Shown here: in pieces, positions 1 through 64,000 of the stretch
How the letters are laid out: every line of letters starts with the position of its first letter
How positions within the stretch are numbered: position 1 is the first letter of the stretch
Assembly (NCBI GenBank): GCA_050259635.1
Contig: JBLNBA010000002.1
Location: forward strand, 26,681 to 90,680
DNA length: 64,000 nucleotides
Direction: 5' to 3'
Origin: Bacillota bacterium
GTDB taxonomy: Bacteria > Patescibacteriota > Patescibacteriia > Patescibacteriales > UBA12465
Made by a program: the position numbers and the translations under genes
Notes under the pieces: generated by a model
Database searches by the model: none
Told to the model about the DNA's origin: nothing
Seen by the model: the letters and a program-made list of their open reading frames with translations, nothing else

Positions 1-375
1 AAAAAATCGCTGGCTAACCCCCGCGATGCCAAGATGCGCCTCGCTTTGGAAATCACCAAGATTAATCACGGAGAGAATGAGGCAATGGCAGCACAGGATT
101 ATTTCGTCCGTACGGTCCAGAATAAGGAAATGCCGGATGAGATCGAAAGCATGGATATTCCGGAGGGGAAGTATAAGGTGGTAGAGCTATTAGCGAATAT
201 CGGCATGAGTTCAAGCAAAGGCGAGGCCAAGAGATTGATTGAGCAAGGTGGAATAAAGCTTGGGTTCGAAGGCGGATTGGAACCGGTCACAGATGCCCAA
301 GCGGAAATCGAAGTAAAAGACGGTCTTATTATCCAGCGCGGTAAACGCCAGTTTATACGCCTCAGTTCCAAATGA
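1..375 (+). CDS. tyrS: tyrosyl-tRNA synthetase, C-terminal fragment (5' end outside window)
   Basis: The frame is open from base 1. The tail carries an S4-like RNA-binding segment (VVELLANIGMSSSKGEAKRLIEQGGIKL...IIQRGKRQF), typical of the bacterial TyrRS C-terminus. Confidence 0.8.
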   Translation, partial: KKSLANPRDAKMRLALEITKINHGENEAMAAQDYFVRTVQNKEMPDEIESMDIPEGKYKVVELLANIGMSSSKGEAKRLIEQGGIKLGFEGGLEPVTDAQAEIEVKDGLIIQRGKRQFIRLSSK

Positions 376-385
376 ACCTAAAGCT

Positions 386-2068
386 ATGTATCTTTACGAA
401 ACCAAAGAAAAATTAGCATCACTTATAGAGGCCTCGCCCCTGGATTTCGTGTATCCTCCGCAGGTAGATATGGGAGATCTTTCTCTTCCGCTTTTCCGTT
501 TGGCGAAGGAAAAAGGGGTTAACCCTGCAAACCTAGCCGTCACTCTTGCCGGCTCTATCAAAGACTCGCCCATGCTGACTGGCTTGGTCAAAAAAGTAGA
601 GGCGGTCGGGCCGTATCTTAATTTTTATTTGGAATCAGCATCCCTAGCCGCCGCAGCCGTGAGTAATATCGAAAAAGGAGGTGTTCGTTATGGCAGTAAT
701 TCCCAGGGCCAAGATGAATTAGTAATGATTGAATTTTCCAACGCCAATACCCATAAAGAATACCATATCGGCCATCTGCGGAACTTATTTTATGGTGACG
801 CGGTGTCCAGGGTATTACAGCTAAACGGCTATCGCTCGGTCCCGGTCTCATATATAAACGATTTTGGCATTCATGCCGCAAAAACAATCTGGAACTGGCG
901 TCGCAATCCGTCCTTCGCTCTGATGAGCGGCCCTAAAGGGCGCATTTTAGGGGAATGCTATAGCGATGCGGCCAAAGCAATGGAGAAGGACGAAGCGGCA
1001 AAAGAAGAAATATCTGCCATCATGAAAGCGATCGAAAGTCGCGAAGGTGAGATATATGAACTTTGGAAAGAGACCAGATTGTGGAGCATCCAATACCTGG
1101 ATGATGTTTATCAGCAATTGGGCATCAAGTTCGAAAATATCTTCTATGAAAGCGAAGAGATCGATACCGGCTTGAAGATGGTGGAAGAATTCTTGGAAAA
1201 AGGGATCTTTATCCGCAGCCAGGGAGCGGTAATCGCTGATTTGGAACAATATGATTTGGGAGTCCTGCCTATCATCCGCTCGGATGGCACGGCTTTATAT
1301 CCCGTAGCTGATCTCGCCCTTGCCCGCCGCAAGTTCCAGGCCTATCCTTTGAAAGAGTCGATAGTCGTCGTCGATATCAGGCAGGGCTTATATTTCAAGC
1401 AGCTTGCCAAGATTTTCAGCTTGGCCGGAGAGAATCTGAACATTACCCATTTGGGATATGATTTTGTTACTCTCAAAGACGGCATGATGTCGTCTCGAAG
1501 CGGGAATGTGATAACCTATGGCCAGATCTTTGATGAGGCGCTCGCTCGTAGCCGGCAAGAAATAGATACTCGCCATCCCGATTGGATGGAAGAAAAAAAA
1601 GAGAAGACAGCGGAGGCCTTGGCCGTATCCGCCTTGAAGTTCGAAATGTTAAAGGTGAGTTCTGATAAGGTGATCACTTTCGACATGGAAGAGGCTTTGC
1701 GTTTCGATGGCTATACCGCGGCCTATCTTCAGTATACCGGTGCCAGGCTATCCAGTATCTTGCGCAAGTCAGAGGGCGGAGAAGCTGAATTACGCCTGCT
1801 GGTGCATCCTAAAGAACATGCGCTCGTTTTGCGTTTGGCGCGGTACGGGGAAGCGGTCAGGAAAGCCGGGGATGATCGGGACCCATCGGTGATCGCCCGA
1901 TATCTTTTTGAGCTGGCTCAGGAGTTTAACGACTATTATCATGAAGTCAATGTCCTTAAGGCTGAGCGTCCGGAGGCAGAGGCCCGACTGGCCCTGCTCA
2001 AGGCGATCAGACAGGTATTCCAGAACGGATTCCGAGCGCTAGGTATAAACTATTTAGAAGAGATGTGA
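386..2068 (+). CDS. argS: arginyl-tRNA synthetase
   Basis: 560 aa. Class I HIGH motif (HIGHLRN), MSSRSGN in the KMSKS position, and an ArgRS-type C-terminal anticodon-binding region ending ...YLEEM. Confidence 0.95.
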   Translation: MYLYETKEKLASLIEASPLDFVYPPQVDMGDLSLPLFRLAKEKGVNPANLAVTLAGSIKDSPMLTGLVKKVEAVGPYLNFYLESASLAAAAVSNIEKGGVRYGSNSQGQDELVMIEFSNANTHKEYHIGHLRNLFYGDAVSRVLQLNGYRSVPVSYINDFGIHAAKTIWNWRRNPSFALMSGPKGRILGECYSDAAKAMEKDEAAKEEISAIMKAIESREGEIYELWKETRLWSIQYLDDVYQQLGIKFENIFYESEEIDTGLKMVEEFLEKGIFIRSQGAVIADLEQYDLGVLPIIRSDGTALYPVADLALARRKFQAYPLKESIVVVDIRQGLYFKQLAKIFSLAGENLNITHLGYDFVTLKDGMMSSRSGNVITYGQIFDEALARSRQEIDTRHPDWMEEKKEKTAEALAVSALKFEMLKVSSDKVITFDMEEALRFDGYTAAYLQYTGARLSSILRKSEGGEAELRLLVHPKEHALVLRLARYGEAVRKAGDDRDPSVIARYLFELAQEFNDYYHEVNVLKAERPEAEARLALLKAIRQVFQNGFRALGINYLEEM

Positions 2069-3468
2069 GCATAAATCCTATGACTATGAAAAAGAACGAA
2101 GATGAACAAAATATGGAAAAGCTCGTATCGCTTGCAAAGAGGCGTGGGTTCATTTTCCCTGCTTGCGAGATCTATGGCGGTTTTGGCAGTAGCTTCAGTT
2201 ATGGTCCTTATGGCGTAGCGTTGAAAGAGAATATCAAATCCATCTGGCTCAAACGTTTTGTTGGCAGCCGGGATGATATGTACCGCATAGACGGTCCGAT
2301 CATCCTCCATCCGAAAGTCTGGCAAGCCAGCGGGCATACTGAGGGATTTAATGATGCCATGGTGGATTGCAAGAAGTGCAAGAAGCGTTATCGCGCGGAT
2401 CATCTCGTAGAAGAAGCGACCGGAGAAGATCTCGAAGGAGACTTGATGAAGCTGAACGAAGCTTTGGTTACGATCGCTTGCCCGGCTTGCGGAGCCAAGC
2501 AGTGGACGGAGGCCAGGCAGCTCTCTTTGATGTTTGCCACCGAAGTCAACGGTATTTCTGAGCCGGTCTATCTGCGTCCGGAAACTGCGGGTGCGATATT
2601 CATAGAATTTGCTAACGTGCTCGATACGATGCGGCCGAAACTTCCTTTTGGTATCGCCCAAATCGGGAAGGCGTTCCGCAATGAAATCGTGACCGGCAAT
2701 TTCATCTTTCGCGTCCGAGAGTTCGAGCAGATGGAGATAGAATACTTCATTGATCCGGAAATGGAATGGGAGGGAACTTTCGAAGGACTACTCCAAGAGC
2801 AAGAAGCTTTTTGCCGCGACCTCGGCCTCCCGCAGGAATCATATGTGCGACGTGAACATCCGAAGGAGAAGCTATCCCATTATTCTCGTAAGACCGTCGA
2901 CATCGAATACGAGTTCCCATTCGGGCGCAAGGAGCTGTTCGGCTTGGCCCATCGCGGCGACTTTGACCTTAAGCGGCATTCGGAATTCTCAGGCAACAAG
3001 TTAGAATATTTCGACCAAGCAAGCGGCCGTCGCTTTACCCCTCATGTCATTGAGCCGAGTTTCGGAGTGGAGCGCGCGATGCTAGCCGCTCTCCATTCCG
3101 CTTATAAGGAGGAAGCGCTCGACGGTGGAGAAGAACGTTCTGTCCTTAAGTTTCCCGCTTCGATCGCGCCGGTTAAAGTAGCGATCTTCCCTTTGCTTAA
3201 GAATAAGGAACAGCTGGTGGCCAAAGCTAAGGAGATTTACGCTTCGCTTAAGGAAAGCTTCGCCTGTGAGTTTGACGATAATGGCAATATCGGAAAGCGT
3301 TATCGCCGGCAGGATGAAATCGGCACTCCTTTCTGCGTCACTGTGGATTTTGAAACACTTGATGGAAATACCGTTACCGTCCGCGATCGTGATAGCATGC
3401 AACAAGAACGTATCGCTGTTCCAGAACTGGCCGAACGCTTGAGCGTTATGCTCAAAGCAAAGGGTTGA
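2065..3468 (+). CDS. glyQS: glycyl-tRNA synthetase (alpha2 type)
   Basis: 467 aa with RRGFIFPACEIYGG, FRNEI and the CKKCKKRYRADH...CPACG insertion. GTG 2065 overlaps the argS stop (ATGTGA). In-frame ATG alternatives lie at 2080, 2086 and 2113, so the start is uncertain. Confidence 0.9.
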   Translation: MSINPMTMKKNEDEQNMEKLVSLAKRRGFIFPACEIYGGFGSSFSYGPYGVALKENIKSIWLKRFVGSRDDMYRIDGPIILHPKVWQASGHTEGFNDAMVDCKKCKKRYRADHLVEEATGEDLEGDLMKLNEALVTIACPACGAKQWTEARQLSLMFATEVNGISEPVYLRPETAGAIFIEFANVLDTMRPKLPFGIAQIGKAFRNEIVTGNFIFRVREFEQMEIEYFIDPEMEWEGTFEGLLQEQEAFCRDLGLPQESYVRREHPKEKLSHYSRKTVDIEYEFPFGRKELFGLAHRGDFDLKRHSEFSGNKLEYFDQASGRRFTPHVIEPSFGVERAMLAALHSAYKEEALDGGEERSVLKFPASIAPVKVAIFPLLKNKEQLVAKAKEIYASLKESFACEFDDNGNIGKRYRRQDEIGTPFCVTVDFETLDGNTVTVRDRDSMQQERIAVPELAERLSVMLKAKG

Positions 3469-3503
3469 TGGGAAAAAAATATATCAGTAAAAAATATTTT
3501 TAG

Positions 3504-3535
3504 AAAAACAGAGGAGCGAAAGCTTCTCTTTTTTT
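3504..3535 (+). terminator. intrinsic terminator after glyQS
   Basis: 8-bp stem 3510-3517/3522-3529 with a GAAA loop, followed by a T-run at 3529-3535. Confidence 0.7.
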
Positions 3536-3685
3536 CACGGAGGAAAAAAATTGAAAAAACTATTGTGTATTTTTTCTTCTGAGTGTATAATATAAGCAGT
3601 TAGATAAAAATTTTTTTTAAAAAAATTTTACAAAGAATTTTTTTAAAAGATAAATGGGATATTTCCCAGAAAGGAGGTGAGCAAT

Positions 3686-3859
3686 ATGGCTACCAAAAAG
3701 AAACCTGCGGCTAAGAAGGCCGTCAAGAAGCCGGTAAAAAAGGCTGTTAAGACTATTAAGAAGGTTGCGAAGAAAGTGGTTAAAAAAGCTGCTCCTAAGA
3801 AGGCTGCTAAGAAGACCGCTAAGAAACCGGCTGCTAAGAAGACCGCAAAGAAGAAATAA
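3686..3859 (+). CDS. histone H1-like Lys/Ala-rich basic protein
   Basis: 57 aa of KKPAAKKAVKKPVKK-type low complexity. SD AAGGAGG (3671-3677) sits 8 nt before ATG 3686. The track start (GTG 3677) overlaps the SD and is rejected. The gene has its own terminator. Confidence 0.75.
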   Translation: MATKKKPAAKKAVKKPVKKAVKTIKKVAKKVVKKAAPKKAAKKTAKKPAAKKTAKKK

Positions 3860-3888
3860 TTCTGGTCTTTGTGATTTGAAAATTATAC

Positions 3889-3918
3889 AAAAGCCGCGCG
3901 TAAGCGCGGTTTTTGTTT
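3889..3918 (+). terminator. intrinsic terminator
   Basis: GC stem CCGCGC / GCGCGG with a GTAA loop, followed by TTTTTGTTT. Confidence 0.75.
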
Positions 3919-3964
3919 AATCCGATTTATCATATCTTCATCGTCTTCCTGATAAGATGGAGCA

Positions 3965-4798
3965 ATGAAGATATTACGGATTGTTTTATATGTTGCGGCC
4001 TTATTGGCCGCATATGCTTGGCTGGCGTCGCCTGATAATGTTGGCGTGGAAGCGATCTTTTTTGACGTTGGCCAGGGAGATGCCTGGCTGATGAAGACAA
4101 AGGCGGGAAAAATCATATTGGTGGACGGTGGTCCGGACTGGAAACTCATTCCTCTCATAGATTCATATCTCGGCCCGGAGAGACGGACGATCGATATTCT
4201 GGTTGCTACCCATGCCCATAGCGACCACCTATCATCTCTTCCCGAGATAACACAGAGATATGAAGTCAGGACGGCGATACTGCCGGTTAGCTTTTCAGGC
4301 GGCGAAGCAGAGTCGTTGGTATCCGCTCTAAAGATGGAAGGTGCAGATATCGTTCATTTGGAAGGGTATCGTTGTCTGGAATTGGAGGAAGATTGTAGCT
4401 TGTGCCTTGATGCGGGAGAGCAGAAGGACACTGAGGATGAAAACGATAATTCATTAATTAGCCGTTGGGACTGCGGCGGAATATCTATCGTGGGAACCGG
4501 CGATGCCGGAATAGGAAGGGAGACTAATTATCTCAAGCAGGCGGGCGGTGAAAGGGCAGACGTCTTGAAAGTTGGGCACCACGGTTCAGATACTTCATCC
4601 TCCAAAGAATTTCTAGCGGCGGTACAACCAAAAATCGCTTATATTTCTGTGGGAAAAGATAATAGCTACGGACATCCCTCTCTTGAAACTTTAGCTAAGC
4701 TTGGGGATATCTTTATAGAAATATGGAGGAGCGATGAGATGGGTTCATTAAGAATTTATGCTAATAATAATAAAATTATTGCGGAAAAATGGCCATAA
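3965..4798 (+). CDS. ComEC/Rec2-type metallo-beta-lactamase-fold protein, stand-alone domain with N-terminal membrane anchor
   Basis: 277 aa. N-terminal hydrophobic helix, FFDVGQGDAWL, the MBL motif ATHAHSDHLSSL, and KVGHHGSDTSS, as in the C-terminal domain of ComEC. Confidence 0.8.
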   Translation: MKILRIVLYVAALLAAYAWLASPDNVGVEAIFFDVGQGDAWLMKTKAGKIILVDGGPDWKLIPLIDSYLGPERRTIDILVATHAHSDHLSSLPEITQRYEVRTAILPVSFSGGEAESLVSALKMEGADIVHLEGYRCLELEEDCSLCLDAGEQKDTEDENDNSLISRWDCGGISIVGTGDAGIGRETNYLKQAGGERADVLKVGHHGSDTSSSKEFLAAVQPKIAYISVGKDNSYGHPSLETLAKLGDIFIEIWRSDEMGSLRIYANNNKIIAEKWP

Positions 4799-4831
4799 GA
4801 ACTCACGACCGGCAGCCTGTGGATAACAGTA

Positions 4832-4860
4832 TTGACAAGCACGGTTTATAATGATATAGT
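4832..4860 (+). promoter_or_regulatory. sigma70-type promoter of the candidate small RNA
   Basis: TTGACA (4832-4837), 17-nt spacer, TATAGT (4855-4860) preceded by TGA (extended -10 TGATATAGT). Confidence 0.6.
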
Positions 4861-4864
4861 TAGG

Positions 4865-5040
4865 GGTTGCTTAAAAACAGAAAAGGCCGTTTGAAACGGG
4901 TCAGGCACGACAAGCATGGGGACTTTCTTGCTAGGGTTTTTTGGGCCTGCCATTGGTACATATAAATATGTATCAGCGGCGGGCTCGGTAATTCCTAGGA
5001 GAAATTTTCTTGCCTACCCGTTTTAGACGGTCTTTTTTTT
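4865..5040 (+). ncRNA. candidate ~175-nt rod-shaped structured RNA (identity unknown; 6S-like size and shape)
   Basis: Lies between its own promoter and a T8 run. 4881-4901 pairs with 5016-5036 over 21 consecutive bp. An apical hairpin spans 4943-4986. No recognisable protein gene. Confidence 0.5.
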
Positions 5041-5041
5041 A

Positions 5042-5070
5042 TTGACAATTTCTATATTTGGGCTGATAAT
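5042..5070 (+). promoter_or_regulatory. sigma70-type promoter, cassette 1
   Basis: TTGACA-N17-GATAAT. The block 5060-5087 (GGGCTGATAATAGTCTGAATCGTTATTT) is identical to 5790-5817. Confidence 0.65.
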
Positions 5071-5149
5071 AGTCTGAATCGTTATTTAATAAATTACTAA
5101 CCAGCCAAAGTCTGATATAGACAAGGCATAAACAAAGGAGGATCAAGTC

Positions 5150-5737
5150 ATGAAAAACAATGACAAGTCTGGATTATTGAATGAAAGTATCGGTGCTATT
5201 ATTGCAACGATGAAAGCTCTCGAGGATTGTGGGATGACAGCCAGCGGATTAGCAAGGTTGCGCTCTGATAAGGGGCTAGCAAAGATGGTGGCAGAAATGG
5301 TAGAGCGTGAAGTGGGCGTTAATCAAGGTATGTCGCAGGCTATCACGGTCGATTATACCAAGACTATTGAGGAGTTCTTATCGGAAATGGATTGCGTTTG
5401 GAAACATAAATATGTTTGTGACAAGCAATTTCCGATTCTCGAAATATTGAAAGGTGAAAAAATTAGAAAAAAGGCCCGCTTGTTCAGGTTTGATGATGAA
5501 AGCTTTGATATTGGAAGCGATTACCGATTTGCGACAATCTTTGAGTTGATTGCGTATTATCGGCAAGTGGAGTACTCTCATGTGTTCCACATCGTTGGTG
5601 CTGGCAGTAAAACGAGCGAATGGGTTGGAGGTCTTATCCCCGTCATAGACACCATTGAGGGTAAAATCAGCCTTGATCTTCGTCATGAAGCGGATGTCCA
5701 TGTAGTCGGTAATTATTTCCTGGCAATTCAGGTTTAA
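5150..5737 (+). CDS. hypothetical protein, paralog A of twin cassette
   Basis: 195 aa. Strong SD (AAAGGAGG) before the ATG, plus its own promoter and terminator. Shares ordered motifs with the ORF at 5841-6278. Confidence 0.75.
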   Translation: MKNNDKSGLLNESIGAIIATMKALEDCGMTASGLARLRSDKGLAKMVAEMVEREVGVNQGMSQAITVDYTKTIEEFLSEMDCVWKHKYVCDKQFPILEILKGEKIRKKARLFRFDDESFDIGSDYRFATIFELIAYYRQVEYSHVFHIVGAGSKTSEWVGGLIPVIDTIEGKISLDLRHEADVHVVGNYFLAIQV

Positions 5738-5740
5738 AGC

Positions 5741-5768
5741 AAAACCCTTCGGTAACGAAGGGTTTTTT
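5741..5768 (+). terminator. intrinsic terminator, cassette 1
   Basis: AACCCTTCG GTAA CGAAGGGTT hairpin followed by a T-run. Confidence 0.8.
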
Positions 5769-5771
5769 ATA

Positions 5772-5800
5772 TTGACTTTTTTCTTATCCGGGCTGATAAT
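5772..5800 (+). promoter_or_regulatory. sigma70-type promoter, cassette 2
   Basis: TTGACT-N17-GATAAT, a duplicate of the promoter at 5042-5070. Confidence 0.65.
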
Positions 5801-5840
5801 AGTCTGAATCGTTATTTTACAAAAAGAGAAAGGAAAAAAA

Positions 5841-6278
5841 ATGAAAGATTCAAAATTTAGAAATAAGGTGTATCTTATTTCCGTAGATTATTCGCAAAGC
5901 CTGGACCAGATGGCGGTGGCATGCAATCTATATTGTAAGGACGGAGAATTTTCTGAGGAGATATATAAGAAAGATCCGAAGTACAAGAACAGGAAAGTTC
6001 TGAGACAAGCAAAGCTGTTTAATTCCAAGGAAGAGCTGGAATTATCTGTAAGAAGTGAAAAATACTTACCAGCGGCTATGAATGACCTGCTTTCATTCTG
6101 CCTGCAATGGTACGAGCTTTGCCGGGATAGCATTATTGTCGCTTCTTGTATTATGCCCGGCAAACCGTCTAAATCAAGTTCGATATATCTGGTCAGCGGT
6201 AAGTATCTTCGGTTTGATTCTTCTTTTGAAAGAGTACCACGAAAATTTTATCTCGCAGTCAGAGACTTGGCAAGATAA
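5841..6278 (+). CDS. hypothetical protein, paralog B of twin cassette
   Basis: 145 aa. A purine-rich stretch (GAGAAAGGAAAAAAAA) precedes the ATG. Shares motifs with 5150-5737 (ISVDYSQSLDQ, RQAKLF, FYLAVR). Confidence 0.7.
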   Translation: MKDSKFRNKVYLISVDYSQSLDQMAVACNLYCKDGEFSEEIYKKDPKYKNRKVLRQAKLFNSKEELELSVRSEKYLPAAMNDLLSFCLQWYELCRDSIIVASCIMPGKPSKSSSIYLVSGKYLRFDSSFERVPRKFYLAVRDLAR

Positions 6279-6292
6279 AAACTGAAACTATT

Positions 6293-6320
6293 AAAAAAGC
6301 CCTCGGATCAGAGGGCTTTT
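6293..6320. terminator. bidirectional intrinsic terminator between convergent genes
   Basis: A-run, GCCCTC / GAGGGC stem with a 6-nt loop, then a T-run. Confidence 0.7.
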
Positions 6321-6325
6321 GTATT

Positions 6326-8149
6326 TCATCTCGTGCTGGTAGCGATAGGTGGAGTTCCGGTAGCGATGGGGGTGCTAGTAGAAGTAACGGGAGTGGAGGT
6401 GGCTTTTCCTACCAAACAAACTTCCTGCCAAGGAACGTAGTGGGATTGGAAGCGTCGCTTCACTTCCGGTGTCGTAGTGGAGCCCTCAGGATATACCACG
6501 GTGTAATCAAACCAGGCGTCAGCGCCGTTATGGGCTTTTTCGGTGCACTTTCTTTCTCCGGGCTTGAGTTCTTCCGTCTCGACGATCTTGGTGGGGGCTG
6601 GTTTTACAATGTTATATATGACGGGATAGGTAGTCGTGGCTGTCCGCCCATCTTTTGTGCCCCAGAAGTCGAAATAGAGATCGTTTCCTTCGATCCTTGA
6701 TTGGATTAGGATATTACTGCCGGTATCGTTGATAAAACGGAAATCTGGCCAGGGGTCGTAAATAGTGGCATCCGTTCCGGCCGGTTCATAATAAGAAACC
6801 CGGTAGGAATGGTTTTGCCTGGCCGTAATAGGGAGTCCGGATCCGAGGGCAGTGCGGAACATCGTGGTACCGACTTGGCAGAGACCGCCGCCGTATTCGG
6901 GTATCGTGCGGTTGTTCTTGATTACGAGTTCGGGGACATAGCCTCCTGAGGCATCGATGTTACCTAAAGCCTTGATCAAGGAGAACTCGTCTCCGGGCTT
7001 GATTATCAGGCCATGGAGAGCGTTTGCTCCGTTACTGATATTATGGCGTCGATTAGAGGAGGACCCGGAGAAGTTTGAATGGCCAGTTCCGATAATCTCT
7101 TTTATATCCATAGCCGCTGCCTCATCCGGAGGGGTGGCGACGATTTTTAGTTCGATCTTCTGCGGTCCCTGGGCGGAAGAATAGGCGGCTGCTATTTCAC
7201 GGGAACTAGTAGCAGTTTCCAACTTGTATCCGTCTTTACCGACTTGCCAGCTGGTAACTTTTTCATCCTTGATTTCAAAGCGGGGGGATTGGGGCTCGAT
7301 ATCGATCTCGGGAGCAATCTTTTCGGCAAGGTAGCTTTCTATTCGGGATTCATCATAATCAAGTTCGTAGCCACCGGATTGCTTCTTGGCGGTCAGCCAA
7401 GAGGCAATTTCTTCGCGTCCCACTTTCCACTCCTTATCCTTAAAGGTTAAAGAGAGGAGAACGTCGCTCATGTCGGCGGCTTTCTTTTCCAGCCCTTGCA
7501 GGTCGCGAGCGTAAACCTGCGGATAGGCGGTTTTAGTTTTGAGGACGATAGTGGAATTATCAAAGGAGCGAAGCCTGGAATCGATTTCAGAAAAAAGATT
7601 GTCCCAATCGGCTTCTTTTCCTGTCATGTCCTCGGAGACAGAAAATTTTCCATCTTTAAAGGTAAAGGAGGCATCCACCGCCGGTTTCTTACTTCCAGGC
7701 AAGGCTTCCGAGATGGCTTGTTCTACTTTGTCGCGGTTAATGAAAAACTCGGGCCTTATCTCCGTCGCTTTGTTGCGAACCGCACCCAGCCAGCGGCTTA
7801 GCAAGGAGATATGGGAATAGGAAAACAGTTTTTCTTCCAGCGCTTCGGTTTGATAATTATAATTATTATAAGATACCCCGGAATCAAAAGAAGCGGCGAT
7901 AGCTGGCAAGTCAAATTCTTCGTTATTATAGGTAATCTTTATCCCCTTTTCTTCGAAAGTGGCCGTGGCTACTTTAATCTTATCGGCTGCAGTCTGGAGA
8001 CTTAGGCCGCCGATCGCTATGTTGCCATAGAAGGTGTTTTCCGGCAGGAGCCCGTCACTGTCCTTCCTGGTTAAAAGATATACGGCTGATATTAAAAAGA
8101 CCACCAGAATGGCGATCGCCGTGATTGCTGCAGGGGTCGGTTTTTTCAT
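6326..8149 (-). CDS. VanW-domain envelope protein with N-terminal membrane anchor
   Basis: 607 aa. TM helix AAITAIAILVVFLISAVYLL, VanW core GGGLCQVGTTMFRTALGSGLPITARQNHSYRVSYY, and a Thr/Pro-rich C-terminus. Confidence 0.85.
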   Translation of the reverse strand: MKKPTPAAITAIAILVVFLISAVYLLTRKDSDGLLPENTFYGNIAIGGLSLQTAADKIKVATATFEEKGIKITYNNEEFDLPAIAASFDSGVSYNNYNYQTEALEEKLFSYSHISLLSRWLGAVRNKATEIRPEFFINRDKVEQAISEALPGSKKPAVDASFTFKDGKFSVSEDMTGKEADWDNLFSEIDSRLRSFDNSTIVLKTKTAYPQVYARDLQGLEKKAADMSDVLLSLTFKDKEWKVGREEIASWLTAKKQSGGYELDYDESRIESYLAEKIAPEIDIEPQSPRFEIKDEKVTSWQVGKDGYKLETATSSREIAAAYSSAQGPQKIELKIVATPPDEAAAMDIKEIIGTGHSNFSGSSSNRRHNISNGANALHGLIIKPGDEFSLIKALGNIDASGGYVPELVIKNNRTIPEYGGGLCQVGTTMFRTALGSGLPITARQNHSYRVSYYEPAGTDATIYDPWPDFRFINDTGSNILIQSRIEGNDLYFDFWGTKDGRTATTTYPVIYNIVKPAPTKIVETEELKPGERKCTEKAHNGADAWFDYTVVYPEGSTTTPEVKRRFQSHYVPWQEVCLVGKATSTPVTSTSTPIATGTPPIATSTR

Positions 8150-8153
8150 ATTT

Positions 8154-8345
8154 TTATTGGCTGTCTGTTTTCAAGAGCTCATTCAAAAGCCCGGCCTTAT
8201 CGGTGCCGATCGAGAAGTGCAGTTTTTGCCCGATCTCCGGAATCTGGGGCAGCTTATCTTTCGGCCAGTATATAATATTGTTATCCTTATCTTTTAGGAT
8301 GACTTGGTCATCGCTAAAACCGGACACGGTGAGTTCATACTCCAT
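8154..8345 (-). CDS. small hypothetical protein
   Basis: 63 aa, tightly packed between the hsp20-like gene (1-nt gap) and the VanW gene (4-nt gap) on the same strand. No recognised motif. Confidence 0.55.
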   Translation of the reverse strand: MEYELTVSGFSDDQVILKDKDNNIIYWPKDKLPQIPEIGQKLHFSIGTDKAGLLNELLKTDSQ

Positions 8346-8346
8346 A

Positions 8347-8763
8347 TTAATCCTTGAACCTTACCTCGATCTTTTCACGTTTTTCTTTATAGAGGGTGAC
8401 TGTGAGAACGCCATTTTCTAGGTCTGCTTCCACCTTGCGGCTATCTACTTCTGCTGGAAGGATGATGGAACGCGAAAAAGGCCCCCAATAGCATTCTCGG
8501 TAAAGGTAGTCTTCATCGGAAACGGCTTGGGGTTGTTTGCGGGTGCCGGTTATGGTCAGAAGATCATGATGGAGTGAAACCTTGAGATCTTCTGGGCGAG
8601 CGCCCGCAATGGTTGATTGGATGACAATCTTCTTATCCGTATGGTAGACATCGACTGAAAGCTGGCCTTCCGAGGCCGCTTCTTTTTCCATCCATTCGCT
8701 GATGGCCGAATTGTCTTCGGTGCTTACCAGCTGGCGCTGGCGTCCGGAGAAGAATTGTAACAT
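8347..8763 (-). CDS. Hsp20/alpha-crystallin family small heat-shock protein
   Basis: 138 aa. The alpha-crystallin domain pattern runs from LSVDVYHTDKKIVIQSTIAGARPEDLKV to ENGVLTVTLYK. Confidence 0.88.
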   Translation of the reverse strand: MLQFFSGRQRQLVSTEDNSAISEWMEKEAASEGQLSVDVYHTDKKIVIQSTIAGARPEDLKVSLHHDLLTITGTRKQPQAVSDEDYLYRECYWGPFSRSIILPAEVDSRKVEADLENGVLTVTLYKEKREKIEVRFKD

Positions 8764-8785
8764 AGGGAAGAGATAATAAATGATG

Positions 8786-8859
8786 TGGGCCCGGCCCGAC
8801 TCGAACGGGCGACCTTTACGATGTCAACGTAACGCTCTAACCAACTGAGCTACGAGCCC
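8786..8859 (-). tRNA. tRNA-Val (GAC)
   Basis: Hand-folded cloverleaf. Acceptor GGGCTCG/CGGGCCC, anticodon loop TTGACAT, T-loop GTTCGAGTC. No encoded CCA. Confidence 0.9.
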
Positions 8860-8910
8860 TTTATTTCCCTATTATATTGTATAGGTGCGAAATTGGCAAA
8901 TGACGGAAAG

Positions 8911-8984
8911 TGCGCCTAGATGGACTTGAACCATCGACCCCCGCTTTATAAGAGCGGTGCTCTGACCACCTGAGCTATAGGCGC
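8911..8984 (-). tRNA. tRNA-Ile (UAU)
   Basis: Hand-folded. Acceptor GCGCCTA/TAGGCGC, anticodon stem CCGCT/AGCGG, loop CTTATAA (anticodon TAT), T-loop GTTCAAGTC. The body resembles tRNA-Ile2. No encoded CCA. Confidence 0.85.
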
Positions 8985-9009
8985 CGGCGCGGCATTTATT
9001 GTTATATCA

Positions 9010-10173
9010 TCAGCCAAAATTTTTATCAAGTTTCGCTTTAAGCGGCCCGATAATCTTCTCTTCCCATTGGTCAGCGGGAAAGTCTATTTCGGCGGTGGCG
9101 GTGCGGGCGCTGCCGGATGCCGACCAGGCTTTGAGCAACTCGACAGCTGATATGCCCTTGGCGGCAAATACAGATAGCTTGTAACGGCCTGGCTTTTGCG
9201 GCAAAGGAAGGCCGATTAAAATGAGTTTAGCCTCCGGAACGCCGGCGAGAATTTCATCCACGATTTCATTAAGGTCGAGATGGGAGGCTTCTTCGGGGTC
9301 GATTTCATCGGGTTTGGCCTGGGTCCAAAGGAGGCGCTTATTTTCGTCGGACTGGAGGTTATTGAGCAGTTTGCCCCAAAGTTTCAAGACGGATAAAGGG
9401 CGAGAGCGATATAATTCAGAGATGATCTCCTCTCGTCGGGCACCGGCGCTGATCAGCTTAGAACTGGTGAGCAGAGTACGGGGAGTAAGATTAGCGCTTT
9501 TAAAATTCCGGGTTTTACTGATTATCCCCGCAAAGAGACAGGTGGCGATATCTTCATCGAGGGTGCCTTCTTCCGTCTTTATTAGGCCATATAGTACTTC
9601 CGCGGTCGAGGCGACGTTCAGGTCAAGCAAGTTAATTTGGCCATATTCTTCGTTGGCAGCCTGATGATCGATGTTTATAATCGTAGTTTTATAGAAGAAT
9701 TCGACATTGTTGTCATAGATTGAGCCGAGCGACTCCAAGTCCGGAGAATCGATAGTAAAGATGAGGTCATGTTTAAACCCGCTGGAAGAGGTACTGATAT
9801 CTTCTGGCCGGAACCAACCTTTCTCAGGCGAAATGATGAAGTTGAGCTTCTGTCCATCAACGCTGTACCGGATCTGATTAATAACTGCCTGGCTGATATC
9901 CAAAGAGACGATGAACTTTCTCAGGTTTTTTAGGGAGTGCTGGATATCTCCGCTCTTCGGTAAGAATTTCCAAGTTTCGGCGGCTCGTTTCTTTTCTTGA
10001 TCATCAGCATTTAACTGGGCTGCTACTTCTGCCTTCTTGCCTTTCTTTGCCAGGTAAAGATAAAGGGCTAAGGCTGACGCAACCGCGTCCCCGTTCCAGT
10101 CCGCGTTGAAAGCGATCAGAATATTTTCTGACTTTTCAATCTGCTTGGCGATTTGCTGGTCGAGGTTTAGCAT
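9010..10173 (-). CDS. DHH-family (NrnA-like) phosphoesterase homolog with degenerate catalytic motifs
   Basis: 387 aa with DHH/DHHA1 layout. Motif III reads IDHQ rather than DHH, and the GGGH position reads SGSA. Confidence 0.7.
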   Translation of the reverse strand: MLNLDQQIAKQIEKSENILIAFNADWNGDAVASALALYLYLAKKGKKAEVAAQLNADDQEKKRAAETWKFLPKSGDIQHSLKNLRKFIVSLDISQAVINQIRYSVDGQKLNFIISPEKGWFRPEDISTSSSGFKHDLIFTIDSPDLESLGSIYDNNVEFFYKTTIINIDHQAANEEYGQINLLDLNVASTAEVLYGLIKTEEGTLDEDIATCLFAGIISKTRNFKSANLTPRTLLTSSKLISAGARREEIISELYRSRPLSVLKLWGKLLNNLQSDENKRLLWTQAKPDEIDPEEASHLDLNEIVDEILAGVPEAKLILIGLPLPQKPGRYKLSVFAAKGISAVELLKAWSASGSARTATAEIDFPADQWEEKIIGPLKAKLDKNFG

Positions 10174-10286
10174 TGTCTGGACTTAGTATTTTGATGATGT
10201 GAACCCTTTAATATATAATTATTTTTAGCTAGAGTCAAGGCAAAATACGGTTGACGGGAGGGCATATTTTTGGTAATTTAAATGGT

Positions 10287-12896
10287 ATGAAAAATGAATT
10301 GGCTAAAACCTACGAAGCCTCTAATTTCGAGGACGAAATATACTCTCGCTGGGATGAATCCGGATATTTTAACCCGGATAACTTAGATTTGCCCGATAGT
10401 GCTCCTACCTATACGATAATTCTTCCCCCACCTAACATTACAGCAAAATTACACTTGGGCCATAGCGCAATGCTGGCAATTGAGGACCTAATGATCCGCT
10501 ATCGACGGCAGAACGGCTATCGCGCTCTCTGGCTGCCGGGAACGGACCATGCCGCTATCGCCACCCAGAATATGGTAGAAAAGAAGCTTTTGTTGGAGAT
10601 TGGCAAGAGCCGGCAAGATTTGGGTCGCGAAGCCTTTTTAGTGGAAGTTGATAAGTTTATCCAAGAAACGCAGGCGACCATCCTTTCTCAGACTCGGAAG
10701 ATGGGGGCCTCCTTGGATTGGTCTCGCCTGGCCTTTACCTTAGATGATCAGAGGCAAAAAGCGGTCAAACGGATGTTCCTGGACATGCATATGGAGGGCG
10801 TGATTTATCGAGGGGAGAGAATTGTCAACTGGTGTCCGCGCTGCCATTCTACTTTAGCGGATGATGAATTGGAATATAAGGAACAGCAAGCGAAGCTCTA
10901 TACTTTTCGTTATAGCAAGGATTTTCCGATCGAAATCTCCACTACCCGTCCGGAAACAAAGCTTGGAGATACGGCGGTGGCAGTTAATCCGAAGGACGAG
11001 CGTTATTCTTCCTATATCGGCCAGATTTTTGAAACAGATTTTTGCGGCCAAGTTTTGAAGATCAAGATAATTGCGGATCGCAAGGTTGAAATGGATTTCG
11101 GCACCGGCGCTCTCGGCGTTACCCCCGCTCATTCGACAGTGGACTGGCAGATGGCGGAAAAGAATGGTTTGGAGAAGATTAAGGTCATTAATGAAGACGG
11201 TATCATCAGGGAAGGATTCGGACTTTTTAGCGGTTTGAGCACGCTGGAAGCGCGGGAGAAAATCGTAGAAGCATTGCGCGCCGACGGTCTCATGTCGAAA
11301 GAAGAGGATATCGTAAATAATTTGTCTTGCTGCTATCGCTGTGGTACTCCAATCGAACCCCTGCCTTCCAAGCAGTGGTTTATTTCCGTGGACGCTCCTG
11401 TCTCAAGGCTGGGAGGAAAATCGATGAAAGAGGCCGCCTTGGAGGCAGCGAAAGAGGGTGAGATAAAATTCCTGCCTGAGCGTTTTGGCAAACGGTATTC
11501 TGATTGGATGGAAAATCTGCATGATTGGTGCATATCCCGGCAAATCTGGTTTGGCCATAGTATTCCGGTCTGGTATAAGGGTGAAGAAGTGTATGTTGGA
11601 GAAGATGCTCCTTCCGGCGAAGGTTGGGTTAAGGATAATGACACTTTGGACACTTGGTTCTCCTCCGGCATGTGGTCATTCTCGACCCTGGGATGGCCGG
11701 ATAATTATCAGGGAGGAGTGAAGACCGGCGATCTTGCCCGTTTCCATCCTACCCAAGTACTTGAGACCGGATATGAAATCCTGACGCTTTGGGTTTCTCG
11801 TATGGTCATGATGTCTATGTTCGCTTTGGGTGAAGTGCCTTTCCAAACGGTTTACCTTCACGGAACTATCTTGGATAAAGGAGGGAAGAAGATGTCTAAG
11901 TCCAAAGGAAATGGCGTGGATCCGATAGAAGTAATTGCCAAATATGGAGCCGATGCGGTCCGTCTTTCCTTATTGATGGGAGCGACCCCCGGCAACGATT
12001 CACGATACAGCGAAGAAAAGATTGAAGCGAAGAGAAATTTCATCAATAAGCTTTGGAACATATCCCGTTTCATTCTGTCCGATATCTCTGATGAGGATGC
12101 TAAGGCCGATCCGGGAGAACTGCCGAAGGCGAAAACCCTGGCAGATCGCTGGATCCTGTCGGAGCTCTTGGCGCTGCGGAAAGACGTAGATGATGCCATC
12201 CTAGCTTTTGATTTCAGCGTCGCGGCTGAACGATTATATGATTTTACCTGGAACAAGCTGGCTGACTGGTATTTGGAAGCGGCCAAGGTGGAAAAAGATA
12301 AGTCACGGGTTCTGTCTTTCATCCTTACTAATCTTCTCCTAATGTGGCATCCTTTCATCCCTTTTGTCACGGAAGCTATCTGGAGCAGTTATCGCGAGGG
12401 ATCAATCATGGTTTTCTCTTGGCCAAAACTCAATACCCTGAGTCCTGAGCCACAATTCGGGTTAGTCCAGGAAGCCATCATTTCCGTCCGCAATGCTCGC
12501 AGCGAGAATAGGATCGAGCCGGCCAGGAAAGTCCAAGCGATTATTACCGGCAAGGATGCTGAGCTTATATTTTCGCAATCACATTTACTGCGCGGCTTAA
12601 GAACCGGTATCGAAGAGGTTTCCGTATCTGAGTCCGAACCACAAGAAGGCTCGATAAAAGTCGTTATTGGCGAAACAGAAATATACCTTCTTGGCGCCGT
12701 TGACCCGGACAAAGAAAAGGCTCGCCTGGCGAAGGAAAAAGAGTCCTTGGTCAAGTTAATAGAAAATTTATCTGTCCGGCTTGCTAATCAGGAGTTTATC
12801 AGTCGCGCACCGGCGCAGATCATCGAAGGCGAAAAAGAAAAACTCGCCCGCTATCAGGCGGAGTTAGAAAATATCAATGCCGCTTTAAGCGCTTGA
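10287..12896 (+). CDS. valS: valyl-tRNA synthetase
   Basis: PPPNITAKLHLGHS (HIGH), KMSKSKGN, an editing domain and a C-terminal coiled coil. ATG 10287 (MKNELAKTYE) is preferred over the track's TTG at 10251. Confidence 0.95.
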   Translation: MKNELAKTYEASNFEDEIYSRWDESGYFNPDNLDLPDSAPTYTIILPPPNITAKLHLGHSAMLAIEDLMIRYRRQNGYRALWLPGTDHAAIATQNMVEKKLLLEIGKSRQDLGREAFLVEVDKFIQETQATILSQTRKMGASLDWSRLAFTLDDQRQKAVKRMFLDMHMEGVIYRGERIVNWCPRCHSTLADDELEYKEQQAKLYTFRYSKDFPIEISTTRPETKLGDTAVAVNPKDERYSSYIGQIFETDFCGQVLKIKIIADRKVEMDFGTGALGVTPAHSTVDWQMAEKNGLEKIKVINEDGIIREGFGLFSGLSTLEAREKIVEALRADGLMSKEEDIVNNLSCCYRCGTPIEPLPSKQWFISVDAPVSRLGGKSMKEAALEAAKEGEIKFLPERFGKRYSDWMENLHDWCISRQIWFGHSIPVWYKGEEVYVGEDAPSGEGWVKDNDTLDTWFSSGMWSFSTLGWPDNYQGGVKTGDLARFHPTQVLETGYEILTLWVSRMVMMSMFALGEVPFQTVYLHGTILDKGGKKMSKSKGNGVDPIEVIAKYGADAVRLSLLMGATPGNDSRYSEEKIEAKRNFINKLWNISRFILSDISDEDAKADPGELPKAKTLADRWILSELLALRKDVDDAILAFDFSVAAERLYDFTWNKLADWYLEAAKVEKDKSRVLSFILTNLLLMWHPFIPFVTEAIWSSYREGSIMVFSWPKLNTLSPEPQFGLVQEAIISVRNARSENRIEPARKVQAIITGKDAELIFSQSHLLRGLRTGIEEVSVSESEPQEGSIKVVIGETEIYLLGAVDPDKEKARLAKEKESLVKLIENLSVRLANQEFISRAPAQIIEGEKEKLARYQAELENINAALSA

Positions 12897-12909
12897 TCAG
12901 TAAACCAAT

Positions 12910-13293
12910 ATGACTTTAAGGAATTATCTGATCGTCATGGGCAGTATGACCGCCGTTTGCTGGGCAATCTTTGCGATTGCGGCTGGCAGTATCGACCCCG
13001 TTATGACCAACATCGTGGGGTTTGCCCTTTTTTACGTTTCGCTTTTCCTGGCTTTATCCGGAACGGCAGCGTTGGTTGGCTTCGTGATTCGCTTCGCTCT
13101 CCTGAAGCGTGAGTTGGCCTTTTATGCCGTGTCTACGGCTTTCCGCCAGTCATTTTTGTTTGCTCTTTTCATCGTGGTATCCCTCAACCTCCTGCATTTC
13201 AGTCTCTTCACCTGGTTGAACGTAGTTTTGCTCGTCATGATCTTTGCCGTCCTGGAATTATTTATCGCGAGTTACAAGAAGAGTCGGATTTAA
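12910..13293 (+). CDS. hypothetical integral membrane protein (about 4 TM)
   Basis: 127 aa with four hydrophobic segments. Sits between valS and pheS on the same strand. Confidence 0.7.
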   Translation: MTLRNYLIVMGSMTAVCWAIFAIAAGSIDPVMTNIVGFALFYVSLFLALSGTAALVGFVIRFALLKRELAFYAVSTAFRQSFLFALFIVVSLNLLHFSLFTWLNVVLLVMIFAVLELFIASYKKSRI

Positions 13294-13300
13294 AAATTAT

Positions 13301-14326
13301 ATGAAGAAAAAATTAGAACAATTGCGAGATGAATTCTTAACCGGACTCGACAAGGTGAAAGACTTGCCTTCGTTGAGGGAATTGGAATTAGAATATATTT
13401 CCCGCAAGGGAAAACTGAGTAGCCTCCTTTCCGGCCTGAAGGAGCTAAGTTTGGATTTGCGCCGCGAGGCGGGCGAGGCTGCCAATGTGATCAAGAAGGA
13501 AATGCAAGAACGCTTCAATGCCGTCCGTGAGAATCTCGAAGGGAAAGAAGAAGAGGTTGAAGGCGATCCCACTCTCCCCGGCGAGCACCTGGAAGCGGGA
13601 TCTTTGCATCCGATCACGATCGTGCGCCGTGAATTGGAAGACTTTTTCTCGACTCTGGGCTTTATGATCCTGGATGGTCCGGAGCTGGAGAGTGAGTATT
13701 ATAATTTTGAGTCTTTAAATGTCCCTCCTCATCATCCTGCCCGGGATATGCAGGACACATTTTATGTGGACTTGAAGGATAAGGACGGTTCTTTGCCCTT
13801 AACCATGCGTACCCAAACCTCCAACACCCAAGTGCGGGCGATGCAGAAATACGGAGCCCCGTTGAAAGCGATCATGCCCGGCAGGGTTTTTCGGAGCGAG
13901 GCGACTGACGCCCGTCATGAGCATACGTTTTATCAGCTGGAAGGGGTAGTAATTGATAAGAACGTTAATTTTGGGCACATGAAGAGCGTGCTGGAATCAG
14001 TGGGGAAGAAACTTTATGGTCCCGATACCCAGATGCGCATGCGTCCCAAGTTTTATCCTTTTGTCGAACCGGGATCAAACGGCGAATATACCTGCTTCCT
14101 TTGCGAAGGAAAAGGCTGCCGGGTTTGTAAGTATTCCGGCTGGCTGGAAATACTGGGCTGCGGCCTTATCCACCCGAACGTCATGAGGGCGGGGGGCATC
14201 GACCCCGAGCAATATTCGGGCTTCGCTTTCGGTTTCGGCTTAAATCGCTTGGTGATGTTGAAATACGGAGTTGATGATATCCGCTTGTTTAATTCCGGCG
14301 ATCTCCGTTTTCTGAAACAATTCTAA
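13301..14326 (+). CDS. pheS: phenylalanyl-tRNA synthetase alpha subunit
   Basis: Class II motifs (HPARDMQDTFY, FRSEATDARH, GFGLNRLVML). ATG 13301 (MKKKLEQLRDEF) is chosen because the track start at 13244 overlaps the upstream gene. Confidence 0.94.
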   Translation: MKKKLEQLRDEFLTGLDKVKDLPSLRELELEYISRKGKLSSLLSGLKELSLDLRREAGEAANVIKKEMQERFNAVRENLEGKEEEVEGDPTLPGEHLEAGSLHPITIVRRELEDFFSTLGFMILDGPELESEYYNFESLNVPPHHPARDMQDTFYVDLKDKDGSLPLTMRTQTSNTQVRAMQKYGAPLKAIMPGRVFRSEATDARHEHTFYQLEGVVIDKNVNFGHMKSVLESVGKKLYGPDTQMRMRPKFYPFVEPGSNGEYTCFLCEGKGCRVCKYSGWLEILGCGLIHPNVMRAGGIDPEQYSGFAFGFGLNRLVMLKYGVDDIRLFNSGDLRFLKQF

Positions 14327-14330
14327 CGCT

Positions 14331-16751
14331 ATGTATCTATCATTCAATTGGCTAAAAGAATCGGTGAAAATGCCCAAGAAGGTCGGGCCGGCGGAATTGG
14401 CTTCGCTGCTCACACTTCATACGGTGGAAGTCGAGGGCTTTAAAGAGCAGCGATCGGCTTATGATCGTGTCGTTGTGGGCAAGATCGTATCTGTCGCGCC
14501 CCATCCTAATGCGGACCGCCTTCGTCTTACCGTTGTCGATATCAAGAAGGAAAAATTGGCCATCGTTTGCGGTGCGCCAAACGTAGCGGTCGGGCAAATG
14601 GTTCCATTGGCTTTAGTGGGTGCAATCCTTCCTGGGGGAATCGAGATAAAGGAATCGGAAATCAGAGGAGAGAAATCATATGGGATGATTTGTGCGGAAG
14701 ACGAGCTGGGCTTAGGTACGGATCATGAGGGTATCATGGTGCTTGATAAAAGCGCTAGGTTGGGCCAGTCTTTTGCCGATTATCTAGGTCTGGATGATAC
14801 GATTTTAGAAATAGATAACAAGTCCTTATCTAACAGGGGTGATTTATGGGGCCACTATGGTATGGCCAGGGAGATCAGCGCTTTGCTTAAAGCACCGCTG
14901 AATCCATATCCGCAGCCCGAGGAACAAGAAACTGTCCCCCTGGCTAAGAAACCTAAACTATCGGTAAAGGTGGAGAATAAGAAAATTTGCAGCCGCTATA
15001 TCGCTGTTCGAATCAGCGGGGTGAGTGCTATCGAATCGCCGGCTTGGCTGAAGAAAAGACTGACCGCCGTGGGCGCTCGGCCGATAAATGCTCTGGTCGA
15101 TATCACTAATTACGTCATGCTGGAATCGGGGCAACCATTGCATGCCTTTGATGCCAAGGATATCGATCGCATCCTTATCCGTTGTTCCAAGGCCGATGAA
15201 GGCTTGGAAACTTTAGATGGGAAGGAACGGCTCTTACCTCCGGATGCGATCGTAATTACTGACGGGCATGAGCCTCTCGCCCTAGCCGGGATCATGGGCG
15301 GAGCATCAAGCGCTATAAGCGATGCCACAACAGAGATCATTTTAGAAGCAGCAACTTTCGATGCGGTCTCAATCCGCAAAGCTAGCCAGAAATTGGGTTT
15401 GCGGACCGATGCTTCAATGCGTTTTGAAAAGACCTTGGATCCCAACTTGCCTGAACAAGCATGGAGAAGGGCATGGCAGTTGATTAAACAGGTCATGCCT
15501 CAAGCTGTCTTAGAGGAGCTGTCTGATATTTCCGATTTTGATTTGCAGATTAAACCGATAACGGTCGATTTCTCTTGGCTTAAGAAGCGCCTGGGCCGTG
15601 AGATCGGCCGGCGGGATGCTGCCGGCATACTTGAACGTCTCGGCTTCTCCGTTTCCATAGAAGGCAATGCCCTCCAAGTAACCCCTCCTTCTTGGCGGGC
15701 CGTAAAAGATGTGTCGATAAAGGAAGACATATTAGAGGAAGTGGCGCGCGTTATCGGATATAGCGAGATTCCTTCCCAGCCTCTTTCATCGCCCCTTTCT
15801 TTATTGCCGGAAAATGATGAATTGATTTTGGAGCGTCGCTTGCAGGATATCCTAAGCGGTGCCGGGAGGATTTCTGAAACCTATAATTATTCTTTTGTAA
15901 GTGAAGCGGCAATTACCAAACTTAATTTCGAACCTCAGAATTACCTCAGGCTTGCTAACCCGATTTCGGAGCAGCATGTCTTTCTCCGCCAGAGCCTGCT
16001 GACGAACATGCTGCAGAATGTGAGATCGAATCAATACAATTATTCTGAGGCCGGACTCTTTGAAATCGGCCGCATCTTCCTGCCTATACCAGGAGAATAC
16101 CTGAGAGAACCAATGGGGGAATCAATTCCTTATCAGGGAAAGCGTCTGGGTATCTTGTGCTATGGGCCAGATAGCAGCGCTATTTTCAGCCGGGTTAAAG
16201 GTCTTGTTTCGCTTTTGCTGGCTACCATTCTGCCTAAGGCTGTTACGGCTTTCGGGTCACTTGGGAATGTCCCGGCTTGGTCAAAAGCCGGACTAGCGGC
16301 GTCAATCGAGTGTGCCGGGCATGAACTCGGTTTTGTCGGCGGCTTAGCCAGTGAACCGGCAAATGCCTTAGGTATTAAGGTGAAAGCTGCTTATGCCGAA
16401 ATAAATTTGAAAGAATTATTGGATCTTGTCCAAGCTTTTCCCGCCAAGCACTATGAAGATGTGCCTAAATATCCTCCGGTAACCAGGGATATCGCTTTTG
16501 TTGTTGAAGAGAAAATACTGTATAATGATTTCTGGAAAGCTTTAGCGTCATATAACCCGTTAATCGCAAAGGTTGAACTATTCGATGTCTATCGTGGGAG
16601 TGCACTCGGGGAGACTCGCAAGAGTTGGGCATTCCACTTTACCTATATATCTTCGGAGCGGACATTGACTGCGGAAGAAATCGACGCTTTGCAAGCAGGA
16701 CTGATCGCTTTTTGTCAGGAGCGCTTTGGGGCGCAAGTAAGAGACTTTTAA
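14331..16751 (+). CDS. pheT: phenylalanyl-tRNA synthetase beta subunit
   Basis: 806 aa. N-terminal tRNA-binding domain (VVGKIVSVAPHPNADRLRL), B3/4 and B5 regions, and a C-terminal FDX-ACB-like domain. Confidence 0.94.
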   Translation: MYLSFNWLKESVKMPKKVGPAELASLLTLHTVEVEGFKEQRSAYDRVVVGKIVSVAPHPNADRLRLTVVDIKKEKLAIVCGAPNVAVGQMVPLALVGAILPGGIEIKESEIRGEKSYGMICAEDELGLGTDHEGIMVLDKSARLGQSFADYLGLDDTILEIDNKSLSNRGDLWGHYGMAREISALLKAPLNPYPQPEEQETVPLAKKPKLSVKVENKKICSRYIAVRISGVSAIESPAWLKKRLTAVGARPINALVDITNYVMLESGQPLHAFDAKDIDRILIRCSKADEGLETLDGKERLLPPDAIVITDGHEPLALAGIMGGASSAISDATTEIILEAATFDAVSIRKASQKLGLRTDASMRFEKTLDPNLPEQAWRRAWQLIKQVMPQAVLEELSDISDFDLQIKPITVDFSWLKKRLGREIGRRDAAGILERLGFSVSIEGNALQVTPPSWRAVKDVSIKEDILEEVARVIGYSEIPSQPLSSPLSLLPENDELILERRLQDILSGAGRISETYNYSFVSEAAITKLNFEPQNYLRLANPISEQHVFLRQSLLTNMLQNVRSNQYNYSEAGLFEIGRIFLPIPGEYLREPMGESIPYQGKRLGILCYGPDSSAIFSRVKGLVSLLLATILPKAVTAFGSLGNVPAWSKAGLAASIECAGHELGFVGGLASEPANALGIKVKAAYAEINLKELLDLVQAFPAKHYEDVPKYPPVTRDIAFVVEEKILYNDFWKALASYNPLIAKVELFDVYRGSALGETRKSWAFHFTYISSERTLTAEEIDALQAGLIAFCQERFGAQVRDF

Positions 16752-17125
16752 TGCAAGAGGGGGCTATCTCCTTCTTAACAAACGATATGTTTGAAACATC
16801 GCGCGATATCCTTAATTGGGTGCTGGCCGTTTCAACGGGAGTGTTAGCTTTCTTTATTTGCTGGTCATTGTATTATTTCATTGCATCGGCCCAGCGTATA
16901 TATCGGCTGGTTAAGCAGGTGGAGAGAAGCGTGGCCAAGGCCGAGTCGCTGATTGACTTAGCGAAAGAAAAAGTATCAGGGAGCGCTTCATACTTCGTTA
17001 TTCTGGCTGAGTTATTAAAGAAGGGCATGGAATATGCCCGCGAGCGAAGAGAGAGGAAGAAAGAAAAAGATGTTGAGGTGGGAGAAGATGAGAAATTGGT
17101 GATAAAGAAGAAAAAGAAAAAATAA
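16751..17125 (+). CDS. hypothetical membrane protein with Lys/Glu-rich tail
   Basis: 124 aa from ATG 16751, which overlaps the pheT stop (TAATG). One TM (VLAVSTGVLAFFICWSLYYFI) and a C-terminal KKEKD...KKKKKK tail. Confidence 0.6.
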   Translation: MQEGAISFLTNDMFETSRDILNWVLAVSTGVLAFFICWSLYYFIASAQRIYRLVKQVERSVAKAESLIDLAKEKVSGSASYFVILAELLKKGMEYARERRERKKEKDVEVGEDEKLVIKKKKKK

Positions 17126-17136
17126 AGAAGGAGAAT

Positions 17137-17169
17137 AAAAAACAGGCTGCTTGTGCAGCCTGTTTTTTT
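17137..17169. terminator. bidirectional intrinsic terminator
   Basis: A6, ACAGGCTGC TTGT GCAGCCTGT, T7. Confidence 0.85.
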
Positions 17170-17464
17170 AATTATCGTAACGTGATTTGGAAGAAAAATT
17201 CTTATGTTTCTTCTGAAAGCCCAGCAACTCCAGAAATGATTTCTTCACTGGCAGTTCTTGCGGAGTTGGTGACGGATCTGGAGGCAGAACGCCCGAGTCC
17301 TGTAAAATCAATTTCCGCAGCCTTTCCATTTCCTGGCGCTCTTCCTCTTGGTACTGGTTATGAGGCCTGAGCTTCACCCGATATTGCTCCAGCTCCGGGC
17401 GAGGATCAATGTCTTCATTCCTTTGGTGTCGTTCCGCCGCCGACGGCATTTCCAGACTGTTCAT
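17168..17464 (-). CDS. hypothetical protein downstream of topA
   Basis: 98 aa, charged and Pro-rich. Starts 7 nt after the topA stop on the same strand. No recognised motif. Confidence 0.5.
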   Translation of the reverse strand: MNSLEMPSAAERHQRNEDIDPRPELEQYRVKLRPHNQYQEEERQEMERLRKLILQDSGVLPPDPSPTPQELPVKKSFLELLGFQKKHKNFSSKSRYDN

Positions 17465-17471
17465 ATGATTA

Positions 17472-19688
17472 TCAAGCGCGATAGCCGCAGCCTTTGTCGC
17501 TGCAGACGATGTCGCCTTCTTTATCCTTTATGAGAAGCGAAGAGCACTGGGGGCACTTATCTCCAGTGGGCTGGCCGGCATATGCGTTTTTGCACGCGGG
17601 ATAATTATCACAGGCGTAGAAGGCGCCACGGCGGCTAAATTTTTTAACAATCTTGCCTTTTCCGCAGATGGGGCAGGTTATTTCTTTCCCGCTGCCACTG
17701 TCTATATTCTTAATATTCTTGCATTTGGGGTAGGCGCTACAGGCCAGAAACGGACCGTATTTTCCTGAACGGACTTTCATTTCTGAGCCGCATTTATCGC
17801 AGGCAGTACCTTGATATTTCTCCTGGAGGGCAGCCAGGGCGGGGTCGTCCTTCTTCTCTGATGAGCTCCCGTCCATCTTCTTGATATTGCGGCACTCCGG
17901 GAAGGCGCTGCAGGCTAAAAATTTTCCGTAGCGGCCGGTTTTTACGATCATGGGTGCTCCGCACTTATCGCAGACAATATCGGATTTTTCTTCAGGCATA
18001 ATATCGCTTTTCTTAATATCTTCGTATTTCTTAGTGAGGTTATCGTGGAAGTCCTGGTAGAACTCAGCGATTAGGGGTCGCCACTCTTTTTTACCTTCAG
18101 CAACGGAGTCGAGGTCATCTTCCATACCTGCAGTGAAATTATAATCTACGATTTTGGGAAAATGCGACACCAATAAGTCGTTTACTACCAGGGCGATCTC
18201 GGTTGGCTGGAGCCGTTTGTCTTCATTGCGGAATACGTAGTTGCGGGTAATTATCGTATTGATCGTCGGAGCGTAGGTGGAAGGGCGCCCGATGCCGTAT
18301 TTTTCCATTTCCTTCACCAAACTAGCATCGCTATAACGGGCCGGTGGCTTGGTGGCGTGTTGTTCGGTTGAGATTTTTGCTAACTCTGCCGTTTCTCCAA
18401 CTACTGGCCGCGGCAAATCTTGCTCGGCAGTTTTTTCGGGATAGATTTTTAGGTAGCCGTCAAAGACGAGTACTTGGCCGTTAGCCCGGAAAGAATGTTG
18501 GCGTCCGTTTTCACAAAGGGCGTCGATATCTATCGTGGTAGCATTCAGTTTGGCAGCCGGAAGCTGGGTGGCAAGGGTGCGTTGCCAGATGAGCTTATAT
18601 AGACGGTAGCTGTTCCTGTCTAATTTCTCCTTCAGGCTGTCTGGCGTCCTTGAGGCCAGTGTGGGACGGATAGCTTCATGAGCCTCTTGCGCATTTTTTC
18701 CTTTGGTTTTGAAACGACGGGGTTCGGTTAAAAGATACTCTTTCGGCAGGGCAGAAGAAATATAACCATGGGCTTCATCTAAGAATTGTGACGAGAGGTT
18801 TAGAGAGTCCGTGCGCATGTAAGTGATGAATCCTTGCTCATAAAGCTTCTGGGCCACCACCATCGTCTGCTTGGCACTGAACCCTAGATGGCGGTTTGCC
18901 CCTTGCTGAAGGGTGGAGGTGGTGAAGGGCGCTCCGGGATTCTTACTTACAGTCTTTTCATCTACCTTGGCGATAGTTCCTTTCGCCTTAGACAGCTCTT
19001 TTTTAAGCGTAGAGGCAGTTTGAGCATCGATGGAGAGTTTGTCGAAAGCTTTGCCGTCCAGGCGAAAGAGATTGGCCTCATATTCCATGCCGCCTTTATC
19101 CTTGATCATGGCGCCAACCGTCCAATACTCTTGGGCTTTGAATGCGAGAATCTCACGCTCACGCTCGACGATCAGCCTGATGGCGACGCTCTGGACCCGG
19201 CCGGCGGATAGGCCTTTTGCTACTTTTTTCCAGAGAAAGGGCGAAAGTTCATAACCGACTAACCGATCCAATATTCTTCTCGCCTGTTGTGCGTCTACGA
19301 GGTCCTGATCTATACCGCGAGGGTTTTTAAGGGCTTCCAGGATCGCGTTCTTAGTAATTTCATGGAAGACAATACGGCGGGCGCTTTCGGAATTAAGTTT
19401 AAGAATCTGGGCTAGATGCCAGGCAATCGCTTCTCCTTCTCGATCTTCATCCGACGCCAGGATGACCTCTTCAGCTTTGGAGGCGGCAGCTTTGAGGTTG
19501 CTGGCAACCTTTCTGGCTTTTAACGGCGTAACATATTTGGGCTCGAAGCCATTTTCGATGTCGATGCCCATTTCTTTCGCCGGGAGGTCGCGAACATGCC
19601 CAAAAGAGGATTCCACTTTGAAATCCTTTCCTAGAAATTTGCTTATTGTTCTTGCTTTTGTCGGTGATTCGACTATGATCAATTTCAT
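17472..19688 (-). CDS. topA: DNA topoisomerase I
   Basis: Toprim start MKLIIVESPTKA, active-site region ITYMRTDS, and four C-terminal Cys4 zinc ribbons (CDKCG...C..C). ATG 19688 is preferred to the track start at 19718. Confidence 0.95.
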   Translation of the reverse strand: MKLIIVESPTKARTISKFLGKDFKVESSFGHVRDLPAKEMGIDIENGFEPKYVTPLKARKVASNLKAAASKAEEVILASDEDREGEAIAWHLAQILKLNSESARRIVFHEITKNAILEALKNPRGIDQDLVDAQQARRILDRLVGYELSPFLWKKVAKGLSAGRVQSVAIRLIVEREREILAFKAQEYWTVGAMIKDKGGMEYEANLFRLDGKAFDKLSIDAQTASTLKKELSKAKGTIAKVDEKTVSKNPGAPFTTSTLQQGANRHLGFSAKQTMVVAQKLYEQGFITYMRTDSLNLSSQFLDEAHGYISSALPKEYLLTEPRRFKTKGKNAQEAHEAIRPTLASRTPDSLKEKLDRNSYRLYKLIWQRTLATQLPAAKLNATTIDIDALCENGRQHSFRANGQVLVFDGYLKIYPEKTAEQDLPRPVVGETAELAKISTEQHATKPPARYSDASLVKEMEKYGIGRPSTYAPTINTIITRNYVFRNEDKRLQPTEIALVVNDLLVSHFPKIVDYNFTAGMEDDLDSVAEGKKEWRPLIAEFYQDFHDNLTKKYEDIKKSDIMPEEKSDIVCDKCGAPMIVKTGRYGKFLACSAFPECRNIKKMDGSSSEKKDDPALAALQEKYQGTACDKCGSEMKVRSGKYGPFLACSAYPKCKNIKNIDSGSGKEITCPICGKGKIVKKFSRRGAFYACDNYPACKNAYAGQPTGDKCPQCSSLLIKDKEGDIVCSDKGCGYRA

Positions 19689-19773
19689 AAAAGGTAGATT
19701 TATTGTAACATCAGCCAAAGAAGGAAAAATATGGGGACGGCGATCGGCTGATTTCCTCTTTTCTAATATAAAT

Positions 19774-19801
19774 AGTGTACTATTTAATCTTCTGCTGTCA
19801 A
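19774..19801 (-). promoter_or_regulatory. putative topA promoter
   Basis: On the minus strand, TTGACA (19796-19801), N16, TACACT. The -35 element is one arm of the inverted repeat GCTGTCAAG...CTTGACAGC. Confidence 0.5.
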
Positions 19802-19816
19802 GAACGAGGTAAAGCC

Positions 19817-19845
19817 TTGACAGCCGCCATTAAATTTCCTAAGAT
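19817..19845 (+). promoter_or_regulatory. putative promoter of the small RNA candidate
   Basis: TTGACA (19817-19822), N17, TAAGAT (19840-19845). Mirror partner of the topA -35 element. Confidence 0.5.
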
Positions 19846-19850
19846 GGAAA

Positions 19851-19956
19851 GTTAAAAACCCCTGGATTGCTTGTACAAAAGTTTACGCGCCCGTCCGCTA
19901 TCCTCCTAGTAGGCGAGCGTTCAAAGCTATTTGTATAAGCAGCCGAGGGGTTTTTT
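19851..19956 (+). ncRNA. candidate ~105-nt hairpin RNA with a UCCUCCU apical loop; also acts as a bidirectional terminator for pth
   Basis: 19859-19879 pairs with 19930-19950 (19 of 21 positions). The inner helix is ACGCGCC/GGCGAGCGT. The loop contains TCCTCCT (19901-19907). Flanked by A5 and T6. Confidence 0.4.
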
Positions 19957-20515
19957 AGTTGGCAAGCTCTTTCTTCAAGCTGGTTAGACCTTTTTCTATC
20001 TCCTTATCAAGTATCGAGAGCTCTTCTTGGCTGAAACGCATAAGCACGTACTTTTCTGGCGGAATAGGGTTATGGAGTAAAGGAGTTTTGATTCCCAGCC
20101 GAAGACGGGTGAATTTTTGCGTCTTTAGGCGGTCGATAATCGACTGGATGCCACGGTTGCCTCCGCTGCGCGAGTCGTAGCTCAAGCGATGTGTACCAAG
20201 ATCTAGATCTAATTCGTCATGGATGACAAAGAGCAAGTCCTTGAGGTCTTGTTCTTTTTTTATCGCTCCGGGGAAGCGGGTTGATAATAGATGATAATAT
20301 TTGAGGATCTTAAGGACGCTTTCCCCTGACTTATTCATGAATGTCTGCGGTTTAACGTATAGCCGTCCATCTGTTTCTTTAATCAGTGCATCAAACCTTT
20401 TTTCAAAATGCCAGCCGTCGCCGCCGATTAGACGATCGAGAGCGATCCAGCCGGCGTTATGTCGGCTTTTTGCATAATTGTCGCCCGGATTTCCCAGGCC
20501 GATGATGATCTGCAT
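19955..20515 (-). CDS. pth: peptidyl-tRNA hydrolase
   Basis: MQIIIGLGNPG...YAKSRHNAGW...NKSGES signature. ATG 20515 is preferred over the track start at 20575. Confidence 0.92.
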   Translation of the reverse strand: MQIIIGLGNPGDNYAKSRHNAGWIALDRLIGGDGWHFEKRFDALIKETDGRLYVKPQTFMNKSGESVLKILKYYHLLSTRFPGAIKKEQDLKDLLFVIHDELDLDLGTHRLSYDSRSGGNRGIQSIIDRLKTQKFTRLRLGIKTPLLHNPIPPEKYVLMRFSQEELSILDKEIEKGLTSLKKELAN

Positions 20516-20594
20516 ATTTCTAAATCCATTATAGCTTATCGTCGATGAAATTTCGATAAAACAAATATCCGCCAAAGGCGGACATTTATATATA

Positions 20595-21983
20595 TTAATC
20601 TTCTCTCACGCCGTGGACTTTACGGTTCTTGATCACATTCATCCTAAGCGGCGTCCCGACAAATCCATATTGTTCGCGCAGCCGGTTTTCTAAGAAGCGT
20701 ACATAAGAGAAATGGAGATTGTCTCTGGAACCGATACGGATGGTAAAGACAGGCGGGTTAATGCGCTTTTGGGCAATTTCATAGATATGCGGTGCTTTGA
20801 GCCCCTTGCCTTTAGCCGGGAGGTGTAATTTAACCACTCGGCTCAGGAATTTCTTGAGCTGGGTTACGCTAACTTCAGTTTTTCTCGCTTCGGCCACCTC
20901 TAAGGCTAAATCTAATATCCGGTTTACTTTTGCCCCTGTCTTGGCGGAAACGAAAACGATTGGCGCCCAGGAAGCAAATGGAAGCTTGCCAATGATAGAT
21001 TCTTGCCAGTGCTTAGTATTCCTTTCTTCTATGAGGTCCCATTTATTAGCAATAATAATCAAGCTCTTGTGCCGATCCACGATTTCCTCGACCATTTTGG
21101 CATCCTGATGGGTGAGTCCCTCGCTTATATCCAGGACGAGCAGGGCGATGTCTGCACGCTGCAATGACAGGAGCGATTGCTCGATACCTTCTTTCTCCAA
21201 GCCTTTGCCTTTATGGCCCTGTCTGGAAATGCCGGCGGTGTCAATAATCCTTATTAATTTCTCTTTATGCATGATCTCCGTATCCTGGGATTCGCGGGTC
21301 GTATGTGGCTGATCACTGACGATAGCTCGTTCGTAGCCGAGTAAGGAGTTGAGAAGAGATGATTTGCCAACGTTTGGCTTGCCAACGATACAGAGACGGG
21401 CATCTGCTGGCTTCTCGTCCCCGATCTCATCCTTGGCCGCTTCGATCCGGCTGATCACTACCTCCAAGAGATCGCCGGTTCCGGCTCCTGTTTGGGCGGA
21501 AAGGGCGAAGGGTTCTCCTAAGCCTAAGCGATTGAATCCCGCAGCCTCCGAGCGGAGCTTGCCGCTATCCAGTTTGTTCACGACTAAGAGGGCCTTGTTT
21601 TTGAATATCGGGTTGGAACGCAGGGCTTTCGCTAGCTGGCGGTCTTCCGGCATGAGACCTGCTTTGCCGTCTACCACAAAGATGAGAAGAGCGGCTTGAT
21701 GGAGATAATCAAGGGCGTGGAGCTGGGCAATAGAATCAATATCATCGCTTTTTGCCTTACCGGTAGCGATGATCCCGGGCTCCAAGAGGCCGGCGGTATC
21801 CGCCAGGCAGAAAAGCTTTCCATTCCAATGCACCAGACCTAGATTGACGTCGCGTGTCGTTCCTTCAATATCAGAAACAAGTGCCTGGCGTTTCTCAACA
21901 AGACGATTAAATAGAGTGGATTTGCCGACATTCGTGCGTCCGCAAATCGCCACCAAGGGCAAGTTGTTTCCTATGTGTTCCAT
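20595..21983 (-). CDS. der: ribosome-associated GTPase Der/EngA
   Basis: Two tandem GTPase domains (GRTNVGKST...DTAG...NKLD and GKPNVGKSS...DTAG...NKWD) plus a KH-like C-terminus. Confidence 0.94.
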   Translation of the reverse strand: MEHIGNNLPLVAICGRTNVGKSTLFNRLVEKRQALVSDIEGTTRDVNLGLVHWNGKLFCLADTAGLLEPGIIATGKAKSDDIDSIAQLHALDYLHQAALLIFVVDGKAGLMPEDRQLAKALRSNPIFKNKALLVVNKLDSGKLRSEAAGFNRLGLGEPFALSAQTGAGTGDLLEVVISRIEAAKDEIGDEKPADARLCIVGKPNVGKSSLLNSLLGYERAIVSDQPHTTRESQDTEIMHKEKLIRIIDTAGISRQGHKGKGLEKEGIEQSLLSLQRADIALLVLDISEGLTHQDAKMVEEIVDRHKSLIIIANKWDLIEERNTKHWQESIIGKLPFASWAPIVFVSAKTGAKVNRILDLALEVAEARKTEVSVTQLKKFLSRVVKLHLPAKGKGLKAPHIYEIAQKRINPPVFTIRIGSRDNLHFSYVRFLENRLREQYGFVGTPLRMNVIKNRKVHGVRED

Positions 21984-21986
21984 ATA

Positions 21987-23471
21987 TTATCCTTCGTTGT
22001 TACCGATAATGAGAATGAAATCCGGCTGGTCGGGAAGATTCTTGTAAGCATCAAGCCAGGAGGGAGAATCGTAAGACAAGCTCGCTTGGCCGGCAGCTTT
22101 CAGGGCTTCCAAAGCCTTAAGCTCTCGTCCGAGGCTTAGATCATATATTACTGAGCTATCATATTCGCGAGTAGGAGCATTGGCTGTCTCTGTTACCTTG
22201 AAGCCGTATTCCTCTAAGCTCTGAGCCGTCTTAGCGGCCAAGCCAGAAATCCAGGTTCCATTCAAGACGGCCACGGAGGCTTCTTTGTCCAGTTTTTCGA
22301 TTTGCTGTATTTCGACTTTATTAGTATCGCTTTCATCTCCGGAAGTAACGGGAGCTGGGGTCCCGAAAATATCTCTTACCAGAGTTTTTATGTCGTCGAA
22401 ATTTCCGGTCTTTGGTATAAGGATATAGGCGCCATTTTCTCCCCGGCTCGACATAAGTAATCCGTTCTCGCCGTCTCCAATGACTTCGTTTGTGATCATG
22501 CTCCGGTCAATGTTTTTATAATCATTCCAGAGCTTGATCAGTGCCCAGACATCAAGGTTCGTTTTGATATTGCGGTTCAGCTCAGAGATAATGCGGGTGA
22601 GCATGCCCGGTTTGAGGAGGGAATTGCGGGACAGAAGCTTGTCTTTGACCGCTTCGATCAGGAGCTGCTGGCGACGGGCGCGGTCGAAGTCGGAGCCGCT
22701 GATGCCGGAGGCATGGCGGCTACGGGCATACTTAAGTGCGAGGGAACCGTCCATGTGCTGCATGCCTTTGTCGATGTGTAGATGCTCGTAACGGGCGTAA
22801 TAGTTGGGGTTGTCTTCCTGGCCTCTGATCGGATATGAATAATCATCGATGGTGTTTTCAACGTCCACATCAACTCCTCCGAGCTCGTCGATAACTTCGA
22901 TAAAGCCATTAAAATCAACGCGGACATAATATGGGATATCTACTCCGAGAATGGTGGTTAAGGCATTAGTCATTGCCGTTCCGCCGCTGCCCTCTTCTTT
23001 GGCCTCGGCCGTAGCGTGGACCGAATTCACCTTTCTCCAGGCTCCTCCTTCGGTCGGAACGGTCATATCACGGGGTACGGATATCAGAGCCGCTTGTTTG
23101 GTGGAAGGTTTAAGGCTGACAAGCATGATCGTATCGGCTAAGTAGCCGCCATCATGATTTTCTCCTCCCATACCTAGAAGCAGAAGGTTGACCCGGTCCT
23201 GATTTTCTCCTATCAGTTTGTTTTCGTCACTTTCGGAAAGGTGTTGTATCCGTCCCCAAAAGGCGTTGTTCAGCCATTGGTTGGCGGCCGGACCGGACAT
23301 TATGACCTTGCCCGAAAAGACAATCGCGAGAACAATCAGGGCAATCAGATAATTCTTGACTTTTCGCCTCTTTTTAATGGTCTCGAGAAGTATCTGATCA
23401 TCGGGGTTTTCTATCGCCCTGTTCTGGTCAATATTTTCATTTTCTTCTAATTTTTGCTTAAAATCTATCAT
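21987..23471 (-). CDS. LytR-CpsA-Psr (LCP) family protein with LytR_C-like C-terminal domain
   Basis: TM anchor, then RVNLLLLGMGG...GYLADTIMLVSL...LISVPRDM. The C-terminus carries VAVLNGTWISGLAAKTAQSLEEYGFKV. ATG 23471 (MIDFKQ) is chosen. Confidence 0.85.
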   Translation of the reverse strand: MIDFKQKLEENENIDQNRAIENPDDQILLETIKKRRKVKNYLIALIVLAIVFSGKVIMSGPAANQWLNNAFWGRIQHLSESDENKLIGENQDRVNLLLLGMGGENHDGGYLADTIMLVSLKPSTKQAALISVPRDMTVPTEGGAWRKVNSVHATAEAKEEGSGGTAMTNALTTILGVDIPYYVRVDFNGFIEVIDELGGVDVDVENTIDDYSYPIRGQEDNPNYYARYEHLHIDKGMQHMDGSLALKYARSRHASGISGSDFDRARRQQLLIEAVKDKLLSRNSLLKPGMLTRIISELNRNIKTNLDVWALIKLWNDYKNIDRSMITNEVIGDGENGLLMSSRGENGAYILIPKTGNFDDIKTLVRDIFGTPAPVTSGDESDTNKVEIQQIEKLDKEASVAVLNGTWISGLAAKTAQSLEEYGFKVTETANAPTREYDSSVIYDLSLGRELKALEALKAAGQASLSYDSPSWLDAYKNLPDQPDFILIIGNNEG

Positions 23472-23592
23472 ATTATACGTTATTTTCGCTTCAGCGATGT
23501 TGAAATATCTTTCCTTATTATATGTATTATTACACAATAAGGCAACCTGAACAAAAAAACCGCATTTCAGCAGTTTTTTGCACAATTTCTTG

Positions 23593-23664
23593 TCGGGCTG
23601 CCCGGAATTGAACCGGGATCACACGCACCCGAAGCGTGTATAATAGCCTTTATACCACAGCCCG
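23593..23664 (-). tRNA. tRNA-Pro (CGG)
   Basis: Acceptor CGGGCTG/CAGCCCG (C1:G72), anticodon loop TTCGGGT, T-loop GTTCAATTC. No CCA. Confidence 0.88.
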
Positions 23665-23669
23665 CGTTG

Positions 23670-23742
23670 TGGACTTGAGGGGACTCGAACCCCTTACCTC
23701 TGCAATGCGAATGCAGCGCTCTACCAGATGAGCTACAAGCCC
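23670..23742 (-). tRNA. tRNA-Ala (CGC)
   Basis: Acceptor GGGCTTG/CAAGTCC with the G3:U70 identity pair. Anticodon loop TTCGCAT. No CCA. Confidence 0.9.
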
Positions 23743-23753
23743 CTGATAATCCG

Positions 23754-23824
23754 TCGGGGTGCCGGGAATTGAACCCGGGCTACATGCACCCCATGCATGC
23801 GTACTACCGTTATACTACACCCCG
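23754..23824 (-). tRNA. tRNA-Pro (GGG)
   Basis: Acceptor CGGGGTG/CACCCCG, anticodon loop ATGGGGT, T-loop GTTCAATTC. No CCA. Confidence 0.88.
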
Positions 23825-23840
23825 TAAAGACGACAGCATT

Positions 23841-23869
23841 AGTGTAAAGAGAAATCTGGCAGAAGTCAA
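23841..23869 (-). promoter_or_regulatory. tRNA cluster promoter P2
   Basis: On the minus strand, TTGACT-N17-TACACT. The predicted start is about 10 nt upstream of tRNA-Pro(GGG). Confidence 0.5.
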
Positions 23870-23896
23870 ATACGCCCTGGAGGCGTATTTTTTCTT

Positions 23897-23925
23897 ATAT
23901 TAAGATAAAGCAGAACTTTTGTCAA
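23897..23925 (-). promoter_or_regulatory. tRNA cluster promoter P1
   Basis: On the minus strand, TTGACA-N17-TAATAT. Confidence 0.55.
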
Positions 23926-23989
23926 AGGCATGCTGCATTGATTTTAACCAGTCCATAAAGTATCATATAGGGGAAAGGAATATAACTAT

Positions 23990-24979
23990 ATGAAGGATAA
24001 AAAAAGGATATTTTCAGGCATCAAACCAAGCGGTGATCTAACGATTGGCAATTATATCGGTGCGATAAGCCAGTGGGTGGAAATGCAGGATTCAAACAAC
24101 TGCGTGTTCTCGGTGGTCGATTACCATGCGATCACGGTTAAGCAGGACCCAGATGCTCTGCGCCGGAGAATTCTGGATATTACTAAGATCTATCTAGCGG
24201 CGGGCATCGACCCCGAGAGATCAATCATCTTCCAGCAGTCCGATGTGCCGGCCCATACAGAGTTAGCTTGGATTCTTAACTGTTCTGGAACCTACATGGC
24301 CGATCTCAAGAAGATGACCCAGTATAAGGATAAGGCGGGCGATAAGGAAGAGGCAATCCCCGTGGGTCTCTTCGATTATCCTGTCCTCATGGCTGCAGAT
24401 ATCCTCTTGTATGATACTGAGACCGTTCCTGTCGGGGAAGATCAAAGGCAGCATGTCGAGCTAGCTAGGGATATCGCCAAGAGATTTAATAATGAATATG
24501 GAAAGATATTCACTATTCCGGAGGCTATAATAAAGAAAGAAGGTGCTAGGATTATGAGCCTGGTTGACCCGAAAAAGAAGATGTCAAAAAGCGCTGATTC
24601 GGTTAATGCATATATCGCCCTTCTGGACGAGCCTGAAGCCGCAAAGAAAAAGATCATGAAGGCTGTTACCGATTCGGGATCAGAGATAGAGTATGATCCA
24701 GAGGAGAAGCCGGCTTTAGCCAATCTATTACAGATATATGCTTCTTTGGGAAACAGGCAGATACCGCGATTAGTGAAAGATAATGCCGGTAGAGGATATG
24801 GTGATTTTAAAAAGGACTTAGCGGAAGTGGTAGGTAAATTCCTAAGCTCTTTTCAGGAAAGATTTAAGGCGATAAGCGATAATGAGGTAATAGCCATTTT
24901 AGAAGATGGAAGGAAGAAGGCGGAGGAAATCGCTCAGAAAAAACTGGATGAAGTGAAGAAAGTGATAGGCGTAAAATAA
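23990..24979 (+). CDS. trpS: tryptophanyl-tRNA synthetase
   Basis: 329 aa. GIKPSGDLTIGNYIG (HIGH-equivalent), KMSKS, and AADILLY. Confidence 0.95.
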   Translation: MKDKKRIFSGIKPSGDLTIGNYIGAISQWVEMQDSNNCVFSVVDYHAITVKQDPDALRRRILDITKIYLAAGIDPERSIIFQQSDVPAHTELAWILNCSGTYMADLKKMTQYKDKAGDKEEAIPVGLFDYPVLMAADILLYDTETVPVGEDQRQHVELARDIAKRFNNEYGKIFTIPEAIIKKEGARIMSLVDPKKKMSKSADSVNAYIALLDEPEAAKKKIMKAVTDSGSEIEYDPEEKPALANLLQIYASLGNRQIPRLVKDNAGRGYGDFKKDLAEVVGKFLSSFQERFKAISDNEVIAILEDGRKKAEEIAQKKLDEVKKVIGVK

Positions 24980-25038
24980 ATTATCAGGGTTAATAAAAAA
25001 GGCGCTCTTTCTAAGCGCTGTAAAGAGCTTTACTTTAT

Positions 25039-25073
25039 AAAAAAATAGCCGGTTTAATAGCCGGCTATTTTTT
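25039..25073. terminator. bidirectional intrinsic terminator
   Basis: A-run, ATAGCCGG / CCGGCTAT stem with an 8-nt loop, then T6. Confidence 0.8.
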
Positions 25074-25083
25074 AATCTTTCAA

Positions 25084-26478
25084 TTAACGATCTCTATTGC
25101 GTTCAGAACGAGAATTATCATTGTTGTCGTGCCCGCGGTGTTTGCCGTTATTGCCATTCTTCATCTGGCCATAATGGTTGCCATTATTACCGTTATTCTT
25201 TTGCTGGTAGATATTACCATCATTGGTATCGGAGTCATTTGAACCGGAGCCGATCGTGGTGATCGTTACCGTATTGGATTCGCCCGACATATTGCCTCTC
25301 ATGTCGTAAGCTCGGACATAGTAAGAATAGGCGGTTGAAGCGGATAAGCCGTTATCGACGAAAGTGGTAGAGTAATCGATATTGGCTAACCATTCTCCAT
25401 TCCGATAGATGTTGTATCCGACGACTTCCACATTGTCAGTAGAGGCGGTCCAAGAGAGCTTAGCGCTATGAGCGGAAGAGTTGCTTACCGTTAGGTTGGT
25501 CGGAGCGCTCGGAGCGATGGTGTCGTTCTCGAACCAAGATTCAGATCCGGAGGTGAAGACGAGATTAGATTGTCCGGAGACATTTCCCCTCTCGTCATAG
25601 GCTCTCACGAAATACGAGTAGCCGTGGTTCGGGTTGATACCGGTGTCAGTGAAGGAGTTTGTCGTACTAATGGCAATCCAGTCTCCATTACGGTAGATGC
25701 TGTAGCCAGCAACGCCGACTGCGTCCGTTGAGGCGGTCCAGCCAAGCTTCACACTATTGCTGGAGGTGGCGGTAATGGATAAATTTGTTGGAGTGCTTGG
25801 TGCGATGACGTCCGGGCTATTACTTATTTCAGCCAGAGTAGAAATGCTAAGGGTATTTGAGCTGTTCGATAGGTTGCCTTTGGCGTCATAGGCTCTGATA
25901 AAGAAGGAATAAGTGGTGGATGCTTTCAGGCCGGAAAGCTTGAAACTGGTTGAGGAAGTGCTAGCCAGCCATGTGCCATCTTTATATATATTATATCCTG
26001 TAACTCCTACATTATCAGTTGAGGCGGTCCAGCCAAGGTTGATTTCCGTCGGTGAGACGGCAACGCCTACCAAGGCAGAAGGAGCAGTGGGCATGGTCGT
26101 GTCAGTAGTAGTGGCAGCGCCTGTCGTGATCATGACCTGGGCAGTGGAACTGGAATTATTTCCGTTTGCATCGAATGCGTAAATCGAATAGGCATAGGTC
26201 GTGCTAGCGACTACAGAAGAGTCCAGATATGAAGTGCTGGTAGCGGTGGCAATGACCGAATTCCCCCTTAATACCTTATAGCCCGATACCCCGGTATTGT
26301 CTGTTGAGGCGGTCCAGCCTAAGGAAACTTGATTGGAAGCATTAAGAGACGCGGCCAGATTCGTCGGGACCGTGGGTGGCGTGGTGTCATCTAAAGCCAG
26401 AACCTTAAGGGCTGTAAATGGCATCACGGCGAGGAAAAACGCCAATAGAACTCCTAAGAATTTATTGAATTTTTTCAT
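25084..26478 (-). CDS. secreted/anchored protein with four fibronectin type III repeats and an Asn/Gly/His-rich tail
   Basis: Signal/anchor MKKFNKFLGVLLAFFLAVMPF. Four repeats of about 90 aa, each with LGWTASTDNxGVxGYxIYRNG...Y.Y.VRAYD..GN. ATG 26478 is chosen; the track start at 26547 would lie upstream of the predicted promoter. Confidence 0.85.
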   Translation of the reverse strand: MKKFNKFLGVLLAFFLAVMPFTALKVLALDDTTPPTVPTNLAASLNASNQVSLGWTASTDNTGVSGYKVLRGNSVIATATSTSYLDSSVVASTTYAYSIYAFDANGNNSSSTAQVMITTGAATTTDTTMPTAPSALVGVAVSPTEINLGWTASTDNVGVTGYNIYKDGTWLASTSSTSFKLSGLKASTTYSFFIRAYDAKGNLSNSSNTLSISTLAEISNSPDVIAPSTPTNLSITATSSNSVKLGWTASTDAVGVAGYSIYRNGDWIAISTTNSFTDTGINPNHGYSYFVRAYDERGNVSGQSNLVFTSGSESWFENDTIAPSAPTNLTVSNSSAHSAKLSWTASTDNVEVVGYNIYRNGEWLANIDYSTTFVDNGLSASTAYSYYVRAYDMRGNMSGESNTVTITTIGSGSNDSDTNDGNIYQQKNNGNNGNHYGQMKNGNNGKHRGHDNNDNSRSERNRDR

Positions 26479-26526
26479 AAATTTATAAAAATTAATTATT
26501 AGCTCTTGTTTTTGGCTTGTGTAATA

Positions 26527-26555
26527 TAATACAAGCCAGATTGTCATTTGTTACA
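26527..26555 (-). promoter_or_regulatory. putative ECF-type promoter driving the FN3 protein gene
   Basis: On the minus strand, TGTAACAAAT-N13-GTATTA (that is, TGTAAC-N17-GTAT). The architecture is identical to 26589-26617. Confidence 0.5.
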
Positions 26556-26569
26556 CGCAGGTATATAAT
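26541..26569 (+). promoter_or_regulatory. sigma70-type promoter for the sigma/anti-sigma operon
   Basis: TTGTCA-N17-TATAAT. Confidence 0.5.
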
Positions 26570-26588
26570 AATTTGACCCTTAAGGGCT

Positions 26589-26617
26589 TGTAACAAATAG
26601 AGGGGAAAGCGGTATTA
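26589..26617 (+). promoter_or_regulatory. putative ECF-type autoregulatory promoter
   Basis: TGTAACAAAT (26589-26598), N13, GTATTA (26612-26617). Lies 17 nt before the sigma gene ATG. Confidence 0.5.
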
Positions 26618-26634
26618 ATAAATAGGCGAAACAA

Positions 26635-27144
26635 ATGCTGAAAAATAGGGATAATTTCCTTACTCATTACAACCAGTTCAAGGACAAGATATTCAACTAT
26701 TTTCTTTATCGGACTGGCTTTGATCGAGCTTTAGCGGAAGATTTGACTTCTGAGGTTTTCATGAAGGCCTTAAAAGCTTATGACGGCTTCGATCGCAATA
26801 AGCCTTTCCAGCCCTGGATTTTTACAATCGCTCATAATCATCTGATTAACCATTACAGCCAAGCCGCTAAAGCTACATTTCCCCTGGATGAGTTTGAGGA
26901 CCTGATGCCAGAAGAGGACAACCATGAGGTAGAAATAAGATACGAGGTGGAACAAGTTATGAAGGCGATGGAATCGATGAGCTTTAGTGATCAGGAAGTC
27001 CTGAAACTAAAATTCATCGAGCAGTTGGATAATCAGGAGATAACTGAGATCCTCGATAAGGACGAGGGGGCGGTTAGGACTCAGATCAGCCGCTGTTTGA
27101 AACGATTGCGTCGGATTTTAGGAGATATGAATAAGATTGAATAA
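26635..27144 (+). CDS. ECF-family RNA polymerase sigma factor
   Basis: 169 aa. Region 2 (DLTSEVFMKALKAYDGFD...FQPWIFTIAHNHLINHY) and region 4 HTH (LDNQEITEILDKDEGAVRTQISRCLKRLR). Confidence 0.9.
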   Translation: MLKNRDNFLTHYNQFKDKIFNYFLYRTGFDRALAEDLTSEVFMKALKAYDGFDRNKPFQPWIFTIAHNHLINHYSQAAKATFPLDEFEDLMPEEDNHEVEIRYEVEQVMKAMESMSFSDQEVLKLKFIEQLDNQEITEILDKDEGAVRTQISRCLKRLRRILGDMNKIE

Positions 27145-27145
27145 A

Positions 27146-27880
27146 ATGGATAATTTAGAAAAAATATTAATGGCGTTGCCGGAGAATAAGCTTAGTCGCA
27201 AGGCGGACAGGCTGATTAAGTTCAGGCTGGAAAAGACGATGGTTTTATCGTATTTTAAACGCGTAGCTGAGGGGCCACAAGTTCCTTGGCCTAGAGCCAT
27301 TGTCGCCGGGCTTGCCCTGTTCATGATTTTTATCGCCACTTCCGTCTATGCTTATGCGAGCGATAAGATTTTGCCCGGCGACCGGATATATCCTCTTAAG
27401 CGGGCGGTAGAAAAGATTGAAGAAGCCGTTACTCCGGGTACCGCCAAGATCAAGGTATATGAAAAGCATTCTTCTCGGAGATTACAGGAGGCGCGCGATT
27501 TGAGCACCAAGACGGCCGCCGTATCCGAAAAAAGCGCGGAAGAGAAGGCAAAGGACAGCGAAAATATAAAAAAGAATATTGATTCAGCCGTAATTAAACA
27601 GCAGGCCATCGTGGAAAAGATAAATAAGCTGGATGATTATGACAAGGCGGTAAAGACCATCGATAAAGCGAAAAAAGCAGATAAAAAAAAGACCGAGTAT
27701 CTCGGCCAGATTATTAATAACGCTAAGACAGAAAAGGATGAAGAAAGAATAAAGAAGGCTGAGCAGGCATATGAGTCGATAGATAAAGCGGAGTATAAGG
27801 TTAAGGACAAGAAGATAAAAGAAGAAAAAGTGAAAGAAGACAAGGGGGATAAAGGAGGAAGGAATAAGGAGAAATATTAA
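27146..27880 (+). CDS. putative anti-sigma factor (single TM, Lys-rich extracytoplasmic domain)
   Basis: Starts directly after the sigma gene stop (TTG 27137 is an alternative start). Short cytoplasmic N-terminus, TM AIVAGLALFMIFIATSVYAYA, then PGDRIYPLKRAVEKIEE and a Lys/Glu-rich domain. Confidence 0.65.
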   Translation: MDNLEKILMALPENKLSRKADRLIKFRLEKTMVLSYFKRVAEGPQVPWPRAIVAGLALFMIFIATSVYAYASDKILPGDRIYPLKRAVEKIEEAVTPGTAKIKVYEKHSSRRLQEARDLSTKTAAVSEKSAEEKAKDSENIKKNIDSAVIKQQAIVEKINKLDDYDKAVKTIDKAKKADKKKTEYLGQIINNAKTEKDEERIKKAEQAYESIDKAEYKVKDKKIKEEKVKEDKGDKGGRNKEKY

Positions 27881-27890
27881 TTATTAATAT

Positions 27891-27920
27891 AAAAAGAGGG
27901 AAGTGTTAGCTTCCCTTTTT
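27891..27920. terminator. bidirectional intrinsic terminator
   Basis: GGGAAG / CTTCCC stem flanked by an A-run and a T-run. Confidence 0.7.
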
Positions 27921-27927
27921 AAATTGT

Positions 27928-28428
27928 TCACAATTTGCAGCCGGCGATCCAGTAATCGAATTTAGACTTCTGACCTAGAAGTATTTTTGAAGAGCTAAAT
28001 TTCTTGGATATGGGGTCATAAATCCAGATGTTCTGCGTGATTGAATCACCCTTTGGGCTTATTTCCCAAGTGGCATTTTGCCAGTCACCGACGATAACTT
28101 TTTTCTTTGAGCAATTCTTTTCCATATTACTGCGATAATCATCGTTCGCTAATAAGTACATGAAGAATTGCTTATCAAGTAAAAAGTAGCCGTCTTTTTC
28201 CATTTGGATCAACAAAGAATCAAACGTGGTAGAATTGTTGGAATAATAAAAATTTACTCCATCACAGCTATAGTCATCCCTAATTGGAAATTTTCCGAAA
28301 TAACGGAGGTTTAAAACTGAAGAGGAAATGGTTGGGCCCGATTCCTTTTCGCTACTAAAGGAATTGCAGGATGTTAACCCGGTAAGAGATAAAACGGCAA
28401 TAATAGCCGCCATAATGATTCTGTTCAT
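27928..28428 (-). CDS. hypothetical lipoprotein
   Basis: Signal peptide MNRIIMAAIIAVLSLTGLTSC with a lipobox-like LTSC. ATG 28428 is chosen. Has its own TTGACA-N17-TACTAT promoter upstream. Confidence 0.7.
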   Translation of the reverse strand: MNRIIMAAIIAVLSLTGLTSCNSFSSEKESGPTISSSVLNLRYFGKFPIRDDYSCDGVNFYYSNNSTTFDSLLIQMEKDGYFLLDKQFFMYLLANDDYRSNMEKNCSKKKVIVGDWQNATWEISPKGDSITQNIWIYDPISKKFSSSKILLGQKSKFDYWIAGCKL

Positions 28429-28530
28429 GGCTGATGAATTTTGAGATTGGTTTATAAAAGAACTAACCGGAAATAGTATCATTATATTTAAGATTTGTCA
28501 ATAATAGGTTTACTAAAAAAACAACCTAAC

Positions 28531-28556
28531 AAAAAACCGCCATTAAGGCGGTTTTT
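28531..28556 (-). terminator. intrinsic terminator ending the 16S transcription unit
   Basis: On the minus strand, AACCGCC TTAA TGGCGGTT followed by T6. Lies 145 nt after the 16S 3' end. Confidence 0.7.
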
Positions 28557-28571
28557 GCATTTCAACTTGGT

Positions 28572-28608
28572 AATTTTGAGTCTAATCGGCACCGATTCAG
28601 GATAATAA
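28572..28608. repeat. inverted-repeat arm (3' flank of 16S), partner of 30230-30265
   Basis: AATTTTGAGTCTAATCGGCACCGATTCAGGATAATAA is near-complementary to the 5'-flank arm. This is the presumed pre-rRNA processing stem. Confidence 0.65.
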
Positions 28609-28700
28609 TTTGTTTATTACCTTGCGGTAATATCATAGTACCGAAGTACTATGTCGACTATTGTCTTCTTCATCGATGATGAAGGACAAATACTCCCTAG

Positions 28701-30178
<1,478 letters not shown>

Positions 30179-30229
30179 TAGTATAGAGATCATCGGTCCC
30201 GAAGGACTGATGAAAAGATTCTGGTTGAT

Positions 30230-30265
30230 TTATTATCCGAATTGATGCCGATTAGCATCAAAATT
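30230..30265. repeat. inverted-repeat arm (5' flank of 16S), partner of 28572-28608
   Basis: TTATTATCCGAATTGATGCCGATTAGCATCAAAATT. Lies 52 nt upstream of the mature 16S 5' end in the transcript. Confidence 0.65.
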
Positions 30266-30523
30266 TTTCATGTTTATTCACCAAGTTTGAAATTGTCAAA
30301 GTTCCGTTGCTTGAAAGCTCGCAAGCTAGACAGAAAAAAACAGAGATATACAAATATCTTGTTTTTATTAACCTATTCTTGTTTTATGTTTTCAAGTAAC
30401 CCTATCTTATATCATTTGCAAACGGCTGTCAAGTATCCTCTGATTGTATAATTTTATTGGAAAAAATCTATAAAATCTGGTATATTATGGGTGACTATAT
30501 AGCTATCAATAAATTGGTTTTTT

Positions 30524-30694
30524 ATGCAAAATAACGGACAGGAGACCGGAGAGGTGGAAAAGATCTTCGCTGAAGCGAAGCAAGCCCTTTTTTCTCTCCA
30601 TAGCCGGAAATTAGAGTTAATCAAAAGATTTAAAAACGCAGCCGATGCCGAGGAGGCGGCCGATATCTTAAATAAGATTCAATCTCTGCGCTAA
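30524..30694 (+). CDS. small hypothetical protein (56 aa, below the ORF-track cutoff)
   Basis: Translated by hand as MQNNGQETGEVEKIFAEAKQALFSLHSRKLELIKRFKNAADAEEAADILNKIQSLR. The stop is 9 nt before the start of the 1269-aa ORF. Confidence 0.45.
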   Translation: MQNNGQETGEVEKIFAEAKQALFSLHSRKLELIKRFKNAADAEEAADILNKIQSLR

Positions 30695-30703
30695 CCTAAT
30701 AAT

Positions 30704-33700
30704 ATGAAAAACGCGGAAACCCTAAAGATTTCCAAGGAAAAGAAGCCAAGTAAAGCGCCAATCGCGGCTGAGGCCTTATTAGATAGGCGGGAAGAGATTG
30801 CGGCCTGGAAAGACCAGATCATGAATGCCAAAGGTAAGAAGCAGCAGGAATTAAAGAACCAATTCAAACAGGAGTTCGGGAAAACATACAGCACCAAGCT
30901 ATTAGAGCGATTGAATATTGAATTGCAGGAGCAGAACCTTATTGCTCAGGCCGAAAGCCTGATTAATCAGGCGACGGTGGATGTAAGAGAAGAAGCGAAG
31001 GCGGAAAGCGCGGTAGCGGAGATCAAGCAATATAAGGAAGAAGCGGAGAATATCGATGAAGAGAGGAAGGGTGTCGTGAATGAAAGCTTAAGAAAAGCAG
31101 GAGAAGTTTCGGGCCTTAAGAGGATAATGGACAAGATCTTAAAAGATTATCCTTATTTCGAAGAGAAGGACCTGGAAAAGAAGGAAAAGAAAATTGTCTC
31201 AGAAAAAGGTCATGCCAATCTGAGTGACGATGAATGGGCGGTGATAGAAAAAGCGCAAGCAGCCAGTAAGGCGGCGGCGGTTGAAGATTTTGATTTTCCG
31301 CAGGCAGATCCTTCCCAATCAAGCGATGAGGAAAGTATTGATGAAGAGGGTATCCGCCGGGATATAGCTGAACAGGAAAACTGGGAAAAGGAAGCGGTAG
31401 ATAAGGAAAGGAATAGTGGAACTAAACCAGAGAGGAGCCACGTAAAATTTACCCCTGAAGAATGGTCCGTCATTGAAAAGGCGCGTGCCGGCGTTAAAGC
31501 TGAATCTGAGGCATCTTTTCCTCAGTCGGATCCCTCTCAATCCGGAAGTAAAATTGATTTTGATTTCGATGCCATTTCTAAAGACATGGCCGAGCAGGAG
31601 GCTTTAGAAAAGCAAGGTGCGTTGAGAAAAAGTATAAAAACTGGGAATGAAGAAGAAATTAGAAATAAGGAAGCGAGCGTCGATCCTGTTAAGGCCGAAC
31701 TTGCAGCTGAAGATAATCAACCGGAAGAAAAGACGATAGAAGTTGTTGCCGATCCGGTAACCGACCAGGACGGAGAAAATAAAAATGAGGACATAGAAGA
31801 TATCTTCGGCAAAGAAGTGATGGATAAATTCCGGACCCTTGGATTAGATAACGAGGATTTAAGGACGATTCCGGGAATCGAGGATCTTGATCCTATCACC
31901 CAGATGACCATCGCCTCATCCTTGGAGGTGATGGCATTGCAGCGCGCAGAGAAAGAAAAATCGGAGCTGATTGCCGCAACTATGGAGGGGAAAGGACGCA
32001 TTGGCAGGGTATTTAAACAGATAGCAAACAGTTTCCAGCAGGGGAAATATGAAAAACAGGCTTTGCATAATCAACTGGGGATAGAAAAGAACGGCCCCGT
32101 GCTGGCTTCCCTGGTCCGATGGGCGAAAGAATTTGAAATCAACGGCTTTGAATATGAAAATGATGGAGAGAAGGTTTCAATGGTAAATTACGCATTACCC
32201 TTCGGGCAAATGCGTATTCCGGAAGAATTTTTGATCAAATTCAATGTTGCTGCTTCAGACTTAGCCAACCTGCCGAAGCATTTCCAATATGAAGCTGGCG
32301 CTTTAGAAAAAAGCGGCAACCAGAAGAAGCGGGAGCAGGAGTACGGCGAGGCTCAGGAAGCTTATGGAAGCGCCAGGCAAAAGATAGTATCAATATTAAA
32401 GGCTCAGGGAGTGAATGATTACGAGTTAGCGGAGCTCACTCTTAAGGCAGATGGTTTAGTGGATATGATGCAGAATTTGGCTGCTAATCCTGACTTGGAA
32501 AAGGAGTGGAATAAAATGGCGAAAGGCTCGTCATACTTTAAGAACTTGGTCAGTAAGGAAAATGCCCAATACTTCGCCGCTGGTTATGCTTCTAAGCTGG
32601 CTCTTGCGGGGATCATGGGTGCTGTCGCTGTTCCTCTGGTTGCAGCCGGCGTTGCTTCTCTGCGTGCCCTGAAACGCTCTCGGAATGAACTGGTTAAGAA
32701 AGACAGCCTGGCAAGTACGAATGATCGGCCAAAAAATGATTTGGTCGAATTTAGAACCGCTTCCGTCAAGGCTTTGCAGGAATTGGTGCCGCCGGAATTT
32801 TCGATGGATCCCATGAAATGGGTTAATGAGCTGGCAACCGAAGAACAAAAGGATAAATATTTCGATCATATATCGGCTATTAAATATGCCGATGAGAAAA
32901 TGAAATCAATTGCAAAGAAGGAATCCAAGGATGTGGGCAGGAAGATGCTGGACGCTAATGAGCTGGCAGGCAGACTAAAAAGAGACGTTGAGATAATGGA
33001 TAACAAATATAGGTCCGGAACTTATGATGTGAGCGCTCTTGCCCGGCGCGTACGCTTTACCTATGACTCTATTCAGAATGGGCTGGTAAGTTTTGGCGAG
33101 AGCACTGATCGCCCCCTGAATATGGCAAGGCTCATCCAAACCTTGCAGCGATGTGATCGGATAGTTCGGCAAGAAGGCGATATGGAAGAAAACCAGAAGC
33201 TGGCCGAGCAAATGATCGCTAAAATCTTTGAAAGAGGGCAGAAGAAATTAAGTTCGAATAGGCGTCGGTATCTGGCTCAAAGCATGGCAAAGGGCGCGTT
33301 TATGGGGGCTGCCTTCGCTTTGGCTGGCCGGGCAGTGAGTTCCTTGTTTGATAATATCGGCGGCCACAGTACTCCCGGGACGATGAGGGTGCCTGGTAAC
33401 ATTAACCTAGAACATGATGCGCCGGTTTCTGAAACTGTAACAGGGAACGAGTCAGAGGTGCTCGGTGAACCCGCTGCGGGCGATGTTGCGGACAAGATGG
33501 CGGATAGCCAAACGCAGGCGGCCACTGAAAGCCCGATAGCAGAAGGAGTGCGGATCAACCAGGGTGGCCCAAGTTCAGAACCATCCGCTGATGCGGTTCG
33601 CCAGGCGGTGGAAGGAAAAGCGGATTCATTTAGAGACTCCATCAGCAATGAGAACCTTAAAGGGTCAGATTCAGTCTGGCGTTCTACTAAGCAAATATTT

Positions 33701-34513
33701 TTAGACAATGCCGGCAAGCTTGGATACAAGGGTGACCTTAATAATGTTTCGGCTTTGGACAGATGGGCGGAAATGAATGCGAACACGGCTTTGGCTAATA
33801 GCGGGGATATTACCGACAAGGTCTTTGAAGGCAATATTGTCAATCTGGAAAAGAGCGGTGGAGAATACTTCGTTTCTTTAGAGGCAGGGGATGGGCCGGA
33901 ACCCGATTATTTGCCTAACATCGAGGCGGACGAAGCTCTGGCGGTAGAGGCAGAAGCACCAGTGGGCGAAACTACCGAAGGGGTATCGTCTCTTGATATT
34001 GTCCAGGAAAGATATGGGGTGGAGGAAGCCGATATAATGACGGCTCGCGGTTCGGTGATAACGGCGGATATCGACGGTAAAGAGGTCTCCATTAATTTAG
34101 ATACCGATAATTATTCATACTTCCAAGGCGATCAGGAAATAACCGGCCATTTGGATGGTTCTCAGAATATATATGAAGCTTTGGGAAATGATGGAGGAAA
34201 AAACTTTGAAGCGGACATCGAGCCCGCGGCTGAGCCGAACATAGAACAGCCCGCTACTCCTCCGACGGCCGAAGAGATCGGTAAATATATAGAAAACAAC
34301 CGCCTAACTATGTCTGCGGTTGAAAGGCGCGAGGATGTGCTGGCTCAAATTGAGAAGGCAACCGGAGTAAATGATTTGGAGTCATTATTAACCAAGAAAG
34401 AAAATCATTTTCTTAATGATTTGATTCAAAAGATTGATTCTAAAGGTTTCAAGCCGGGAGGCGGCAAGGAGCTCCAAGAATTTATGGACAAGGTAGTGAA
34501 AAAATATAAATAG
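30704..34513 (+). CDS. large acidic hypothetical protein with two predicted internal TM helices
   Basis: A 1269-aa uninterrupted ORF. The N-terminal ~600 aa is Glu/Lys-rich. Hydrophobic segments are KLALAGIMGAVAVPLVAAGVASL and AKGAFMGAAFALAGRAVSSLF. No motif I recognise. Confidence 0.8.
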   Translation: MKNAETLKISKEKKPSKAPIAAEALLDRREEIAAWKDQIMNAKGKKQQELKNQFKQEFGKTYSTKLLERLNIELQEQNLIAQAESLINQATVDVREEAKAESAVAEIKQYKEEAENIDEERKGVVNESLRKAGEVSGLKRIMDKILKDYPYFEEKDLEKKEKKIVSEKGHANLSDDEWAVIEKAQAASKAAAVEDFDFPQADPSQSSDEESIDEEGIRRDIAEQENWEKEAVDKERNSGTKPERSHVKFTPEEWSVIEKARAGVKAESEASFPQSDPSQSGSKIDFDFDAISKDMAEQEALEKQGALRKSIKTGNEEEIRNKEASVDPVKAELAAEDNQPEEKTIEVVADPVTDQDGENKNEDIEDIFGKEVMDKFRTLGLDNEDLRTIPGIEDLDPITQMTIASSLEVMALQRAEKEKSELIAATMEGKGRIGRVFKQIANSFQQGKYEKQALHNQLGIEKNGPVLASLVRWAKEFEINGFEYENDGEKVSMVNYALPFGQMRIPEEFLIKFNVAASDLANLPKHFQYEAGALEKSGNQKKREQEYGEAQEAYGSARQKIVSILKAQGVNDYELAELTLKADGLVDMMQNLAANPDLEKEWNKMAKGSSYFKNLVSKENAQYFAAGYASKLALAGIMGAVAVPLVAAGVASLRALKRSRNELVKKDSLASTNDRPKNDLVEFRTASVKALQELVPPEFSMDPMKWVNELATEEQKDKYFDHISAIKYADEKMKSIAKKESKDVGRKMLDANELAGRLKRDVEIMDNKYRSGTYDVSALARRVRFTYDSIQNGLVSFGESTDRPLNMARLIQTLQRCDRIVRQEGDMEENQKLAEQMIAKIFERGQKKLSSNRRRYLAQSMAKGAFMGAAFALAGRAVSSLFDNIGGHSTPGTMRVPGNINLEHDAPVSETVTGNESEVLGEPAAGDVADKMADSQTQAATESPIAEGVRINQGGPSSEPSADAVRQAVEGKADSFRDSISNENLKGSDSVWRSTKQIFLDNAGKLGYKGDLNNVSALDRWAEMNANTALANSGDITDKVFEGNIVNLEKSGGEYFVSLEAGDGPEPDYLPNIEADEALAVEAEAPVGETTEGVSSLDIVQERYGVEEADIMTARGSVITADIDGKEVSINLDTDNYSYFQGDQEITGHLDGSQNIYEALGNDGGKNFEADIEPAAEPNIEQPATPPTAEEIGKYIENNRLTMSAVERREDVLAQIEKATGVNDLESLLTKKENHFLNDLIQKIDSKGFKPGGGKELQEFMDKVVKKYK
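31209..31625 (+). repeat. intragenic tandem duplication (about 76 aa x 2)
   Basis: HANLSDDEWAVIEKAQAASKA...FPQADPSQSS...DIAEQENWEKEA aligns with HVKFTPEEWSVIEKARAGVKA...FPQSDPSQSG...DMAEQEALEKQGA. Confidence 0.7.
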
Positions 34514-34526
34514 TCGTGACATCTAC

Positions 34527-34555
34527 AAAAAACGGCCAGAAATGGCCGTTTTTTT
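34527..34555 (+). terminator. intrinsic terminator
   Basis: AACGGCCA GAAA TGGCCGTT followed by T7. Confidence 0.85.
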
Positions 34556-34591
34556 AGATTATATGATTATGACGGCCAGGCGGGGATAAGA

Positions 34592-34620
34592 TTGACAGTT
34601 AATGAAATAAATGCTAGTAT
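34592..34620 (+). promoter_or_regulatory. sigma70-type promoter
   Basis: TTGACA-N17-TAGTAT. Confidence 0.5.
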
Positions 34621-34683
34621 ATAAAGAATCTTTTGGGATTCGCTAATAAACTAGATCATTAACAATATAAATAAAACTTAAAG

Positions 34684-35619
34684 ATGAAAGCAGCCTATGT
34701 ATTATTATTGGCCCTCTTGATATCGATTGGCCAATTCGCCTGTGCTCAGGCGATTGTAAAAAATCCTTCCAGCGAGGAGATGGAAATATCTTCGCGCTCA
34801 GGTACGACCATAATCAATCCGGGGCAAGAAAAGCTAATCCCATGGCTGCCACCCAACGGCAGTATGGAAGTTACTTTACGCACCCGGAGCGGCCGTTCTA
34901 TTAAATCCGAGCGAATGTCTCTGCAAGCAAAGGATGGGAGAGCGACTTTAACTTCCATTTCGTCAAAACAAGATGGACGGAAAGTTCCATCAGTGCCACC
35001 TTCTGCAACCACCACCACCGAGTTAAAGACTACAGGGGTCCGAATGCAGGATTTGGTGGTTGAGAATCTATCCGGTCATCGCTTTGTGATTATCGGACAG
35101 CCGAATAGCTCCTTCGTCGGGCTTGCCCTTGCCGACAAGGCAATATCAAGCTCACAAAGAGTTCCCACCGGCTTGCATCAGCTTTCTGCTTTATTGGACA
35201 TGGATGCAGAGGGCAAGAGCACAGGAAAGAATTTTGCTCAAGCGGTAATTAAATTTATCGTCGTTGAAGGCGATGAAAAGATTACTATCCGTCCAGAGAA
35301 TGTTGTCCAAATTGGCGGTGAGCTTGTAAAGGCACGTCTTCGCTCCTTATTTCCCTTTAAGGTAGTTATTGTTTCTACCGGCGAATTACAAGGCAAGGCA
35401 ATGAGATCTCGAGGGTTTCTCCGCGGAGTGTATTCCTTTAACACCGGATTTAACACGATGTCTATCCAATATTTCAAGGATGGTGTTAAATACCAGAGCG
35501 ATGTCGAGTTCATTGTAACTCGAGAAGAAAAGATAATCTCAGTTGGTGAATCTGCTCTCAGGAATACAGTGGCGGTTAGCGTACCGTCAGCAGCCCAAGG
35601 CGGTTACAGCACCTTTTAA
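34684..35619 (+). CDS. secreted hypothetical protein
   Basis: 311 aa. Signal peptide MKAAYVLLLALLISIGQFACAQA. Composition is beta-rich. No recognised motif. Confidence 0.75.
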   Translation: MKAAYVLLLALLISIGQFACAQAIVKNPSSEEMEISSRSGTTIINPGQEKLIPWLPPNGSMEVTLRTRSGRSIKSERMSLQAKDGRATLTSISSKQDGRKVPSVPPSATTTTELKTTGVRMQDLVVENLSGHRFVIIGQPNSSFVGLALADKAISSSQRVPTGLHQLSALLDMDAEGKSTGKNFAQAVIKFIVVEGDEKITIRPENVVQIGGELVKARLRSLFPFKVVIVSTGELQGKAMRSRGFLRGVYSFNTGFNTMSIQYFKDGVKYQSDVEFIVTREEKIISVGESALRNTVAVSVPSAAQGGYSTF

Positions 35620-35638
35620 CTAGTAAATTAATATTCAT

Positions 35639-35667
35639 ACCCGATTTATTTTAAAGTCGGGTTTTTT
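35639..35667 (+). terminator. intrinsic terminator
   Basis: ACCCGA / TCGGGT stem with a 12-nt loop, followed by T6. Confidence 0.6.
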
Positions 35668-35685
35668 CTTTTATTGACCTTCAAA

Positions 35686-35714
35686 TTGACCGTAGAGGCT
35701 TGCTTTGTTATAAT
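35686..35714 (+). promoter_or_regulatory. sigma70-type promoter
   Basis: TTGACC-N17-TATAAT. Confidence 0.55.
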
Positions 35715-35793
35715 AAACATAAGGTTGGAGGACCTATTTTTGTTGTAAGGATGTATATCCTCTACTAATTTTTATTAAATATTAGATTAAAAT

Positions 35794-36444
35794 ATGATAT
35801 TAACCTGGCTCGGCCATTCCTGTTTTAAGTTTCAAGATAAGATCGGTCCGGAAGGGGTAACGGTAGTATCCGATCCCTTTGGAAAACAGTATGGCCTGAA
35901 AGTTCCAAATTTTGAGGCGGATATCGTAACAGTATCCCATAGCCATGAGGATCATAATAATGTTTCTGCTTTACGAGGGGCGCCATTTGTAATCGATGCC
36001 CCCGGCGAGTATGACGTGAAAAATGTCCTTGTGGAAGGGGTGGCCTCTTTTCATGATGCTTCGGAAGGGAAAGAAAGGGGAAATAATATTATCTTCCGTT
36101 TGGAGATCGATGACATATCCATCGTCCACCTGGGTGACTTCGGGCAGACTTCTTTAGATAGCGCCCAGTTGGAAAAACTGGCCGGGACCGATATCCTGCT
36201 TATTCCTGTCGGGGGAAAATATACTATCGATGCCAAGAAGGCGGTAGAGATTATTGCCCAGATCGAGCCGAGGATCGTTATCCCGATGCACTATAAGACT
36301 GAAGACCTTAAATTGGATGATTTGGATGGCGTTGATAAATTCATTAAGGAAATCGGCTTGACGCCTACCTATGAAGAGAAGCTGAAAATCAGCAAAAAAG
36401 ATCTGCCGAGCGAGGATATGGAGCTCGTAATCATGAAGTATTAA
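35794..36444 (+). CDS. metallo-beta-lactamase-fold hydrolase (UPF0173/UlaG-like)
   Basis: 216 aa with LTWLGHSCF, VSHSHEDHNN and GDFG. Confidence 0.82.
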   Translation: MILTWLGHSCFKFQDKIGPEGVTVVSDPFGKQYGLKVPNFEADIVTVSHSHEDHNNVSALRGAPFVIDAPGEYDVKNVLVEGVASFHDASEGKERGNNIIFRLEIDDISIVHLGDFGQTSLDSAQLEKLAGTDILLIPVGGKYTIDAKKAVEIIAQIEPRIVIPMHYKTEDLKLDDLDGVDKFIKEIGLTPTYEEKLKISKKDLPSEDMELVIMKY

Positions 36445-36468
36445 TAATTTTTTAAAGTATATAAGAAT

Positions 36469-37071
36469 ATGACCCATCCCAAGAAAGAGAAGACATTCGT
36501 GATCTTGAAGCCTGATGCGATCCAACGAGGACTTGTCGGCGAAGTAACCAAGCGTTTCGAATCTGCCGGCCTCAAATTGGTCGCCATGAAATTAGTTAAG
36601 GCGGAAGAAGAAAAGTTATGGGAGCATTATAATAAGGATGAGGCATGGTTCTTGAAAAAGGGAGAAGGAACTATAAAGAATCGCCAAGACATGGGATTGC
36701 CGGTTGATAAGGAAGCGATTGAATACGGCAAGGATATCGTTCGCGCTTTGGTAAAATTCATGAGCTGCTGCCCGGTGGTCATGATGGCCTGGGAGGGTAA
36801 TCAGGCGGTATCGGTCGTAAAAAAAATCGTTGGCGGGACCGAACCGACCACTTCTGACGTTGGTACGATACGCGGCGATCTTACGCTTGACTCCTATGAA
36901 CTATCAAATTTGGATGAGCGCGCGGTCCGGAATTTAGTGCATTGTTCCGACCAGGTTTCCGAGGCGGAGCGTGAAATCGCTCTCTGGTTTAAACCGGAGG
37001 AATTAATGCAATACCGCTTGATCAGCGAACAGATTCTGTATGATGTTGATCTCGACGGTATTAATGAATAG
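36469..37071 (+). CDS. ndk: nucleoside-diphosphate kinase, long variant with insertions
   Basis: KTFVILKPDAIQRGLVGEV, GTIRGD, NLVHCSD (catalytic His context) and AEREIALWF. At 200 aa it exceeds the usual ~140-150 aa. Confidence 0.85.
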   Translation: MTHPKKEKTFVILKPDAIQRGLVGEVTKRFESAGLKLVAMKLVKAEEEKLWEHYNKDEAWFLKKGEGTIKNRQDMGLPVDKEAIEYGKDIVRALVKFMSCCPVVMMAWEGNQAVSVVKKIVGGTEPTTSDVGTIRGDLTLDSYELSNLDERAVRNLVHCSDQVSEAEREIALWFKPEELMQYRLISEQILYDVDLDGINE

Positions 37072-37079
37072 TTTCTTGT

Positions 37080-37562
37080 ATGGCTGGAGAAGATGATGAT
37101 AAGAAGAAGATGATGATGGTCAAAGCCGGAGTCTGGGTCATATCAATCATGATCGTCCTTTTTTGGGGAGTGAATTTACGTAATTCCTTTTCTGCTTCTA
37201 CCCCGGCCGAAGACAATAACCTGAATTCTATCGAAAAAGAAATAAGCCAGACCGTCAAAGAGATCAAGGATAGTAATAGTCAGCCGGAAAAGGGCCAAGG
37301 GTTAGACGACCAAGCGGCGGGTTTGATTAACGGCCTTAAAGAGGATATTGAAAATCGCCAAGGAACTGTTGCTAGCCCCACGGCCAATAATGCCGCTAGT
37401 TCTAGCCCTGAGATATCCACTTCCTCGCCGTCCTCCCTTCCTGCCACTAGCACTGTAAGACAAAATTGTCCGCAATATATCAACTGTATGCCGACTTTTG
37501 GAGAACCGCGACCTTGCGTCATACCGCCAGGCTGTGAAAACTATACACAAATCGCTTATTGA
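37080..37562 (+). CDS. hypothetical membrane-anchored protein
   Basis: 160 aa. N-terminal TM ([15 protein letters not shown]), a Ser/Ala-rich linker, and the C-terminal motif [23 protein letters not shown]. The stop is 1 nt before the gyrA ATG. Confidence 0.6.
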
Positions 37563-37563
37563 T

Positions 37564-40074
37564 ATGAACAAAGAAGCATCGAAAGAACCGAAAAAGGAAT
37601 CCGTCCTGCCAAGCGACCAGCGCCATACGGAGTTTGGAGTGGTTAAGGACCAGCCATTGGTCGAAGAAATGAGCCGCTCTTATCTCGAGTACGCCATGAG
37701 CGTCATCGTTTCCCGCGCCTTACCTGACGTCCGTGACGGACTGAAGCCGGTGCATCGCCGCATCCTTTACGCAATGTGGAGTATCGGCCTCCGATCCACC
37801 GGGAAATTCCGCAAATCGGCGACGGTCGTCGGTGAAGTGCTCGGTAAGTACCATCCGCACGGGGACAGCGCCGTCTATGAATCGATGGTGCGTTTGGCGC
37901 AGGACTTTTCTATGCGCTATCCGCTTGTCCGAGGGCAAGGCAACTTCGGTTCCATGGATGGAGACGGAGCGGCGGCGATGCGTTATACGGAAGCGAAATT
38001 AGCTGGCATAGCGGAAGAGATGCTTTTTGATATCGATAAGAATACGGTTGATTTTATTCCCAATTACGACGGTTCCCATAAAGAACCGCGGGTCTTGCCG
38101 GCGAAACTGCCAAACTTACTTTTAAACGGAACCATGGGAATAGCGGTCGGCATGTCTACCAATATCCCGCCTCACAATTTGGGAGAACTGGTCCTGGCAA
38201 TCGAACACCTGATTGATAATCCCGATGCGAGCATCGAAGATCTGATGCAATTCGTGAAAGGCCCGGATTTCCCGACCGGTGGCATAATTTTTAACCATAA
38301 GGATATCTTGGCTACCTATACTACCGGTAAAGGAGGGATAATTATCCGGGGCAAGGCAGAAATAGAAGAGCAGAAGGGCGGAAATTTCCAAATCATTATT
38401 TCCGAGATCCCTTATCAGGTGAATAAAGCGGACTTGGTTGAGAAAATCGCTGATTTGGTAAAAGACAAAAAGCTTGAAGGCATTAAGAATCTTCGTGATG
38501 AATCCGATAAGGACGGCGTGCGCGTCGTGATCGAGCTGAAAAAAGATTCTTATCCTAAGAAAATATTGAACGCCCTTTATAAGCATACTTCGCTACAGAC
38601 GACCTTCCATGTGAATATGCTTGCTCTGGAAGGAGGAATCCAGCCGAAGGTCATGACGATCAAGATGATTCTGGAAGAATACATCAAGCATCGTGAAGAG
38701 GTGGTCCGGCGCCGTACCCAGTATGAATTGGATAAGGCTAAAGACCGCTCCCATATACTTGAAGGTTTGTTGATTGCGCTTAAGAATATCGATGAGGTGA
38801 TCAAGACAATCAAGGCCTCCAAGGATAAAGAGATAGCCAAGGTGAATTTGATCAAGAAGTTTAAGCTTTCGGATCGCCAGGCGACAGCTATCCTTGAAAT
38901 GAGACTGCAGAGCTTGGCTAATCTAGAGCGCTTGAAGATAGAGCAGGAATGGGAAGAAAAGCAGAAGCTTATCAAAGAGCTCGAATCTATCATCAAGTCG
39001 CAGGCGAGGATACGCGCCATTATCAAGGATGAGGCGAAGGCGGTCGCAGAGAAATACGACAATTCCCGCCGTACGGCGGTCATGGCCCATGGGATTAAAG
39101 AGTTCAGCATGGAAGATCTGGTTCCGAATGAGGAAACGATGGTTATGATGACCCGTGACGGCTATATCAAGCGTATCGAGCCGGATAATTTCAAAGTGCA
39201 GGCCAGAGGCGGCAAGGGAGTGATCGGCCTGACGACTAAGGAAGAGGATACGGTTGAATTCATGTTCACTACCTTCACCCATAGCGACATCCTTTTCTTC
39301 ACGACCCGTGGTCGCACCTTCCAACTCAAGGTCCACGAAATTCCTCAGGCCTCGCGCGTCGCGAAGGGGAACTCGATTGTAAATTTCCTCCAGCTGACGA
39401 GCGGTGAACAGGTTACCTCTGTCTTGCCACTGGATAAGATTTTTGGCAGCAAATATCTATTTTTTGCTACCGAGAAAGGCTTGGTGAAGAAAGTAGAGCT
39501 TTCTGCCTTTGCCAACGTCCGCCGGAGCGGTCTTATTGCCATTAAAATCAAAGAAGACGATCGCTTGATTTGGGCGAAGCCTACTTCCGGATCAGATCAT
39601 ATCGAACTAATTACCGCCAAAGGCCAGGCCATCCGTTTCAAAGAGACCGATGTCCGAGACATGGGCCGGAATGCTGCCGGTGTTTACGGCATCCGCTTGC
39701 ATAAGGATGACGCTGTCGTAGGGATGGGTGTGGCTAAGACGGATAAAGAGAAGAAACGCAGTTATCAGATCCTCACGATCATGTCCAAGGGTTATGGCAA
39801 GCGTACGGAGCTGTCTAATTATAAGGTCCAGGGCAGAGGCGGTAGCGGGATCAAGACTGCAAAGGTCACGGATAAGACTGGAGATATCAGCAATGCCTTC
39901 TTGGTGAATGCCGATACGATGGAGGAACGCGACCTGATAATCATTTCCGATCACGGGCAGGTTATCCGGACTCCGTTTAAATCCGTGAGCGTCCTAGGGC
40001 GGGATACCCAAGGCGTCCGCATCATGCGTTTCAAAGATGATGACGACCGGGTATCGAGTATTACCTGGATATAA
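37564..40074 (+). CDS. gyrA: DNA gyrase subunit A
   Basis: [24 protein letters not shown], the active-site region [10 protein letters not shown], and C-terminal beta-pinwheel repeats. ATG 37564 is chosen. Confidence 0.96.
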
Positions 40075-40151
40075 ATATTCAGCCGCCGACCAGTTCGGCG
40101 GCTTTGGTATCTCCTTCTTCAAACAAAGAATCTGGGCTATAATCCCTTTAT

Positions 40152-41267
40152 ATGGAAACTACATTTGTCATTTTCTTCCTGCTAGTCTTTGCCGGCATTA
40201 TTGCTGTTATTTTCCTTTTAATCCGCCGTGGCGAAGGAGGCGCCGAGCAGTCTTCCGCCTTATTGGAACGGTTGGCCCAACAGTCCGAGAAATTGACTCA
40301 GCTATCAGTGCAGAATGGCGAGCTTAGGATAGAATTGGACTATAAGCTCAGCGAGACGCACCGGGCAACCCAAGGGCAGTTCGAACAGACGACGCGGGTG
40401 ATCCAGAATATCACCGGCCAATCCGCCAAGCTCATTGCTGACGTGACCGAAAAGCTCGCCAAGCTTGATGAAACCAATAAGCAGGTTGTAAATTTTTCCT
40501 CGCAGCTGCAGAATCTGCAAGACATCCTGAAGAACCCCAAGCAGCGCGGCGTCCTGGGAGAATTTTATCTCGAAGAGACCTTGAAGAACGTCCTGCCCCC
40601 CAAGTCTTATGCCCTTCAGTATAAGCTTGGTAAGAGCGAAAAGACGGGCAAGGACCTGATCGTGGACGCCGTGGTCTTCGTGAAAGACAAGATCATTCCC
40701 GTTGACGCCAAATTCTCTTTGGAGAACTACGAGCGCCTGTTGAATACGAGCGACCCGGAAGCCCGCAAGAAGATCGAGGCGCAGTTCAAGCAGGATCTTA
40801 AAAACCGGATCGATGAGACCGCGAAATATGTAATGCCTGAAATGGGGACGATGGAATTCGCCTTCATGTTCATTCCCTCTGAAGCCATATATTATGACCT
40901 CCTCGTAAATTCTGTCGGCGCCGTGAAGGTGAACACCCGGGATCTTATTGAATATGCTTTCCGTGACAAGAAAGTCATTATCGTTTCGCCAACATCTTTC
41001 CTGGCGTATCTCCAAACGGTCTTACAAGGCCTCAAGGCTATGCAGATTGAGGAAAAAGCTATAGAAATAAAGGCCAATATCGAGAAACTGGGAAAGCATA
41101 TGCTTTCTTATGATGAATTCTTGCGCAAACTCGGCTCGAGTCTTTCGGTGTCGGTGAGCCATTATAATAATGCCTATCATGAGTTCAAGAAGATTGATAA
41201 GGATGTGGTCAAGATTACGGGAGGCGAAAGCCAGATTGAGCCGGTGAAAATCGAGGCTCCTAAATAA
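40152..41267 (+). CDS. rmuC: DNA recombination protein RmuC
   Basis: 371 aa. N-terminal TM, a coiled coil, and an RmuC nuclease-like core (VDAVVF...IPVDAKF...MFIPSEAIY). Confidence 0.88.
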   Translation: METTFVIFFLLVFAGIIAVIFLLIRRGEGGAEQSSALLERLAQQSEKLTQLSVQNGELRIELDYKLSETHRATQGQFEQTTRVIQNITGQSAKLIADVTEKLAKLDETNKQVVNFSSQLQNLQDILKNPKQRGVLGEFYLEETLKNVLPPKSYALQYKLGKSEKTGKDLIVDAVVFVKDKIIPVDAKFSLENYERLLNTSDPEARKKIEAQFKQDLKNRIDETAKYVMPEMGTMEFAFMFIPSEAIYYDLLVNSVGAVKVNTRDLIEYAFRDKKVIIVSPTSFLAYLQTVLQGLKAMQIEEKAIEIKANIEKLGKHMLSYDEFLRKLGSSLSVSVSHYNNAYHEFKKIDKDVVKITGGESQIEPVKIEAPK

Positions 41268-41271
41268 ACAT

Positions 41272-42216
41272 ATGGCTGCCGAGGATCATCAATTAGATCA
41301 GATTCAGATCGCTATTATCAAAACGGCTGTATTCTTTGACATGTTTTCCTATCCCTTGACCGCCTATGAGCTCTGGCGCTATCTCGGTACCAAAGTAGAA
41401 TTTACGGAAATAGAACTTGCCGCCGCTAAACTGGAAGAATATGGTATGCTGGAGATCAAGCAGGGCTTTTATTTCCTGCCCGGGCAAGAGAGGCTGATTA
41501 CAGTCCGGAAACAAAGATATCATTTTACCAATCGCAAACTGAAGATTGCCCGCCGGGCAGTGAGGCTATTTCGTTTGCTCCCTACGATTAGGTTTGTCGC
41601 GATTAGCAACCTGATAGGGCGCCATAATCTGCGGGACGGAAGCGATATTGATATTTTTATTATCGCCAAAGAAAACCGGATCTGGCTGACCCGTTTGTTT
41701 TGCGCCGGGCTGATGAAGCTTCTTCGTCAACGGCCCACTCCTTTGCGGAAAAAGGATAAGATCTGTTTGAGCTTTTATATCGATGCCGGCCATTTGGATC
41801 TTCGGGGACTGGCGGATGGTCCGGACGACGACTATTTCCACTATTGGCTTGCTGGCTTGTATCCTCTTTATGATGCCGGCGCCTATCATCATCAGCTAAT
41901 TGCCGCCAATGATTGGCTTAGGCAATATCTGCCAAATGGCGATTTTGTCGTAAACAACCAATCATATCGAGAATCACCTCGTTACTGGTTGGGGAAGAGC
42001 TTGGTGGTGGGCTTTTGGAGCCGCCTGATTGACCGTCTCGAGGAGCAGGCCCATCGTTTCCAGCTCTATATAATGCCTAAAGCTTTGAAGGAAAAAGCTA
42101 ACGCCGATTCTTGCGTGATTATTAAGCCGGGAATACTGAAATTATATTTAGTAGACCGGCGGTGTGAGATCCGACGGCGTTATCTGGAAAGGCTTCATCG
42201 TTTTTTCAATGAATAA
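41272..42216 (+). CDS. hypothetical protein with nucleotidyltransferase-fold-like motif
   Basis: 314 aa. The GSDIDIFII segment resembles the GS-x-D-x-D NTase signature. Its 3' end overlaps the next gene's start. Confidence 0.6.
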   Translation: MAAEDHQLDQIQIAIIKTAVFFDMFSYPLTAYELWRYLGTKVEFTEIELAAAKLEEYGMLEIKQGFYFLPGQERLITVRKQRYHFTNRKLKIARRAVRLFRLLPTIRFVAISNLIGRHNLRDGSDIDIFIIAKENRIWLTRLFCAGLMKLLRQRPTPLRKKDKICLSFYIDAGHLDLRGLADGPDDDYFHYWLAGLYPLYDAGAYHHQLIAANDWLRQYLPNGDFVVNNQSYRESPRYWLGKSLVVGFWSRLIDRLEEQAHRFQLYIMPKALKEKANADSCVIIKPGILKLYLVDRRCEIRRRYLERLHRFFNE

Positions 42217-43459
42217 AAAGAATTGGCTGAAGGCCGCAGTCGTTTGCTATTATCTAGCGGCGCTTGCTTTACCTTGGCAGACAAAATTAATCGTCCTTGC
42301 GGCGCCCAGCGATTATTGGGAGATTTCTATCTATGCCGCTTGGGTATTTGTGTGGCTGGCTCTCCTGTTGGGTCTACCATCAGGCCTGTTCAGTGGAAAC
42401 TTGAAGTGGAATCCTCTGACGATTACCGCGTCTGTGTTAAGCTTGGCCGGCCTAGCCTCCGCCACCTTTTCATCAGCCCCGTATCTTTCCTTCTATTATT
42501 TATTGCTGTCCTTGAGCGGGATGGCTTTTTTTGTCTCCATTCGTAAGCTGGCAGTTCCTGTAAAGAGGAATATGGCTGTTTTGGCGCTTTCCAGCTTAAC
42601 TGCTCAGGCAGCGATAGGTATATGGCAGTTCGTAACGCAATTGTCTTTTTCCAGTACGCTTCTGGGGATTGCCTATCATAATGCTGGTAATCTAGGAACG
42701 GCGGTGATTGAGGTGTCTGATGGTCGCTGGCTGAGGGCTTATGGTGCCAGCAGCCATCCTAACGCTTTTGGGGGGCTGATGGCCATCGGTGCCATTGGGA
42801 TCTTATATTTATTCATTAGGGAAAAGAAGGCTGTTCGGAGGCTTCTGGCGGGGTCTGTCTTCCTGCTTTTCTTCGCCGGGGCTATCGTTTCATTTTCGCG
42901 CGCGGCATGGCTGGCTTTATTTTGCGCTACAGCCGTGCTTATATGGGAAAATCGTCGGGTACTGTTAGAGCGGTGGAAGGGCTTTGCCGTTCTGTTCGTC
43001 TTTTCACTTTTGGTGGCGGCCGGTTTATTCTTTTCTTATCAGCCTCTTTTCCTGGTCCGGACTCAAGCACAAGGCAGGCTGGAGGAAATGTCTTTTAGTG
43101 ATCGTCGGGAATATGATGCCAGAGGATGGCATGATTTCCTTCGCGACCCCCTATCCGGTACTGGTTTGGCGGCCTCTACTTTGGCGGATCGTCAGCGCGA
43201 TGAAGCGGCGGGAAAGAATTTGCCCGTTTGGTCATATCAGCCGGCACATGATTACTGGCTCTTGGCCGGGACGGAGGCTGGAATCTTTTTCCTCTTAGCC
43301 TTAGGCGCGATTTGGATAATGGCCATAAAAAAAAGCTGGACTAACCAGCTTCTCGCCCTGCCGACGGCTTTATTCTTCCTTTCATTATTTGATCATTGGC
43401 TGTTTAGCCTGCCTTTAGCTCCGGCCTGGGTTGCTTTTCTATTCGCCTTGATGTGGTAA
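42209..43459 (+). CDS. O-antigen ligase/Wzy_C-family polytopic membrane protein
   Basis: About 10 TM helices. SHPNAFGG, FSRAAWLAL, and a large loop followed by PAHDYWLLAGTEAGIFF. ATG 42209 (MNKKNWLK) is chosen. Confidence 0.8.
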   Translation: MNKKNWLKAAVVCYYLAALALPWQTKLIVLAAPSDYWEISIYAAWVFVWLALLLGLPSGLFSGNLKWNPLTITASVLSLAGLASATFSSAPYLSFYYLLLSLSGMAFFVSIRKLAVPVKRNMAVLALSSLTAQAAIGIWQFVTQLSFSSTLLGIAYHNAGNLGTAVIEVSDGRWLRAYGASSHPNAFGGLMAIGAIGILYLFIREKKAVRRLLAGSVFLLFFAGAIVSFSRAAWLALFCATAVLIWENRRVLLERWKGFAVLFVFSLLVAAGLFFSYQPLFLVRTQAQGRLEEMSFSDRREYDARGWHDFLRDPLSGTGLAASTLADRQRDEAAGKNLPVWSYQPAHDYWLLAGTEAGIFFLLALGAIWIMAIKKSWTNQLLALPTALFFLSLFDHWLFSLPLAPAWVAFLFALMW

Positions 43460-43689
43460 TTTTCCTGGAGGATGCTTAAATCTCCTTCTAGATTCTTAAA
43501 GGCTTTTTCAATGGGCGCCCAGGTGGACGCTTTTTTCATATGCCGGCTTAACTCTTGGCGGATGAGACGCAGTAAGGTGGTGGCAGTTCCGAAATAATCA
43601 TTACTTGCAACGTGGAATTTTACGCTCTCCTCATCTCGGATTAATAATTTAGGCCTTGCGGTTATTTTATACTTCCGGCCGGGGTTCAT
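43393..43689 (-). CDS. hypothetical protein downstream of radC
   Basis: 98 aa. The ATG overlaps the radC stop (ATGA). The 3' 67 nt overlap the convergent Wzy_C gene. Confidence 0.45.
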   Translation of the reverse strand: MNPGRKYKITARPKLLIRDEESVKFHVASNDYFGTATTLLRLIRQELSRHMKKASTWAPIEKAFKNLEGDLSILQENYHIKANRKATQAGAKGRLNSQ

Positions 43690-44402
43690 ATGATGCTCAA
43701 GTGCTTGTTGCCGCCGATAATCAAGTGGTCCAAGATTTCTACATCCAGGATGCGTCCGGCGGCGATGAGATTATCCGTTATTTCCTGGTCATCCCGGGAG
43801 GCCTTCAGTACTCCGGACGGGTGGTTGTGCGCGAGAATAATTGCACTCGCTCCATATTCGAGTGCCGGACGGAATACTTCTCGCGCCTGTACAAGGGAAG
43901 CATCTATCGTGCCGATAGAAATGACTTCATCATGGATGAGCTGGTAATGGTTGTTTAGATATAATCCCCTGAACTGCTCTTTTTTGAGCGAGTTCATCTC
44001 CTTGAGATAATTTGCTGCTTGGGTGGCATTGCGGATGGTAATGAGCCCGCCGGGTTTTTTTTGGAAAAGCCGGCGTCCGAGTTCGAAACAGGCAACGATC
44101 TGGCAAGCTTTGATTTCCGGAAGACGCAATTCCTTGGCCATGGCGGATGGATCTTTCTGGGTGGCGATAGCTTTCTCGCCATACTCTCGCAAGAGGCGGG
44201 AAGCCATAGAAAAAACCTCTTCTTTCTTGGTGCCGACGCCTAAGACTACTGCTAGAAGCTCAGCTAAGCTTAAAGAGCCGACTCCTTGGGCGACCATCTT
44301 TTCTCTGGGCTTTTCGCCTTCCGCCATATCGCGCACGCGCTTGATCTTATAGGCGGCGCCATGGGCTTTTAAGGTCTGGTTGTTCTTCTGTAAATAGGGC
44401 AT
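43686..44402 (-). CDS. radC: RadC-family JAB-domain protein
   Basis: 238 aa. N-terminal HhH-like LSLAELLAVVLGVG and a JAB/MPN motif ILAHNHPSG. Confidence 0.9.
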   Translation of the reverse strand: MPYLQKNNQTLKAHGAAYKIKRVRDMAEGEKPREKMVAQGVGSLSLAELLAVVLGVGTKKEEVFSMASRLLREYGEKAIATQKDPSAMAKELRLPEIKACQIVACFELGRRLFQKKPGGLITIRNATQAANYLKEMNSLKKEQFRGLYLNNHYQLIHDEVISIGTIDASLVQAREVFRPALEYGASAIILAHNHPSGVLKASRDDQEITDNLIAAGRILDVEILDHLIIGGNKHLSII

Positions 44403-44481
44403 AAGAAGAAATTTTAGCTAAATATCTCTGCTTTTCATTATAACAGAGATGTGTTAAATTTAAAACATAACGAATTAATCT

Positions 44482-45762
44482 ATGCCTAAACACAAAAAGG
44501 TAATATTGTCCAATAAGATGCCGGTTATCTTAGTACCTTTGCCAGGTGCTAAAACGACTACGGCTTTAGTAATGGTAAGGACCGGCTCTAAGTATGAATC
44601 AAAGAAAGAAAGCGGACTATCTCATTTTTTAGAGCACATGTTTTTTAAGGGCACAAAACGACGTCCGGACACTTTTACCCTGACTGCGGAACTAGATGCT
44701 CTTGGGGGAGAATATAATGCCTTCACCTCTAAAGAATACACCGGTTTTTACGTCAAGGCGGTGGCGGGAAAATTAGCAGCTTGTTTGGATATCCTGGGAG
44801 ATATGCTGTCGTCTTCAAAGTTTGAGGAGGCGGAAGTCGAAAGAGAAAAAAGGGTGGTTATCGAAGAACTTAAAATGTGCCAAGACGATCCGAAAATACT
44901 TTTGGAGGACGTCTTGGAAGGCTGTCTATATGGCGATACGCCAGCGGGCTGGGATGTTGGCGGAACTAAGAACTCGGTCAGAGGCTTGAAGAGGAACGAT
45001 ATCGTCGGCTACTTTAAGCGCCAATATGGAGCGAACAGCATGGTGGTTATCCTTGCCGGGGCGGTTAAGGAAAGCGACCGGACGATGATCGCCAGGACTT
45101 TCAGCTCCTTTCCTTCAAATCCCTGGAAGGATAAGGTGGCGGTCGTAGAGAAACAGTCGCAACCGAAGGCCAAGATCGTGAAGAAAGACTTGGATCAGAT
45201 AAATCTATCCTTAGCTGTGCGGACATTTCCGGCGGAACATCCGATGGAATTGGCGCTTAAAGTCATGGGTGTCATCCTCGGCGGCTCGATGAGTTCCCGG
45301 TTGTTTATCTCCTTACGTGAAAGGTCAGGTTTGGCCTATCATGTTTATACGCGGACAGAGCATTATACCGATTCCGGTTACCTGGCCACCACCGCCGGTG
45401 TTCCAAAGGGGAAAACCGGAGCCGCTATCGCGATCATCATGCAGGAGTATCAACGCATCATGAATGAAGAGGTGCCTGCCTCAGAGCTTGAACGGGCTAA
45501 AGACTTGCTTTCGGGGCATATGGTGATGCATCAGGAATCCAGCGACGATGTTGCCAGCTGGTACGGCCAGCAGGCAATGATTAAGAACAAGCTTATCGAC
45601 CCTGAAGAGCAAGAAAAACGCTTGCGGGCGGTGACAAGCGCGGACATCCGCCGGGCTGCCTTAGCGGTGATGAAAGATGCGAATCTTAATCTGGCTGTCA
45701 TCGGGCAGATAAAGAAAGAGGAAGAAGCTTCAATCAAGAAAGTGCTTCGCTTTAATGCTTAA
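44482..45762 (+). CDS. M16-family (pitrilysin/insulinase-like) zinc peptidase
   Basis: 426 aa. Inverted zinc motif HFLEHMFFKGT and the downstream Glu (EYNAFTSKE). Confidence 0.88.
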   Translation: MPKHKKVILSNKMPVILVPLPGAKTTTALVMVRTGSKYESKKESGLSHFLEHMFFKGTKRRPDTFTLTAELDALGGEYNAFTSKEYTGFYVKAVAGKLAACLDILGDMLSSSKFEEAEVEREKRVVIEELKMCQDDPKILLEDVLEGCLYGDTPAGWDVGGTKNSVRGLKRNDIVGYFKRQYGANSMVVILAGAVKESDRTMIARTFSSFPSNPWKDKVAVVEKQSQPKAKIVKKDLDQINLSLAVRTFPAEHPMELALKVMGVILGGSMSSRLFISLRERSGLAYHVYTRTEHYTDSGYLATTAGVPKGKTGAAIAIIMQEYQRIMNEEVPASELERAKDLLSGHMVMHQESSDDVASWYGQQAMIKNKLIDPEEQEKRLRAVTSADIRRAALAVMKDANLNLAVIGQIKKEEEASIKKVLRFNA

Positions 45763-45765
45763 AAC

Positions 45766-48702
45766 ATGGCCGGAAAGAAAAGCAACCTCAATATTGCCCA
45801 GCAGTCCGCCGTCGATCATCGCCGCGGGCCGCTTTTAGTGGTGGCTGGAGCCGGTACCGGGAAGACCACAGTCTTGGTTAATCGTCTGGCTTCTATTTTA
45901 GAGACGGAAAAACTTACCAGCGATCGGGTCCTTCTTTTGACCTTTACTGAAAAGGCCGCTCAGGAAATGGAGGAGAGGGCGGATCGCTTGCTGCCTTACG
46001 GTTATCTCGATCTCTGGATCAATACCTTCCATAGTTTTTGTGAGCGCATTCTGCGTGAGCATGCCTTGGATATTGGCTTGCCCGCGGATTTTCGGGTCCT
46101 GTCTGCAACTGAACAGTGGATGATGATGAAGAAGAATCTTTCTTCGTTCTCCCTTGATTACTATCGCCCTTTGGGTAATCCGACGAAGTTCATCACCGAA
46201 CTCCTGAAGCATTTCTCGCGCCTGAAAGATGAGAATATTTCCTCGGCAGAATATCTGGCTTTTGCCGATAAGTCCGTTTCTGAAGCGGCGGATGCGAGTG
46301 AAGATGAGCTTGAAGAAGCGCTGGAAGGCGGGCGTCTGCGAGAGCTGGCTAAAGCCTATGATGATTATAATCGCTTGCTCCTGGAAAACAGTTGGTTGGA
46401 TTTTGGCGACCTCATCCTATATGCTCTGAAATTGTTTAGAGATCGTCCGAATATTCTTAAATCATATCGCGAGCGTTTTGCCTATATAATGGTCGATGAA
46501 TTCCAGGATACGAATTGGGCCCAGTATGAGCTCGTGAAGCTGCTGGCCGCCCCGGATAATAATCTGATGGTGGTGGGAGATGACGACCAGGCGATCTATC
46601 GCTTTAGAGGAGCTTCACTGGCTAATATCATGCAGTTTAAGGATGATTTTCCTCAAGCCAAAGAAATAATATTGACAGAGAACTATCGCTCCCGCCAGGA
46701 CATTCTCGATATTGCACATCGTTTCATCCGGAAGAACGATCCTAATCGTTTAGAGGACAAGTTAAAGATAGACAAAGGATTGAAAGCAAAAGGAGAAGCG
46801 GCGAAGCTCGGCTGCCCCCCCGCTTTTTATCTCCTTGAGCGCCAGGAAGATGAGTTGGCGTTCGTGGCGGATAAGATCATGGAAATTTTCGAGAGAGAAA
46901 AGGAAAAGGGGATCACTTGGTCTGATTTTGCCATTCTCGCCCGTTCCAATGATTCGGCCGGCCTTTTTGTGAAGGAATTGGCCCGGCGTAATATCCCTAA
47001 TCAATTCGTGTCTTTGCGCGGCTTATATTACAAGCCCATAATCCTTGATTGCTTGGCTTATCTGAGGCTCTTAGATAATTATCATGAGTCTCCGGCTCTG
47101 TTCAGGGTGCTTGGCCTCGAGCCCTTTAAGATTTCTCATTCTGATATTATCGCTTTGAATAGGCAGGCGAGGAAGAAGTCATGGTCTCTCTTCGAAGCCC
47201 TCAAGTCTGCCGCAAGCATCCCTGGTTTGGCTCCGGAAGCCCTGCCGGCTATCCAGCGCCTGCTTGACCTGATCGCCGCTCATTCAGCGCTTGTCTCCAC
47301 GACTCAACCGAGCAGGCTGTTTTTTAAATTCGTGGAAGAATCGGGGTTGATGAAAGGATTGGACATCGATCGCGACCAGGAAACTTTTTCTTATCTTAAC
47401 CAGTTTTATCAGAAGATGAAACGTTTTGAAGAAGGCCTCCCTTCTGCCCGCCTGGCTGATTTCATGGAAGCGATGGAGTTGGAACTCGAGGCCGGGGAGA
47501 GCGGGTCTTTGCGGCTGGATTATTCTGATGCCGATACGGTAAAGGTAATGACCGCCCACGCTGCTAAGGGCTTAGAATTCCCCTTCGTCTTTGTGGTTAA
47601 TCTGGCGGATAAAAAATTTCCGACCATTAACCGCTCAGAAAAGATCCCCTTGCCTGACGGATTGGTAAAAGAAAAACTAGTAGAATCCAAGGACGCCCAT
47701 ATCGAAGAGGAAAGGCGGCTTTTCTATGTTGCTCTGACCCGTGCCAAGCAGGAATTGTATCTCACTTGTGCTAAGGATTACGGCGGCGCCCGGGAAAAGA
47801 AGTCTTCTCGCTTCGTGGAGGAGGCCGGCCTTGTCCCGATAGCCAGCGGACCCCTGGTTGAAAAGAATGAGCTGCTTCGTGATTTGGCTGCGGAAGGCAA
47901 GGTTTTCCTTGAGGAAGAGATCCGGCCTGAGCAGCTGCCCAAGCGCTACTCTTTCTCGCAGCTGGCAGCTTATGATAAATGTCCTCTTCAGTATAAATAC
48001 GCCTTTATCCTCAAAATTCCCGCACCTTCCGATAAGCCGAGCTTGGTTTTTGGGCGCTTGATGCATTCGGTCTTCTATGAATACCTCAAGCCTTTTGCTG
48101 GCGGTTTGCAGTCCAGTCTATTTTCTGCCGAGACAGATCCGTCGCTTGCCTCCCTGGAACGCTTGCGGTCATTGTTAGACTCGCTTTGGGAAGAGGACGG
48201 CTACGAGAGCGCTGAACAGCGAGAGCAGTATCGGAAGAAAGCCGGGCAGGCGGTTGTAGATTTCCATAAACATTTTGTCGAAGAAGCCGGGGGCCGGCCG
48301 TCATCTCTTTTTCTGGAAAAAAGTTTTTCCTTTAAGATCGCGGGCGAGACCCTTAAGGGCGCCATCGATCGCGTCGATGCTGTTCCGGGGGGAGTGGAGG
48401 TAATCGATTATAAGACAGGGAAACCGAAGGACAAGCTGGCATGGGATGACAGGCGCCAGCTTATTCTCTATCAGCTGTTCCTAGAAGAGGTTTTACAAAT
48501 GAAGGTTTTATCCCTAAGATACTATTATGTAGAAGGGGGAACATCAGTGGCTTTCACACCGAAAGACAAAGAGAAGGATAAGCTTAAGGAGGAAGTAGCC
48601 AGCCAGATAGCCTCCATTAAGCAAAGGCGTTTCCTGCCGAAACCCAATGAGATGTGTAAATTTTGTGATTTCAATAACATCTGCGAATTCCGCCAGCGCT
48701 AA
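45766..48702 (+). CDS. UvrD/PcrA-type helicase fused to a C-terminal PD-(D/E)XK nuclease with Cas4/AddB-like Cys cluster
   Basis: 978 aa. Walker A GAGTGKT, DEFQDTN, VGDDDQAIYRFRGA, TAHAAKGLEF. The C-terminus carries CPLQYKY...DRVD...IDYKTGKP...LYQL...CKFCDFNNIC. Confidence 0.88.
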   Translation: MAGKKSNLNIAQQSAVDHRRGPLLVVAGAGTGKTTVLVNRLASILETEKLTSDRVLLLTFTEKAAQEMEERADRLLPYGYLDLWINTFHSFCERILREHALDIGLPADFRVLSATEQWMMMKKNLSSFSLDYYRPLGNPTKFITELLKHFSRLKDENISSAEYLAFADKSVSEAADASEDELEEALEGGRLRELAKAYDDYNRLLLENSWLDFGDLILYALKLFRDRPNILKSYRERFAYIMVDEFQDTNWAQYELVKLLAAPDNNLMVVGDDDQAIYRFRGASLANIMQFKDDFPQAKEIILTENYRSRQDILDIAHRFIRKNDPNRLEDKLKIDKGLKAKGEAAKLGCPPAFYLLERQEDELAFVADKIMEIFEREKEKGITWSDFAILARSNDSAGLFVKELARRNIPNQFVSLRGLYYKPIILDCLAYLRLLDNYHESPALFRVLGLEPFKISHSDIIALNRQARKKSWSLFEALKSAASIPGLAPEALPAIQRLLDLIAAHSALVSTTQPSRLFFKFVEESGLMKGLDIDRDQETFSYLNQFYQKMKRFEEGLPSARLADFMEAMELELEAGESGSLRLDYSDADTVKVMTAHAAKGLEFPFVFVVNLADKKFPTINRSEKIPLPDGLVKEKLVESKDAHIEEERRLFYVALTRAKQELYLTCAKDYGGAREKKSSRFVEEAGLVPIASGPLVEKNELLRDLAAEGKVFLEEEIRPEQLPKRYSFSQLAAYDKCPLQYKYAFILKIPAPSDKPSLVFGRLMHSVFYEYLKPFAGGLQSSLFSAETDPSLASLERLRSLLDSLWEEDGYESAEQREQYRKKAGQAVVDFHKHFVEEAGGRPSSLFLEKSFSFKIAGETLKGAIDRVDAVPGGVEVIDYKTGKPKDKLAWDDRRQLILYQLFLEEVLQMKVLSLRYYYVEGGTSVAFTPKDKEKDKLKEEVASQIASIKQRRFLPKPNEMCKFCDFNNICEFRQR

Positions 48703-48723
48703 GCCGGCGGATGGCAAGCATAT

Positions 48724-49386
48724 ATGGGAAAGTATATCCGTTGGCGCCTGCTTTTCTACGTTGTCTTCTTCGGGTTCTGGTCTCTTTGGCTGCTGCAAGA
48801 GCGGGTTGATTCCTTTAGCCGCTATATAGTTGATGATTGTCTTAAGGACATCCGGGGGAGCCGGCCGGCGGCCCTCGTTTTGGGCGCCGGAGTGAAAGGG
48901 AACGAAGAAGTGAGCCCTGTCTTTGCCGATCGCCTCGATACCGCCAAAGACCTTTATAAAAAGGGATTGGTAAAAAAGATTTTAGTGAGCGGAGACCATG
49001 GACAGGAATATTATGATGAAGTGACGGCGGCGAAGGATCGATTGGTTGCCCAGGGAGTGCCGGAGCAGGATATTTTTCTTGACCATGCCGGATTTGATAC
49101 CTTTGATAGCATCTATAGGTCGAAAGAAGTTTTTGGCGTAGATTCTATGCTGCTTGTTACCCAGGATTTCCATTTGCGGCGGTCGCTGTTCATTGCTAAT
49201 CGTCTGGGTCTGGATGCTTGGGGCTGTCGGGCGGATAAGCGATATTATCTCAATAGCAAATATATGGAGCATCGCGAGTGGTTTGCTACTGTCAAAGCCT
49301 GGTTAGATGTGAACCTGGGGTCCAGGCCAAAATACCTTGGTGATCCGATCGATATTTCCGGTGACGGACGTATTACCTGGGATTAA
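48724..49386 (+). CDS. sanA: SanA/YdcF (DUF218) family envelope protein
   Basis: 220 aa. N-terminal [32 protein letters not shown]. Collinear with E. coli SanA from memory. Confidence 0.82.
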
Positions 49387-49394
49387 ACAAATAT

Positions 49395-50411
49395 ATGGAA
49401 GAAAACCAACGCCTGCTTGATCCGCAGGAGACAACGGAAGAGGTCGCCCTTGAGATGAGCTTGCGCCCGCGGTTTTTGCGAGATTATATCGGGCAGGAAG
49501 GGATAAAGGCTAACCTAGAAATCGCGATCATGGCGGCGAAACAGAGGAAAGAACCGATTGAACACGTATTATTATATGGTGCTCCCGGCTTGGGCAAGAC
49601 CACCCTCGCCCATGTAATCGCTAATGAGATGGGTGCGGATATCCGCGTCACGTCGGGGCCGGCGATTGAGAAGAGCGGCGATTTAGCCGCTATTTTAAGT
49701 AATCTTGAAGAAGGAGACATATTATTCATTGACGAGATCCATCGCTTGCCGAAAGCGGTGGAAGAAATCTTATATCCGGCGATGGAGGATTATGCCCTGG
49801 ATATCATCATGGGGAAGGGGCCTTCCGCCAGGACTTTGCGTTTGGATCTTCCTCGTTTTACCGTTATCGGAGCCACGACTCTGGCCAGCCTCCTTTCTGC
49901 GCCTTTACGCGATCGTTTTGGCTTGTCTCATCATCTGGAGTTTTACCAAGAAGCGGAAATGGTGAGAATCATCATGAGGAGCGCCGGCATTCTCAACGTC
50001 CCCTTGTCCCCGGAAACGGCGACGGCTATTGCCGCCCGTTCTCGCCGCACGCCGCGCATTGCCAACCGTTTGTTAAAGCGCGTCCGGGATTACTGCCAAG
50101 TGAAAAATGGCGGTGAAATCACCCTGAACGCTTGCAACGATGCTTTCTCCTTACTGGCGGTTGATCATCTCGGCCTTGATGCTGTCGATCGCAAAATCCT
50201 TGAGGTGATTATTGACAAGTTCCGCGGCGGGCCGGTAGGACTCAACACTTTGGCGGCCGCCACCGGAGAGGAAATCGACACTTTGGAAAATATGTATGAA
50301 CCATATCTGTTACAGCTTGGCTTCCTTGATCGTTCGCCCAGAGGCAGAGTGGCAACTCCGTCGGCTTATGAGCATTTAGGAAAAAAATTTAATGAGAACG
50401 GATTACTCTGA
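49395..50411 (+). CDS. ruvB: Holliday junction branch-migration helicase RuvB
   Basis: [24 protein letters not shown]-type Walker A (GAPGLGKTT), FIDEIHRL and TPRIANRLL. Confidence 0.96.
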
Positions 50412-50419
50412 TAACCCCT

Positions 50420-51478
50420 ATGATTTCGCTAACAGATTATGATTACGTCTTGCCGCGAGAATTAATCGCGCAAGAGCCGGTTAAGCCGCGCGATCACGCT
50501 CGGCTTTTATGTGTGGACCGCGAAAGCGGAATGATGCGCGACTTGCGTTTTGACGACCTCGTTTCAGAGTTGCATAAAGGAGATATTCTCGTCGTTAATG
50601 ATTCTAAAGTATTTCCTGCCAGATTGGTCGGAACAAAAGAGAGCGGAGGGCGGGTGGAAATTTTTTTGCATCGCCAAATTAAGGGTAGCCGTTGGGAATG
50701 CTTGGTGGGCGGGAGAGTGCACGCTGGATTGGAAGTAATATTAGGAAGAAGATTAAGGGCGACTCTCCTCAGCGATCAAGGCGACGGGACTTGGCTTGTC
50801 GATTTCAACCTGAGTGGCGCGGTCTTCGAGCGGATTGTGGAAAGGATCGGGCATATGCCCTTGCCTCCTTATATCAGGCCCGGAGACTCAAAGCAGGCAG
50901 ATAGGACGCGCTACCAAACTGTCTATGCGGATAACGCCCATAAGGGCTCAGTCGCAGCGCCGACGGCCGGCCTGCATTTTACTGGACGCTTACTGGATAA
51001 AATCAAAGGAAAGGGAGTGAAGATTGTGCCGGTAACTTTACATGTGGGTCTGGGAACGTTCGCCGGCGTAAAGTCCCAGGATATCAGAAAACATAAGATG
51101 CATTCGGAGCTGGCTCGGCTATCCAAAAGCGCCGCTCAGGAATTAATGAAAGCTAAACAAGAGAAGCGACGTATAATAGCCGTTGGCACTACGGCTTGCC
51201 GGGTTCTTGAATCATATGGCCAGGCGGTTGCTAAAAAAGAGATAGTTATGGGGGAACCCTATCAAGCTTGGACGGATATTTTTATCTATCCGGGATACCA
51301 GTTCAAGCTGGTAGACGGGTTGATAACGAATTTTCATCTGCCTAAATCAAGCTTGATCATGCTGGTCTCTGCTTTTGCGGGTTATAAGCAGACAATGGCG
51401 GCTTATCAACATGCGATAGTCGGGAAATATCGTTTTTATAGTTATGGGGATGCGATGTTCCTATTTGGCGGTCGTTAG
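50420..51478 (+). CDS. queA: S-adenosylmethionine:tRNA ribosyltransferase-isomerase
   Basis: YDYVLPRELIAQEP, PLPPYI, SVAAPTAGLHFT, VGTT and FRFYSYGDAM. Confidence 0.94.
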   Translation: MISLTDYDYVLPRELIAQEPVKPRDHARLLCVDRESGMMRDLRFDDLVSELHKGDILVVNDSKVFPARLVGTKESGGRVEIFLHRQIKGSRWECLVGGRVHAGLEVILGRRLRATLLSDQGDGTWLVDFNLSGAVFERIVERIGHMPLPPYIRPGDSKQADRTRYQTVYADNAHKGSVAAPTAGLHFTGRLLDKIKGKGVKIVPVTLHVGLGTFAGVKSQDIRKHKMHSELARLSKSAAQELMKAKQEKRRIIAVGTTACRVLESYGQAVAKKEIVMGEPYQAWTDIFIYPGYQFKLVDGLITNFHLPKSSLIMLVSAFAGYKQTMAAYQHAIVGKYRFYSYGDAMFLFGGR

Positions 51479-51538
51479 GTCTTGGCGCTTCTCAATTGAG
51501 AAGTAATAATTCGTCGTTAAATTCCCCTAAAGGTAGGC

Positions 51539-51567
51539 TTGCTTTTTGTCTTATTTTGTGATATAGT
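51539..51567 (+). promoter_or_regulatory. sigma70-type promoter upstream of lepB
   Basis: TTGCTT-N17-TATAGT with an extended -10 (TGATATAGT), the same -10 string as at 4852-4860. Confidence 0.5.
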
Positions 51568-51574
51568 TGTAAAA

Positions 51575-51612
51575 TCTTGCTGAACAATTATTTAATCTTA
51601 GCAAGTTTTTTT
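51575..51612 (+). promoter_or_regulatory. terminator-like hairpin in the lepB leader (possible attenuator)
   Basis: CTTGCT / AGCAAG stem with a ~18-nt loop, followed by T7. Lies between the predicted transcription start and the lepB ATG (51642). Confidence 0.4.
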
Positions 51613-51641
51613 ACCTAATATCGTCATTTGCCATATATATT

Positions 51642-52229
51642 ATGTTTAAAAAATTTTTAGTAATCGCCTGGGAAGGTATAAAGGTAGTGGCGATTTCGCT
51701 TGCGATTATCATTCCGGTCCGATATTTCCTTATCCAGCCTTTTTATGTGAAGGGAGCTTCGATGGAACCCAGTTTCTATGATCATGAATATCTAATAATC
51801 GATGAAATCAGTTACCGTTTTCGCCCGATTACCAGGGGGGAGGTCGTAGTTTTCCGTTACCCCCTGAATCCTCAAGAGTATTTTATTAAGCGCGTCATCG
51901 GCTTACCTGGAGAAACTGTCCAGATTAAGGATGCGAAGGTGATAGTATATAATGACCAATATCCCGGGGGGCTTGTATTAGACGAGCCTTATCTCAGCGA
52001 AGGCACTCCTACCTATGCCAATGATGAGAGCAAGATAACCTTGGAACCGGATGAATATTTTGTCCTCGGAGACAATCGTACCGCCTCTAAAGATTCCCGC
52101 ACTTTCGGGCCGATCAACAAAAGTTTTATCACCGGGCATGTCTTCTTGAGAGGCTGGCCTTTCAGTCGCGCTGATATTTTCAACGATAAGCTAGATTATT
52201 CGCCAACCGGCGACGGAAACCTTAATTGA
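51642..52229 (+). CDS. lepB: signal peptidase I
   Basis: TM anchor, the catalytic Ser box GASMEPS, RGEVVVF, and GDNRTASKDSR. Confidence 0.93.
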   Translation: MFKKFLVIAWEGIKVVAISLAIIIPVRYFLIQPFYVKGASMEPSFYDHEYLIIDEISYRFRPITRGEVVVFRYPLNPQEYFIKRVIGLPGETVQIKDAKVIVYNDQYPGGLVLDEPYLSEGTPTYANDESKITLEPDEYFVLGDNRTASKDSRTFGPINKSFITGHVFLRGWPFSRADIFNDKLDYSPTGDGNLN

Positions 52230-52236
52230 TTAAATT

Positions 52237-53598
52237 ATGCCCAGAAGAAAAATGCCCGTGCGGATCCAGCCTGCCGCCAAGAAACCGGCGCTGGAAAAGC
52301 GCAGTGCGAAAACCATAGATCGTCTTTTAGGAATGAAGGATATCGTTCCTTCGGAATATCGCTATTTTAGCGCCATTAGGAATAAGGCGGCTTCTTTGGC
52401 TGAATTATACAGCTTTAACGCGATTAAGACGCCGGTGATAGAAAGTCCGGAACTGTATAAGAAATCGATGCGCAACGGCAATGATAAGGAAATATATGAG
52501 GTAAGCTGCGAGAAGGGAGAGGACAGCGTCCTGCGCCCCGAGCTCACTCAAGGAATCTTGCGCGCTTATATTGAGAATAATTTTTCTGAACTGCCGCAAC
52601 CTGTCCGATTATATTCCATCGGCCCGGTTTTTCGCAGGGAGAAGATGCAGAGCGGCCGATATCGTGAGTCTACCCAGTTCGACCTGGAGATTATCGGAGA
52701 GAACAAGCCCATGGCGGAGGCATTATTGATCGCCGCCGCTTATAATTTCCTGCGCGATCTGCAAGCCAATTTCCAGATCCAGATAAACAGTATCGGGAAA
52801 GCGGATTGCCGGAAGGATTACAGCAACAAGCTCGCAAACTTCTATAAAGAACGTGGCCGAAAATCAAAGCTCTGCAATAACTGCAAAAAAAACCTAGGGA
52901 AGAACATGATGGCTTTGTTGGACTGCAAAGAAGAAGCTTGCCAGCGGACCCTTGCCGAGGCACCGCAATTAGCGGATTTCTTGTCCGATGAAAGCAGGGA
53001 ACATTTCGCCAAGGTTCTTGAGTATCTGGATGAGCTGGCTATCCCTTATAATTTCAATCCCTATCTGGTCCGCGGTTTGGCCTATTATAACGATACAGTC
53101 TTTGAAATATGGCCGGTTGGGGATGACGGAATAGCCAATTCCAAGCAGGCCTTGGCAGGAGGCGGACGATATGATAACTTAGTGGAGAGCTTGGGGGGCC
53201 GCCCTACGCCATCGGTCGGATTGGCCTTTGGACTCGAGAGGGTTGTAGCCAGGGTCAAGGACCGGACCGAGCTTCCGGATTACAAGCAAGAAGTCGTTTT
53301 TCTTGCCCAATTGGGAGATCAAGCTAAGATCAAATCTTTGATGCTTTTCGAAGAACTGCGTCGAGCAGGCTTTAATGTCCGCCAATCTTTCTCGACCGAT
53401 AGCTTGAAAAACCAGATGGAAGAAGCGGCACGCTTGAAATCGAAGGTAAGTTTAATCTTGGGCAAGAAAGAAGTGATGGACGAGACGATTATGCTTAGAG
53501 ATATGGAGTCTGGCGTTCAGGAAACCGTTGCGTTCAAGAAAATAAAAGACCGTTTAGAAAAAAAAGTAAATAGAAAGGAAGGTGTTATTTATGGCTGA
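52237..53598 (+). CDS. hisS: histidyl-tRNA synthetase
   Basis: Class II motifs (LRPELT, FRRE, GGGRYD), the Cys-containing insertion, and a C-terminal anticodon-binding domain. Confidence 0.94.
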   Translation: MPRRKMPVRIQPAAKKPALEKRSAKTIDRLLGMKDIVPSEYRYFSAIRNKAASLAELYSFNAIKTPVIESPELYKKSMRNGNDKEIYEVSCEKGEDSVLRPELTQGILRAYIENNFSELPQPVRLYSIGPVFRREKMQSGRYRESTQFDLEIIGENKPMAEALLIAAAYNFLRDLQANFQIQINSIGKADCRKDYSNKLANFYKERGRKSKLCNNCKKNLGKNMMALLDCKEEACQRTLAEAPQLADFLSDESREHFAKVLEYLDELAIPYNFNPYLVRGLAYYNDTVFEIWPVGDDGIANSKQALAGGGRYDNLVESLGGRPTPSVGLAFGLERVVARVKDRTELPDYKQEVVFLAQLGDQAKIKSLMLFEELRRAGFNVRQSFSTDSLKNQMEEAARLKSKVSLILGKKEVMDETIMLRDMESGVQETVAFKKIKDRLEKKVNRKEGVIYG

Positions 53599-53821
53599 TT
53601 TTAAGAGAAAACCCGGAGAAAGCTTCGAAAGCTTCTTGAGAAAATTCAAGAAAGGCTTGAAGAATAGTAAGCGCCTCGAAAAGGCGCGTTCGAAGCAGCA
53701 TTTGGAGCCTAAAAAGACCAAACGCCAGCAAAAGAAATATGCTTTGACCAGTATGGCCATGCAGAAGCAGAAAGAATTGCTTCGCAAGACCGGCAAGCTG
53801 GAAGAAACTCAGAGCCGATAA
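53591..53821 (+). CDS. rpsU: 30S ribosomal protein S21
   Basis: 76 aa from ATG 53591, which overlaps the hisS end. Basic, with ESFESFLRKFKK and EPKKTKRQQKK. Confidence 0.85.
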   Translation: MADFKRKPGESFESFLRKFKKGLKNSKRLEKARSKQHLEPKKTKRQQKKYALTSMAMQKQKELLRKTGKLEETQSR

Positions 53822-53834
53822 TTCGATTGCAGAT

Positions 53835-53863
53835 AAAAACGCCCGCTTATGCGGGCGTTTTTT
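53835..53863. terminator. bidirectional intrinsic terminator
   Basis: A5, CGCCCGC TTAT GCGGGCG, T6. Confidence 0.85.
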
Positions 53864-53874
53864 ATTGCCTTTGC

Positions 53875-55338
53875 TTATTTTTTTCCTATACCCGGAAAGA
53901 GGCGCTTAATATTTTCTAGCGGGCCTTTCTTCGCATATTGCCTGATGCGGTCACGAGCGCGTTTGGTCTTAACGAATTTCAACCAGTCACGATTAGGGTA
54001 GAGACGAGTCTTGTCTGTGATGATTTCGACTAAATCGCCGTTTTTCAGCTCCTGGTCAAGCCTTGCCAGGCGGTCGTTGACAATCGCGCCCGTTGCCTGA
54101 TTGCCGACATTGGTGTGGATGGCGTAGGCAAGGTCGATGGGGGTGGAGAATTCCGGCAGCTCAAAGGCGTCTCCTTTCGGAGAGAAGACGAAGATGCGGT
54201 CATTGAAAATATCAAGCTTGATGTTTTTTATGAGTTCGCTGGTGTCGGAAACCTCTTTTTGGATGTCGATTATTTCTTTCACCCACAACGGCTGCATTCC
54301 TTTCTCGTTCTTATTCTTGTAATACCAATGGGCAGCCAAGCCGTACATGGCCTCTTCGTGCATTTCGCGGGTACGAATCTGGAATTCGACCGCCTTATTA
54401 TCCGGGCCGTAAATAGTCGTGTGGAGTGAGCGATAGCCATTGGGCTTGGGGACGGCGATATAATCTTTGAAACGGTTAGGTTTGGGACGCCAAAGAGTAT
54501 GGATGATCCCTAAAGCCTTGTAACAATCATCCACCGTTGGCACGATTACGCGCAAGGCAAATACATCGTATATTTCATCGAACTTCCGGTCTTTGCGTTG
54601 CATCTTCTGGAAGATGCTATAGAGGTGTTTGAAGCGGACTTCCGTTTCATGTTGGATTCCAGCCTCTTTAAGTCTGGGGATGAGTTGCGCCTTAATCTTT
54701 TGGAAGTATTGATTCCTCTCCGCTTTCTTTTCTACTTCATATTCCTGCTCGAGTTCGGCGAATTTTTGGGGATAAAGATACTTAAAACAGATATCTTCCA
54801 TTTGCCACTTAAGCCGCCAAATACCCAGCATGCCGGCAATGGGAGCATATATTTCCAGAGTCTCCTGGGCGATGCGCCGTTGTTTGGCTGGTGGAAGGCC
54901 GTCTAAAGTGCGGAGATTATGCAGGCGATCGCAGAATTTAATAAAAATGACGCGGATATCCGTCGTCATCGCTAAAAACATTTTTTTTAGATTTTCCCGA
55001 TATCGCTCGATTCCGCGATATTTGATCTTGCCTAGTTTGGTGATGCCCGCGACTAGGGTCGCAACCTCTGAGCCAAAATTCCTTTCCACGTCTTCAAAAG
55101 TGTAGTCCGTATCCTCCGGGACGTCATGTATGAGACCGGTTACAATTGTGGGGAGATCGGCATTGATTTCTGCGAGCAGATAAGCCGTATGCAAAGGATG
55201 CTGGATGTATGGTTCGCCGGTCTTGCGAAGCTGCCCTCCGTGTGCCTCGGCGGCGAAATCGTATGCTAAACGGAGCATCGTCGGGTCTTCGCCGGGATGC
55301 TTTTCTAAGAATTTGGTTATGATGCGATCGATAGTCAT
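53875..55338 (-). CDS. relA: RelA/SpoT-family (p)ppGpp synthetase/hydrolase (HD + synthetase + TGS; no long C-terminal regulatory region)
   Basis: 487 aa. HD motif (HPLHTA...HDVPEDT), synthetase core (FKDYIAVPKPNGYRSLHT), and a TGS-like region (IFVFSPKGDAFELPEFSTPIDLAY). Confidence 0.92.
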   Translation of the reverse strand: MTIDRIITKFLEKHPGEDPTMLRLAYDFAAEAHGGQLRKTGEPYIQHPLHTAYLLAEINADLPTIVTGLIHDVPEDTDYTFEDVERNFGSEVATLVAGITKLGKIKYRGIERYRENLKKMFLAMTTDIRVIFIKFCDRLHNLRTLDGLPPAKQRRIAQETLEIYAPIAGMLGIWRLKWQMEDICFKYLYPQKFAELEQEYEVEKKAERNQYFQKIKAQLIPRLKEAGIQHETEVRFKHLYSIFQKMQRKDRKFDEIYDVFALRVIVPTVDDCYKALGIIHTLWRPKPNRFKDYIAVPKPNGYRSLHTTIYGPDNKAVEFQIRTREMHEEAMYGLAAHWYYKNKNEKGMQPLWVKEIIDIQKEVSDTSELIKNIKLDIFNDRIFVFSPKGDAFELPEFSTPIDLAYAIHTNVGNQATGAIVNDRLARLDQELKNGDLVEIITDKTRLYPNRDWLKFVKTKRARDRIRQYAKKGPLENIKRLFPGIGKK

Positions 55339-55364
55339 TTTTCTTTCCCAATAATCGGCCTTTA

Positions 55365-55373
55365 TGTTATAAT
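55365..55373 (+). promoter_or_regulatory. extended -10 element upstream of the first giant surface-protein gene
   Basis: TGTTATAAT. I found no clear -35 element. Confidence 0.35.
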
Positions 55374-55430
55374 ATCGATATGCGCCGAGCTAATAAATTA
55401 TACCATGCTTTGCGTTTCAATTGAAACAAA

Positions 55431-58103
55431 ATGAGCCGTAGAATCATTTCTTTTTTTATAATACTCGCGACCTTTTTCGCGGGCTTTTTGCTGATTCCGG
55501 AGGCCTTCGCCCAGGGCATTGACGTCGGGACGAATGAGATTTCCGGGGCGGTTGGCCTATCACCTACGGACCCGAGGATTATTGCCGCTCGGGTGATCAA
55601 TTTCATCCTCCTTTTCTTGGGGGTGATTGCCGTCTGCTTAGTGATATATGCAGGATTTACCTGGATGATGAGCGGCGGGAATGAAGACAAGGTTGATAAG
55701 GCTAAAACCATTCTGCGCAATGCCGTTATCGGGCTCGTCATAATTCTCTCGGCCTGGGGGATTGCCACCTTTGTTCTTAATCGCTTGATGAATGCTACTG
55801 GCTTGGGTGGTATTTTTGGCGATAACAACCAGGATGTCCGCACTTTAGGGGGAGCTGGAGCGATTGGGGCTTGCACCGTCCAACAAGTATATCCTGAAGA
55901 GGGACAGAAGGGAGTTGCCCGGAATGCCTCAATTATTGTCAGCTTTAAGGAAGCGATTAAGCTCGATACTTTCTGCCAAGATGCTGCAGGCCAGGCTTGC
56001 GCCTGTGGCGGCGCCTGCAACCGGATCAACCCCGTGAACATCAGGATATTCCGCAATGATATCGGCGATCAATGCGGATCTTCTTCTTGCCCGGAGGAAA
56101 ATAGCAACGTGATGGCGACAGTGAACGTTTCCACTGATCGAAAGGATTTCGTTATCGTCCCCGAAGGACTGCTCGGGCAGGCTGAAGGAGAAGTTGATTA
56201 TAGTGTAAATTTGACTTCGGGATTGAAGAAGGACGATGGCACCTCGGTCTTTAAGACTTGCCGTAATGATTTTTTGCAATGGTCTTTCCGGGTCAGTAAC
56301 CTGGTAGATCTTACCCCGCCGCAGGTGGTGCGCGGAGGAATATTCCCGTTGCCGGATAACGAACGTGATTTAATCGGCCAAACACAGGCGGCGGTGGCCG
56401 CAAAAGGAGCGGTGCAGATCCAATCCTGTCCTTCCATTTATGAGCCGTCAAAGGTCAACTCAGTCACTTCCGAGTCGGGTGGAGTGCAGGGTAGTGCGGT
56501 GATAGACCAGCAATACCATGGAACTTTCAGTGATTTCCGCGTAGTATCTTCATCTGATAATACGCAGGCGCAACTTTTCTCGGGACAACAAATGCTCGGT
56601 TCCACTGCTTGGTCTGGCGATTCCGCGCACTTCCAGGGATTTTTCAGCTTGGAGGCGCAAGGCCATCAGGCGGGTAATTCTTGGTTGGTGGATGTAAGTC
56701 CGGAGATTTTAGCGGATAATTTGCGCGTCGGCTCAGAAGTGTATACCTTTGCCGCTACTAGTACCGGCAGCAATATCCTGGTTTTGCCTGGTTGCAATCT
56801 GGGAGATGTGGCGACGGCTGTTTATGGAAAGTTGAGTGGACAACCGGAAATATTGGTCGATAAGATTGGAAATAAAGTTGAGATTACGGCGAAGGTTGCC
56901 GGGCAGAATGGAAATAATATTATTCTAGAAAGCCGCAATGGCGGTTCTATCGCTTTGACTCCGATGAGCGGCGGCCTCGATTTGGTCAGAAGTTCTGAAA
57001 AGCGCGGGGAGAGCGACCGCCCCATGAACTCGGTTGTGCAATTGAGCTTCAATGAGCCTGTTAATCCGATCATGCTGTCTGGGAACGCCGATGAAGTTGC
57101 TTCATATATCCGCGTCGTTAATGCTGCCACTTCGAGCGGAAATGGATTGGCCTGCCAAGCGGATAGCGATTGCCGTTCCTATGCTTGTTCCGCTGGAATT
57201 TGCCAAGGAGATTTTATCCCCGGGCGTTTCATGGTGAGCAATGCTTATAAAACGGTCGAATTCATTTCGAACCGAGAATGCGGCCTAAATGGCTGTGGCG
57301 AAAAAATATATTGCCTGCCCGCTAACAGCCATCTTTCGGTGGAATTAGTATCGGCGAATGTCCGCTCCTGCTCCGATAATTTCGATTGTTTGCAATATCG
57401 TCCCTTTACCCTATGCGGCAGCGACGTCTCCGGCCGCAAGGTTTGCCAGGATCCATCGGGGAAAAATTTCCCAACCGCCGATCCTTTAGCTCTCGATGGG
57501 ATCGTCGATGCGGCCATGAACTCACTGGATGGTAACCGCGATGTCTACGCTGACGGGCCAATAGCTTTTTATGATGAAAATAATAGTGCTAATACCGGGC
57601 TTAAGGATAAGTACCGATGGTCCTTCTTCGTAAGCGACCAATTGATGACCGAACCGCCGAAGATAAACAGCGTAGTCCCTTCCAACGGAAGCGCAGATAT
57701 TGCCTTGAAGGACCTGATTGAGATCCGTTTTGATCGCCTGATGATGAATAGTACGCTCAAGACCGGGGTCACTAAGATCAACGACGGACAGCAGGATGTC
57801 GAGCACCATTTGCTCGGCCTATGGTCTTCTGCTCCTTCGCCATTCGGGTATTGGGTGGAAGCGGAGAACCGCGATGTGCTTCCGCTTGATGGTGAACCCG
57901 ACATTACTTTCGCTTTCTTGCGCCACACTGCGTTGTCTTCCTCTTTGAGCTATAAGGCGCAGGCTGGTTCCGGGTTAAAGGATATTTATCAGAATTGCTA
58001 TAAGCCAAGCTCTGGAGACGGGTGCGAAGCATCTCCAGAGTCTCCTTCTTGCTGTTTCGGGACGCCAACCCAGAATCTTGGCGGTGATGGGAATTGCCAA
58101 TAA
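55431..58103 (+). CDS. large surface protein: pilin-like two-helix N-terminal module plus Ig-like/Cys-containing extracellular region
   Basis: 890 aa. Signal peptide ...PEAFAQ, two hydrophobic helices flanking GNEDKVDKAKTILRN, then Ig-like (SbsA-type) segments such as RNASIIVSFKEAIKLD and NSVVQLSFNEPVNP, and a Cys-rich tail. Confidence 0.85.
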   Translation: MSRRIISFFIILATFFAGFLLIPEAFAQGIDVGTNEISGAVGLSPTDPRIIAARVINFILLFLGVIAVCLVIYAGFTWMMSGGNEDKVDKAKTILRNAVIGLVIILSAWGIATFVLNRLMNATGLGGIFGDNNQDVRTLGGAGAIGACTVQQVYPEEGQKGVARNASIIVSFKEAIKLDTFCQDAAGQACACGGACNRINPVNIRIFRNDIGDQCGSSSCPEENSNVMATVNVSTDRKDFVIVPEGLLGQAEGEVDYSVNLTSGLKKDDGTSVFKTCRNDFLQWSFRVSNLVDLTPPQVVRGGIFPLPDNERDLIGQTQAAVAAKGAVQIQSCPSIYEPSKVNSVTSESGGVQGSAVIDQQYHGTFSDFRVVSSSDNTQAQLFSGQQMLGSTAWSGDSAHFQGFFSLEAQGHQAGNSWLVDVSPEILADNLRVGSEVYTFAATSTGSNILVLPGCNLGDVATAVYGKLSGQPEILVDKIGNKVEITAKVAGQNGNNIILESRNGGSIALTPMSGGLDLVRSSEKRGESDRPMNSVVQLSFNEPVNPIMLSGNADEVASYIRVVNAATSSGNGLACQADSDCRSYACSAGICQGDFIPGRFMVSNAYKTVEFISNRECGLNGCGEKIYCLPANSHLSVELVSANVRSCSDNFDCLQYRPFTLCGSDVSGRKVCQDPSGKNFPTADPLALDGIVDAAMNSLDGNRDVYADGPIAFYDENNSANTGLKDKYRWSFFVSDQLMTEPPKINSVVPSNGSADIALKDLIEIRFDRLMMNSTLKTGVTKINDGQQDVEHHLLGLWSSAPSPFGYWVEAENRDVLPLDGEPDITFAFLRHTALSSSLSYKAQAGSGLKDIYQNCYKPSSGDGCEASPESPSCCFGTPTQNLGGDGNCQ

Positions 58104-58172
58104 TTTAAAGACCCCTTTTTGATATATTACCGGCTGGGCTGAAGCCCGGTTTTGGCTCGCCGGAGTAAAATT

Positions 58173-61100
58173 GTGCTGAAGAACAAAAAGAATATAATCC
58201 GCTTTGCGGCCTTAAGCTTCCTGATTGTTATCGGGCTGGCTTTTTATAATTTGGCGAGTGCCCAAGTCGATGTGGGAATGAATGAGATCGGCAATAACAT
58301 TGAGCTTGGACAACAAGATCCGCGGACGACGGCCGGAAGGGTGATAAATATCGTGATGCTTTCTCTGGGCATTATCTGTGTCGGTCTCATCATTTGGGGC
58401 GGTTTTGTTTGGATGACCTCGAACGGCGATGAGAGCAAGGTGGATAAAGCCAAGTTAATCCTAAAAAATGGGGTGATAGGTTTGGTTATTATACTATCGG
58501 CCTGGGGCATAGCGACTTTTGTATTGACCAGGCTCCTAGGGTCGAACAATGGCAATGGCACGGGCGGCTGCGCGGACGGCCAGATAAACCCTTGCGGCTG
58601 CGGCGGCAGTATGGCTTGTATCGATGGCTCTTGGGGGTCCTGTCTGGGCTCGGATTGCAATAGCGGCGGCGGCCCCGAAAGCTGCGATAGCAATACTATC
58701 CTTGGCGGTTGCCAGGGGGTAGACCAGATTTGTGCCGTGGACAATTATTGCGATAATGAGACCTGCTCATGCGTCCCGAAGTCTAGCCTTGGGGAATCCT
58801 GTGATGCCGATGAAAGCAATCCGTCGTGTGAGGCGGACAATTCGCTTTGCGGTGATTATTTGAGCTGCAACCCCGAGTCTTGCCTCTGTGAGGGGCAACC
58901 GGTGATCACCCGAGTGAGTCCGGCCGGCGGCTTTTGTGAAGAAGACCAGAATAAGCCATGTTTGACCGATGATGACTGCACGCTAAAGTGCGATCTCACG
59001 ACACCGAATGGGGATAACGGCAATATTATTACCATCAGCGGCACCAATTTCGGTGCTTTTGATCCTCAGGCCAGCAAGGTCTTTTTCGGCGGCGATATTC
59101 CCGGCCTTTCTCCTTCGGCGATCAATCCTCAATGTATTGATTCCTGGACGAACAAACAGATCATAATCGTCGTTCCTGAAGGGACGACCTCCGGCCCTTT
59201 GAAGGTGCAATCCGCGGATGGCCAGAATGACACCACTGATAATGATGTCGGCCCTATTGTCCCTGATTTCATAAATAATGATATTAAGAGACCGGGTCTT
59301 TGTTTGCTTACGCCTGAAACCGGTCGGTTGAGCGACAAGGTTAATTATTTCGGTATCAATCTTTATGAAGGCCAGGCCTATTTCGGCGATTACGTACGCA
59401 ATGTCCGCGGTCTGGATTCACAATTTAATAATCCGCAGGGCGTGGCCGGTACGACCACTGTCCCTAATATCCAAAAAGGGGGCATGACGAGCTTTGTGGT
59501 CGGGAGCGTGAACGGCTTCCCCCAGAAGAGCAATTACGTTACCTTCTTAAAGGAACAAGAACCTGATGCCGGTCCTTATATCAGCTATTTCGAACCTGCC
59601 ACTGGACGGGCGGGCCAGTATGTTACTATTCACGGCGGCGGCTTGGGTGGGGCCCGAGGGACGGCAAAAGTAATGTTCGGAGATAAAGAAGCTGATTATT
59701 CCTTTCCGGATGTTTGCGCGTCTTCTGTCTGGAGCGATAAGCAGGTTATCGTGAAGGTCCCGGCTGATTTACAAGATGGCTATTATCCTATCGCCATAAT
59801 TTTTGGAGACGGAGAACGGATTGATTCGCAAAATGCTAACCCCAATGCCTTTAATGTCGATGCTAATGTTTCTTTGAAATCCAGCATTTGCCGCATATCG
59901 CCGGTTAAGGGGCCGGTGGGAACCAGCGTTTCTATCTGGGGCGAGTATTTTGGAAACAATGGCGGCGACGGACTTAGCGTCTTCAGCCGTGATAAGGGCG
60001 TAAGCGGTACGATTTCCACTAACCAAGGCGCTCAGCGCTTATTGCCGGCCGTTCCGACCGGAGCGGTCAGCGGTCCGGTTAAAGTGGTTAAGAATGGAGA
60101 ATGGGGGAATGATACTAATTTCGAAATCGGCACTTGTACGAGCAATCAGGAATGCGGTAGCGAGACCTGCTGTCCGGCCGGAACCTATATGCAAGGGAGA
60201 TGCGCTCCTTCTTTGGCGAGCTGTTATATAAGCATCAAGACCTCGGTTTTTGAATGGGGATTTTCTACCGGATTGGGAGAGGGCGGCGATACGCCGGTAG
60301 ACTATGATAGCTGTAACGGCATGGCTCAAGCGCTTGGAGCCTGCCAGGTCAATGCTTTTTGTCCTAATTCCCCGGGTGTATGTTCGCCTTTCGCCGGTGC
60401 TCCCAAAAACCTGGGTCCTTGCGATTCAACCTGCGCGGCAAACCCATCTTGTCTCGGTCAGAGCTGTTCTTTTGACAGCGGTCTGGATGCCTGCGTATTA
60501 AACGAAGGTTCTTGCTCTCTGCCAGAAGATTTTGCTTGGGGTGAATTTACTCAAGAAAGGACTTGCCAAGTTTTTCCTCAGTTCGGCGATAAGGCCCATT
60601 GGCAAATCACCACCCCGACATCATGCCCCACCGGCTGGGTGCGTCTCGACGGCAATCGCTGCGTGGATAGCGTGAGCTCTTCTGCCTCTACCTGTGACGT
60701 CTGCGCCGCCGGTTTCTCATGCAAGGACGCTAATGGAGCGGGTAAATGCGTAACGGCGGAACTTTGCCGCGGTGATGCTAAGTGCCAGGGGCAGTCTTGC
60801 GTCAGCCAAGCAAGCGCCCGTTGCGATTGCTGCTGTGAAATCGGCCAGGATAGCCGTGATTGTTGTGCCGGCCTGGTTTGCGGCGGGACCTGTGGCACTG
60901 ATACAACGGATGACGGAAGCGGCTTCGGCGAGTGCACCGGTTGTAAAGTGGAGGTCGGCGGCCAGGTGGATGTTGCGAAATCAGATGCAGCCTGTAACTG
61001 TTCGTCATCTTCCGGAAAATATTGCGACACTTCTTCCGCAACTGGAGCCTGTGTAGATTGCAGCCGTTTATCAGCCTCGAGCTGCCTTGACCACAGCGGC

Positions 61101-63962
61101 GCTTGCTGTCTCGATTCTAAAGGTACCGAGTCGTCAGCGGATGACGTCTGTACCGGCGGCAGCGGCCAACTTCTGCAAGGGGCGGATAAAGGATATTGCG
61201 CGAGATATGAATGTGATGCTTCTGATCCTTCCGTTTGCGCTTCTTCCACCCCATCTAAGCTCGGTCGTTTTAAGAGCGTAGAAGCCTGTACTGATTCTTG
61301 CGAAGCCGATCCGGGCGGCGAAAATTTCTGTAACCAGTTCAATGGCAGTCTGGATGAATGTAATGCTGCTGCCGGGTGCTGTTTCAATTTCAGTGACAAT
61401 AAATGCAAATCAGGGGAAGAACTTCCTTCTGGATATTGCGCCTACTATAATTGTAAAGCCGCTCCTAATAATAACGAGTGTGATAGCGGAAACGCTCAGG
61501 CGACGGGGACCTATAGCGGTCTTGATGCCTGTATTAAGGGGTGCGCGTTTGATCCCATCTTCAAACCCGGGACCGATTGTCGTAATCGTAGCAGCCAAAC
61601 CGGATGCAATACCGGGTTCTGCCTTTCGCCCTTTGCCTGTTTGACCGAACAAGGTGAGACTGGTACGGCGGATAATTGCGGCTCTTGCTGCTGTGAGGTC
61701 GGCAACGCTTCTTCTTGTAGCGGGGTTGGGAATGGCAACCTTGTTTGCCAGCCTAATCAAGCGCCTTGTTCCGGCGATGATCGCGGCCTTTGTTGCGGTT
61801 GCAGCGCTGATACCGATTGCGGCGACCAGGCAGTGGTCGGTTGCGATTCAGGGACCTGTTGCCGGGCGAGACCGTCGATTTTGGATGAAGAATTGAAACC
61901 GGCCCATGGAGCGACGGAAGTATGCCGGAATGCCGGTATCAGCATTCCTTTTGACCAGTCCATGGATCCGAGCAGCCTGGCCGGCAATATCCTCTTGCTT
62001 GAAGAAAATGATTATGGAAGCGGCGTCTGTCCCGCCGGCACCTTCGTGGCGGCTGCCGATGGATTCCAGCCCGTCTCAGAACATTGGCTGGCTCGCGTAT
62101 ATCGTAAAGTGGCGATGGCAGTCCGATCGATGCTAATGGTTTCCGGATTGAAATCTGATACGGCGCTGGCCGGAGTGCCGGATCCTAATAAGCTCTATTG
62201 CTCGGTGCCTGGAGATATTTCTTATAAAAAGGATGGTAATGGAACGGTCGTCCTCTTTACTCCTAAGCGCCTTTTGAGCGCTGGTGCTGACCATTATTTG
62301 ATCATCAAAGGCGACCAGGCTCTGGATAGTAATTCAGGGGTGATGAGCCAATGGAGCGTCGGCTTGAATGGCGAGGGCTATCTTGATCTCGCATCCGGTT
62401 CATATGTGGAGGGGGAATCGCTTTCTTTCAATAATCTGACGTTTGGGAATTCATATATCTCAACCTTCCGGACCCTGCCTTCTCAGAGTTCCAATTCCGG
62501 CGTTTGCGCGGTGGAGTATGTGGCGGTGGAACCGGGCTCCTATCTTTTTAGTGAGAATGCGGAAGATATCAGCGAAAATGACGATAATCCGGCGGCGGCT
62601 AATTTCGACGTCGCCGCTGATCGGGATAAGGTGTTCAGCGCCGAAGCTTATAGCGCGGATGAGCAGATACTGCATCCCGCTACGGGTTATTATTGGGATT
62701 GGGTTTGGCATGTGACCAAGCAATCGGTCGCCTCAATCCAGGAAGTGGCTGGCTTGCCGGCTAACCGCGCCATGGTCCAATCCGCTGATAATATCAGCGA
62801 TGATTCTACCGTGCTTTCTGCAGGCATTGATATGCAACGCTTCGCTTCGCCTTCATGTAATTCAGCCTCATCTTGCGTTTGTGCGGGGCCCGATTGCGCT
62901 AATAATTGTTGCAATGGCTATATGGACGGCGATGGCGCGATGGCGGAAGCTCCGCTCTTCGTCTTCCTTTGCAAGAATCCTTGGCCGGCGGTAAACAAGG
63001 TGACTCAGACCTGGTCTCCTTGGTATGATACCTGTACCGGAGCGATAGGTGCCTGCCAGAACTATAATTATAAATTTTATTATTGCCGTGATGCGGGGAA
63101 GGAAGGAATGAGCGATGATCTGCCGGCGATGATCAATCCGGCTGTCATACGCGGTACCGGCTCATCGCTTATTTGCAGCGAAGGCAGGGGCGCCTGCACT
63201 GATTTAGGCGGGGCTTGTGGTCCTGATCGCAATGGCGATGGTGCGGGTGACGGATTCTGCATCTGGGATGTGCTTAAGGAGTCATATTTCTTTAAAGAAT
63301 CAACCCCGACAGCCGGCTCCATTTCGGCTGCTATTGATTTGGAAAACGGCCATGATGTCCGCTTGGAGTGGAGCGGTCCATCCAATCTCATTTATAATTT
63401 GAATCCGGTCTTGTCTGGAAGATATCGTATTTATTATTCGCCGGTTGATTCAGGCGCCATGGCTTTTGCCGACGCGAAACCCACAGATGTTTTGGGAGGC
63501 GGTCTCCCGGGAACGGTTTGTACGCCAGTTACCCCATCTTCTGGCCAGAATTATTCTTGCCGTTTTTTCGTGACCGGCTTGGAGCCTGGCCGGGAATATC
63601 GTTTCAAAGTATCCGCCATTTCTGCTTCTCAGGTCGAAAGCCCTCTTTCTGATGAGAAAACCGTGCTCGTAACCGACAAGATCGCCCCGGTAATCCCTCA
63701 AGGGCTTGCCGGTTCGATACAGACTGGCCAACGCTTGAAATTCACTTGGCAGCCGCAAGCCGATGCTTCTTTTTTCCGCCTATATCATGGTATAGCCAGC
63801 GGCTTATACGGAGAGTCTTTCGACTCCGAGCCGGGAGCTACTGAATTGCAAATCGGATCTACAGGCTGGACCGGCAACCATTTTTTTGCCATCAGCGCCT
63901 TGGATGCCTCCGGGAATGAAAGCGGGAAATCGACGCCGATAACGATCAATATCGCCCAATAA
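58173..63962 (+). CDS. giant cysteine-rich surface protein: pilin-like N-terminal module, 4 IPT/TIG-like repeats, hyper-Cys core, Ig-like region, 2 FN3-like C-terminal domains
   Basis: A single ~5.8-kb ORF. GTG 58173 is preferred (GGAG 58162-58165, 7-nt spacer) over the track's TTG at 58152. The N-terminal module is paralogous to 55431-58103. Confidence 0.85.
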   Translation: MLKNKKNIIRFAALSFLIVIGLAFYNLASAQVDVGMNEIGNNIELGQQDPRTTAGRVINIVMLSLGIICVGLIIWGGFVWMTSNGDESKVDKAKLILKNGVIGLVIILSAWGIATFVLTRLLGSNNGNGTGGCADGQINPCGCGGSMACIDGSWGSCLGSDCNSGGGPESCDSNTILGGCQGVDQICAVDNYCDNETCSCVPKSSLGESCDADESNPSCEADNSLCGDYLSCNPESCLCEGQPVITRVSPAGGFCEEDQNKPCLTDDDCTLKCDLTTPNGDNGNIITISGTNFGAFDPQASKVFFGGDIPGLSPSAINPQCIDSWTNKQIIIVVPEGTTSGPLKVQSADGQNDTTDNDVGPIVPDFINNDIKRPGLCLLTPETGRLSDKVNYFGINLYEGQAYFGDYVRNVRGLDSQFNNPQGVAGTTTVPNIQKGGMTSFVVGSVNGFPQKSNYVTFLKEQEPDAGPYISYFEPATGRAGQYVTIHGGGLGGARGTAKVMFGDKEADYSFPDVCASSVWSDKQVIVKVPADLQDGYYPIAIIFGDGERIDSQNANPNAFNVDANVSLKSSICRISPVKGPVGTSVSIWGEYFGNNGGDGLSVFSRDKGVSGTISTNQGAQRLLPAVPTGAVSGPVKVVKNGEWGNDTNFEIGTCTSNQECGSETCCPAGTYMQGRCAPSLASCYISIKTSVFEWGFSTGLGEGGDTPVDYDSCNGMAQALGACQVNAFCPNSPGVCSPFAGAPKNLGPCDSTCAANPSCLGQSCSFDSGLDACVLNEGSCSLPEDFAWGEFTQERTCQVFPQFGDKAHWQITTPTSCPTGWVRLDGNRCVDSVSSSASTCDVCAAGFSCKDANGAGKCVTAELCRGDAKCQGQSCVSQASARCDCCCEIGQDSRDCCAGLVCGGTCGTDTTDDGSGFGECTGCKVEVGGQVDVAKSDAACNCSSSSGKYCDTSSATGACVDCSRLSASSCLDHSGACCLDSKGTESSADDVCTGGSGQLLQGADKGYCARYECDASDPSVCASSTPSKLGRFKSVEACTDSCEADPGGENFCNQFNGSLDECNAAAGCCFNFSDNKCKSGEELPSGYCAYYNCKAAPNNNECDSGNAQATGTYSGLDACIKGCAFDPIFKPGTDCRNRSSQTGCNTGFCLSPFACLTEQGETGTADNCGSCCCEVGNASSCSGVGNGNLVCQPNQAPCSGDDRGLCCGCSADTDCGDQAVVGCDSGTCCRARPSILDEELKPAHGATEVCRNAGISIPFDQSMDPSSLAGNILLLEENDYGSGVCPAGTFVAAADGFQPVSEHWLARVYRKVAMAVRSMLMVSGLKSDTALAGVPDPNKLYCSVPGDISYKKDGNGTVVLFTPKRLLSAGADHYLIIKGDQALDSNSGVMSQWSVGLNGEGYLDLASGSYVEGESLSFNNLTFGNSYISTFRTLPSQSSNSGVCAVEYVAVEPGSYLFSENAEDISENDDNPAAANFDVAADRDKVFSAEAYSADEQILHPATGYYWDWVWHVTKQSVASIQEVAGLPANRAMVQSADNISDDSTVLSAGIDMQRFASPSCNSASSCVCAGPDCANNCCNGYMDGDGAMAEAPLFVFLCKNPWPAVNKVTQTWSPWYDTCTGAIGACQNYNYKFYYCRDAGKEGMSDDLPAMINPAVIRGTGSSLICSEGRGACTDLGGACGPDRNGDGAGDGFCIWDVLKESYFFKESTPTAGSISAAIDLENGHDVRLEWSGPSNLIYNLNPVLSGRYRIYYSPVDSGAMAFADAKPTDVLGGGLPGTVCTPVTPSSGQNYSCRFFVTGLEPGREYRFKVSAISASQVESPLSDEKTVLVTDKIAPVIPQGLAGSIQTGQRLKFTWQPQADASFFRLYHGIASGLYGESFDSEPGATELQIGSTGWTGNHFFAISALDASGNESGKSTPITINIAQ

Positions 63963-63973
63963 ATGGAATATAT

Positions 63974-64000
63974 ATGAAGAAACATAAGTATCTTTGGCCG
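63974..64000 (+). CDS. start of an unidentified gene (truncated by window end)
   Basis: ATG 63974 followed by MKKHKYLWP. Too short to identify. Confidence 0.3.

Follow-up and report, generated by a model that had tools for sequence, protein, structure and literature searches.

A widespread family of rod-shaped RNAs with an invariant bulged core in Patescibacteria, absent from Rfam 15

We describe here a gene at positions 4866-5040 on the plus strand of the window (the whole 64-kb stretch of DNA that was analysed), which, judged from its sequence, is almost certainly a conserved non-coding gene for a structured RNA. The RNA is a member of a large and widespread family of Patescibacteria (CPR) that is absent from Rfam 15. 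The gene combines the general marks of a structured non-coding RNA gene, namely a promoter and a terminator, stability that is specific to one strand, compensatory base changes and the lack of a conserved open reading frame. Patescibacteria make up a large share of bacterial diversity and have tiny genomes; to our knowledge, almost nothing is known of their regulatory RNAs. With its consensus-strength promoter, its invariant core of ~20 nt and its presence in more than a hundred species-level genomes, the RNA probably plays a central part in the biology of these cells.

First of all, the gene lies between a promoter and a terminator of its own. The −35 hexamer TTGACA (4832-4837) is followed, after a 17-nt spacer, by an extended −10 element, TGaTATAGT (4852-4860; TG at 4852-4853, TATAGT at 4855-4860), and this near-consensus promoter matches 11 of 12 consensus positions in addition to the extended −10 TG. 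The same arrangement, TTGACN-N17-TAnnnT with TTGAC(N) kept, is found upstream of 109 of 117 homologs, the spacer being 17 nt in 103 of them and the extended −10 TG being present in 102 of the 109. Judging by the position of the −10 element, transcription probably starts at ~4866-4867, which would give a transcript of ~173 nt with a short single-stranded 5′ leader, GUUGCUUAAAAAC (4866-4878), and an intrinsic terminator whose T8 tract lies at 5033-5040. A U-tract directly follows the closing stem in nearly all homologs, and in the window the first six T of the tract (5033-5038) form pairs with the A-run (4879, 4881-4884) at the start of the rod's 5′ strand. The leader differs in length among homologs (roughly 0-88 nt, median ~16), and a boxA-like interpretation of the window leader was set aside, as leaders vary. 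The promoter and leader of the window gene (4850-4884, the whole leader included) resemble the sequence that precedes the 16S rRNA gene of the window, with 83% identity over 36 nt. An earlier note on this DNA had proposed a stand-alone RNA gene between the promoter TTGACA-N17-TATAGT, with its extended −10, and a T8 terminator. That proposal is strongly supported: both signals are where it had placed them and are kept among homologs, the rod between them is conserved, and its stems covary.

Second, the transcript is predicted to fold into a single rod. The minimum free energy (MFE) structure given by RNAfold for 4866-5040 (175 nt) has −88.1 kcal/mol, compared with −44.5 ± 4.2 kcal/mol for 200 dinucleotide shuffles (z = −10.4), none of which folds as well. 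The minus strand is much less stable (MFE of −53.3 kcal/mol) and 15 of the 71 pairs in the rod are G-U, which together assign the structure to the plus-strand RNA rather than to a DNA palindrome. In the MFE structure, the closing stem pairs 4879-4907 with 5011-5038, C4902 being unpaired, and consists of 23 consecutive pairs (4879-4901/5016-5038) and then five more (4903-4907/5011-5015). These five pairs are already part of the invariant core, AGGCA-CGACAAGCAU-GGGGA (4903-4922), in which the bulge CGACAAGCAU (4908-4917) places 10 unpaired nucleotides on the 5′ side only. On the far side of the bulge, the helix GGGGA/UUUUC (4918-4922/5006-5010) is G-U-rich and weak, with three G-U pairs, and is predicted to be paired. 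A spacer helix of fixed length, with its 5′ strand at 4923-4942 paired to 4987-5005, then leads from the core to an apical invariant module at 4943-4945 (G4943-C4986, G4944.U4985 and G4945-C4984), beyond which stands a lineage-specific apical extension (4946-4983), a hairpin of ~17 bp that is closed by the loop UAAA (4963-4966) and that covaries within the window type. The 3′ strand of the rod (4984-5038), drawn from the MFE structure and from covariation, includes the invariant stretch UUCUUGCCU (5007-5015). A fold made by hand for the earlier note is reproduced nearly pair for pair by RNAfold, including its 5-bp helix, its G-U-rich helix, CUAGG/CCUAG and the UAAA-closed apical stem. Its closing run of 21 bp (4881-4901/5016-5036) is present and grows to 23 by two A-U pairs between the A-run and the U-tract, and the 5′-side bulge that it had counted as 8 nt proves to have 10.

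Third, the RNA has homologs in many genomes. The 18-mer GGCACGACAAGCATGGGG (4904-4921) is present in at least 120 species-representative genomes, those among the matches listed being MAGs of Falkow-, Kerfeld-, Uhr- or Parcubacteria or of the 'Patescibacteria group', and it has no match in viral contigs. Since it was the search pattern behind loci L011-L130, the fact that it does not vary among them is no evidence. With two doubtful matches and two that fell by chance in coding sequence set aside, about 115 sequences retrieved in this way show the same rod and the same bulge. Together with a set anchored on VanW genes, there are ~160 homologs, which have in common a rod with ~50 bp of double strand, the bulge, the invariant G-U pairs beside it and the second invariant G-U/G-C module. 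The majority are of a short form, an RNA of ~115 nt in which the core lies 49-58 nt from its 3′ partner. The window type is a minority in which this distance is 84-94 nt and which carries an apical extension of ~32 nt; some lineages have insertions of 70-290 nt at the same apical position. A covariance model, R1, built from 90 short forms only, gives the window RNA a score of 115.5 bits for a full-length match (4878-5042) and finds no second copy in the 64-kb window; it could serve to annotate the gene in thousands of MAGs. A repeat or mobile element was considered and set aside, there being no second copy in the window and no match in viral contigs. In one genome (L092), the RNA is duplicated, and the paralogous copies show AUAGGG and AUGAGG variants.

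Further homologs came from the gene neighbourhood. The protein encoded upstream of the RNA, which is MBL/ComEC-like, has no relative above 48% identity, the closest named one being a Falkowbacteria protein at 40%, and a first genome scan with it gave no match; synteny was recovered through homologous proteins and the contigs that encode them. The loci of relatives keep the order ArgRS, GlyRS, a small Lys-rich protein, MBL, a gap of ~290 nt and a convergent VanW gene, and the gap contains the RNA, with AGGCACGACAAGCAUGGGGA unchanged and with compensatory changes in the apical stem. As far as sequence comparison goes, conservation is seen in the RNA and not in the proteins encoded beside it. The core stretch AGGCACGACAAGCATGGGGA is identical in the homologs of the first three loci found by synteny (L002, L003 and L004, a copy of L003); L005 is without the RNA. 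The window differs in that two ORFan genes, whose promoter regions are duplicated, are inserted between the RNA and VanW; they match no Pfam or PADLOC family, and their only PHROG match is borderline (E = 0.008) and has no annotated function.

A sample of 80 metagenome loci fetched by VanW, and so blind to the RNA, contains the RNA in 45 loci, just downstream of VanW and convergent with it, at 91-127 bits on the sense strand and 20-41 bits on the reverse strand; in about 23 of the 80 loci, a yidC-like gene takes its place. Classified by size and orientation, the downstream neighbour is a convergent ORF of 560-740 aa in 66 of 108 loci and a convergent ORF of ~245 aa in 22, and where samples of these were compared with Pfam, all seven large ORFs were VanW/PG_binding_4 and both small ones DAGK_cat. 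The upstream neighbours vary (RNase J, ClpP, UvrA, MBL), rRNA genes lie within the fetched 8-kb locus in 12 of 54 cases, and in many loci VanW ends at a small terminator of its own.

Fourth, the stems covary. Among the 90 short forms, double changes are seen in 36 of 50 pairs, and the 562 compensatory cells compare with 223 ± 18 in shuffles, none of 500 shuffles reaching that number; 83% of cells are paired, as against 39-62% when the partners are slid by 1-3 columns. Compensatory changes fall in 21 of the 26 pairs of the closing stem. Among the 21 distinct homologs of the window type, 92% of cells are paired and there are 22 compensatory pairs, mostly in the apical extension. Covariation in related genomes, which the earlier note had named as a means of checking its structure, is thus strong in both the short and the window-type forms.

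Set into this covarying rod are two modules that hardly change. The core (AGGCA, the 10-nt bulge and GGGGA, with the partners UGCCU and UUUUC) is invariant, and its three G-U pairs are almost never changed to G-C, being G-U in 87-90 of the 90 short forms. In the apical module, the G.U pair is kept in 88 of 90 short forms and the G-C in 85 of 90, and the module is invariant in all 21 long forms. The spacer helix between the two modules covaries in sequence and is fixed in length, its 5′ strand having 19-21 nt and its 3′ strand 19-20 nt across the 90 short forms; a separation of 19-21 nt is about two helical turns. The invariance of the core is partly built in, since the 18-mer was the search key, and is backed independently of that retrieval by the homologs derived from synteny and from VanW (45 loci, 91-127 bits). 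An invariant core gives no covariation of its own, and its pairing is deduced from the covarying stems on either side and from an A-U to G-C change at the adjacent pair.

Against Rfam 15 (4227 models), neither the window nor 54 homologous loci gave a family that matches this RNA at gathering thresholds, and at E ≤ 10 two short stretches (200-500 nt, one of them 4700-5200) gave only chance matches to miRNAs and sRNAs and none to 6S or SRP RNA. The comparison with Rfam that the earlier note had suggested has thus assigned no 6S, SRP or other family to the window RNA, and the literature searched describes neither this RNA nor any 6S or SRP RNA from CPR bacteria.

What the RNA does can be approached through its pattern of conservation. 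On balance, we lean towards a stable, abundant RNA that would act in trans by binding protein, as a decoy or a scaffold, and would do so through a bipartite docking site whose geometry is fixed. In the helices on either side of the bulge, neither strand changes, even at the wobble pairs, whereas elsewhere the rod covaries. Such a pattern argues for a protein that reads the shape directly; a seed for base pairing would not by itself account for it. That the RNA would be abundant and act in trans is suggested by the consensus promoter and by a neighbourhood typical of stable RNAs, with a promoter like that of the 16S gene and rRNA genes nearby.

As to its kind, a proposition that comes fairly near to an even chance without reaching it is that the RNA stands for a new class, confined to Patescibacteria, of abundant ribonucleoprotein or regulatory RNA with a mechanism unlike that of 6S or SRP RNA, in which the bulge and the module at fixed distance would dock a partner and synthesis would be wired to DnaA. 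Such an RNA could, for example, couple replication status to ribosome or envelope biogenesis in minimal cells, and if the RNA is not an equivalent of 6S it would be a new RNA-protein machine. The family resembles the orphan non-coding RNA classes of Rfam (raiA motif, OLE, HEARO) in combining covariation with invariant loops, in its confinement to one bacterial group and in having been found ahead of its function. It differs from them in its simple rod, its consensus promoter, its DnaA box and its conserved tail-to-tail linkage with VanW.

The proposed wiring to DnaA comes from the sequence next to the promoter. Positions 4818-4826, 5 nt upstream of the −35 hexamer, form a perfect DnaA box (minus strand, TTATCCACA; RNA strand, TGTGGATAA), the sole perfect one of the 64-kb window. 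The same box with the same 5-nt spacing occurs in L002, L003, L006, L102, L120, L124 and others. Of 117 loci, 29 have a perfect 9-mer within 120 nt of the RNA, the background being 0.0009 per 240 nt; these 9-mers nearly always have one orientation and either abut the −35 or lie just past the terminator. A box with at most two mismatches stands at the fixed position in 27 of 109 promoters. Altogether, a box is present in only about 25-45% of lineages, in some of which it is downstream of the terminator. This distribution suggests DnaA-dependent control, or at least a locus that binds DnaA, and where the box abuts the −35, as it does in a quarter of lineages including that of the window, the output of the gene might be tuned by DnaA. 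A DnaA box at the promoter offers a testable link from the initiation of replication to a structured RNA. An origin of replication was considered for this region and rejected, the GC skew being monotonic across the window and the DnaA box a single one.

Among specific models, the leading one takes σ70 RNA polymerase as the most likely partner and the RNA as a miniature, 6S-like promoter mimic or decoy, a model that we regard as possible and still tentative. 6S RNA (SsrS; RF00013 and related families) is likewise a stand-alone small RNA with an end-paired closing stem, a central opening and a terminal stem, and with unpaired bases on its 5′ strand; in E. coli, the 5′ strand of 6S templates product RNA. 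6S is strongly expressed, as the window RNA is predicted to be. The window copy (~160-173 nt) falls within the size range of 6S, and further 6S-like features are the weak helix beside the opening and, some two turns along the terminal arm, a conserved element. The anatomy of the rod suggests a 6S-like geometry, with arms of ~26 bp and at least 25 bp, a central opening, and a ruler of 19-21 nt to the second module. In such a model, the closing stem (~26 bp) would stand for the downstream DNA duplex, and an open template strand of ~15 nt would be mimicked by the 5′-strand bulge together with the G-U helix, which could melt. The G-U/G-C module ~20 bp upstream would sit where a −35 contact would fall. 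Synthesis of a product RNA could begin opposite C4911 or a neighbouring base and proceed into the closing stem, with the predicted sequence 5′-GUCGUGCC... If the RNA is an equivalent of 6S, it would be the smallest and most asymmetric RNA-polymerase decoy known, which would account for the failure of the standard 6S models to recognise it.

Membership of the 6S family, on the other hand, is not supported. The earlier note had found the size and shape to fit 6S RNA, though without showing its central bubble. For the window copy, the rod (4879-5038) does fit an end-paired form of ~150-200 nt with a closing and a terminal stem; most members of the family have only ~115 nt, which is shorter than any 6S RNA known to us, and the 6S models of Rfam score neither at gathering thresholds in the window and 54 loci nor at E ≤ 10 on the two short stretches. 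Furthermore, the two-sided central bubble that is the hallmark of 6S is absent, since the 3′ strand opposite the bulge is fully paired, with no unpaired nucleotide there in the MFE structure of the window RNA or of any homolog; the opening of the family is a one-sided bulge of 10 nt. Conservation differs as well, in that the family keeps a core of about 20 nt invariant and in 6S it is chiefly the shape that is kept. The polymerase model itself is weakened by all of these: the opening on one side only, the shortness of most members, the extreme conservation of the core and the lack of a 6S score in Rfam.

It is unlikely that the RNA instead works by base pairing, as a regulatory or assembly RNA in which the bulge would be a seed for an invariant target and the rod would stabilise and present it. 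A conserved single-stranded 10-mer in a stable scaffold is indeed a typical seed architecture, and the 5′ strand of 16S rRNA helix 34 is a candidate target: ACGACAAGCAUG is complementary at 11 of 12 positions to CAUGGUUGUCGU of the window's 16S rRNA, and the gene is often near rRNA genes and has promoter features in common with the 16S gene. The match, however, has a central G-G mismatch and an E-value of ~11-14 (BLAST), and by a rough estimate a match of this kind to the core would arise in 4.4 kb of rRNA with p ~ 0.05-0.1. The window has no complementary site elsewhere. A seed also leaves unexplained why invariance extends to both strands of the flanking helices, the three G-U pairs among them, and to another module at a distance of 20 bp. 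rRNA mimicry or complementarity was rejected as an explanation on the same ground, this chance-level complement to helix 34 being the only match. Antisense or seed regulation at the start region of the VanW mRNA was likewise rejected, the pairing energy of −10.6 kcal/mol not exceeding the −10.8 ± 1.1 kcal/mol of shuffled seeds.

A divergent, clade-specific SRP (4.5S) RNA, in which the invariant internal loop would be the Ffh-binding site, is a good deal harder to defend, and we hold it to be very improbable. The short forms do match small SRP RNA (4.5S; RF00169) as end-paired hairpins of ~115 nt with a strong promoter, and an invariant internal-loop core is typical of SRP-like protein-binding sites; GUCAGG...AAGCA also bears a loose resemblance to GUCAGG...GGAAGCAGC of helix 8. 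A regex scan of 1.4 Mb of fetched loci found no canonical SRP motif, as would be the case if this RNA stood in for it, but with about 1.4 genes expected in that length such an absence is expected by chance. The conserved site of the family is one-sided and lies in the middle of the rod, ~25 bp from the apex, whereas the helix-8 motif, with its GNAR tetraloop and its symmetric and asymmetric loops beside the apex, is not found: the apical loops have 3-10 nt of unconserved sequence, and the apex is variable and tolerates insertions of 30-290 nt. On the two short stretches searched at E ≤ 10, the SRP models of Rfam are silent, and the duplication of the RNA in L092 also speaks against an SRP RNA.

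There is scarcely any room for the idea that no RNA gene exists here at all and that the rod is no more than a palindromic or repeated DNA element, or a terminator of unusual size that acts in both directions, between convergent genes. With its flanking A- and T-runs, the rod does resemble a terminator on both strands, and its usual place is tail to tail with the VanW gene. Against this, 109 of 117 homologs have a near-consensus promoter for the rod alone, and its G-U pairs and strand-asymmetric covariance-model scores reveal selection on one RNA strand. The invariant unpaired bulge also speaks against it, VanW has a separate small terminator in many loci, and the rod is present as a single copy per locus with no repeat in the window.

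The remaining reading, that of a type I toxin mRNA like hok, can be dismissed almost entirely. The earlier note had offered it as an alternative for a 36-aa ORF (4916-5026, plus strand) with a hydrophobic N-terminus that would be silenced by pairing of the 5′ and 3′ ends; the ORF does exist, lacks a Shine-Dalgarno sequence as that note had said, lies inside an end-paired transcript and, with the long-range 5′-3′ pairing and the shortness of the transcript, recalls hok/Sok, though in this one genome only. It is not a gene, and the toxin reading is refuted by a frame that is not conserved across species. Counted from the invariant AUG of the core, that frame runs for 4 to 36 codons or more depending on the species, stopping after five codons in 19 species and after 18 in the close relative L002, and the apical region has indels of 1-2 nt among homologs. 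Unlike in hok/Sok, no antisense RNA gene is apparent: a consensus scan, which is weak evidence alone, found no minus-strand promoter within 4866-5040. Across the family, it is the pairing of the RNA that is conserved, with substitutions that keep base pairs and not codons.

The RNA gene has a perfect DnaA box (4818-4826) ahead of its -35 element, at a distance of exactly 5 nt, and the box recurs at this position in L002, L003, L006, L102, L120, L124 and other loci fetched from further Patescibacteria genomes. Near the RNA, DnaA boxes are enriched about 270-fold compared with the remainder of the loci, and those adjacent to it share one orientation almost without exception. In some lineages, the box sits 3′ of the RNA terminator and not at the -35.

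Two stretches of the RNA gene also match the 16S rRNA locus of the window. First of all, its -10/start region (4850-4884, plus strand) shares 83% identity across 36 nt with the sequence that precedes the 16S gene (30382-30416, minus strand; TGATATAaGATAGGGTTACTTGAAAACA versus TGATATAGTTAGGGGTTGCTTAAAAACA), and this likeness suggests promoter or leader control in common. The same -10/start region may also resemble a boxA antitermination element. Second, the region of the bulge in the RNA core, ACGACAAGCAUG (4907-4918), is complementary at 11 of 12 positions to CAUGGUUGUCGU in the 16S rRNA gene (positions ~1022-1033 of the window copy), a match that is statistically at chance level (E ~ 11-14). 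CAUGGUUGUCGU is the 5′ strand of 16S helix 34, a strand that is universally conserved. Both partners of this match are invariant. The 16S gene itself (28701-30180, minus strand) stands alone, and neither a 23S nor a 5S gene is present in the entire 64-kb window, so the rRNA genes are unlinked. Three tRNAs are located at 23593-23824 and two at 8786-8984.

Downstream of the RNA, two ORFan genes of 195 and 145 aa (5150-5737 and 5841-6278) are inserted before the VanW gene, and close relatives lack them. Neither matches a family in Pfam or PADLOC, and their sole PHROG match is borderline (E = 0.008), to a family of unknown function. Both genes come with a promoter/5′ region of their own (5033-5093 and 5763-5823, 84% identical over 61 nt), and a terminator precedes each of them; the pair seems to have arisen by a recent tandem insertion or duplication. 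Where the RNA is missing, in about 23 VanW loci (L133-L164 and other loci), a convergent gene is found downstream of VanW, and its product looks like the membrane insertase YidC, as judged by eye from the motif ...QFWQAKMM...MNKQMLYFMP.... Upstream of the RNA gene, between the GlyRS and MBL genes, the window encodes a 60-aa protein (3677-3859, plus strand) that consists almost wholly of Lys, Ala, Pro and Val repeats and is histone H1-like. Most related loci have an ORF of ~50-68 aa at this site, corresponding by size and position, and these ORFs have no Pfam match.

The RNA itself varies in other lineages. The single genome represented by L092 contains two full copies on the minus strand (469-601 and 2548-2679), together with a partial paralogous copy immediately downstream of the latter, and the extra copies carry the core variants GCAUAGGG and GCAUGAGG. 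Furthermore, in L058, L072-L074, L097, L106, L107 and L118, insertions of 70-290 nt fall exactly within the apical loop at the tip of the rod, and part of these fold as additional branched hairpins.

What the first reader, a model, noticed from the sequence alone, without database searches (positions are those of the whole stretch)
5041..6325. Twin single-gene cassettes with a duplicated promoter/leader and divergent paralogous proteins
Two adjacent genes (195 aa and 145 aa) each have their own promoter and their own intrinsic terminator.

The promoter regions share ATTGAC, 13 nt, and then an identical 28-nt block, GGGCTGATAATAGTCTGAATCGTTATTT (5060-5087 = 5790-5817). That block spans the -10 element, the predicted start site and the early leader.

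The proteins are far more diverged than the promoters but keep ordered motifs:
- ITVDYTKTIEE / ISVDYSQSLDQ
- KKARLFRF / RQAKLFNS
- a central helix-like region, FATIFELIAYYRQ / LLSFCLQWYEL
- YFLAIQ / FYLAVR at the C-terminus

Promoters conserved more strongly than coding sequence point to selection on a shared regulatory input. That input could be an operator or a leader RNA element within the 28-mer. I do not recognise the protein family by name. The overall pattern resembles a widespread uncharacterised family, but that is recollection and not evidence.
Basis: partly seen in the sequence, partly recalled or inferred. Interest (0 to 1): 0.6.

Follow-up and report, generated by a model that had tools for sequence, protein, structure and literature searches.

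The report
Tandem paralogs sharing one core promoter
Two neighbouring small genes are very diverged copies of each other that still share an identical 28-base core promoter, and they belong to a rare, unnamed protein family in which at least one member is rewritten by a mutagenic reverse-transcriptase system (a DGR).

Summary
The 28-mer GGGCTGATAATAGTCTGAATCGTTATTT occurs exactly twice, at 5060-5087 and 5790-5817. It lies inside a 61-nt repeat (84% identical) that covers a -35 hexamer, a GATAAT -10 hexamer and about 11 transcribed bases. Each gene also has its own terminator-like hairpin.

The two proteins are not significantly similar pairwise (BLASTP E=39). However, a profile built only from outside homologs scores G1 at 123 bits and G2 at 31 bits (E about 1e-11), so they are paralogs.

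The family is rare (about 20 representatives among 1.84 billion proteins) and matches nothing in Pfam, NCBIfam, PHROGs or PADLOC. One homolog (P0003) is a clear DGR target: its 3' end differs from a nearby template repeat at 20 positions, all template adenines, and a reverse transcriptase gene follows. No template repeat or reverse transcriptase exists in this window, so DGR activity on G1 and G2 is unproven.

Separately transcribed tandem paralogs, with the full-length copy first and an N-terminally different copy after it, recur in two other genomes.

The 28-mer is not conserved in other genomes. A different element is: a covarying 5'-UTR hairpin at 5104-5128, upstream of G1 only, found in 15 loci.

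This is a new member of a known kind and is moderately interesting.

The parts
5033..5093 (+). Repeat copy 1. It covers the T-run of the upstream terminator, the -35 hexamer (TTGACA, 5042-5047), a diverged 13-nt spacer segment, and the identical 28-mer (5060-5087). The 28-mer holds the -10 hexamer GATAAT (5065-5070) and spans about -17 to +11 if transcription starts near 5077.
   Evidence: The start site is inferred, not measured.
5096..5152 (+). Conserved 5'-UTR motif of G1. The hairpin core is 5104-5128: GCC-AAA-GUCUG-loop-UAGAC-AA-GGC-A. It is followed 8 nt later by the Shine-Dalgarno sequence GGAGG (5137-5141) and then the ATG at 5150.
   Evidence: The covariance model R1 scores it at 66.4 bits and finds a single copy in the window. 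Four of 5 inner-stem pairs covary, and 94% of cells are paired against 34% or less in slid controls.
5150..5737 (+). G1, 195 aa, a full-length family member. It has the N-terminal domain of about 55 aa (5150-5314) and the C-terminal module (about 5336-5734) carrying the VDY, KLF, RPAT-ELLA-like and FLA(V/I) motifs.
   Evidence: (123.6 bits)
5741..5766 (+). Terminator-like hairpin of G1 (11 pairs). Its T-run merges into the -35 region of G2.
5763..5823 (+). Repeat copy 2: -35 hexamer TTGACT (5772-5777), identical 28-mer (5790-5817) holding the -10 hexamer GATAAT (5795-5800), and a short leader without the hairpin motif.
5841..6278 (+). G2, 145 aa, a diverged paralog. It lacks the N-terminal domain. 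Only the first two-thirds of the C-module align to the family profile (profile positions 49-150).
   Evidence: (31.1 bits, E 8.6e-12)
6295..6320 (+). Terminator-like hairpin of G2. It faces the 3' end of the convergent VanW-domain gene (6326-8149, minus strand).
4832..5041 (+). Neighbouring unit, possibly unrelated. It consists of a strong promoter-like site (TTGACA-17-TATAGT with TG) and about 170 nt that fold into one long hairpin ending in a T8 run. The T8 run abuts the -35 of G1. This is a candidate structured small RNA.
   Evidence: -88.1 kcal/mol, z -11.3; opposite strand only -53.3; no Rfam family

Best explanation
G1 and G2 are tandem, separately transcribed paralogs of a small protein family restricted to one lineage and found in Patescibacteria-like metagenome genomes.

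The canonical family architecture has three parts: a conserved 5'-UTR hairpin, an N-terminal domain of about 55 aa, and a C-terminal module of about 140 aa. In at least one member, the last 45 residues or so of that module form the variable region of a diversity-generating retroelement (DGR). G1 keeps the whole architecture. G2 is a strongly diverged copy that has lost the N-domain and the hairpin.

The 61-nt repeat is the duplicated core promoter. Its perfectly identical 28 nt run from about -17 to +11. Most likely this block is a short copy or gene-conversion tract (or a retained piece of the original duplication unit) that gives both genes the same sigma-70-type core promoter, and hence similar transcription.

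By homology, the proteins are inferred to be ligand-binding proteins of the DGR variable-protein kind.

What is shown: the repeat, the paralogy, the family, the DGR status of homolog P0003, the recurrence of tandem separately promoted paralogs, and the leader hairpin.

What is inferred: that the promoters are active, where transcription starts, that the genes are co-expressed, that the proteins bind ligands, and how the 28-mer arose.
For: Repeat and signals.

Paralogy through an independent profile: G1 123.6 bits, G2 31.1 bits; the best shuffle scored 4.2 bits; the only two hits among 502 ORFs.

Family.

DGR link:
- In L006 the 3' end of P0003 (1206-1343) matches a repeat 505 nt downstream (1711-1848) at 86% identity. 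All 20 mismatches fall at adenines of the downstream copy.
- An RVT_1 reverse transcriptase gene follows (99.9 bits; phrog_1423 at 357 bits).

Recurrent architecture:
- L010 has three tandem paralogs. The first has the N-domain and the next two lack it, and intergenic gaps are 150-220 nt.
- L031 has a full-length copy, then a terminator, then a promoter-like TTGACA-17-TATATA site, then a second paralog with a different N-terminus. Its two promoter regions are 71% identical over 55 nt against 68% in the coding sequence.

The 28-mer is absent from all homologous loci. That argues it is specific to this lineage and not an ancient operator.

Two assemblies agree base for base over 15.7 kb.
Against: There are no expression data. 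Promoters, terminators and the start site are consensus matches only.

No template repeat and no reverse transcriptase were found in the window or in the 4.85 kb upstream. G1 has lost the conserved Trp residues of the variable-region scaffold. G1 and G2 also lack the CTTGG-rich spacer that follows the stop codon of the confirmed target and some relatives. The DGR link therefore rests on homology alone.

The fold of the C-module is unknown. Single-sequence AlphaFold models were poor (pLDDT 33 and 58), Foldseek was uninformative, and there were no Pfam or PDB sequence hits.

A copy or conversion tract of only 28 nt, flanked by a scrambled spacer, is unusual. The non-uniform mismatch pattern (P about 0.01) equally fits selection on that block.
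Confidence: 0.6

Rival explanations
1. The 28-mer is an operator or other factor-binding site that overlaps the -10 hexamer and the start site. Purifying selection keeps it identical because one regulator controls both genes.
For: All ten mismatches of the 61-nt repeat lie outside the 28-mer (P about 0.01). The block covers more than a promoter needs: it includes GGGCT upstream of the -10 hexamer, the discriminator and 11 transcribed bases. The coding sequence is near saturation (36% identity at third positions).
Against: The 28-mer, or anything within 8 mismatches of it, is absent upstream of every homolog in other genomes, including relatives that share synteny. It has no clear dyad symmetry on direct reading. 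No regulator gene is adjacent. Identity at 28 of 28 positions is more than known operators need. Only two copies exist in 69 kb.
Confidence: 0.25
2. G1 and/or G2 are active, remote targets of a DGR encoded elsewhere in the genome. Their extreme divergence partly reflects retroelement-driven hypermutation of the C-terminal region.
For: They belong to the same family as a demonstrated DGR target. Most family members examined also lack a reverse transcriptase or template repeat within their 1-16 kb loci. Remote targets are documented for DGRs (PMC5758913). The C-terminal third of G2 no longer aligns to the family profile.
Against: No adenine-biased repeat of either gene and no reverse transcriptase occur in 69 kb. 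G1 and G2 share no nucleotide similarity at their 3' ends, so one template could not serve both. The divergence spans the whole module, not only the variable-region equivalent. The CTTGG-rich spacer after the stop codon of the confirmed target is missing. In the 2017 survey, targets more than 100 kb from the RT were found only for Lineage 4 DGRs and their neighbours on the RT tree, and not for DGRs of candidate-phyla-radiation (CPR, i.e. Patescibacteria) genomes (PMC5758913).
Confidence: 0.15
3. The two 28-mers are direct repeats used for recombination. Cassette excision or exchange would delete or swap the 730-bp G1 unit and leave G2 under an identical promoter.
For: The exact direct repeats flank precisely one gene unit. 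In another branch of the N-domain family, two alleles are identical for 450 nt and then differ at 65 of the last 270 nt, which suggests C-terminal swapping.
Against: No recombinase or integrase gene is nearby. No deletion variant was seen, and the two assemblies are identical. A 28-bp repeat is at the lower limit for homologous recombination.
Confidence: 0.05
4. The resemblance between the proteins is chance, and the repeat is a generic genomic repeat.
For: Pairwise BLASTP gives E=39.
Against: Profile score of 31-33 bits against 4.2 bits or less for shuffles. The 28-mer occurs only at the two promoters.
Confidence: 0.02

Closest known systems
DGR variable (target) proteins, in particular the largely unclassified targets of candidate-phyla-radiation DGRs (the 'UVR' and ungrouped classes of Wu et al. 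2018, PMC5758913; DGR clade 2 of Roux et al. 2021, PMC8144416)
   Same: The homolog P0003 has a C-terminal variable region and a template repeat with adenine-only mismatches next to a reverse transcriptase gene. The proteins are small and have no recognisable domains. Multiple targets per DGR cassette are documented (about 15% of DGRs; one with eight in tandem).
   Different: G1 and G2 have no template repeat or reverse transcriptase within 69 kb. No match to the C-type-lectin-fold Pfam families (DUF1566, FGE-sulfatase) appeared even at E<=10. The resemblance of G(Y/F)RPAT..ELLA and RFLAV(R/K) to the 'RLPT..E' helix and 'GFR.(A/V)R' end of C-type-lectin DGR targets comes from my memory and was not tested.
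Ordinary tandem gene duplication in which the duplicated unit includes the promoter
   Same: Period of 730 bp. Each copy has a -35 hexamer, a -10 hexamer, a ribosome-binding site and a terminator. L031 shows the same arrangement, with promoter and coding sequence about equally diverged.
   Different: Here the promoter block is 100% identical while the proteins are 17% identical. Neutral co-divergence does not predict this.
Polymorphic-toxin-style loci: a full-length gene followed by 'orphan' C-terminal modules
   Same: A full-length copy comes first and copies without the N-domain follow, in three genomes. The conserved N-terminal domain is fused to several different C-termini.
   Different: The downstream copies have their own promoter-like site, ribosome-binding site and start codon. 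There are no toxin or immunity domains and no PADLOC hit.
Short cis-regulatory 5'-UTR hairpins such as ribosomal-protein leaders, and the RT-10 RNA motif of DGRs (PMC5737381)
   Same: The G1 leader hairpin is a small, covarying stem-loop with invariant internal-loop bases. It sits 8 nt upstream of the Shine-Dalgarno sequence and is tied to one gene family.
   Different: It is not in Rfam 15. It lies upstream of the target-type gene, not between the template repeat and the reverse transcriptase as RT-10 does. Its ligand or partner is unknown.

Membership tests
Unnamed N-domain/C-module family (defined here from the hits) | Significant match to a profile built from family members other than the query | tested here: met
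   G1 scores 123.6 bits over profile positions 2-200. G2 scores 31.1-32.8 bits over positions 49-150.
Unnamed N-domain/C-module family (defined here from the hits) | N-terminal domain of about 55 aa (SGLWNASFGEIGATLK..L.D.G...LRSDK.LAK) | tested here: met
   G1 has a diverged version (SGLLNESIGAIIATMKALEDCG...LRSDKGLAK). G2 lacks it, as do the second and third copies in L010 and the second copy in L031.
Unnamed N-domain/C-module family (defined here from the hits) | Conserved 5'-UTR hairpin upstream of genes that carry the N-domain | tested here: met
   G1 scores 66.4 bits with model R1. G2 has no hit. Three loci found independently through their proteins (L039, L041, L045) carry the hairpin with compensatory changes.
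DGR target (variable protein) gene | A variable region paired with a template repeat whose mismatches fall at template adenines | tested here: inconclusive
   None was found for G1 or G2 in the 64-kb window or in the 4.85 kb upstream. The rest of the 219.5-kb contig and of the genome could not be read. The same method recovers the pair in L006 with 20 of 20 mismatches at adenines.
DGR target (variable protein) gene | A DGR-type reverse transcriptase in the same genome | tested here: inconclusive
   tblastn with the L006 reverse transcriptase finds nothing in the window (best E 0.94).
DGR target (variable protein) gene | Homology to a protein with a demonstrated variable-region/template-repeat pair | tested here: met
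   P0003 is the best outside hit of G1 (E 5e-17, 37% identity) and is the L006 target.
C-type-lectin-fold DGR variable proteins (Pfam DUF1566, FGE-sulfatase; Mtd and TvpA structures) | Sequence match to the Pfam models or to solved structures | tested here: not met
   No such Pfam hit at E<=10 for 13 family members. No PDB sequence hit better than E about 1 using the family profile.
C-type-lectin-fold DGR variable proteins (Pfam DUF1566, FGE-sulfatase; Mtd and TvpA structures) | C-type-lectin fold of the module that carries the variable region | not testable with these tools
Foldseek against the PDB gave nothing below E 0.8.
Sigma-70 promoter and intrinsic terminator transcription unit | Consensus -35 and -10 hexamers with 17-nt spacing upstream, and a GC-rich hairpin with a T-run downstream, for each gene | tested here: met
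   (11/12 and 10/12 hexamer matches; hairpins of 11 and 10 pairs). These are consensus matches only, with no transcript data.

The most novel reading that the evidence does not exclude
The leader hairpin (GCC-AAA-stem-loop-AA-GGC-A, 8 nt upstream of the Shine-Dalgarno sequence) together with the 55-aa N-terminal domain would form a previously undescribed regulatory module of DGR-type variable-protein genes in Patescibacteria. One version is translational autoregulation, or control by a shared RNA-binding factor. The neighbouring 170-nt hairpin RNA has a single-stranded bulge (CGACAAGCAU) that resembles the hairpin's conserved 3' half (GACAAGGCAU), so it could act as a decoy. In this reading the identical 28-mer ties the N-less paralog G2 into the same transcriptional programme, and both genes are remote DGR targets.
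Probability: 0.12. Interest if true: 0.7.

Novelty: new member of a known kind. Interest (0 to 1): 0.42.

Why it matters
Targets of DGRs in candidate-phyla-radiation bacteria are almost entirely unannotated. This locus helps define one such family. The definition comprises an N-terminal domain shared by several different C-terminal modules, a recurring layout of a full-length gene followed by separately promoted copies without that domain, and a conserved, covarying 5'-UTR hairpin that is absent from Rfam.

The twin promoters themselves are a small but clean case of a core promoter kept identical while the proteins diverged to 17% identity. That makes co-regulation, and conversion versus selection, directly testable. 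None of this changes a major concept.

Tried and rejected
**Searches of annotated libraries**
- Pfam, PADLOC, NCBIfam and PHROGs scans of G1, G2 and homologs gave nothing meaningful.
- The word-indexed search of 5.8 billion protein clusters found only the proteins themselves. Run with the family alignment, it added only two outside proteins, P0022 and P0024.
- The family profile against PDB sequences gave nothing below E about 1.
- Rfam has no real family in 4700-6400. The only weak matches are terminator-driven leader-peptide hits.

**Structure**
- Single-sequence AlphaFold gave poor models, so the Foldseek result is meaningless.

**Locus and repeat searches**
- The 28-mer has 0 hits in GTDB representative genomes.
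- An adenine-tolerant scan for a template repeat of G1 or G2, and a tblastn search for a reverse transcriptase, were both negative in the window.
- I looked by eye for complementarity between the upstream hairpin RNA and the shared 11-nt leader start and found none.
- I considered that TATTGAC marks homology. It does not: it occurs 10 times in the window, so it is a generic -35 context.

**Literature**
- Searches for the family motifs as text strings gave 0 papers.
- No supplements were held for the DGR survey paper.
Full report
**1. The observation**

The region reads as described. The 28-mer GGGCTGATAATAGTCTGAATCGTTATTT occurs exactly twice in the 64-kb window, at 5060-5087 and 5790-5817. 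No third copy appears with up to three mismatches, and shuffles gave none. It is absent from the extra 4.85 kb upstream held in L001 and from one genome per GTDB species.

The repeat extends to 61 nt (5033-5093 versus 5763-5823, 51/61 identical). The consensus scan places TTGACA-17-GATAAT at 5042-5070 and TTGACT-17-GATAAT at 5772-5800. It places hairpin-plus-T-run sites at 5741-5766 and 6295-6320. If transcription starts about 7 nt after the -10 hexamer, the 28-mer spans roughly -17 to +11; that is an inference.

All ten mismatches of the repeat lie outside the 28-mer (P about 0.01 for such a run). TATTGAC itself is a generic -35 context in this genome, with 10 copies.

**2. Are the proteins related?**

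Pairwise, hardly. BLASTP gives E=39 and Smith-Waterman against shuffles gives z=3.3-3.9.

A full HMMER scan of 1.84 billion representatives with G1 found 22 proteins at E<=1e-3.

An HMM built from 13 of these sequences, without G1 or G2, scores G1 at 123.6 bits and G2 at 31.1 bits (E 8.6e-12). The best of 200 shuffles of G2 scored 4.2 bits. Among 502 six-frame ORFs of the window, only these two match.

They are therefore paralogs. Over 92 aligned columns they are 17% identical in amino acids, 41% in nucleotides and 36% at third positions. G2 aligns only to profile positions 49-150. It lacks the N-terminal domain, and its C-terminal third has drifted out of the profile.

**3. What the family is**

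Pfam, PADLOC, NCBIfam, PHROGs and PDB sequences give nothing.

Genomic context is informative. In L006 (GCA_964466835.1) the last 138 nt of the best homolog, P0003, are repeated 505 nt downstream at 86% identity. All 20 mismatches sit at adenines of the downstream copy. A 336-aa RVT_1 reverse transcriptase gene follows. This is the signature of a diversity-generating retroelement, with P0003 as its variable protein.

The N-terminal domain of about 55 aa is also fused to other C-termini (P0010-12, P0016, P0020, P0023). One of these subfamilies matches the profile weakly around the RPAT..ELLA region. It also shows hypervariable, Asp/Ser/Gly/Tyr-rich C-terminal ends between orthologs.

Most other family loci have no reverse transcriptase or template repeat within the 1-16 kb available.

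Hosts appear to be Patescibacteria-like. L013 is labelled as such. L008 and L042 both carry a double-T2SSE ATPase of about 1000 aa, as does L001, and L042 and L001 also have tyrosyl-tRNA synthetase nearby. The NCBI label of the source genome is 'Bacillota bacterium'. I could not verify the taxonomy.

**4. Is this locus a DGR target?**

It is not shown. An adenine-tolerant diagonal scan, a BLAST-based scan for adenine-biased repeats, and tblastn with the L006 reverse transcriptase all find nothing in the window or in L001.

Other points weigh against it. G1 has lost the conserved tryptophans of the variable-region scaffold. The two genes share no 3' nucleotide similarity. Both lack the CTTGG-rich spacer that separates the stop codon from the terminator in the confirmed target and in L031, L010 (first gene) and L036.

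The remaining 150 kb or so of the contig and the other contigs could not be read, and non-adjacent targets are known for DGRs (PMC5758913). I put active targeting at about 0.15.

**5. The twin-cassette layout recurs**

L010 has three tandem paralogs between rpsP and a KH-domain gene. The first has the N-domain and the next two lack it, and intergenic gaps are 150-220 nt. Read directly, these gaps hold terminator-like and promoter-like sequences.

L031 has a full-length copy, then a terminator-like hairpin, then TTGACA-17-TATATA, then a second paralog with a different N-terminus. There the two promoter regions are 71% identical over 55 nt against 68% for the coding sequence, which is what plain co-divergence predicts.

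The window differs in one respect only: its core promoter block is perfect while the proteins are nearly unrecognisable.

**6. How to read the 28-mer**

It is not conserved upstream of any homolog (best match 9 or more mismatches). It is therefore not a family-wide operator. Three readings remain:
- A short copy or conversion tract, or a retained piece of the duplication unit, kept because it is a good core promoter. I favour this one.
- A binding site for a lineage-specific regulator that overlaps the -10 hexamer and the start site. Probability about 0.25.
- A recombination repeat. Unlikely.

All three predict similar transcription of G1 and G2. They differ in what close relatives and binding assays would show.

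**7.

Upstream of G1, at 5104-5128, lies GCC-AAA-GUCUG-AUA-UAGAC-AA-GGC-A. The Shine-Dalgarno sequence follows 8 nt later.

The same motif precedes N-domain genes whose proteins are only 30-37% identical to G1. Pattern scans found it in 4 of 11 genome hits and 8 of 17 metagenome hits (6 distinct sequences once duplicate contigs are merged). Every one of those lies upstream of an N-domain gene. All other hits were GC-rich chance matches.

Three loci reached independently through their proteins (L039, L041, L045) also carry it, with compensatory changes. A covariance model separates the 15 true sites (52-75 bits) from the chance matches (26 bits or less). It finds one copy in the window and none before G2, L010 or L002.

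Four of the 5 inner-stem pairs covary. Cells are 94% paired against 34% or less when the partners are slid. One caveat applies: 10 of the 13 sequences were found with a pattern that fixes the outer stem.

Rfam has no such family. The only DGR-linked RNA motif I found in the literature, RT-10, lies next to the reverse transcriptase (PMC5737381).

**8. Verdict**

The object is a pair of tandem paralogs of an unannotated family of the DGR-target type, driven by duplicated core promoters. It is a new member of a known kind. The most original by-product is the leader hairpin, followed by the adjacent candidate small RNA.

Noticed in passing
window 4832-5041 (+): A strong promoter-like site (TTGACA-17-TATAGT with TG) is followed by about 170 nt that fold into one near-perfect long hairpin (-88.1 kcal/mol, z -11.3) ending in T8. 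The opposite strand folds far worse (-53.3), so many G-U pairs point to a transcribed structured RNA. There is no Rfam family and no ORF of 40 aa or more. Collection scans were exhausted before homologs could be sought.
   Followed up: partly
window 4907-4916 versus 5120-5129: The only large single-stranded bulge of that hairpin RNA (CGACAAGCAU) resembles the invariant 3' half of the G1 leader motif (GACAAGGCAU). This was noticed after the fact. A shared 6-mer has roughly a 4% chance in 176 nt.
   Followed up: no
window 5096-5152; L006 678-736; L008 7944-8003; L009 602-663; L013 3154-3216(-); L014 298-355(-); L016 2584-2641; L025 4669-4728(-); L031 5578-5635; L036 843-902(-); L039 594-646; L041 452-509; L045 about 1400-1460: A conserved, covarying 5'-UTR hairpin lies upstream of genes that encode the 55-aa N-terminal domain, whatever their C-terminal module. 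It is not in Rfam.
   Followed up: yes
L006 1346-1420; L031 6251-6320; L010 2996-3060; L036 downstream of the gene: A spacer of 60-70 nt rich in CTTGG/CTTGA repeats lies between the stop codon and the terminator in the confirmed DGR target and some relatives. It is absent after G1, G2 and most other members. It could be a DGR target-recognition element.
   Followed up: partly
L026 versus L029 (N-domain gene, about 730 nt): The two alleles are identical over the first 450 nt and then differ at 65 of the last 270 nt, about equally at all three codon positions. This looks like replacement of the C-terminal part and not only adenine mutagenesis.
   Followed up: partly
L013 2383-4217 (-) and 4392-4842: Two tandem paralogs are 86% identical over 570-630 nt but have different N-terminal domains, and their C-terminal ends are hypervariable. 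Next to them is a tandem repeat of about 181 nt (93% identical) of unknown nature.
   Followed up: no
window 4750-6250: G+C drops to 37-43% across the hairpin RNA, G1 and G2, against about 48% in the flanks. The three units lie between a metallo-beta-lactamase-fold gene and a VanW-domain gene and may be a small acquired or fast-evolving islet.
   Followed up: no
window 28701-30180 (-): A 16S rRNA gene has no 23S rRNA gene anywhere in the 64-kb window, so the rRNA genes are unlinked. From general knowledge, not tested here, this fits a Patescibacteria-type genome better than the 'Bacillota' label.
   Followed up: no
window 3677-3859 (+): A 60-aa ORF made almost entirely of KKAAKK-type repeats, resembling a histone H1-like or basic DNA-binding protein.
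   Followed up: no
L044 4618-4674 and 5313-5369: The upstream regions of two adjacent genes (an unrelated 191-aa gene and family member P0018) share a 57-nt stretch at 79% identity that includes TATTGACA. This may be another duplicated promoter or just AT-rich promoter consensus.
   Followed up: no

Follow-up and report, generated by a model that had tools for sequence, protein, structure and literature searches.

Mirror-image ECF-type promoters as a candidate link between a sigma factor operon and a divergent gene for a secreted FN3 protein in Patescibacteria

A divergent intergenic region of 156 bp (positions 26479–26634) in the DNA analysed here, a stretch of 64,000 nucleotides referred to throughout as the window, very probably contains three promoters: two cognate ECF promoters that mirror each other on opposite strands, and one sigma70-type promoter, P1. 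To the right of the region, on the plus strand, is the gene for a 169-aa ECF (group IV) sigma factor (26635–27144), followed, 1 nt past its stop codon, by the start of the gene for a single-pass membrane protein with a DUF5667 ectodomain (27146–27880). To the left, on the minus strand, is the gene for a secreted protein of 464 aa with a signal peptide, four FN3 domains (Pfam fn3 x4) and a charged C-terminal tail (25084–26478). An earlier sequence-only reading, which had the length of the intergenic region right, proposed that mirror-image ECF-type promoters couple the sigma operon to the divergent FN3 gene, and phylogenetic footprinting supports the proposal. We infer that the sigma factor encoded at this locus reads the motif, and that the FN3 gene is a target of this sigma factor.

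The two ECF-type promoters have the same 29-nt architecture, TGTAACAAAT, N13, GTATTA, and the sequence reads on both strands exactly as had been claimed. In P2, the promoter of the sigma/DUF5667 operon (26589–26617, plus strand), TGTAACAAAT occupies 26589–26598, the -35 hexamer TGTAAC being 26589–26594, and a 13-nt spacer separates it from the -10 hexamer, GTATTA, at 26612–26617. In the FN3 promoter (26527–26555, minus strand), TGTAACAAAT runs from 26555 to 26546, with TGTAAC at 26555–26550, and GTATTA follows at 26532–26527, again after 13 nt. The end of the plus copy is 17 nt from the sigma ATG at 26635, the distance first reported. The minus copy does adjoin the FN3 gene; its distance to the ATG at 26478, claimed to be about 45 nt, was measured as 48 nt. 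From the positions of the hexamers, transcription would be expected to start at about 26623–26625 from P2, giving a leader of about 10 nt, and at about 26520 from the FN3 promoter, giving a leader of about 40 nt.

The motif is rare. TGTAAC-N17-GTAT has two matches in the 64-kb window, where 0.01 would be expected, and the two copies described above are the only ones; none of 100 shuffles of the window contained at least two matches. A weight matrix was then built only from 22 sites of other genomes, with the window sites left out. It scored the minus copy at 27.0 bits and the plus copy at 21.5 bits; nothing else in the 64 kb scored above 12.5 bits. The best matrix score per shuffle averaged 13.8 bits, and the highest was 22.3 bits (50 shuffles). 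Relaxed regular expressions and the weight matrix together yielded no convincing third target in the 64-kb window.

The motif is also conserved in position, orientation and spacing, and it is linked to both genes. Related loci, designated L001 and so on, were gathered from genome contigs, metagenome contigs and exact-protein look-ups, and alignment across these related genomes, a check that had been suggested with the original proposal, found the motif kept in about 15 orthologous regions. Upstream of the Patescibacteria relatives of the sigma gene (36–64% identity, about 15 independent loci), the sigma-proximal TGTAAC-N17-GTA(T/C) ends 7–21 nt before the sigma start codon. The TGTAAC site is present at this place in L001–L004, L067–L072, L148, L150, L151, L153, L155, L156 and L157; the exception is L154, which has GGTAAC in place of TGTAAC at the same sigma-proximal position. 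A mirror copy precedes a divergent signal-peptide/FN3 gene in 13 loci (L001, L002, L067, L068/L156, L069/L070, L148, L150, L151, L153, L154 and L157), and each site is oriented toward its own gene. An alignment of 27 sites, drawn from about 15 relatives, shows next to no variation in TGTAAC or GTA and a free spacer sequence, the gap from TGTAAC to GTA being exactly 17 nt in all 27. When eight intergenic regions were aligned with MAFFT, the ATG and the promoter hexamers accounted for all of the invariant columns. The arrangement of an FN3 gene opposite divergent sigma and DUF5667 genes is itself kept amid otherwise unrelated neighbours.

These comparisons bear directly on whether the strand-to-strand match is simply a functionless coincidence in AT-rich intergenic DNA. 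The full 16-base pattern, with three mismatches allowed, is expected 0.36 times in the window, which would leave some room for coincidence, but both window copies are exact matches, the core pattern has the expectation of 0.01 given above, and the motif persists in the orthologous regions. Coincidence is effectively refuted by the comparative data, and we assign it a negligible probability. A scan of both strands of the related loci, 160,592 bases, found no sites of at least 14 bits besides the sigma-proximal and FN3-proximal ones. The claim of a two-target regulon holds within the 64-kb window and the roughly 160 kb of related loci, and for these only.

The two copies might instead be half-sites of one large palindromic operator, TAATAC-N13-ATTTGTTACA ... 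TGTAACAAAT-N13-GTATTA, bound by a dimeric or tetrameric transcription factor that controls both genes. The copies do form a true inverted repeat, with arms at 26546–26558 and 26586–26598 that are 92% complementary, and shared operators are common at divergent promoters. A palindromic operator is hard to reconcile, however, with the lone copies found in relatives where the genes are arranged differently. L003, where no FN3 gene lies on the divergent side, has just the sigma-proximal copy. The FN3 orthologue of L155 is located 4.6 kb from the sigma gene and carries TGTAACAAAT-N13-GTACCA 39 nt before its ATG; the L155 sigma gene retains its own copy of the motif, behind a terminator and a sigma70-type promoter. 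That the L155 FN3 gene has moved away and yet keeps the motif argues against a simple palindromic operator. Further, the distance between the copies varies: in the relatives the minus-copy TGTAAC is found anywhere from 63 to 136 nt upstream of the sigma ATG. The 17-nt gap within each copy, by contrast, is constant, and the neighbourhood lacks a conserved transcription factor gene. We judge the operator very unlikely, and continue with the reading of the copies as two separate ECF promoters.

The third promoter of the region, P1 (TTGTCA-N17-TATAAT; 26541–26569, plus strand), would be a sigma70-type promoter of the sigma operon. It matches the consensus at 11 of 12 positions and is the best sigma70 consensus match in the 3.7 kb scanned. 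Its hexamers are 17 nt apart upstream of the gene, within the 16–18 nt of sigma70-type promoters. Both the presence of this separate promoter and its overlap with the FN3 promoter had been recognised in the first reading and were borne out. P1 is kept in place in L001, L002, L067, L148, L150, L151, L154 and L157 (TTGTCA or TTGTTT, N17, TATAAT); in L069 and L155 its position has changed, and the promoter is still present. The overlap with the FN3 promoter is 15 bp, the -35 of P1 falling within the spacer of the opposite-strand FN3 promoter, so the two presumably could not be occupied simultaneously. Extra conservation of 'ACAAT' is seen in the FN3-proximal copies only, because the P1 -35 hexamer sits in their spacer, and it is lost in L155, where the two promoters no longer overlap.

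With a sigma70-type promoter so close by, it may be asked if the mirror-image sites are themselves ordinary weak sigma70 promoters, shifted one base to the right and reading GTAACA-N17-TATTA(T/A). The minus-strand site, GTAACA-N17-TATTAT, has 9 of 12 matches in the consensus scan, and the organism's intergenic DNA is AT-rich. The sigma70 consensus does not, however, call for the essentially invariant T-G-T-A-A-C or the G of GTA. Under the shifted reading the critical last T of the -10 would be an A in 9 of the 15 sigma-proximal sites, the -35 would be without TTG, and P1, a far better sigma70 promoter at 11/12, adjoins and is conserved separately. Weak sigma70 promoters are, in our estimate, just as improbable as the operator. 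A caveat to the preferred ECF reading is that the -10 is GTAT, unlike the CGT that is typical of many ECF promoters.

Several other elements of the region were noted. A near-palindrome of 26 bp, TGGCTTGTGTAAT|ATAATACAAGCCA (26513–26538), covers the -10 and the predicted start of the FN3 promoter, with a fold z of -3.8. Inverted repeats that include the -10 are also found, with other loop lengths, in L067, L068 and L150, and not in all relatives. The near-palindrome, or hairpin, over the FN3 -10 was considered as a defining part of the system and rejected: it is significant in the window but patchily conserved. An Rfam scan of the intergenic region found no RNA family. A 14-nt direct repeat, GA(A/C)CCTTAAGGGCT, which contains the palindrome CCTTAAGG, is present at 26400–26413, within the FN3 signal-peptide coding region, and at 26575–26588, between P1 and P2, where it falls about at the predicted P1 start, near 26576. 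In L067 the place equivalent to the direct repeat holds a CCCAATTTGGGG palindrome.

The identification of the sigma factor as an ECF protein was confirmed. The only Pfam matches are to regions 2 and 4_2 (Sigma70_r2 and Sigma70_r4_2), and the protein passes TIGR02937 (sigma70-ECF) with 84.5 bits, the cut-off being 42.9. The best specific NCBIfam model is that of the BldN family, TIGR02952, with 113.5 bits, well below its cut-off of 206.45. Among solved structures BldN is again the nearest, in its complex with RsbN (6dxo). SigX, which had been brought in as the example to compare, gives way to BldN as the closest characterised relative; the SigX models NF007220 (72.9 bits, cut-off 260) and NF007222 (59.4 bits, cut-off 194) are far below their cut-offs. 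Taxon-named relatives of the sigma factor at 44–64% identity are all Patescibacteria, as are named relatives of the DUF5667 protein, every named close relative of the two proteins being assigned to Patescibacteria or Falkowbacteria. The label 'Bacillota bacterium' of the source MAG is, by these relatives, probably wrong. A literature search turned up no relevant work about ECF sigma factors of Patescibacteria or Parcubacteria.

Distant homologues of the sigma factor (31–37% identity) are from Dormibacterota and Chloroflexota. In nearly all of them GTAACC-N17-CGTT is found upstream of the sigma gene, and a single-pass membrane protein with a different ectodomain is encoded after it. On these comparisons the motif tracks sigma phylogeny, with TGTAAC-N17-GTAT in one clade versus GTAACC-N17-CGTT in the other. 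The covariation is relevant to another explanation, in which the sites are genuine ECF-type promoters but serve another ECF sigma factor, with its gene elsewhere in the genome, forming a cascade rather than an autoregulatory loop. The portion of the genome analysed is 64 kb, and there are ECF sigma genes whose transcription depends on other sigma factors. Yet the window has no second sigma-like ORF in its 64 kb, the motif accompanies the orthologue of this sigma factor in all relatives, and the motif changes along with the sigma lineage. We allow a cascade only a slim chance, if a slightly better one than the operator or weak sigma70 promoters. Autoregulation by the sigma factor encoded here is the preferred reading, and the conservation upstream of the sigma gene of a -35 with AAC and a -10 with GT, at a constant distance from each other, is what such autoregulation would predict.

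The DUF5667 gene (Pfam DUF5667) directly follows the sigma gene in all the Patescibacteria loci that have an annotated or translated downstream gene, and the first 35 residues of its product, MDNLEKIL..LPKNKL, are conserved. The conserved adjacency and the membrane topology make the protein a candidate anti-sigma factor. In an AlphaFold model (pLDDT 76), helices at residues 2–9 and 18–42 precede a membrane helix (47–71) and a helical ectodomain (82–213). No known anti-sigma domain was found in the protein by Pfam, PDB sequence or fold. The PDB sequence search gave chance matches only, with no RsbN (6dxo) or other anti-sigma factor at E up to 10, and Foldseek, run with the model on the PDB, matched it to helical bundles of generic or designed type only, none at E ≤ 0.001. 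As far as the model goes, the Foldseek result speaks neither for nor against an anti-sigma fold and provides no structural support. No paper mentioning DUF5667 was found in the literature.

The start of the FN3 gene at ATG 26478 is backed by an independent gene caller, which gives the 464-aa product, and by orthologues, whose N-termini carry the same signal peptide; a further ATG upstream, at 26547, opens the ORF and was rejected in its favour. The orthologues have 1–6 FN3 repeats and the same signal peptide and tail. The sequence-only reading called the product a surface protein; this is supported as far as secretion, and an anchor motif was looked for and not found. After the gene there is a terminator-like hairpin followed by a T-run (25002–25018, minus strand), which suggests that the FN3 gene is transcribed alone.

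The FN3 tail, which in the window forms the C-terminus encoded at 25084–25250, is charged and has 1–3 copies of the motif (N/K)G(N/K)H(F/L/Y)GQ. The window has, for example, NGNHYGQ and GKHRGH, and L154 has DKGNHFGQ three times; the motif is found in the tails of L148, L150, L151, L153, L154 and L157. No Pfam family covers the tail, which might serve for anchoring or metal binding. In L001 (3026–3826, minus strand) and L156 (3910–4800, minus strand), a secreted cytochrome b5-like haem-binding domain precedes a single FN3 domain, and these fusion genes are behind the same ECF-type promoter. In three relatives a conserved, cysteine-rich membrane protein with the motif CVYCSYFNNLLQYAVEISGRTERYWCPIKYA and without a Pfam match is encoded directly downstream of the FN3 gene (L150 2877–3551, L151 2837–3577 and L153 2824–3564, all on the minus strand); it is absent from the window.

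How the locus compares with known systems may be considered first for Bacillus subtilis. SigX, SigM and SigW recognise promoters with a -35 of the TGTAAC or TGAAAC type, a 16–17-nt spacer and a GT-containing -10 (Helmann laboratory consensus), and for each of them the sigma and anti-sigma genes are in one operon. The sigX and sigM operons combine a housekeeping and an autoregulatory promoter. The locus described here is like these systems in its promoter type, in its operon of sigma and candidate anti-sigma genes, and in its apparent combination of a housekeeping with an autoregulatory promoter. It is unlike them in that all of their NCBIfam models score far below cut-off (for SigX, 72.9 against 260), in the type of anti-sigma factor, and in the divergent FN3 target, which is outside those regulons.

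The Streptomyces pair sigma-BldN/RsbN (ECF121) supplies both the best specific family match, TIGR02952, and the closest structure, 6dxo. BldN recognises CGTAAC-N16-CGTTGA (PMC2375139). The -35 elements are nearly identical, CGTAAC for BldN versus TGTAAC here, and the distant homologues have GTAACC-N17-CGTT; the GTAAC of the -35 is shared, while the spacers are 16 versus 17 nt and the -10 elements CGTT versus GTAT. In both systems the partner, a candidate in the present case, is a single-pass membrane protein without a canonical anti-sigma domain, and the targets, here a predicted one, are secreted proteins. BldN drives genes for secreted surface proteins, the cell-surface chaplins and rodlins, under the control of an anti-sigma factor that is a membrane protein and has a non-canonical fold (PMC6101532). 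Against these likenesses, the TIGR02952 cut-off is missed (113.5 versus 206.45), the sigma factor here is without the N-terminal pro-extension of BldN, and the candidate anti-sigma factor is a DUF5667 protein without similarity to RsbN. The predicted target here is an FN3 protein, and the lineage is Patescibacteria.

More generally, autoregulation is usual among ECF sigma factors, whose genes are usually found together with those for their regulators and targets (PMC7826278). The group-defining features of the generic ECF framework (Staron 2009; Casas-Pastor 2021) are all present at this locus (PMC7826278): a membrane partner, a conserved neighbourhood and, to judge from the conserved upstream motif, autoregulation. 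By these likenesses and differences, the system is one that would work like the BldN/RsbN and SigX/SigM/SigW operons but belongs to none of those equivalog families. The regulatory design is that of a textbook ECF system, with autoregulation and an adjacent target gene; what is new here is only its lineage, a DUF5667 protein as candidate partner and an FN3 protein as predicted target.

A mechanism can be proposed along these lines. P1 would provide basal expression of the sigma factor and of the DUF5667 protein, the anti-sigma candidate, and the sigma factor would be held at the membrane by the short, conserved cytoplasmic N-terminus of the DUF5667 protein, 35–45 residues in length. An extracytoplasmic cue would free the sigma factor, and RNA polymerase loaded with it would fire both TGTAAC promoters. 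Firing of P2 would produce more sigma factor, i.e., positive autoregulation, and firing of the mirror copy would induce the FN3 protein. Occupancy of the FN3 promoter would probably exclude sigma70-polymerase from the overlapping P1. A bolder version, which we offer as speculation and think rather unlikely as a whole, is that the FN3, sigma and DUF5667 genes form a Patescibacteria-specific, lineage-wide module for envelope or contact sensing. In such a module the N-terminus of the DUF5667 protein would be a new anti-sigma class, the FN3 protein, with its unusual tail of GNH(F/L/Y)GQ repeats, would be the output and possibly also a ligand or partner of the sensor, and the overlap of P1 and the FN3 promoter would act as a toggle between basal and induced states; the module might control host attachment of episymbiotic cells.

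Most Patescibacteria (the candidate phyla radiation) are uncultured, and for that reason their gene regulation has hardly been studied. The locus presents a clean, testable triplet of sigma factor, promoter and target that is conserved in many Patescibacteria. The sigma factor and its 29-nt promoter are suited to direct trial in a heterologous host, and in the FN3 protein there is a concrete candidate for a cell-surface function that can be induced.

Some features of the wider window were also recorded. Of 21 gene starts in the window, almost none has a Shine-Dalgarno-like sequence, though the 16S rRNA ends ...GGAUCACCUCCUUUCU. Since most genes of the window are without one, the missing Shine-Dalgarno sequence of the sigma gene and its P2 leader of about 10 nt are unremarkable. 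In some genes TATAAT is only about 8 nt before the ATG (e.g., at 40152), and the arrangement of these gene starts suggests leaderless or short-leader mRNAs. A complete 16S rRNA gene is found by itself at 28701–30180 (minus strand); the window as a whole has no match to 23S rRNA. The tRNA genes are clustered, with two at 8786–8984 and three at 23593–23824, all on the minus strand, the cluster of three being located between a gene of the LytR-CpsA-Psr family and a gene for a class I (Trp/Tyr-type) tRNA synthetase.

Follow-up and report, generated by a model that had tools for sequence, protein, structure and literature searches.

A fast-diverging three-gene module of Patescibacteria centred on a giant, predicted membrane-associated protein

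The stretch of DNA analysed (the window, 64,000 nt) carries, next to a 16S rRNA gene, three forward-strand genes: orf56 (30524..30694), which encodes a 56-aa small protein of helical type; the gene for a 1269-aa protein, here called the giant (30704..34513); and p311 (34684..35619), which encodes 311 aa. All three reading frames are as described in the first-pass annotation, and orf56 and the giant gene are separated by exactly the 9 nt reported. A promoter-like site upstream of orf56 (30457..30486, + strand; TTGGAA-18-TATATT with TG, from a consensus scan only) lies back-to-back with another that points towards the 16S gene (30432-30404, - strand; TTGACA-17-TAAGAT). Downstream of the giant gene, an intrinsic-terminator-like hairpin with a U-tract (34522-34560, + strand) folds as RNA with a dG of -19.8 kcal/mol and a z of -7.56, and none of 200 shuffled sequences was equally stable. 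As had been proposed, p311 has signals of its own: a promoter-like site at 34592-34620 (+ strand; TTGACA-17-TAGTAT with TG, 10/12 matches in a consensus scan) and, 3' of the gene, a terminator-like hairpin with a T-run (35639-35672, + strand; hairpin 35639-35662). As far as sequence features go, the module consists of a bicistronic unit, with orf56 first and the membrane-associated giant second, followed by a separately transcribed gene for a predicted Sec-secreted protein.

The order 16S (minus strand), orf56, giant, p311, MBL, NDK, p160, GyrA, RmuC is conserved in many related genomes. The run from orf56 through RmuC to p314 was seen again at loci L003, L004, L006-L008, L011-L014 and L022, and the divergent 16S gene lies upstream at L002-L005, L008 and L014. 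The GC content of the module is 0.444-0.468, compared with 0.474+-0.030 for the window's genes, and its relative synonymous codon usage (RSCU) distance is ordinary. With synteny conserved and composition native, the label "island" had to be dropped: the 30.5-35.6 kb region is a vertically inherited three-gene module, conserved in position in one Patescibacteria clade. The same data give no support to the earlier suggestion of a mobile-element remnant. No integrase, repeat boundary or tRNA target was found around the module, as first noted, nor were there flanking repeats, or viral homologues in IMG/VR or among 50,697 GenBank phage records. If the region derived from a prophage, the giant could be a tape-measure-like protein with orf56 and p311 as cargo, and it shares with phage tape-measure proteins its length, a mainly alpha-helical build and hydrophobic segments rich in Gly and Ala. 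Long helical proteins whose hydrophobic segments are Gly-rich do look like tape measures, and tape-measure proteins are among the top, if weak, BFVD Foldseek matches (E 4e-4 to 1). However, these matches represent no real superposition because their TM-scores are 0.07-0.12 and their rmsd values 30-76 A. PHROGs, moreover, matches none of the proteins, and the module occupies the same chromosomal position amid housekeeping genes in many genomes. A mobile-element or prophage origin is therefore extremely improbable and, as far as tested, refuted by native composition, fixed position and the lack of viral homologues.

Nor are the three products orphans, as they had been called. An exhaustive HMMER (phmmer) search of 1.84 billion representatives with residues 371-1269 of the giant as the query returned relatives of 900-2300 aa in 314 clusters (defined at 50% identity) at E<=1e-3, 198 at E<=1e-10 and 25 at E<=1e-30, from Patescibacteria in every case where the origin was traceable. 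Sixteen genome loci with a family member are all Patescibacteria, directly or through synteny. The proposal of a lineage-specific module holds in the same way, since each locus with a readable origin is a Patescibacteria MAG or has the same synteny. Curated families match none of orf56, the giant and p311, in line with the initial failure to assign a motif; the giant has no match in Pfam, NCBIfam, PHROGs or PADLOC, and nothing significant emerged for its family from PDB sequences or from Foldseek searches of PDB and BFVD. The clear homology to characterised families that would have counted against the earlier reading was found neither in the curated libraries nor in the two fold libraries searched. 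Judged by these searches, the giant belongs to a large, hitherto undescribed family restricted to Patescibacteria.

The giant reading frame is intact (1100-1640 aa; 3.3-4.9 kb) in more than 25 divergent loci, the exceptions being a truncation peculiar to a single lineage (L035-L037) and a copy that is split at L031, so that a poorly conserved or frameshifted large ORF is generally not what close relatives show. Chance or decaying ORFs without function might explain the very low sequence conservation, the truncated version and the split copy, but not the maintenance of such long frames across divergent loci, the conserved blocks and invariant residues, two domains that fold confidently, or the conservation of the operon partner, the promoter-like site and the terminator. 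Reading-frame conservation refutes this explanation, to which we attach next to no probability.

In about 30 loci an orf56 homologue precedes the giant gene by 4-37 nt, a tight pairing that bears out the suggested coupling of the two genes. The orf56 HMM matches directly 5' of giant homologues in the window, at L002-L012, L014 and L022 and, weakly, at L025; when the search was started from orf56 alone, a giant-family gene was immediately 3' in 15/20 metagenome loci. Nine aligned homologues share the consensus EIExIFxEAKxxLxSLHxxKLELIKKF, with E12, F15, L22, H26, K29, L32, I33, F36 and I48 invariant. At L035-L037, orf56 is kept and the giant is reduced to an N-terminal fragment of ~150 aa, suggesting that orf56 works with the N-terminus of the giant.

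The architecture of the giant (coordinates on the + strand) was counted with block HMMs against 149 representatives. An N-terminal motif (aa 18-75, 30755..30928; L..L.EI..W...I..AKG.....L...FK..FG..Y...L) is confined to closer relatives, matching 22/149 representatives, and is 57% identical to the L002 protein. It is followed by an acidic, Glu/Lys-rich low-complexity region (aa 76-365, 30929..31798) over which the family alignment is mostly gaps, and which contains two copies of a ~33-aa repeat ending in FPQxDPSQS (aa 173-206, nt 31220-31321; aa 249-280, nt 31448-31543), present also in P0003 and P0004. Block A (aa 366-615, 31799..32548) is a conserved helical domain with one beta-hairpin; it matches 131/149 representatives, has an AlphaFold2 pLDDT of about 80 (about 75-90 over core residues 1-220), and gave no Foldseek fold match. 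The description of the first ~600 aa as Glu/Lys-rich and probably coiled-coil or disordered fits only aa 76-365. The region between the two hydrophobic segments (aa 654-863, 32663..33292) is highly charged and flanked on both sides by K/R clusters, with helices in the AlphaFold2 model; it spans about 210 aa rather than the ~230 first given, and includes block B (aa 781-860), which is conserved, has the motif GLVNFG and matches 128/149 representatives. Beyond the second segment, a variable linker rich in Ser, Thr, Ala, Glu and Pro (aa 883-969, 33350..33610; identity 12-19%, gap-rich, pLDDT <50) leads to block C (aa 970-1076, 33611..33931), a small globular beta-alpha-alpha-beta-beta domain with the motif SNEGLxGxxDSVWRST..IF..NA..LGYxGD...AL..WA..QT...NSG..DKVFEGNxVxLE. 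Nowhere is the giant better conserved than in block C (48-55% identity; 67/149 representatives), which folds confidently in AlphaFold2 (61 sequences; pLDDT 82.8, pTM 0.71); its best Foldseek match in the PDB has an E of 0.31. Its sole sequence link is to PDB 2gqb (a 130-aa "conserved hypothetical protein"), in which KELAKELGYSGDMNDSASMNIWLHKQV aligns with NAxxLGYxGDLNDxxALxxWAExQT over a 31-residue motif (E 7e-4). This covers one helix-turn-helix stretch only, and the 2gqb chain is absent among the best 50 Foldseek matches listed for the block C model. The variable tail (aa 1077-1269, 33932..34513; identity 18-26%) has two short blocks common to the closest relatives only, Ct1 (9/149) and Ct2 (11/149). 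The C-terminal region is acidic, as stated, over ~390 aa, with 61 D+E against 19 K+R in aa 901-1200. The invariant family core comprises the helical domain, an Ala/Gly-rich, Pro-centred hydrophobic segment, another helical domain that is charged, and a hydrophobic segment resembling a glycine zipper, to which about half of the members add the low-complexity linker and the small conserved globular domain.

Membrane or secretion signals in the products were confirmed, but the two hydrophobic helices described for the giant are unequal. Segment 1 (aa 632-653, 32597..32662; LALAGIMGAVAVPLVAAGVASL) is Ala/Gly-rich and strongly hydrophobic (KD 2.24-2.35; 2.24 in a 19-residue Kyte-Doolittle window), with a central P644 and a K/R-rich C-flank. 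Family-wide, the median length of its uncharged stretch is 24 aa, the proline sits at relative position 0.52 in 127/130 members, and the N-flank carries 2.2 K+R per 15 aa against 5.3 for the C-flank. Segment 2 (aa 864-882, 33293..33349; GAFMGAAFALAGRAVSSLF), also Ala/Gly-rich, has a glycine-zipper-like GAxxGAxFAxAG pattern but is weakly hydrophobic (KD 1.35), with one Arg inside; across the family it is short (median uncharged stretch 16 aa), has no Pro, and is flanked by 5.0 K+R per 15 aa on its N-terminal side but 1.6 on its C-terminal side. Downstream of segment 2 the giant is K/R-poor, acidic and S/T-rich. The charge bias across the segments holds in 98-99% of members. As claimed, the giant has no signal peptide: a hydrophobic segment upstream of block A occurs in 0/129 members. 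The predicted topology is paradoxical, with no member carrying a signal peptide, yet a charge bias that would put the inter-segment region inside; the envelope-spanning or cell-cell-interaction role first suggested is hypothetical. The AlphaFold2 model is of low confidence around both hydrophobic segments.

The third product, p311, comprises a signal peptide, a ~95-aa N-terminal domain, an S/T/P-rich linker and a ~180-aa C-terminal domain. The signal peptide is as clean as reported, a clear N-terminal signal-like segment of Sec type ending in AQA, with a cleavage-like site between AQA and IVKN. Homologues are 13-34% identical and all have signal-like N-termini. Among syntenic-clade loci with enough downstream DNA, the gene directly 3' of the giant matches the p311 HMM in 18/20; p311 is absent at L012, L040 and in all distant contexts of the giant family. 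Hints of a beta-sandwich are sub-threshold only (NEAT, E 0.12; Glucodextran_B, E 7e-4 in 2 members). These comparisons make p311 a companion of the giant gene that is specific to the clade and evolves fast.

Divergence of the module outpaces that of the surrounding housekeeping genes several-fold. In genomes at 97-98% 16S and 86-90% GyrA identity the giants are only 27-38% identical, and in pairs at 93-94% GyrA identity they still reach only 31-45%.

For the giant we tentatively favour, with confidence somewhat short of even, a role as a lineage-specific membrane-anchored scaffold that would connect a helical half in the cytoplasm with a stalk and a globular domain at the surface; we infer the whole of this mechanism. 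The signal-less N-terminal half (the N-terminal motif, the acidic disordered region with its FPQxDPSQ repeats, and block A) would remain cytoplasmic, where the co-translated orf56 protein may bind or chaperone it. Segment 1 would form a proline-kinked hairpin that enters the membrane and returns, leaving block B inside, in agreement with the K/R clusters on both flanks of that block. Segment 2 would be an N-in/C-out anchor, placing the S/T-rich stalk and block C at the cell surface, and block C might there bind a conserved envelope ligand or a secreted p311-type protein. Weak constraint on its long helical and disordered stretches could explain the fast divergence, as could diversifying pressure from phage or host contact, or the two together. 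Several points speak against the scaffold model. The curated libraries and both fold libraries searched offered no homology in its favour. By the standard of membrane spans, segment 2 is short and weak in hydrophobicity, whereas segment 1 resembles a normal one, so that the proposed roles are the opposite of what hydrophobicity alone would indicate; a central proline is found in ordinary transmembrane helices too. Block C, although supposedly exposed, evolves slowest, which is at odds with simple antigenic diversification. Tails with a linker and a globular domain are known on cytoplasmic proteins as well, for example ZipA. The membrane core is not essential at L035-L037, since it has been lost there.

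Instead of reaching the surface, the giant could be an entirely cytoplasmic scaffold at the membrane periphery, such as a cytoskeleton-like, division or polar-organising tether, with both segments in the inner leaflet only, the linker and block C cytoplasmic and p311 a mere neighbour. Long helical scaffolds typically evolve fast. The lack of signal peptides in all 129 members, the K/R clusters flanking both segments, the ~16 uncharged residues of segment 2 and the Pro-centred segment 1, the long helical charged body, the acidic disordered region with short repeated motifs, and the loci without p311 all agree with this. Yet segment 1, at 22-25 residues and KD >2, is like a true span; from the C-flank of segment 2 onwards the sequence is K/R-poor and S/T-rich, unlike the remaining protein; and a gene for a secreted partner is kept alongside in most syntenic loci. 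We regard this arrangement as rather unlikely, though not negligible.

Less likely still, both large termini might lie outside, or the whole giant might be exported into a partner (host) membrane as an adhesin, translocator or episymbiosis effector, with orf56 as an export chaperone. Were both segments to span, the 210-aa middle would, by the positive-inside rule, be cytoplasmic and both termini outside, as holds for 98-99% of members. Strong acidity marks the N-terminal region, and acidic N-tails favour membrane-potential-driven translocation. The tightly coupled small helical partner recalls chaperone/substrate gene pairs, and divergence between near-identical backgrounds is extreme. We know of no route, however, that exports a signal-less N-terminal domain of 400-1200 aa, and none of the 129 members has a signal; secretion-system genes are adjacent in none of about 40 loci, and the hydrophobicity of segment 1 is sufficient for capture by the membrane of the producing cell itself. 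Also counted in favour of export is the host-interaction role proposed for CPR-enriched membrane families (PMC6744442).

The giant family fits, by description only, the CPR-enriched membrane families of Meheust et al. 2019, who listed 106 CPR-enriched families, 20 of them Parcubacteria-enriched and 12 of these predicted to be membrane-localised; for the giant family, that study describes no function, structure or operon partner (PMC6744442). Like PodJ, HubP and FimV, the giant is large and signal-less or largely cytoplasmic, with coiled-coil and an acidic disordered repeat region, and would have a membrane anchor and a small globular domain across the membrane (theirs binds the wall). Those proteins are polar or envelope hub scaffolds and have, as the giant does, fast-evolving sequence of low complexity. 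On the other hand, the giant shows no sequence or fold similarity to them, has no LysM, PG_binding, TPR or FimV motif, carries two hydrophobic segments 210 aa apart and a dedicated 56-aa partner gene, and is restricted to Patescibacteria. Segment 1, with its 22-25 hydrophobic residues, nearly invariant central proline and flanks both predicted to be cytoplasmic, is reminiscent of the proline-kinked monotopic membrane hairpins of stomatin/SPFH, caveolin and the oleosin "proline knot"; the giant, however, has no SPFH, caveolin or oleosin domain, and the hairpin conformation is putative. O-antigen, S-layer and pilin loci are hypervariable surface-structure loci of the replacement type, and the module is like them in its fixed position between highly conserved genes and in gene identities of 25-45% at 97-98% 16S identity. 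In contrast to such loci, gene content and order inside the module are constant, no sign of cassette swapping was seen, and the pattern of divergence resembles a single family evolving rapidly in place.

The three open reading frames proposed in the first-pass annotation are all present where it had placed them: a 56-aa small protein (orf56; 30524-30694, + strand), the 1269-aa protein, called the giant here (30704-34513, +), and a 311-aa secreted protein (p311; 34684-35619, +). As claimed there, the orf56 stop precedes the giant ATG by 9 nt; the giant is followed by its own hairpin with a U-tract (34522-34560, +; dG -19.8 kcal/mol, z -7.6). The promoter and terminator attributed to p311 were recovered as a promoter-like site with a good consensus match (34592-34620, +) and a terminator-like hairpin found by sequence scan (35639-35662, +). 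Given the 9-nt gap, the hairpin of the giant and the promoter-like site of p311, orf56 and giant seem to form a bicistronic unit, with p311 in a unit of its own. The reported protein features also hold: p311 has a signal-like N-terminus with AQA at its end, the giant has no N-terminal hydrophobic segment, in agreement with the claimed absence of a signal peptide, and it is strongly acidic over residues 101-400 and 901-1200. None of the three proteins has a match in Pfam, NCBIfam, PHROGs, PADLOC or PDB sequences, and the PADLOC models, which cover anti-phage defence, gave nothing at E<=0.1. The deposited copy is titled 'MAG: hypothetical protein ACM3PZ_01250/01255 [Bacillota bacterium]'.

The giant had been called an orphan, and this proved wrong. 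An exhaustive phmmer search with residues 371-1269 against 1.84 billion cluster representatives returned 314 relatives at E<=1e-3, 198 at <=1e-10 and 25 at <=1e-30, mostly 900-1600 aa long among the 149 relatives listed. Word-indexed searches with the giant, p311 or the core alignment each gave the query alone, as low-complexity words had swamped the candidate lists, and the family surfaced only with exhaustive phmmer. The giant belongs to a large Patescibacteria family not described before, which, as defined here, comprises more than 300 clusters at 50% identity without a Pfam, NCBIfam or PDB counterpart; 'orphan' calls by word-indexed search fail for fast-evolving, low-complexity proteins.

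We derived the architecture from phmmer matches mapped on the query, a 28-sequence full-length alignment and block HMMs; counts refer to the 149 representatives listed. An N-terminal motif (residues 18-75; 22/149) is followed by an acidic low-complexity region (76-365) with two repeats ending FPQxDPSQ, block A (366-615; 131/149), hydrophobic segment 1 with its flanks (616-665; 129/149), a charged variable stretch (666-780), block B with a GLVNFG motif (781-860; 128/149), hydrophobic segment 2 with its flanks (861-890; 104/149), an S/T/A/E-rich linker (883-969), block C (970-1076; 67/149) and a variable tail (1077-1269). The order block A, segment 1, block B, segment 2 is included in the commonest architectures and defines the family; the window protein carries all four core blocks in this order, and block C is a frequent accessory. 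An internal duplication, block A plus segment 1 versus block B plus segment 2, was rejected (hhalign probability <=3%). No Pfam or NCBIfam family is common to the 22 core sequences, 36 further diverse full-length members match none at E<=1e-3, and PHROGs and PADLOC were also blank across the family scans (the three proteins, and the 22 and 36 members in the curated-library runs). The few members with a source name are annotated 'hypothetical protein'. For this family, the analysis provides a clear domain map together with a small partner gene dedicated to it and, within one clade, a companion that is secreted.

The repeat in the acidic region is approximately 33 aa long, with copies at 31220-31321 and 31448-31543 and the pattern [FL][ST]xxEWxVIEKAxA...FPQxDPSQS. 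A DPSQ-containing motif also occurs twice in the giant homologues P0003 and P0004, where the remaining sequence is unalignable, and may be a short linear binding motif. Beside a distant family member (locus L021, 1-1903), an FtsH homologue has an intein (Intein_splicing and a faint LAGLIDADG match).

Scanning one genome per GTDB species with the core alignment yielded 16 loci. By tblastn, the gene order orf56, giant, p311-like, MBL-fold protein (MBL), NDK, the 160-aa protein p160, GyrA, RmuC, p314 is found in L003, L004, L006-L008 and L011-L014, and the order in L022 is identical. TrpRS lies upstream in L002, L005, L008 and L014 (tblastn), and a divergent 16S gene directly upstream in L002-L005, L008 and L014; the module thus sits at the same position in related genomes. 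Composition is native: the three genes have a GC content of 0.444-0.468 (0.474+-0.030 across the window's 39 genes) and a GC3 of 0.455-0.509 (0.523+-0.043 for the window's genes), and their RSCU distance is ordinary for their length, all within the range of the window. We found no direct or inverted repeats flanking the module and no integrase or transposase among Pfam-scanned neighbours; the nearest tRNAs are at 23.6 kb, and IMG/VR and 50,697 phage records hold no relatives of the module proteins. On repeats, composition, viral collections and conserved gene order, the suggested island or mobile-element remnant is refuted. A prophage remnant is what a phage-like signal would point to, a Foldseek search of the giant core model against BFVD in which the best matches were unnamed and tape-measure proteins. 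With TM-scores of 0.07-0.12 and rmsd values of 30-76 A, these matches are not structural homology, and we rejected them as long-helix similarity. A tape-measure identity is likewise rejected, with PHROGs and Pfam blank, TM-scores of about 0.1, no viral loci, and 16S, NDK and GyrA as neighbours; the prophage reading is rejected as well. The three-gene module is vertically inherited, clade-conserved and fast-evolving.

Labels of the 16 loci include Patescibacteria group, Falkowbacteria, Parcubacteria and Minisyncoccia, and L015 is labelled Candidatus Saccharibacteria. Six carry 'uncultured Gammaproteobacteria' (L004, L006, L011-L013 and L016); five of them (L004, L006, L011-L013) have the window's gene order and GyrA identities of 80-89%. 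The window's own proteins are deposited as 'Bacillota bacterium', and two hallmarks of Patescibacteria occur in the window: DUF5667 and, on a 1936-aa protein, a T4SS_pilin domain. This gene content, the synteny with MAGs titled Patescibacteria or Falkowbacteria and the GyrA identities of 80-90% point to Patescibacteria, and the labels of its MAG and of these six loci look wrong.

The module diverges far faster than its surroundings. 16S identity to the window is 98.2% for L002, 97.7% for L003, 97.4% for L005, 97.2% for L008 and 92.7% for L014. Between the window and the relatives with 97-98% 16S identity (L002-L008), protein identity is 86-90% for GyrA, 82-86% for RmuC, 78-82% for MBL and NDK and 57-91% for orf56, and drops to 32-38% for the giant, 27-37% for p311 and 31-38% for p160. 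Across all relatives the giant reaches 27-38%, and the giants differ strongly even in the most closely related pairs of the data set: L007 and L022 share 94% in GyrA and 31% in the giant, L006 and L007 93% and 45%. Within the giant, block C is best conserved (approximately 50%), blocks A and B are at about 24-34%, and the N-terminal motif is 57% identical to that of L002 and 26-34% identical to those of three further relatives; the linker and low-complexity parts barely align. Such divergence is what non-functional ORFs would display, a reading that we reject: long open frames maintained across this divergence speak for function. The divergence would fit either weak constraint on helical or disordered segments or diversifying selection; a literature search on hypervariable Patescibacteria surface loci gave nothing relevant. 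Divergence of the module to approximately 30% identity, versus 97-98% in 16S, marks it as a candidate for the surface or host interface, functions thought to define episymbiosis.

The p160 gene (37080-37562), always located between NDK and GyrA, encodes an N-terminal membrane anchor and a Cys-containing, Pro/Ser/Thr-rich C-terminus. It is fast-evolving as well, with 27-38% identity to the window's copy versus 80-90% for GyrA. The longest gyrA ORF (TTG at 37498) overlaps p160, and the gene call on L001, the Logan contig of the window sequence itself, starts gyrA at 37564.

An HMM of orf56 built from nine homologues (invariant E12, F15, L22, H26, K29, L32, I33, F36 and I48) matches directly upstream of the giant in the window, L002-L012, L014 and L022 (E 1e-9 to 1e-29), weakly in the distant L025, and also in L026 and L028-L044; the upstream orf56-family gene is a feature of a subfamily. 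Gaps between orf56 and the giant homologue are 4-37 nt. As an independent test, we searched metagenome contigs with orf56 alone and obtained 20 loci. In 15 of these, a giant-family ORF of 874-1637 aa, in one case truncated at the end of the contig, starts within approximately 30 nt downstream; in two, the contig is too short downstream for a whole giant gene. L045 shows the beginning of a giant homologue before the contig ends, and none was detected in the short remaining contig of L027. The other three (L035-L037), two of them on contigs of 288 and 747 kb, retain orf56, the p311-like gene, MBL and NDK together with an approximately 150-aa fragment whose only match is to the N-terminal part of family members. 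The membrane core has thus been lost by deletion in one lineage, in which orf56 and the N-terminal piece stayed together. orf56 is a dedicated small partner of the giant, and its co-retention with the fragment supports a proposed action on the N-terminal region of the giant.

In L036 the reduced locus lies at 5956-7928; GyrA too is broken into two ORFs there, pointing to indel errors or decay in this assembly. In L031 (2108-6489), the giant is split into ORFs of 147 and 1286 aa; an intact 1460-aa ORF is present in five contigs (L029, L030, L032-L034) with block-HMM scores essentially equal to those of L031, and the split is either a sequencing error or a fresh pseudogene.

A p311-family gene is next downstream of the giant in 18 of the 20 syntenic-clade loci with enough sequence, encoding a signal peptide followed by a V.N.S-type mature start, and is absent from distant giant-family contexts. 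Sub-threshold matches hint at a beta-sandwich (NEAT, E 0.12; Glucodextran_B, E 7e-4 in two homologues), and p311 could be a surface partner of the giant. DUF5663, an uncharacterised Pfam family on which we found no literature, is encoded between orf56 and giant in L022 (1912-2274) and just downstream of the giant-family gene in L015 (5970-6275), in a context unrelated to that of L022. As a general partner it was rejected, since only in these two loci does it adjoin family members, whereas the window and all other loci lack it.

The first-pass annotation had described two hydrophobic helices in the giant. Segment 1 (aa 632-653) is indeed strong, with a Kyte-Doolittle hydropathy (KD) of 2.24, and segment 2 (aa 864-882) is weak (KD 1.35), Ala/Gly-rich and contains an Arg. 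In the family, segment 1 has 22-25 uncharged residues (Ala 25%, Gly 18%) with a Pro at relative position 0.52 in 127 of 130 members (P644 in the window giant); segment 2 has about 16, lacks Pro and is glycine-zipper-like. K+R per 15 aa is 2.2 in the N-flank and 5.3 in the C-flank of segment 1 (C side richer in 98% of members), and 5.0 and 1.6 for segment 2 (N side richer in 99%); the window giant, with 2 versus 6 and 4 versus 1, shows the same bias towards the inter-segment region. Under the positive-inside rule, K/R-rich flanks are cytoplasmic, which would place the inter-segment region inside. If both segments span the membrane, both large termini are then outside. This contradicts the lack of any hydrophobic segment upstream of block A in 129 members, from which the N-terminal half should be cytoplasmic. 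The missing signal peptide in every member versus a charge bias in 98-99% is a concrete, testable topology problem.

A topology that would reconcile the missing signal, the charge bias and the positive-inside rule has segment 1 as a Pro-kinked monotopic hairpin and segment 2 as an N-in/C-out anchor: the N-terminal half and block B would be cytoplasmic, and the K/R-poor, S/T-rich linker, block C and the tail extracellular. Stomatin, caveolin and oleosin hairpins are analogues for this reading of segment 1. Pro-kinked monotopic anchors are similar in organisation; in SPFH/stomatin proteins a Pro-containing hydrophobic hairpin precedes the SPFH (Band 7) domain, and the giant shares the central Pro, although none of the 58 family members scanned matches Band_7/SPFH. 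Hydrophobicity alone would suggest opposite roles for the two segments. An all-cytoplasmic peripheral scaffold is a rival reading that would suit the missing signal peptide and the weak segment 2; the strong segment 1 and the K/R-poor, S/T-rich sequence after segment 2 speak against it.

AlphaFold2 modelled the giant core (22 sequences) with a mean pLDDT of 64 and a pTM of 0.44. Block A is helical with one beta-hairpin (pLDDT approximately 75-90), block C reaches approximately 90, and confidence is low for the linker and the two hydrophobic segments. Block C alone (61 sequences; pLDDT 82.8, pTM 0.71) has the order beta-alpha-alpha-beta-beta. Foldseek of the predicted structures against the PDB gave nothing significant for the core (best E 0.37; ABC-exporter and GPCR helices on top, which is noise) or for block C (best E 0.31). 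PDB sequence searches with the single sequence and profiles A1, A2 and A3 gave one link, a 31-residue block C motif in 2gqb, titled 'conserved hypothetical protein', on which the literature held nothing relevant. LysM, prompted for block C by a GD..W...A / G.N.V pattern, was rejected on profile and fold searches: there is no match at E<=1 in 22 members, none in the PDB profile search, and no LysM chain among the best 50 Foldseek matches listed. For POTRA, also considered for block C, the beta-alpha-alpha-beta-beta order and superposition on POTRA structures served as criteria.

We infer that the giant is a membrane-anchored scaffold leading from a cytoplasmic helical or disordered half to a surface stalk with a conserved globular domain. 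In organisation it resembles PodJ and HubP/FimV hubs. However, the FimV/HubP type has an N-terminal periplasmic LysM, one transmembrane helix, acidic cytoplasmic repeats and a C-terminal FimV motif; the giant has no LysM or FimV-related Pfam/NCBIfam match, and the orientation of its acidic region is reversed. As a rival reading, an exported or host-directed protein with orf56 as its chaperone would explain the tight gene pairing, and no secretion-apparatus families were seen among annotated neighbours at approximately 40 loci. The module fails the tests run for LysM, FimV-type, SPFH, tape-measure, defence-system and mobile-island identities, and the 'lineage-specific envelope module' proposed initially is plausible. 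Going beyond the scaffold reading, it is a speculative and rather unlikely proposal that orf56 and giant form the core of an unrecognised Patescibacteria-wide envelope organiser of unusual topology, which together with p311 builds an episymbiont contact or attachment zone, the divergence reflecting an arms race or host-specificity switching at a fixed locus. Its topology would be either the Pro-kinked monotopic hairpin plus glycine-zipper anchor or one in which very large acidic termini are exposed independently of a signal.

Patescibacteria account for a large part of bacterial diversity, and annotation is missing for most membrane proteins specific to their lineages. In its favour, the module offers a sharply bounded dark family that has a partner gene, extreme divergence between near-identical backgrounds and a topology puzzle. 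Meheust et al. 2019 (PMC6744442) described 106 CPR-enriched families with mostly poor functional annotation, among them 20 that are enriched in Parcubacteria, with a predicted membrane localisation for 12 of these, and proposed a link to host interaction.

The bacterial 16S gene (28701-30180, -) is divergent from orf56, and the 64-kb window has no 23S gene. Two promoter-like sites lie back-to-back within 30404-30486, approximately 25 nt apart: TTGACA-17-TAAGAT towards 16S (-) and TTGGAA-18-TATATT towards orf56 (+). With this divergent arrangement, which is conserved in L002-L005, L008 and L014, the giant operon may have its expression tied to rRNA transcription. A 27-nt inverted repeat, 85% complementary (28572-28598 / 30239-30265), flanks the 16S gene and probably forms an rRNA processing stem. 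The interval from TrpRS to 16S (24980-28700) holds four genes, encoding an fn3 protein (25084-26547, -), an ECF-type sigma factor (26635-27144), a DUF5667 protein (27137-27880) and a 184-aa lipoprotein-like protein (27928-28482, -; GC 0.371, approximately 3.4 SD below the window's genes). None has a tblastn match in the 16 genome loci, and in L002, L005, L008 and L014 the interval is merely 240-850 nt; this segment, rather than 30.5-35.6 kb, looks like the strain-specific insertion beside 16S. Further downstream (58152-63962), the 1936-aa protein combines an N-terminal T4SS_pilin domain (PF18895) with TIG, Big_5 and fn3 domains; it is typical of the large surface proteins of Patescibacteria and not related to the giant family.
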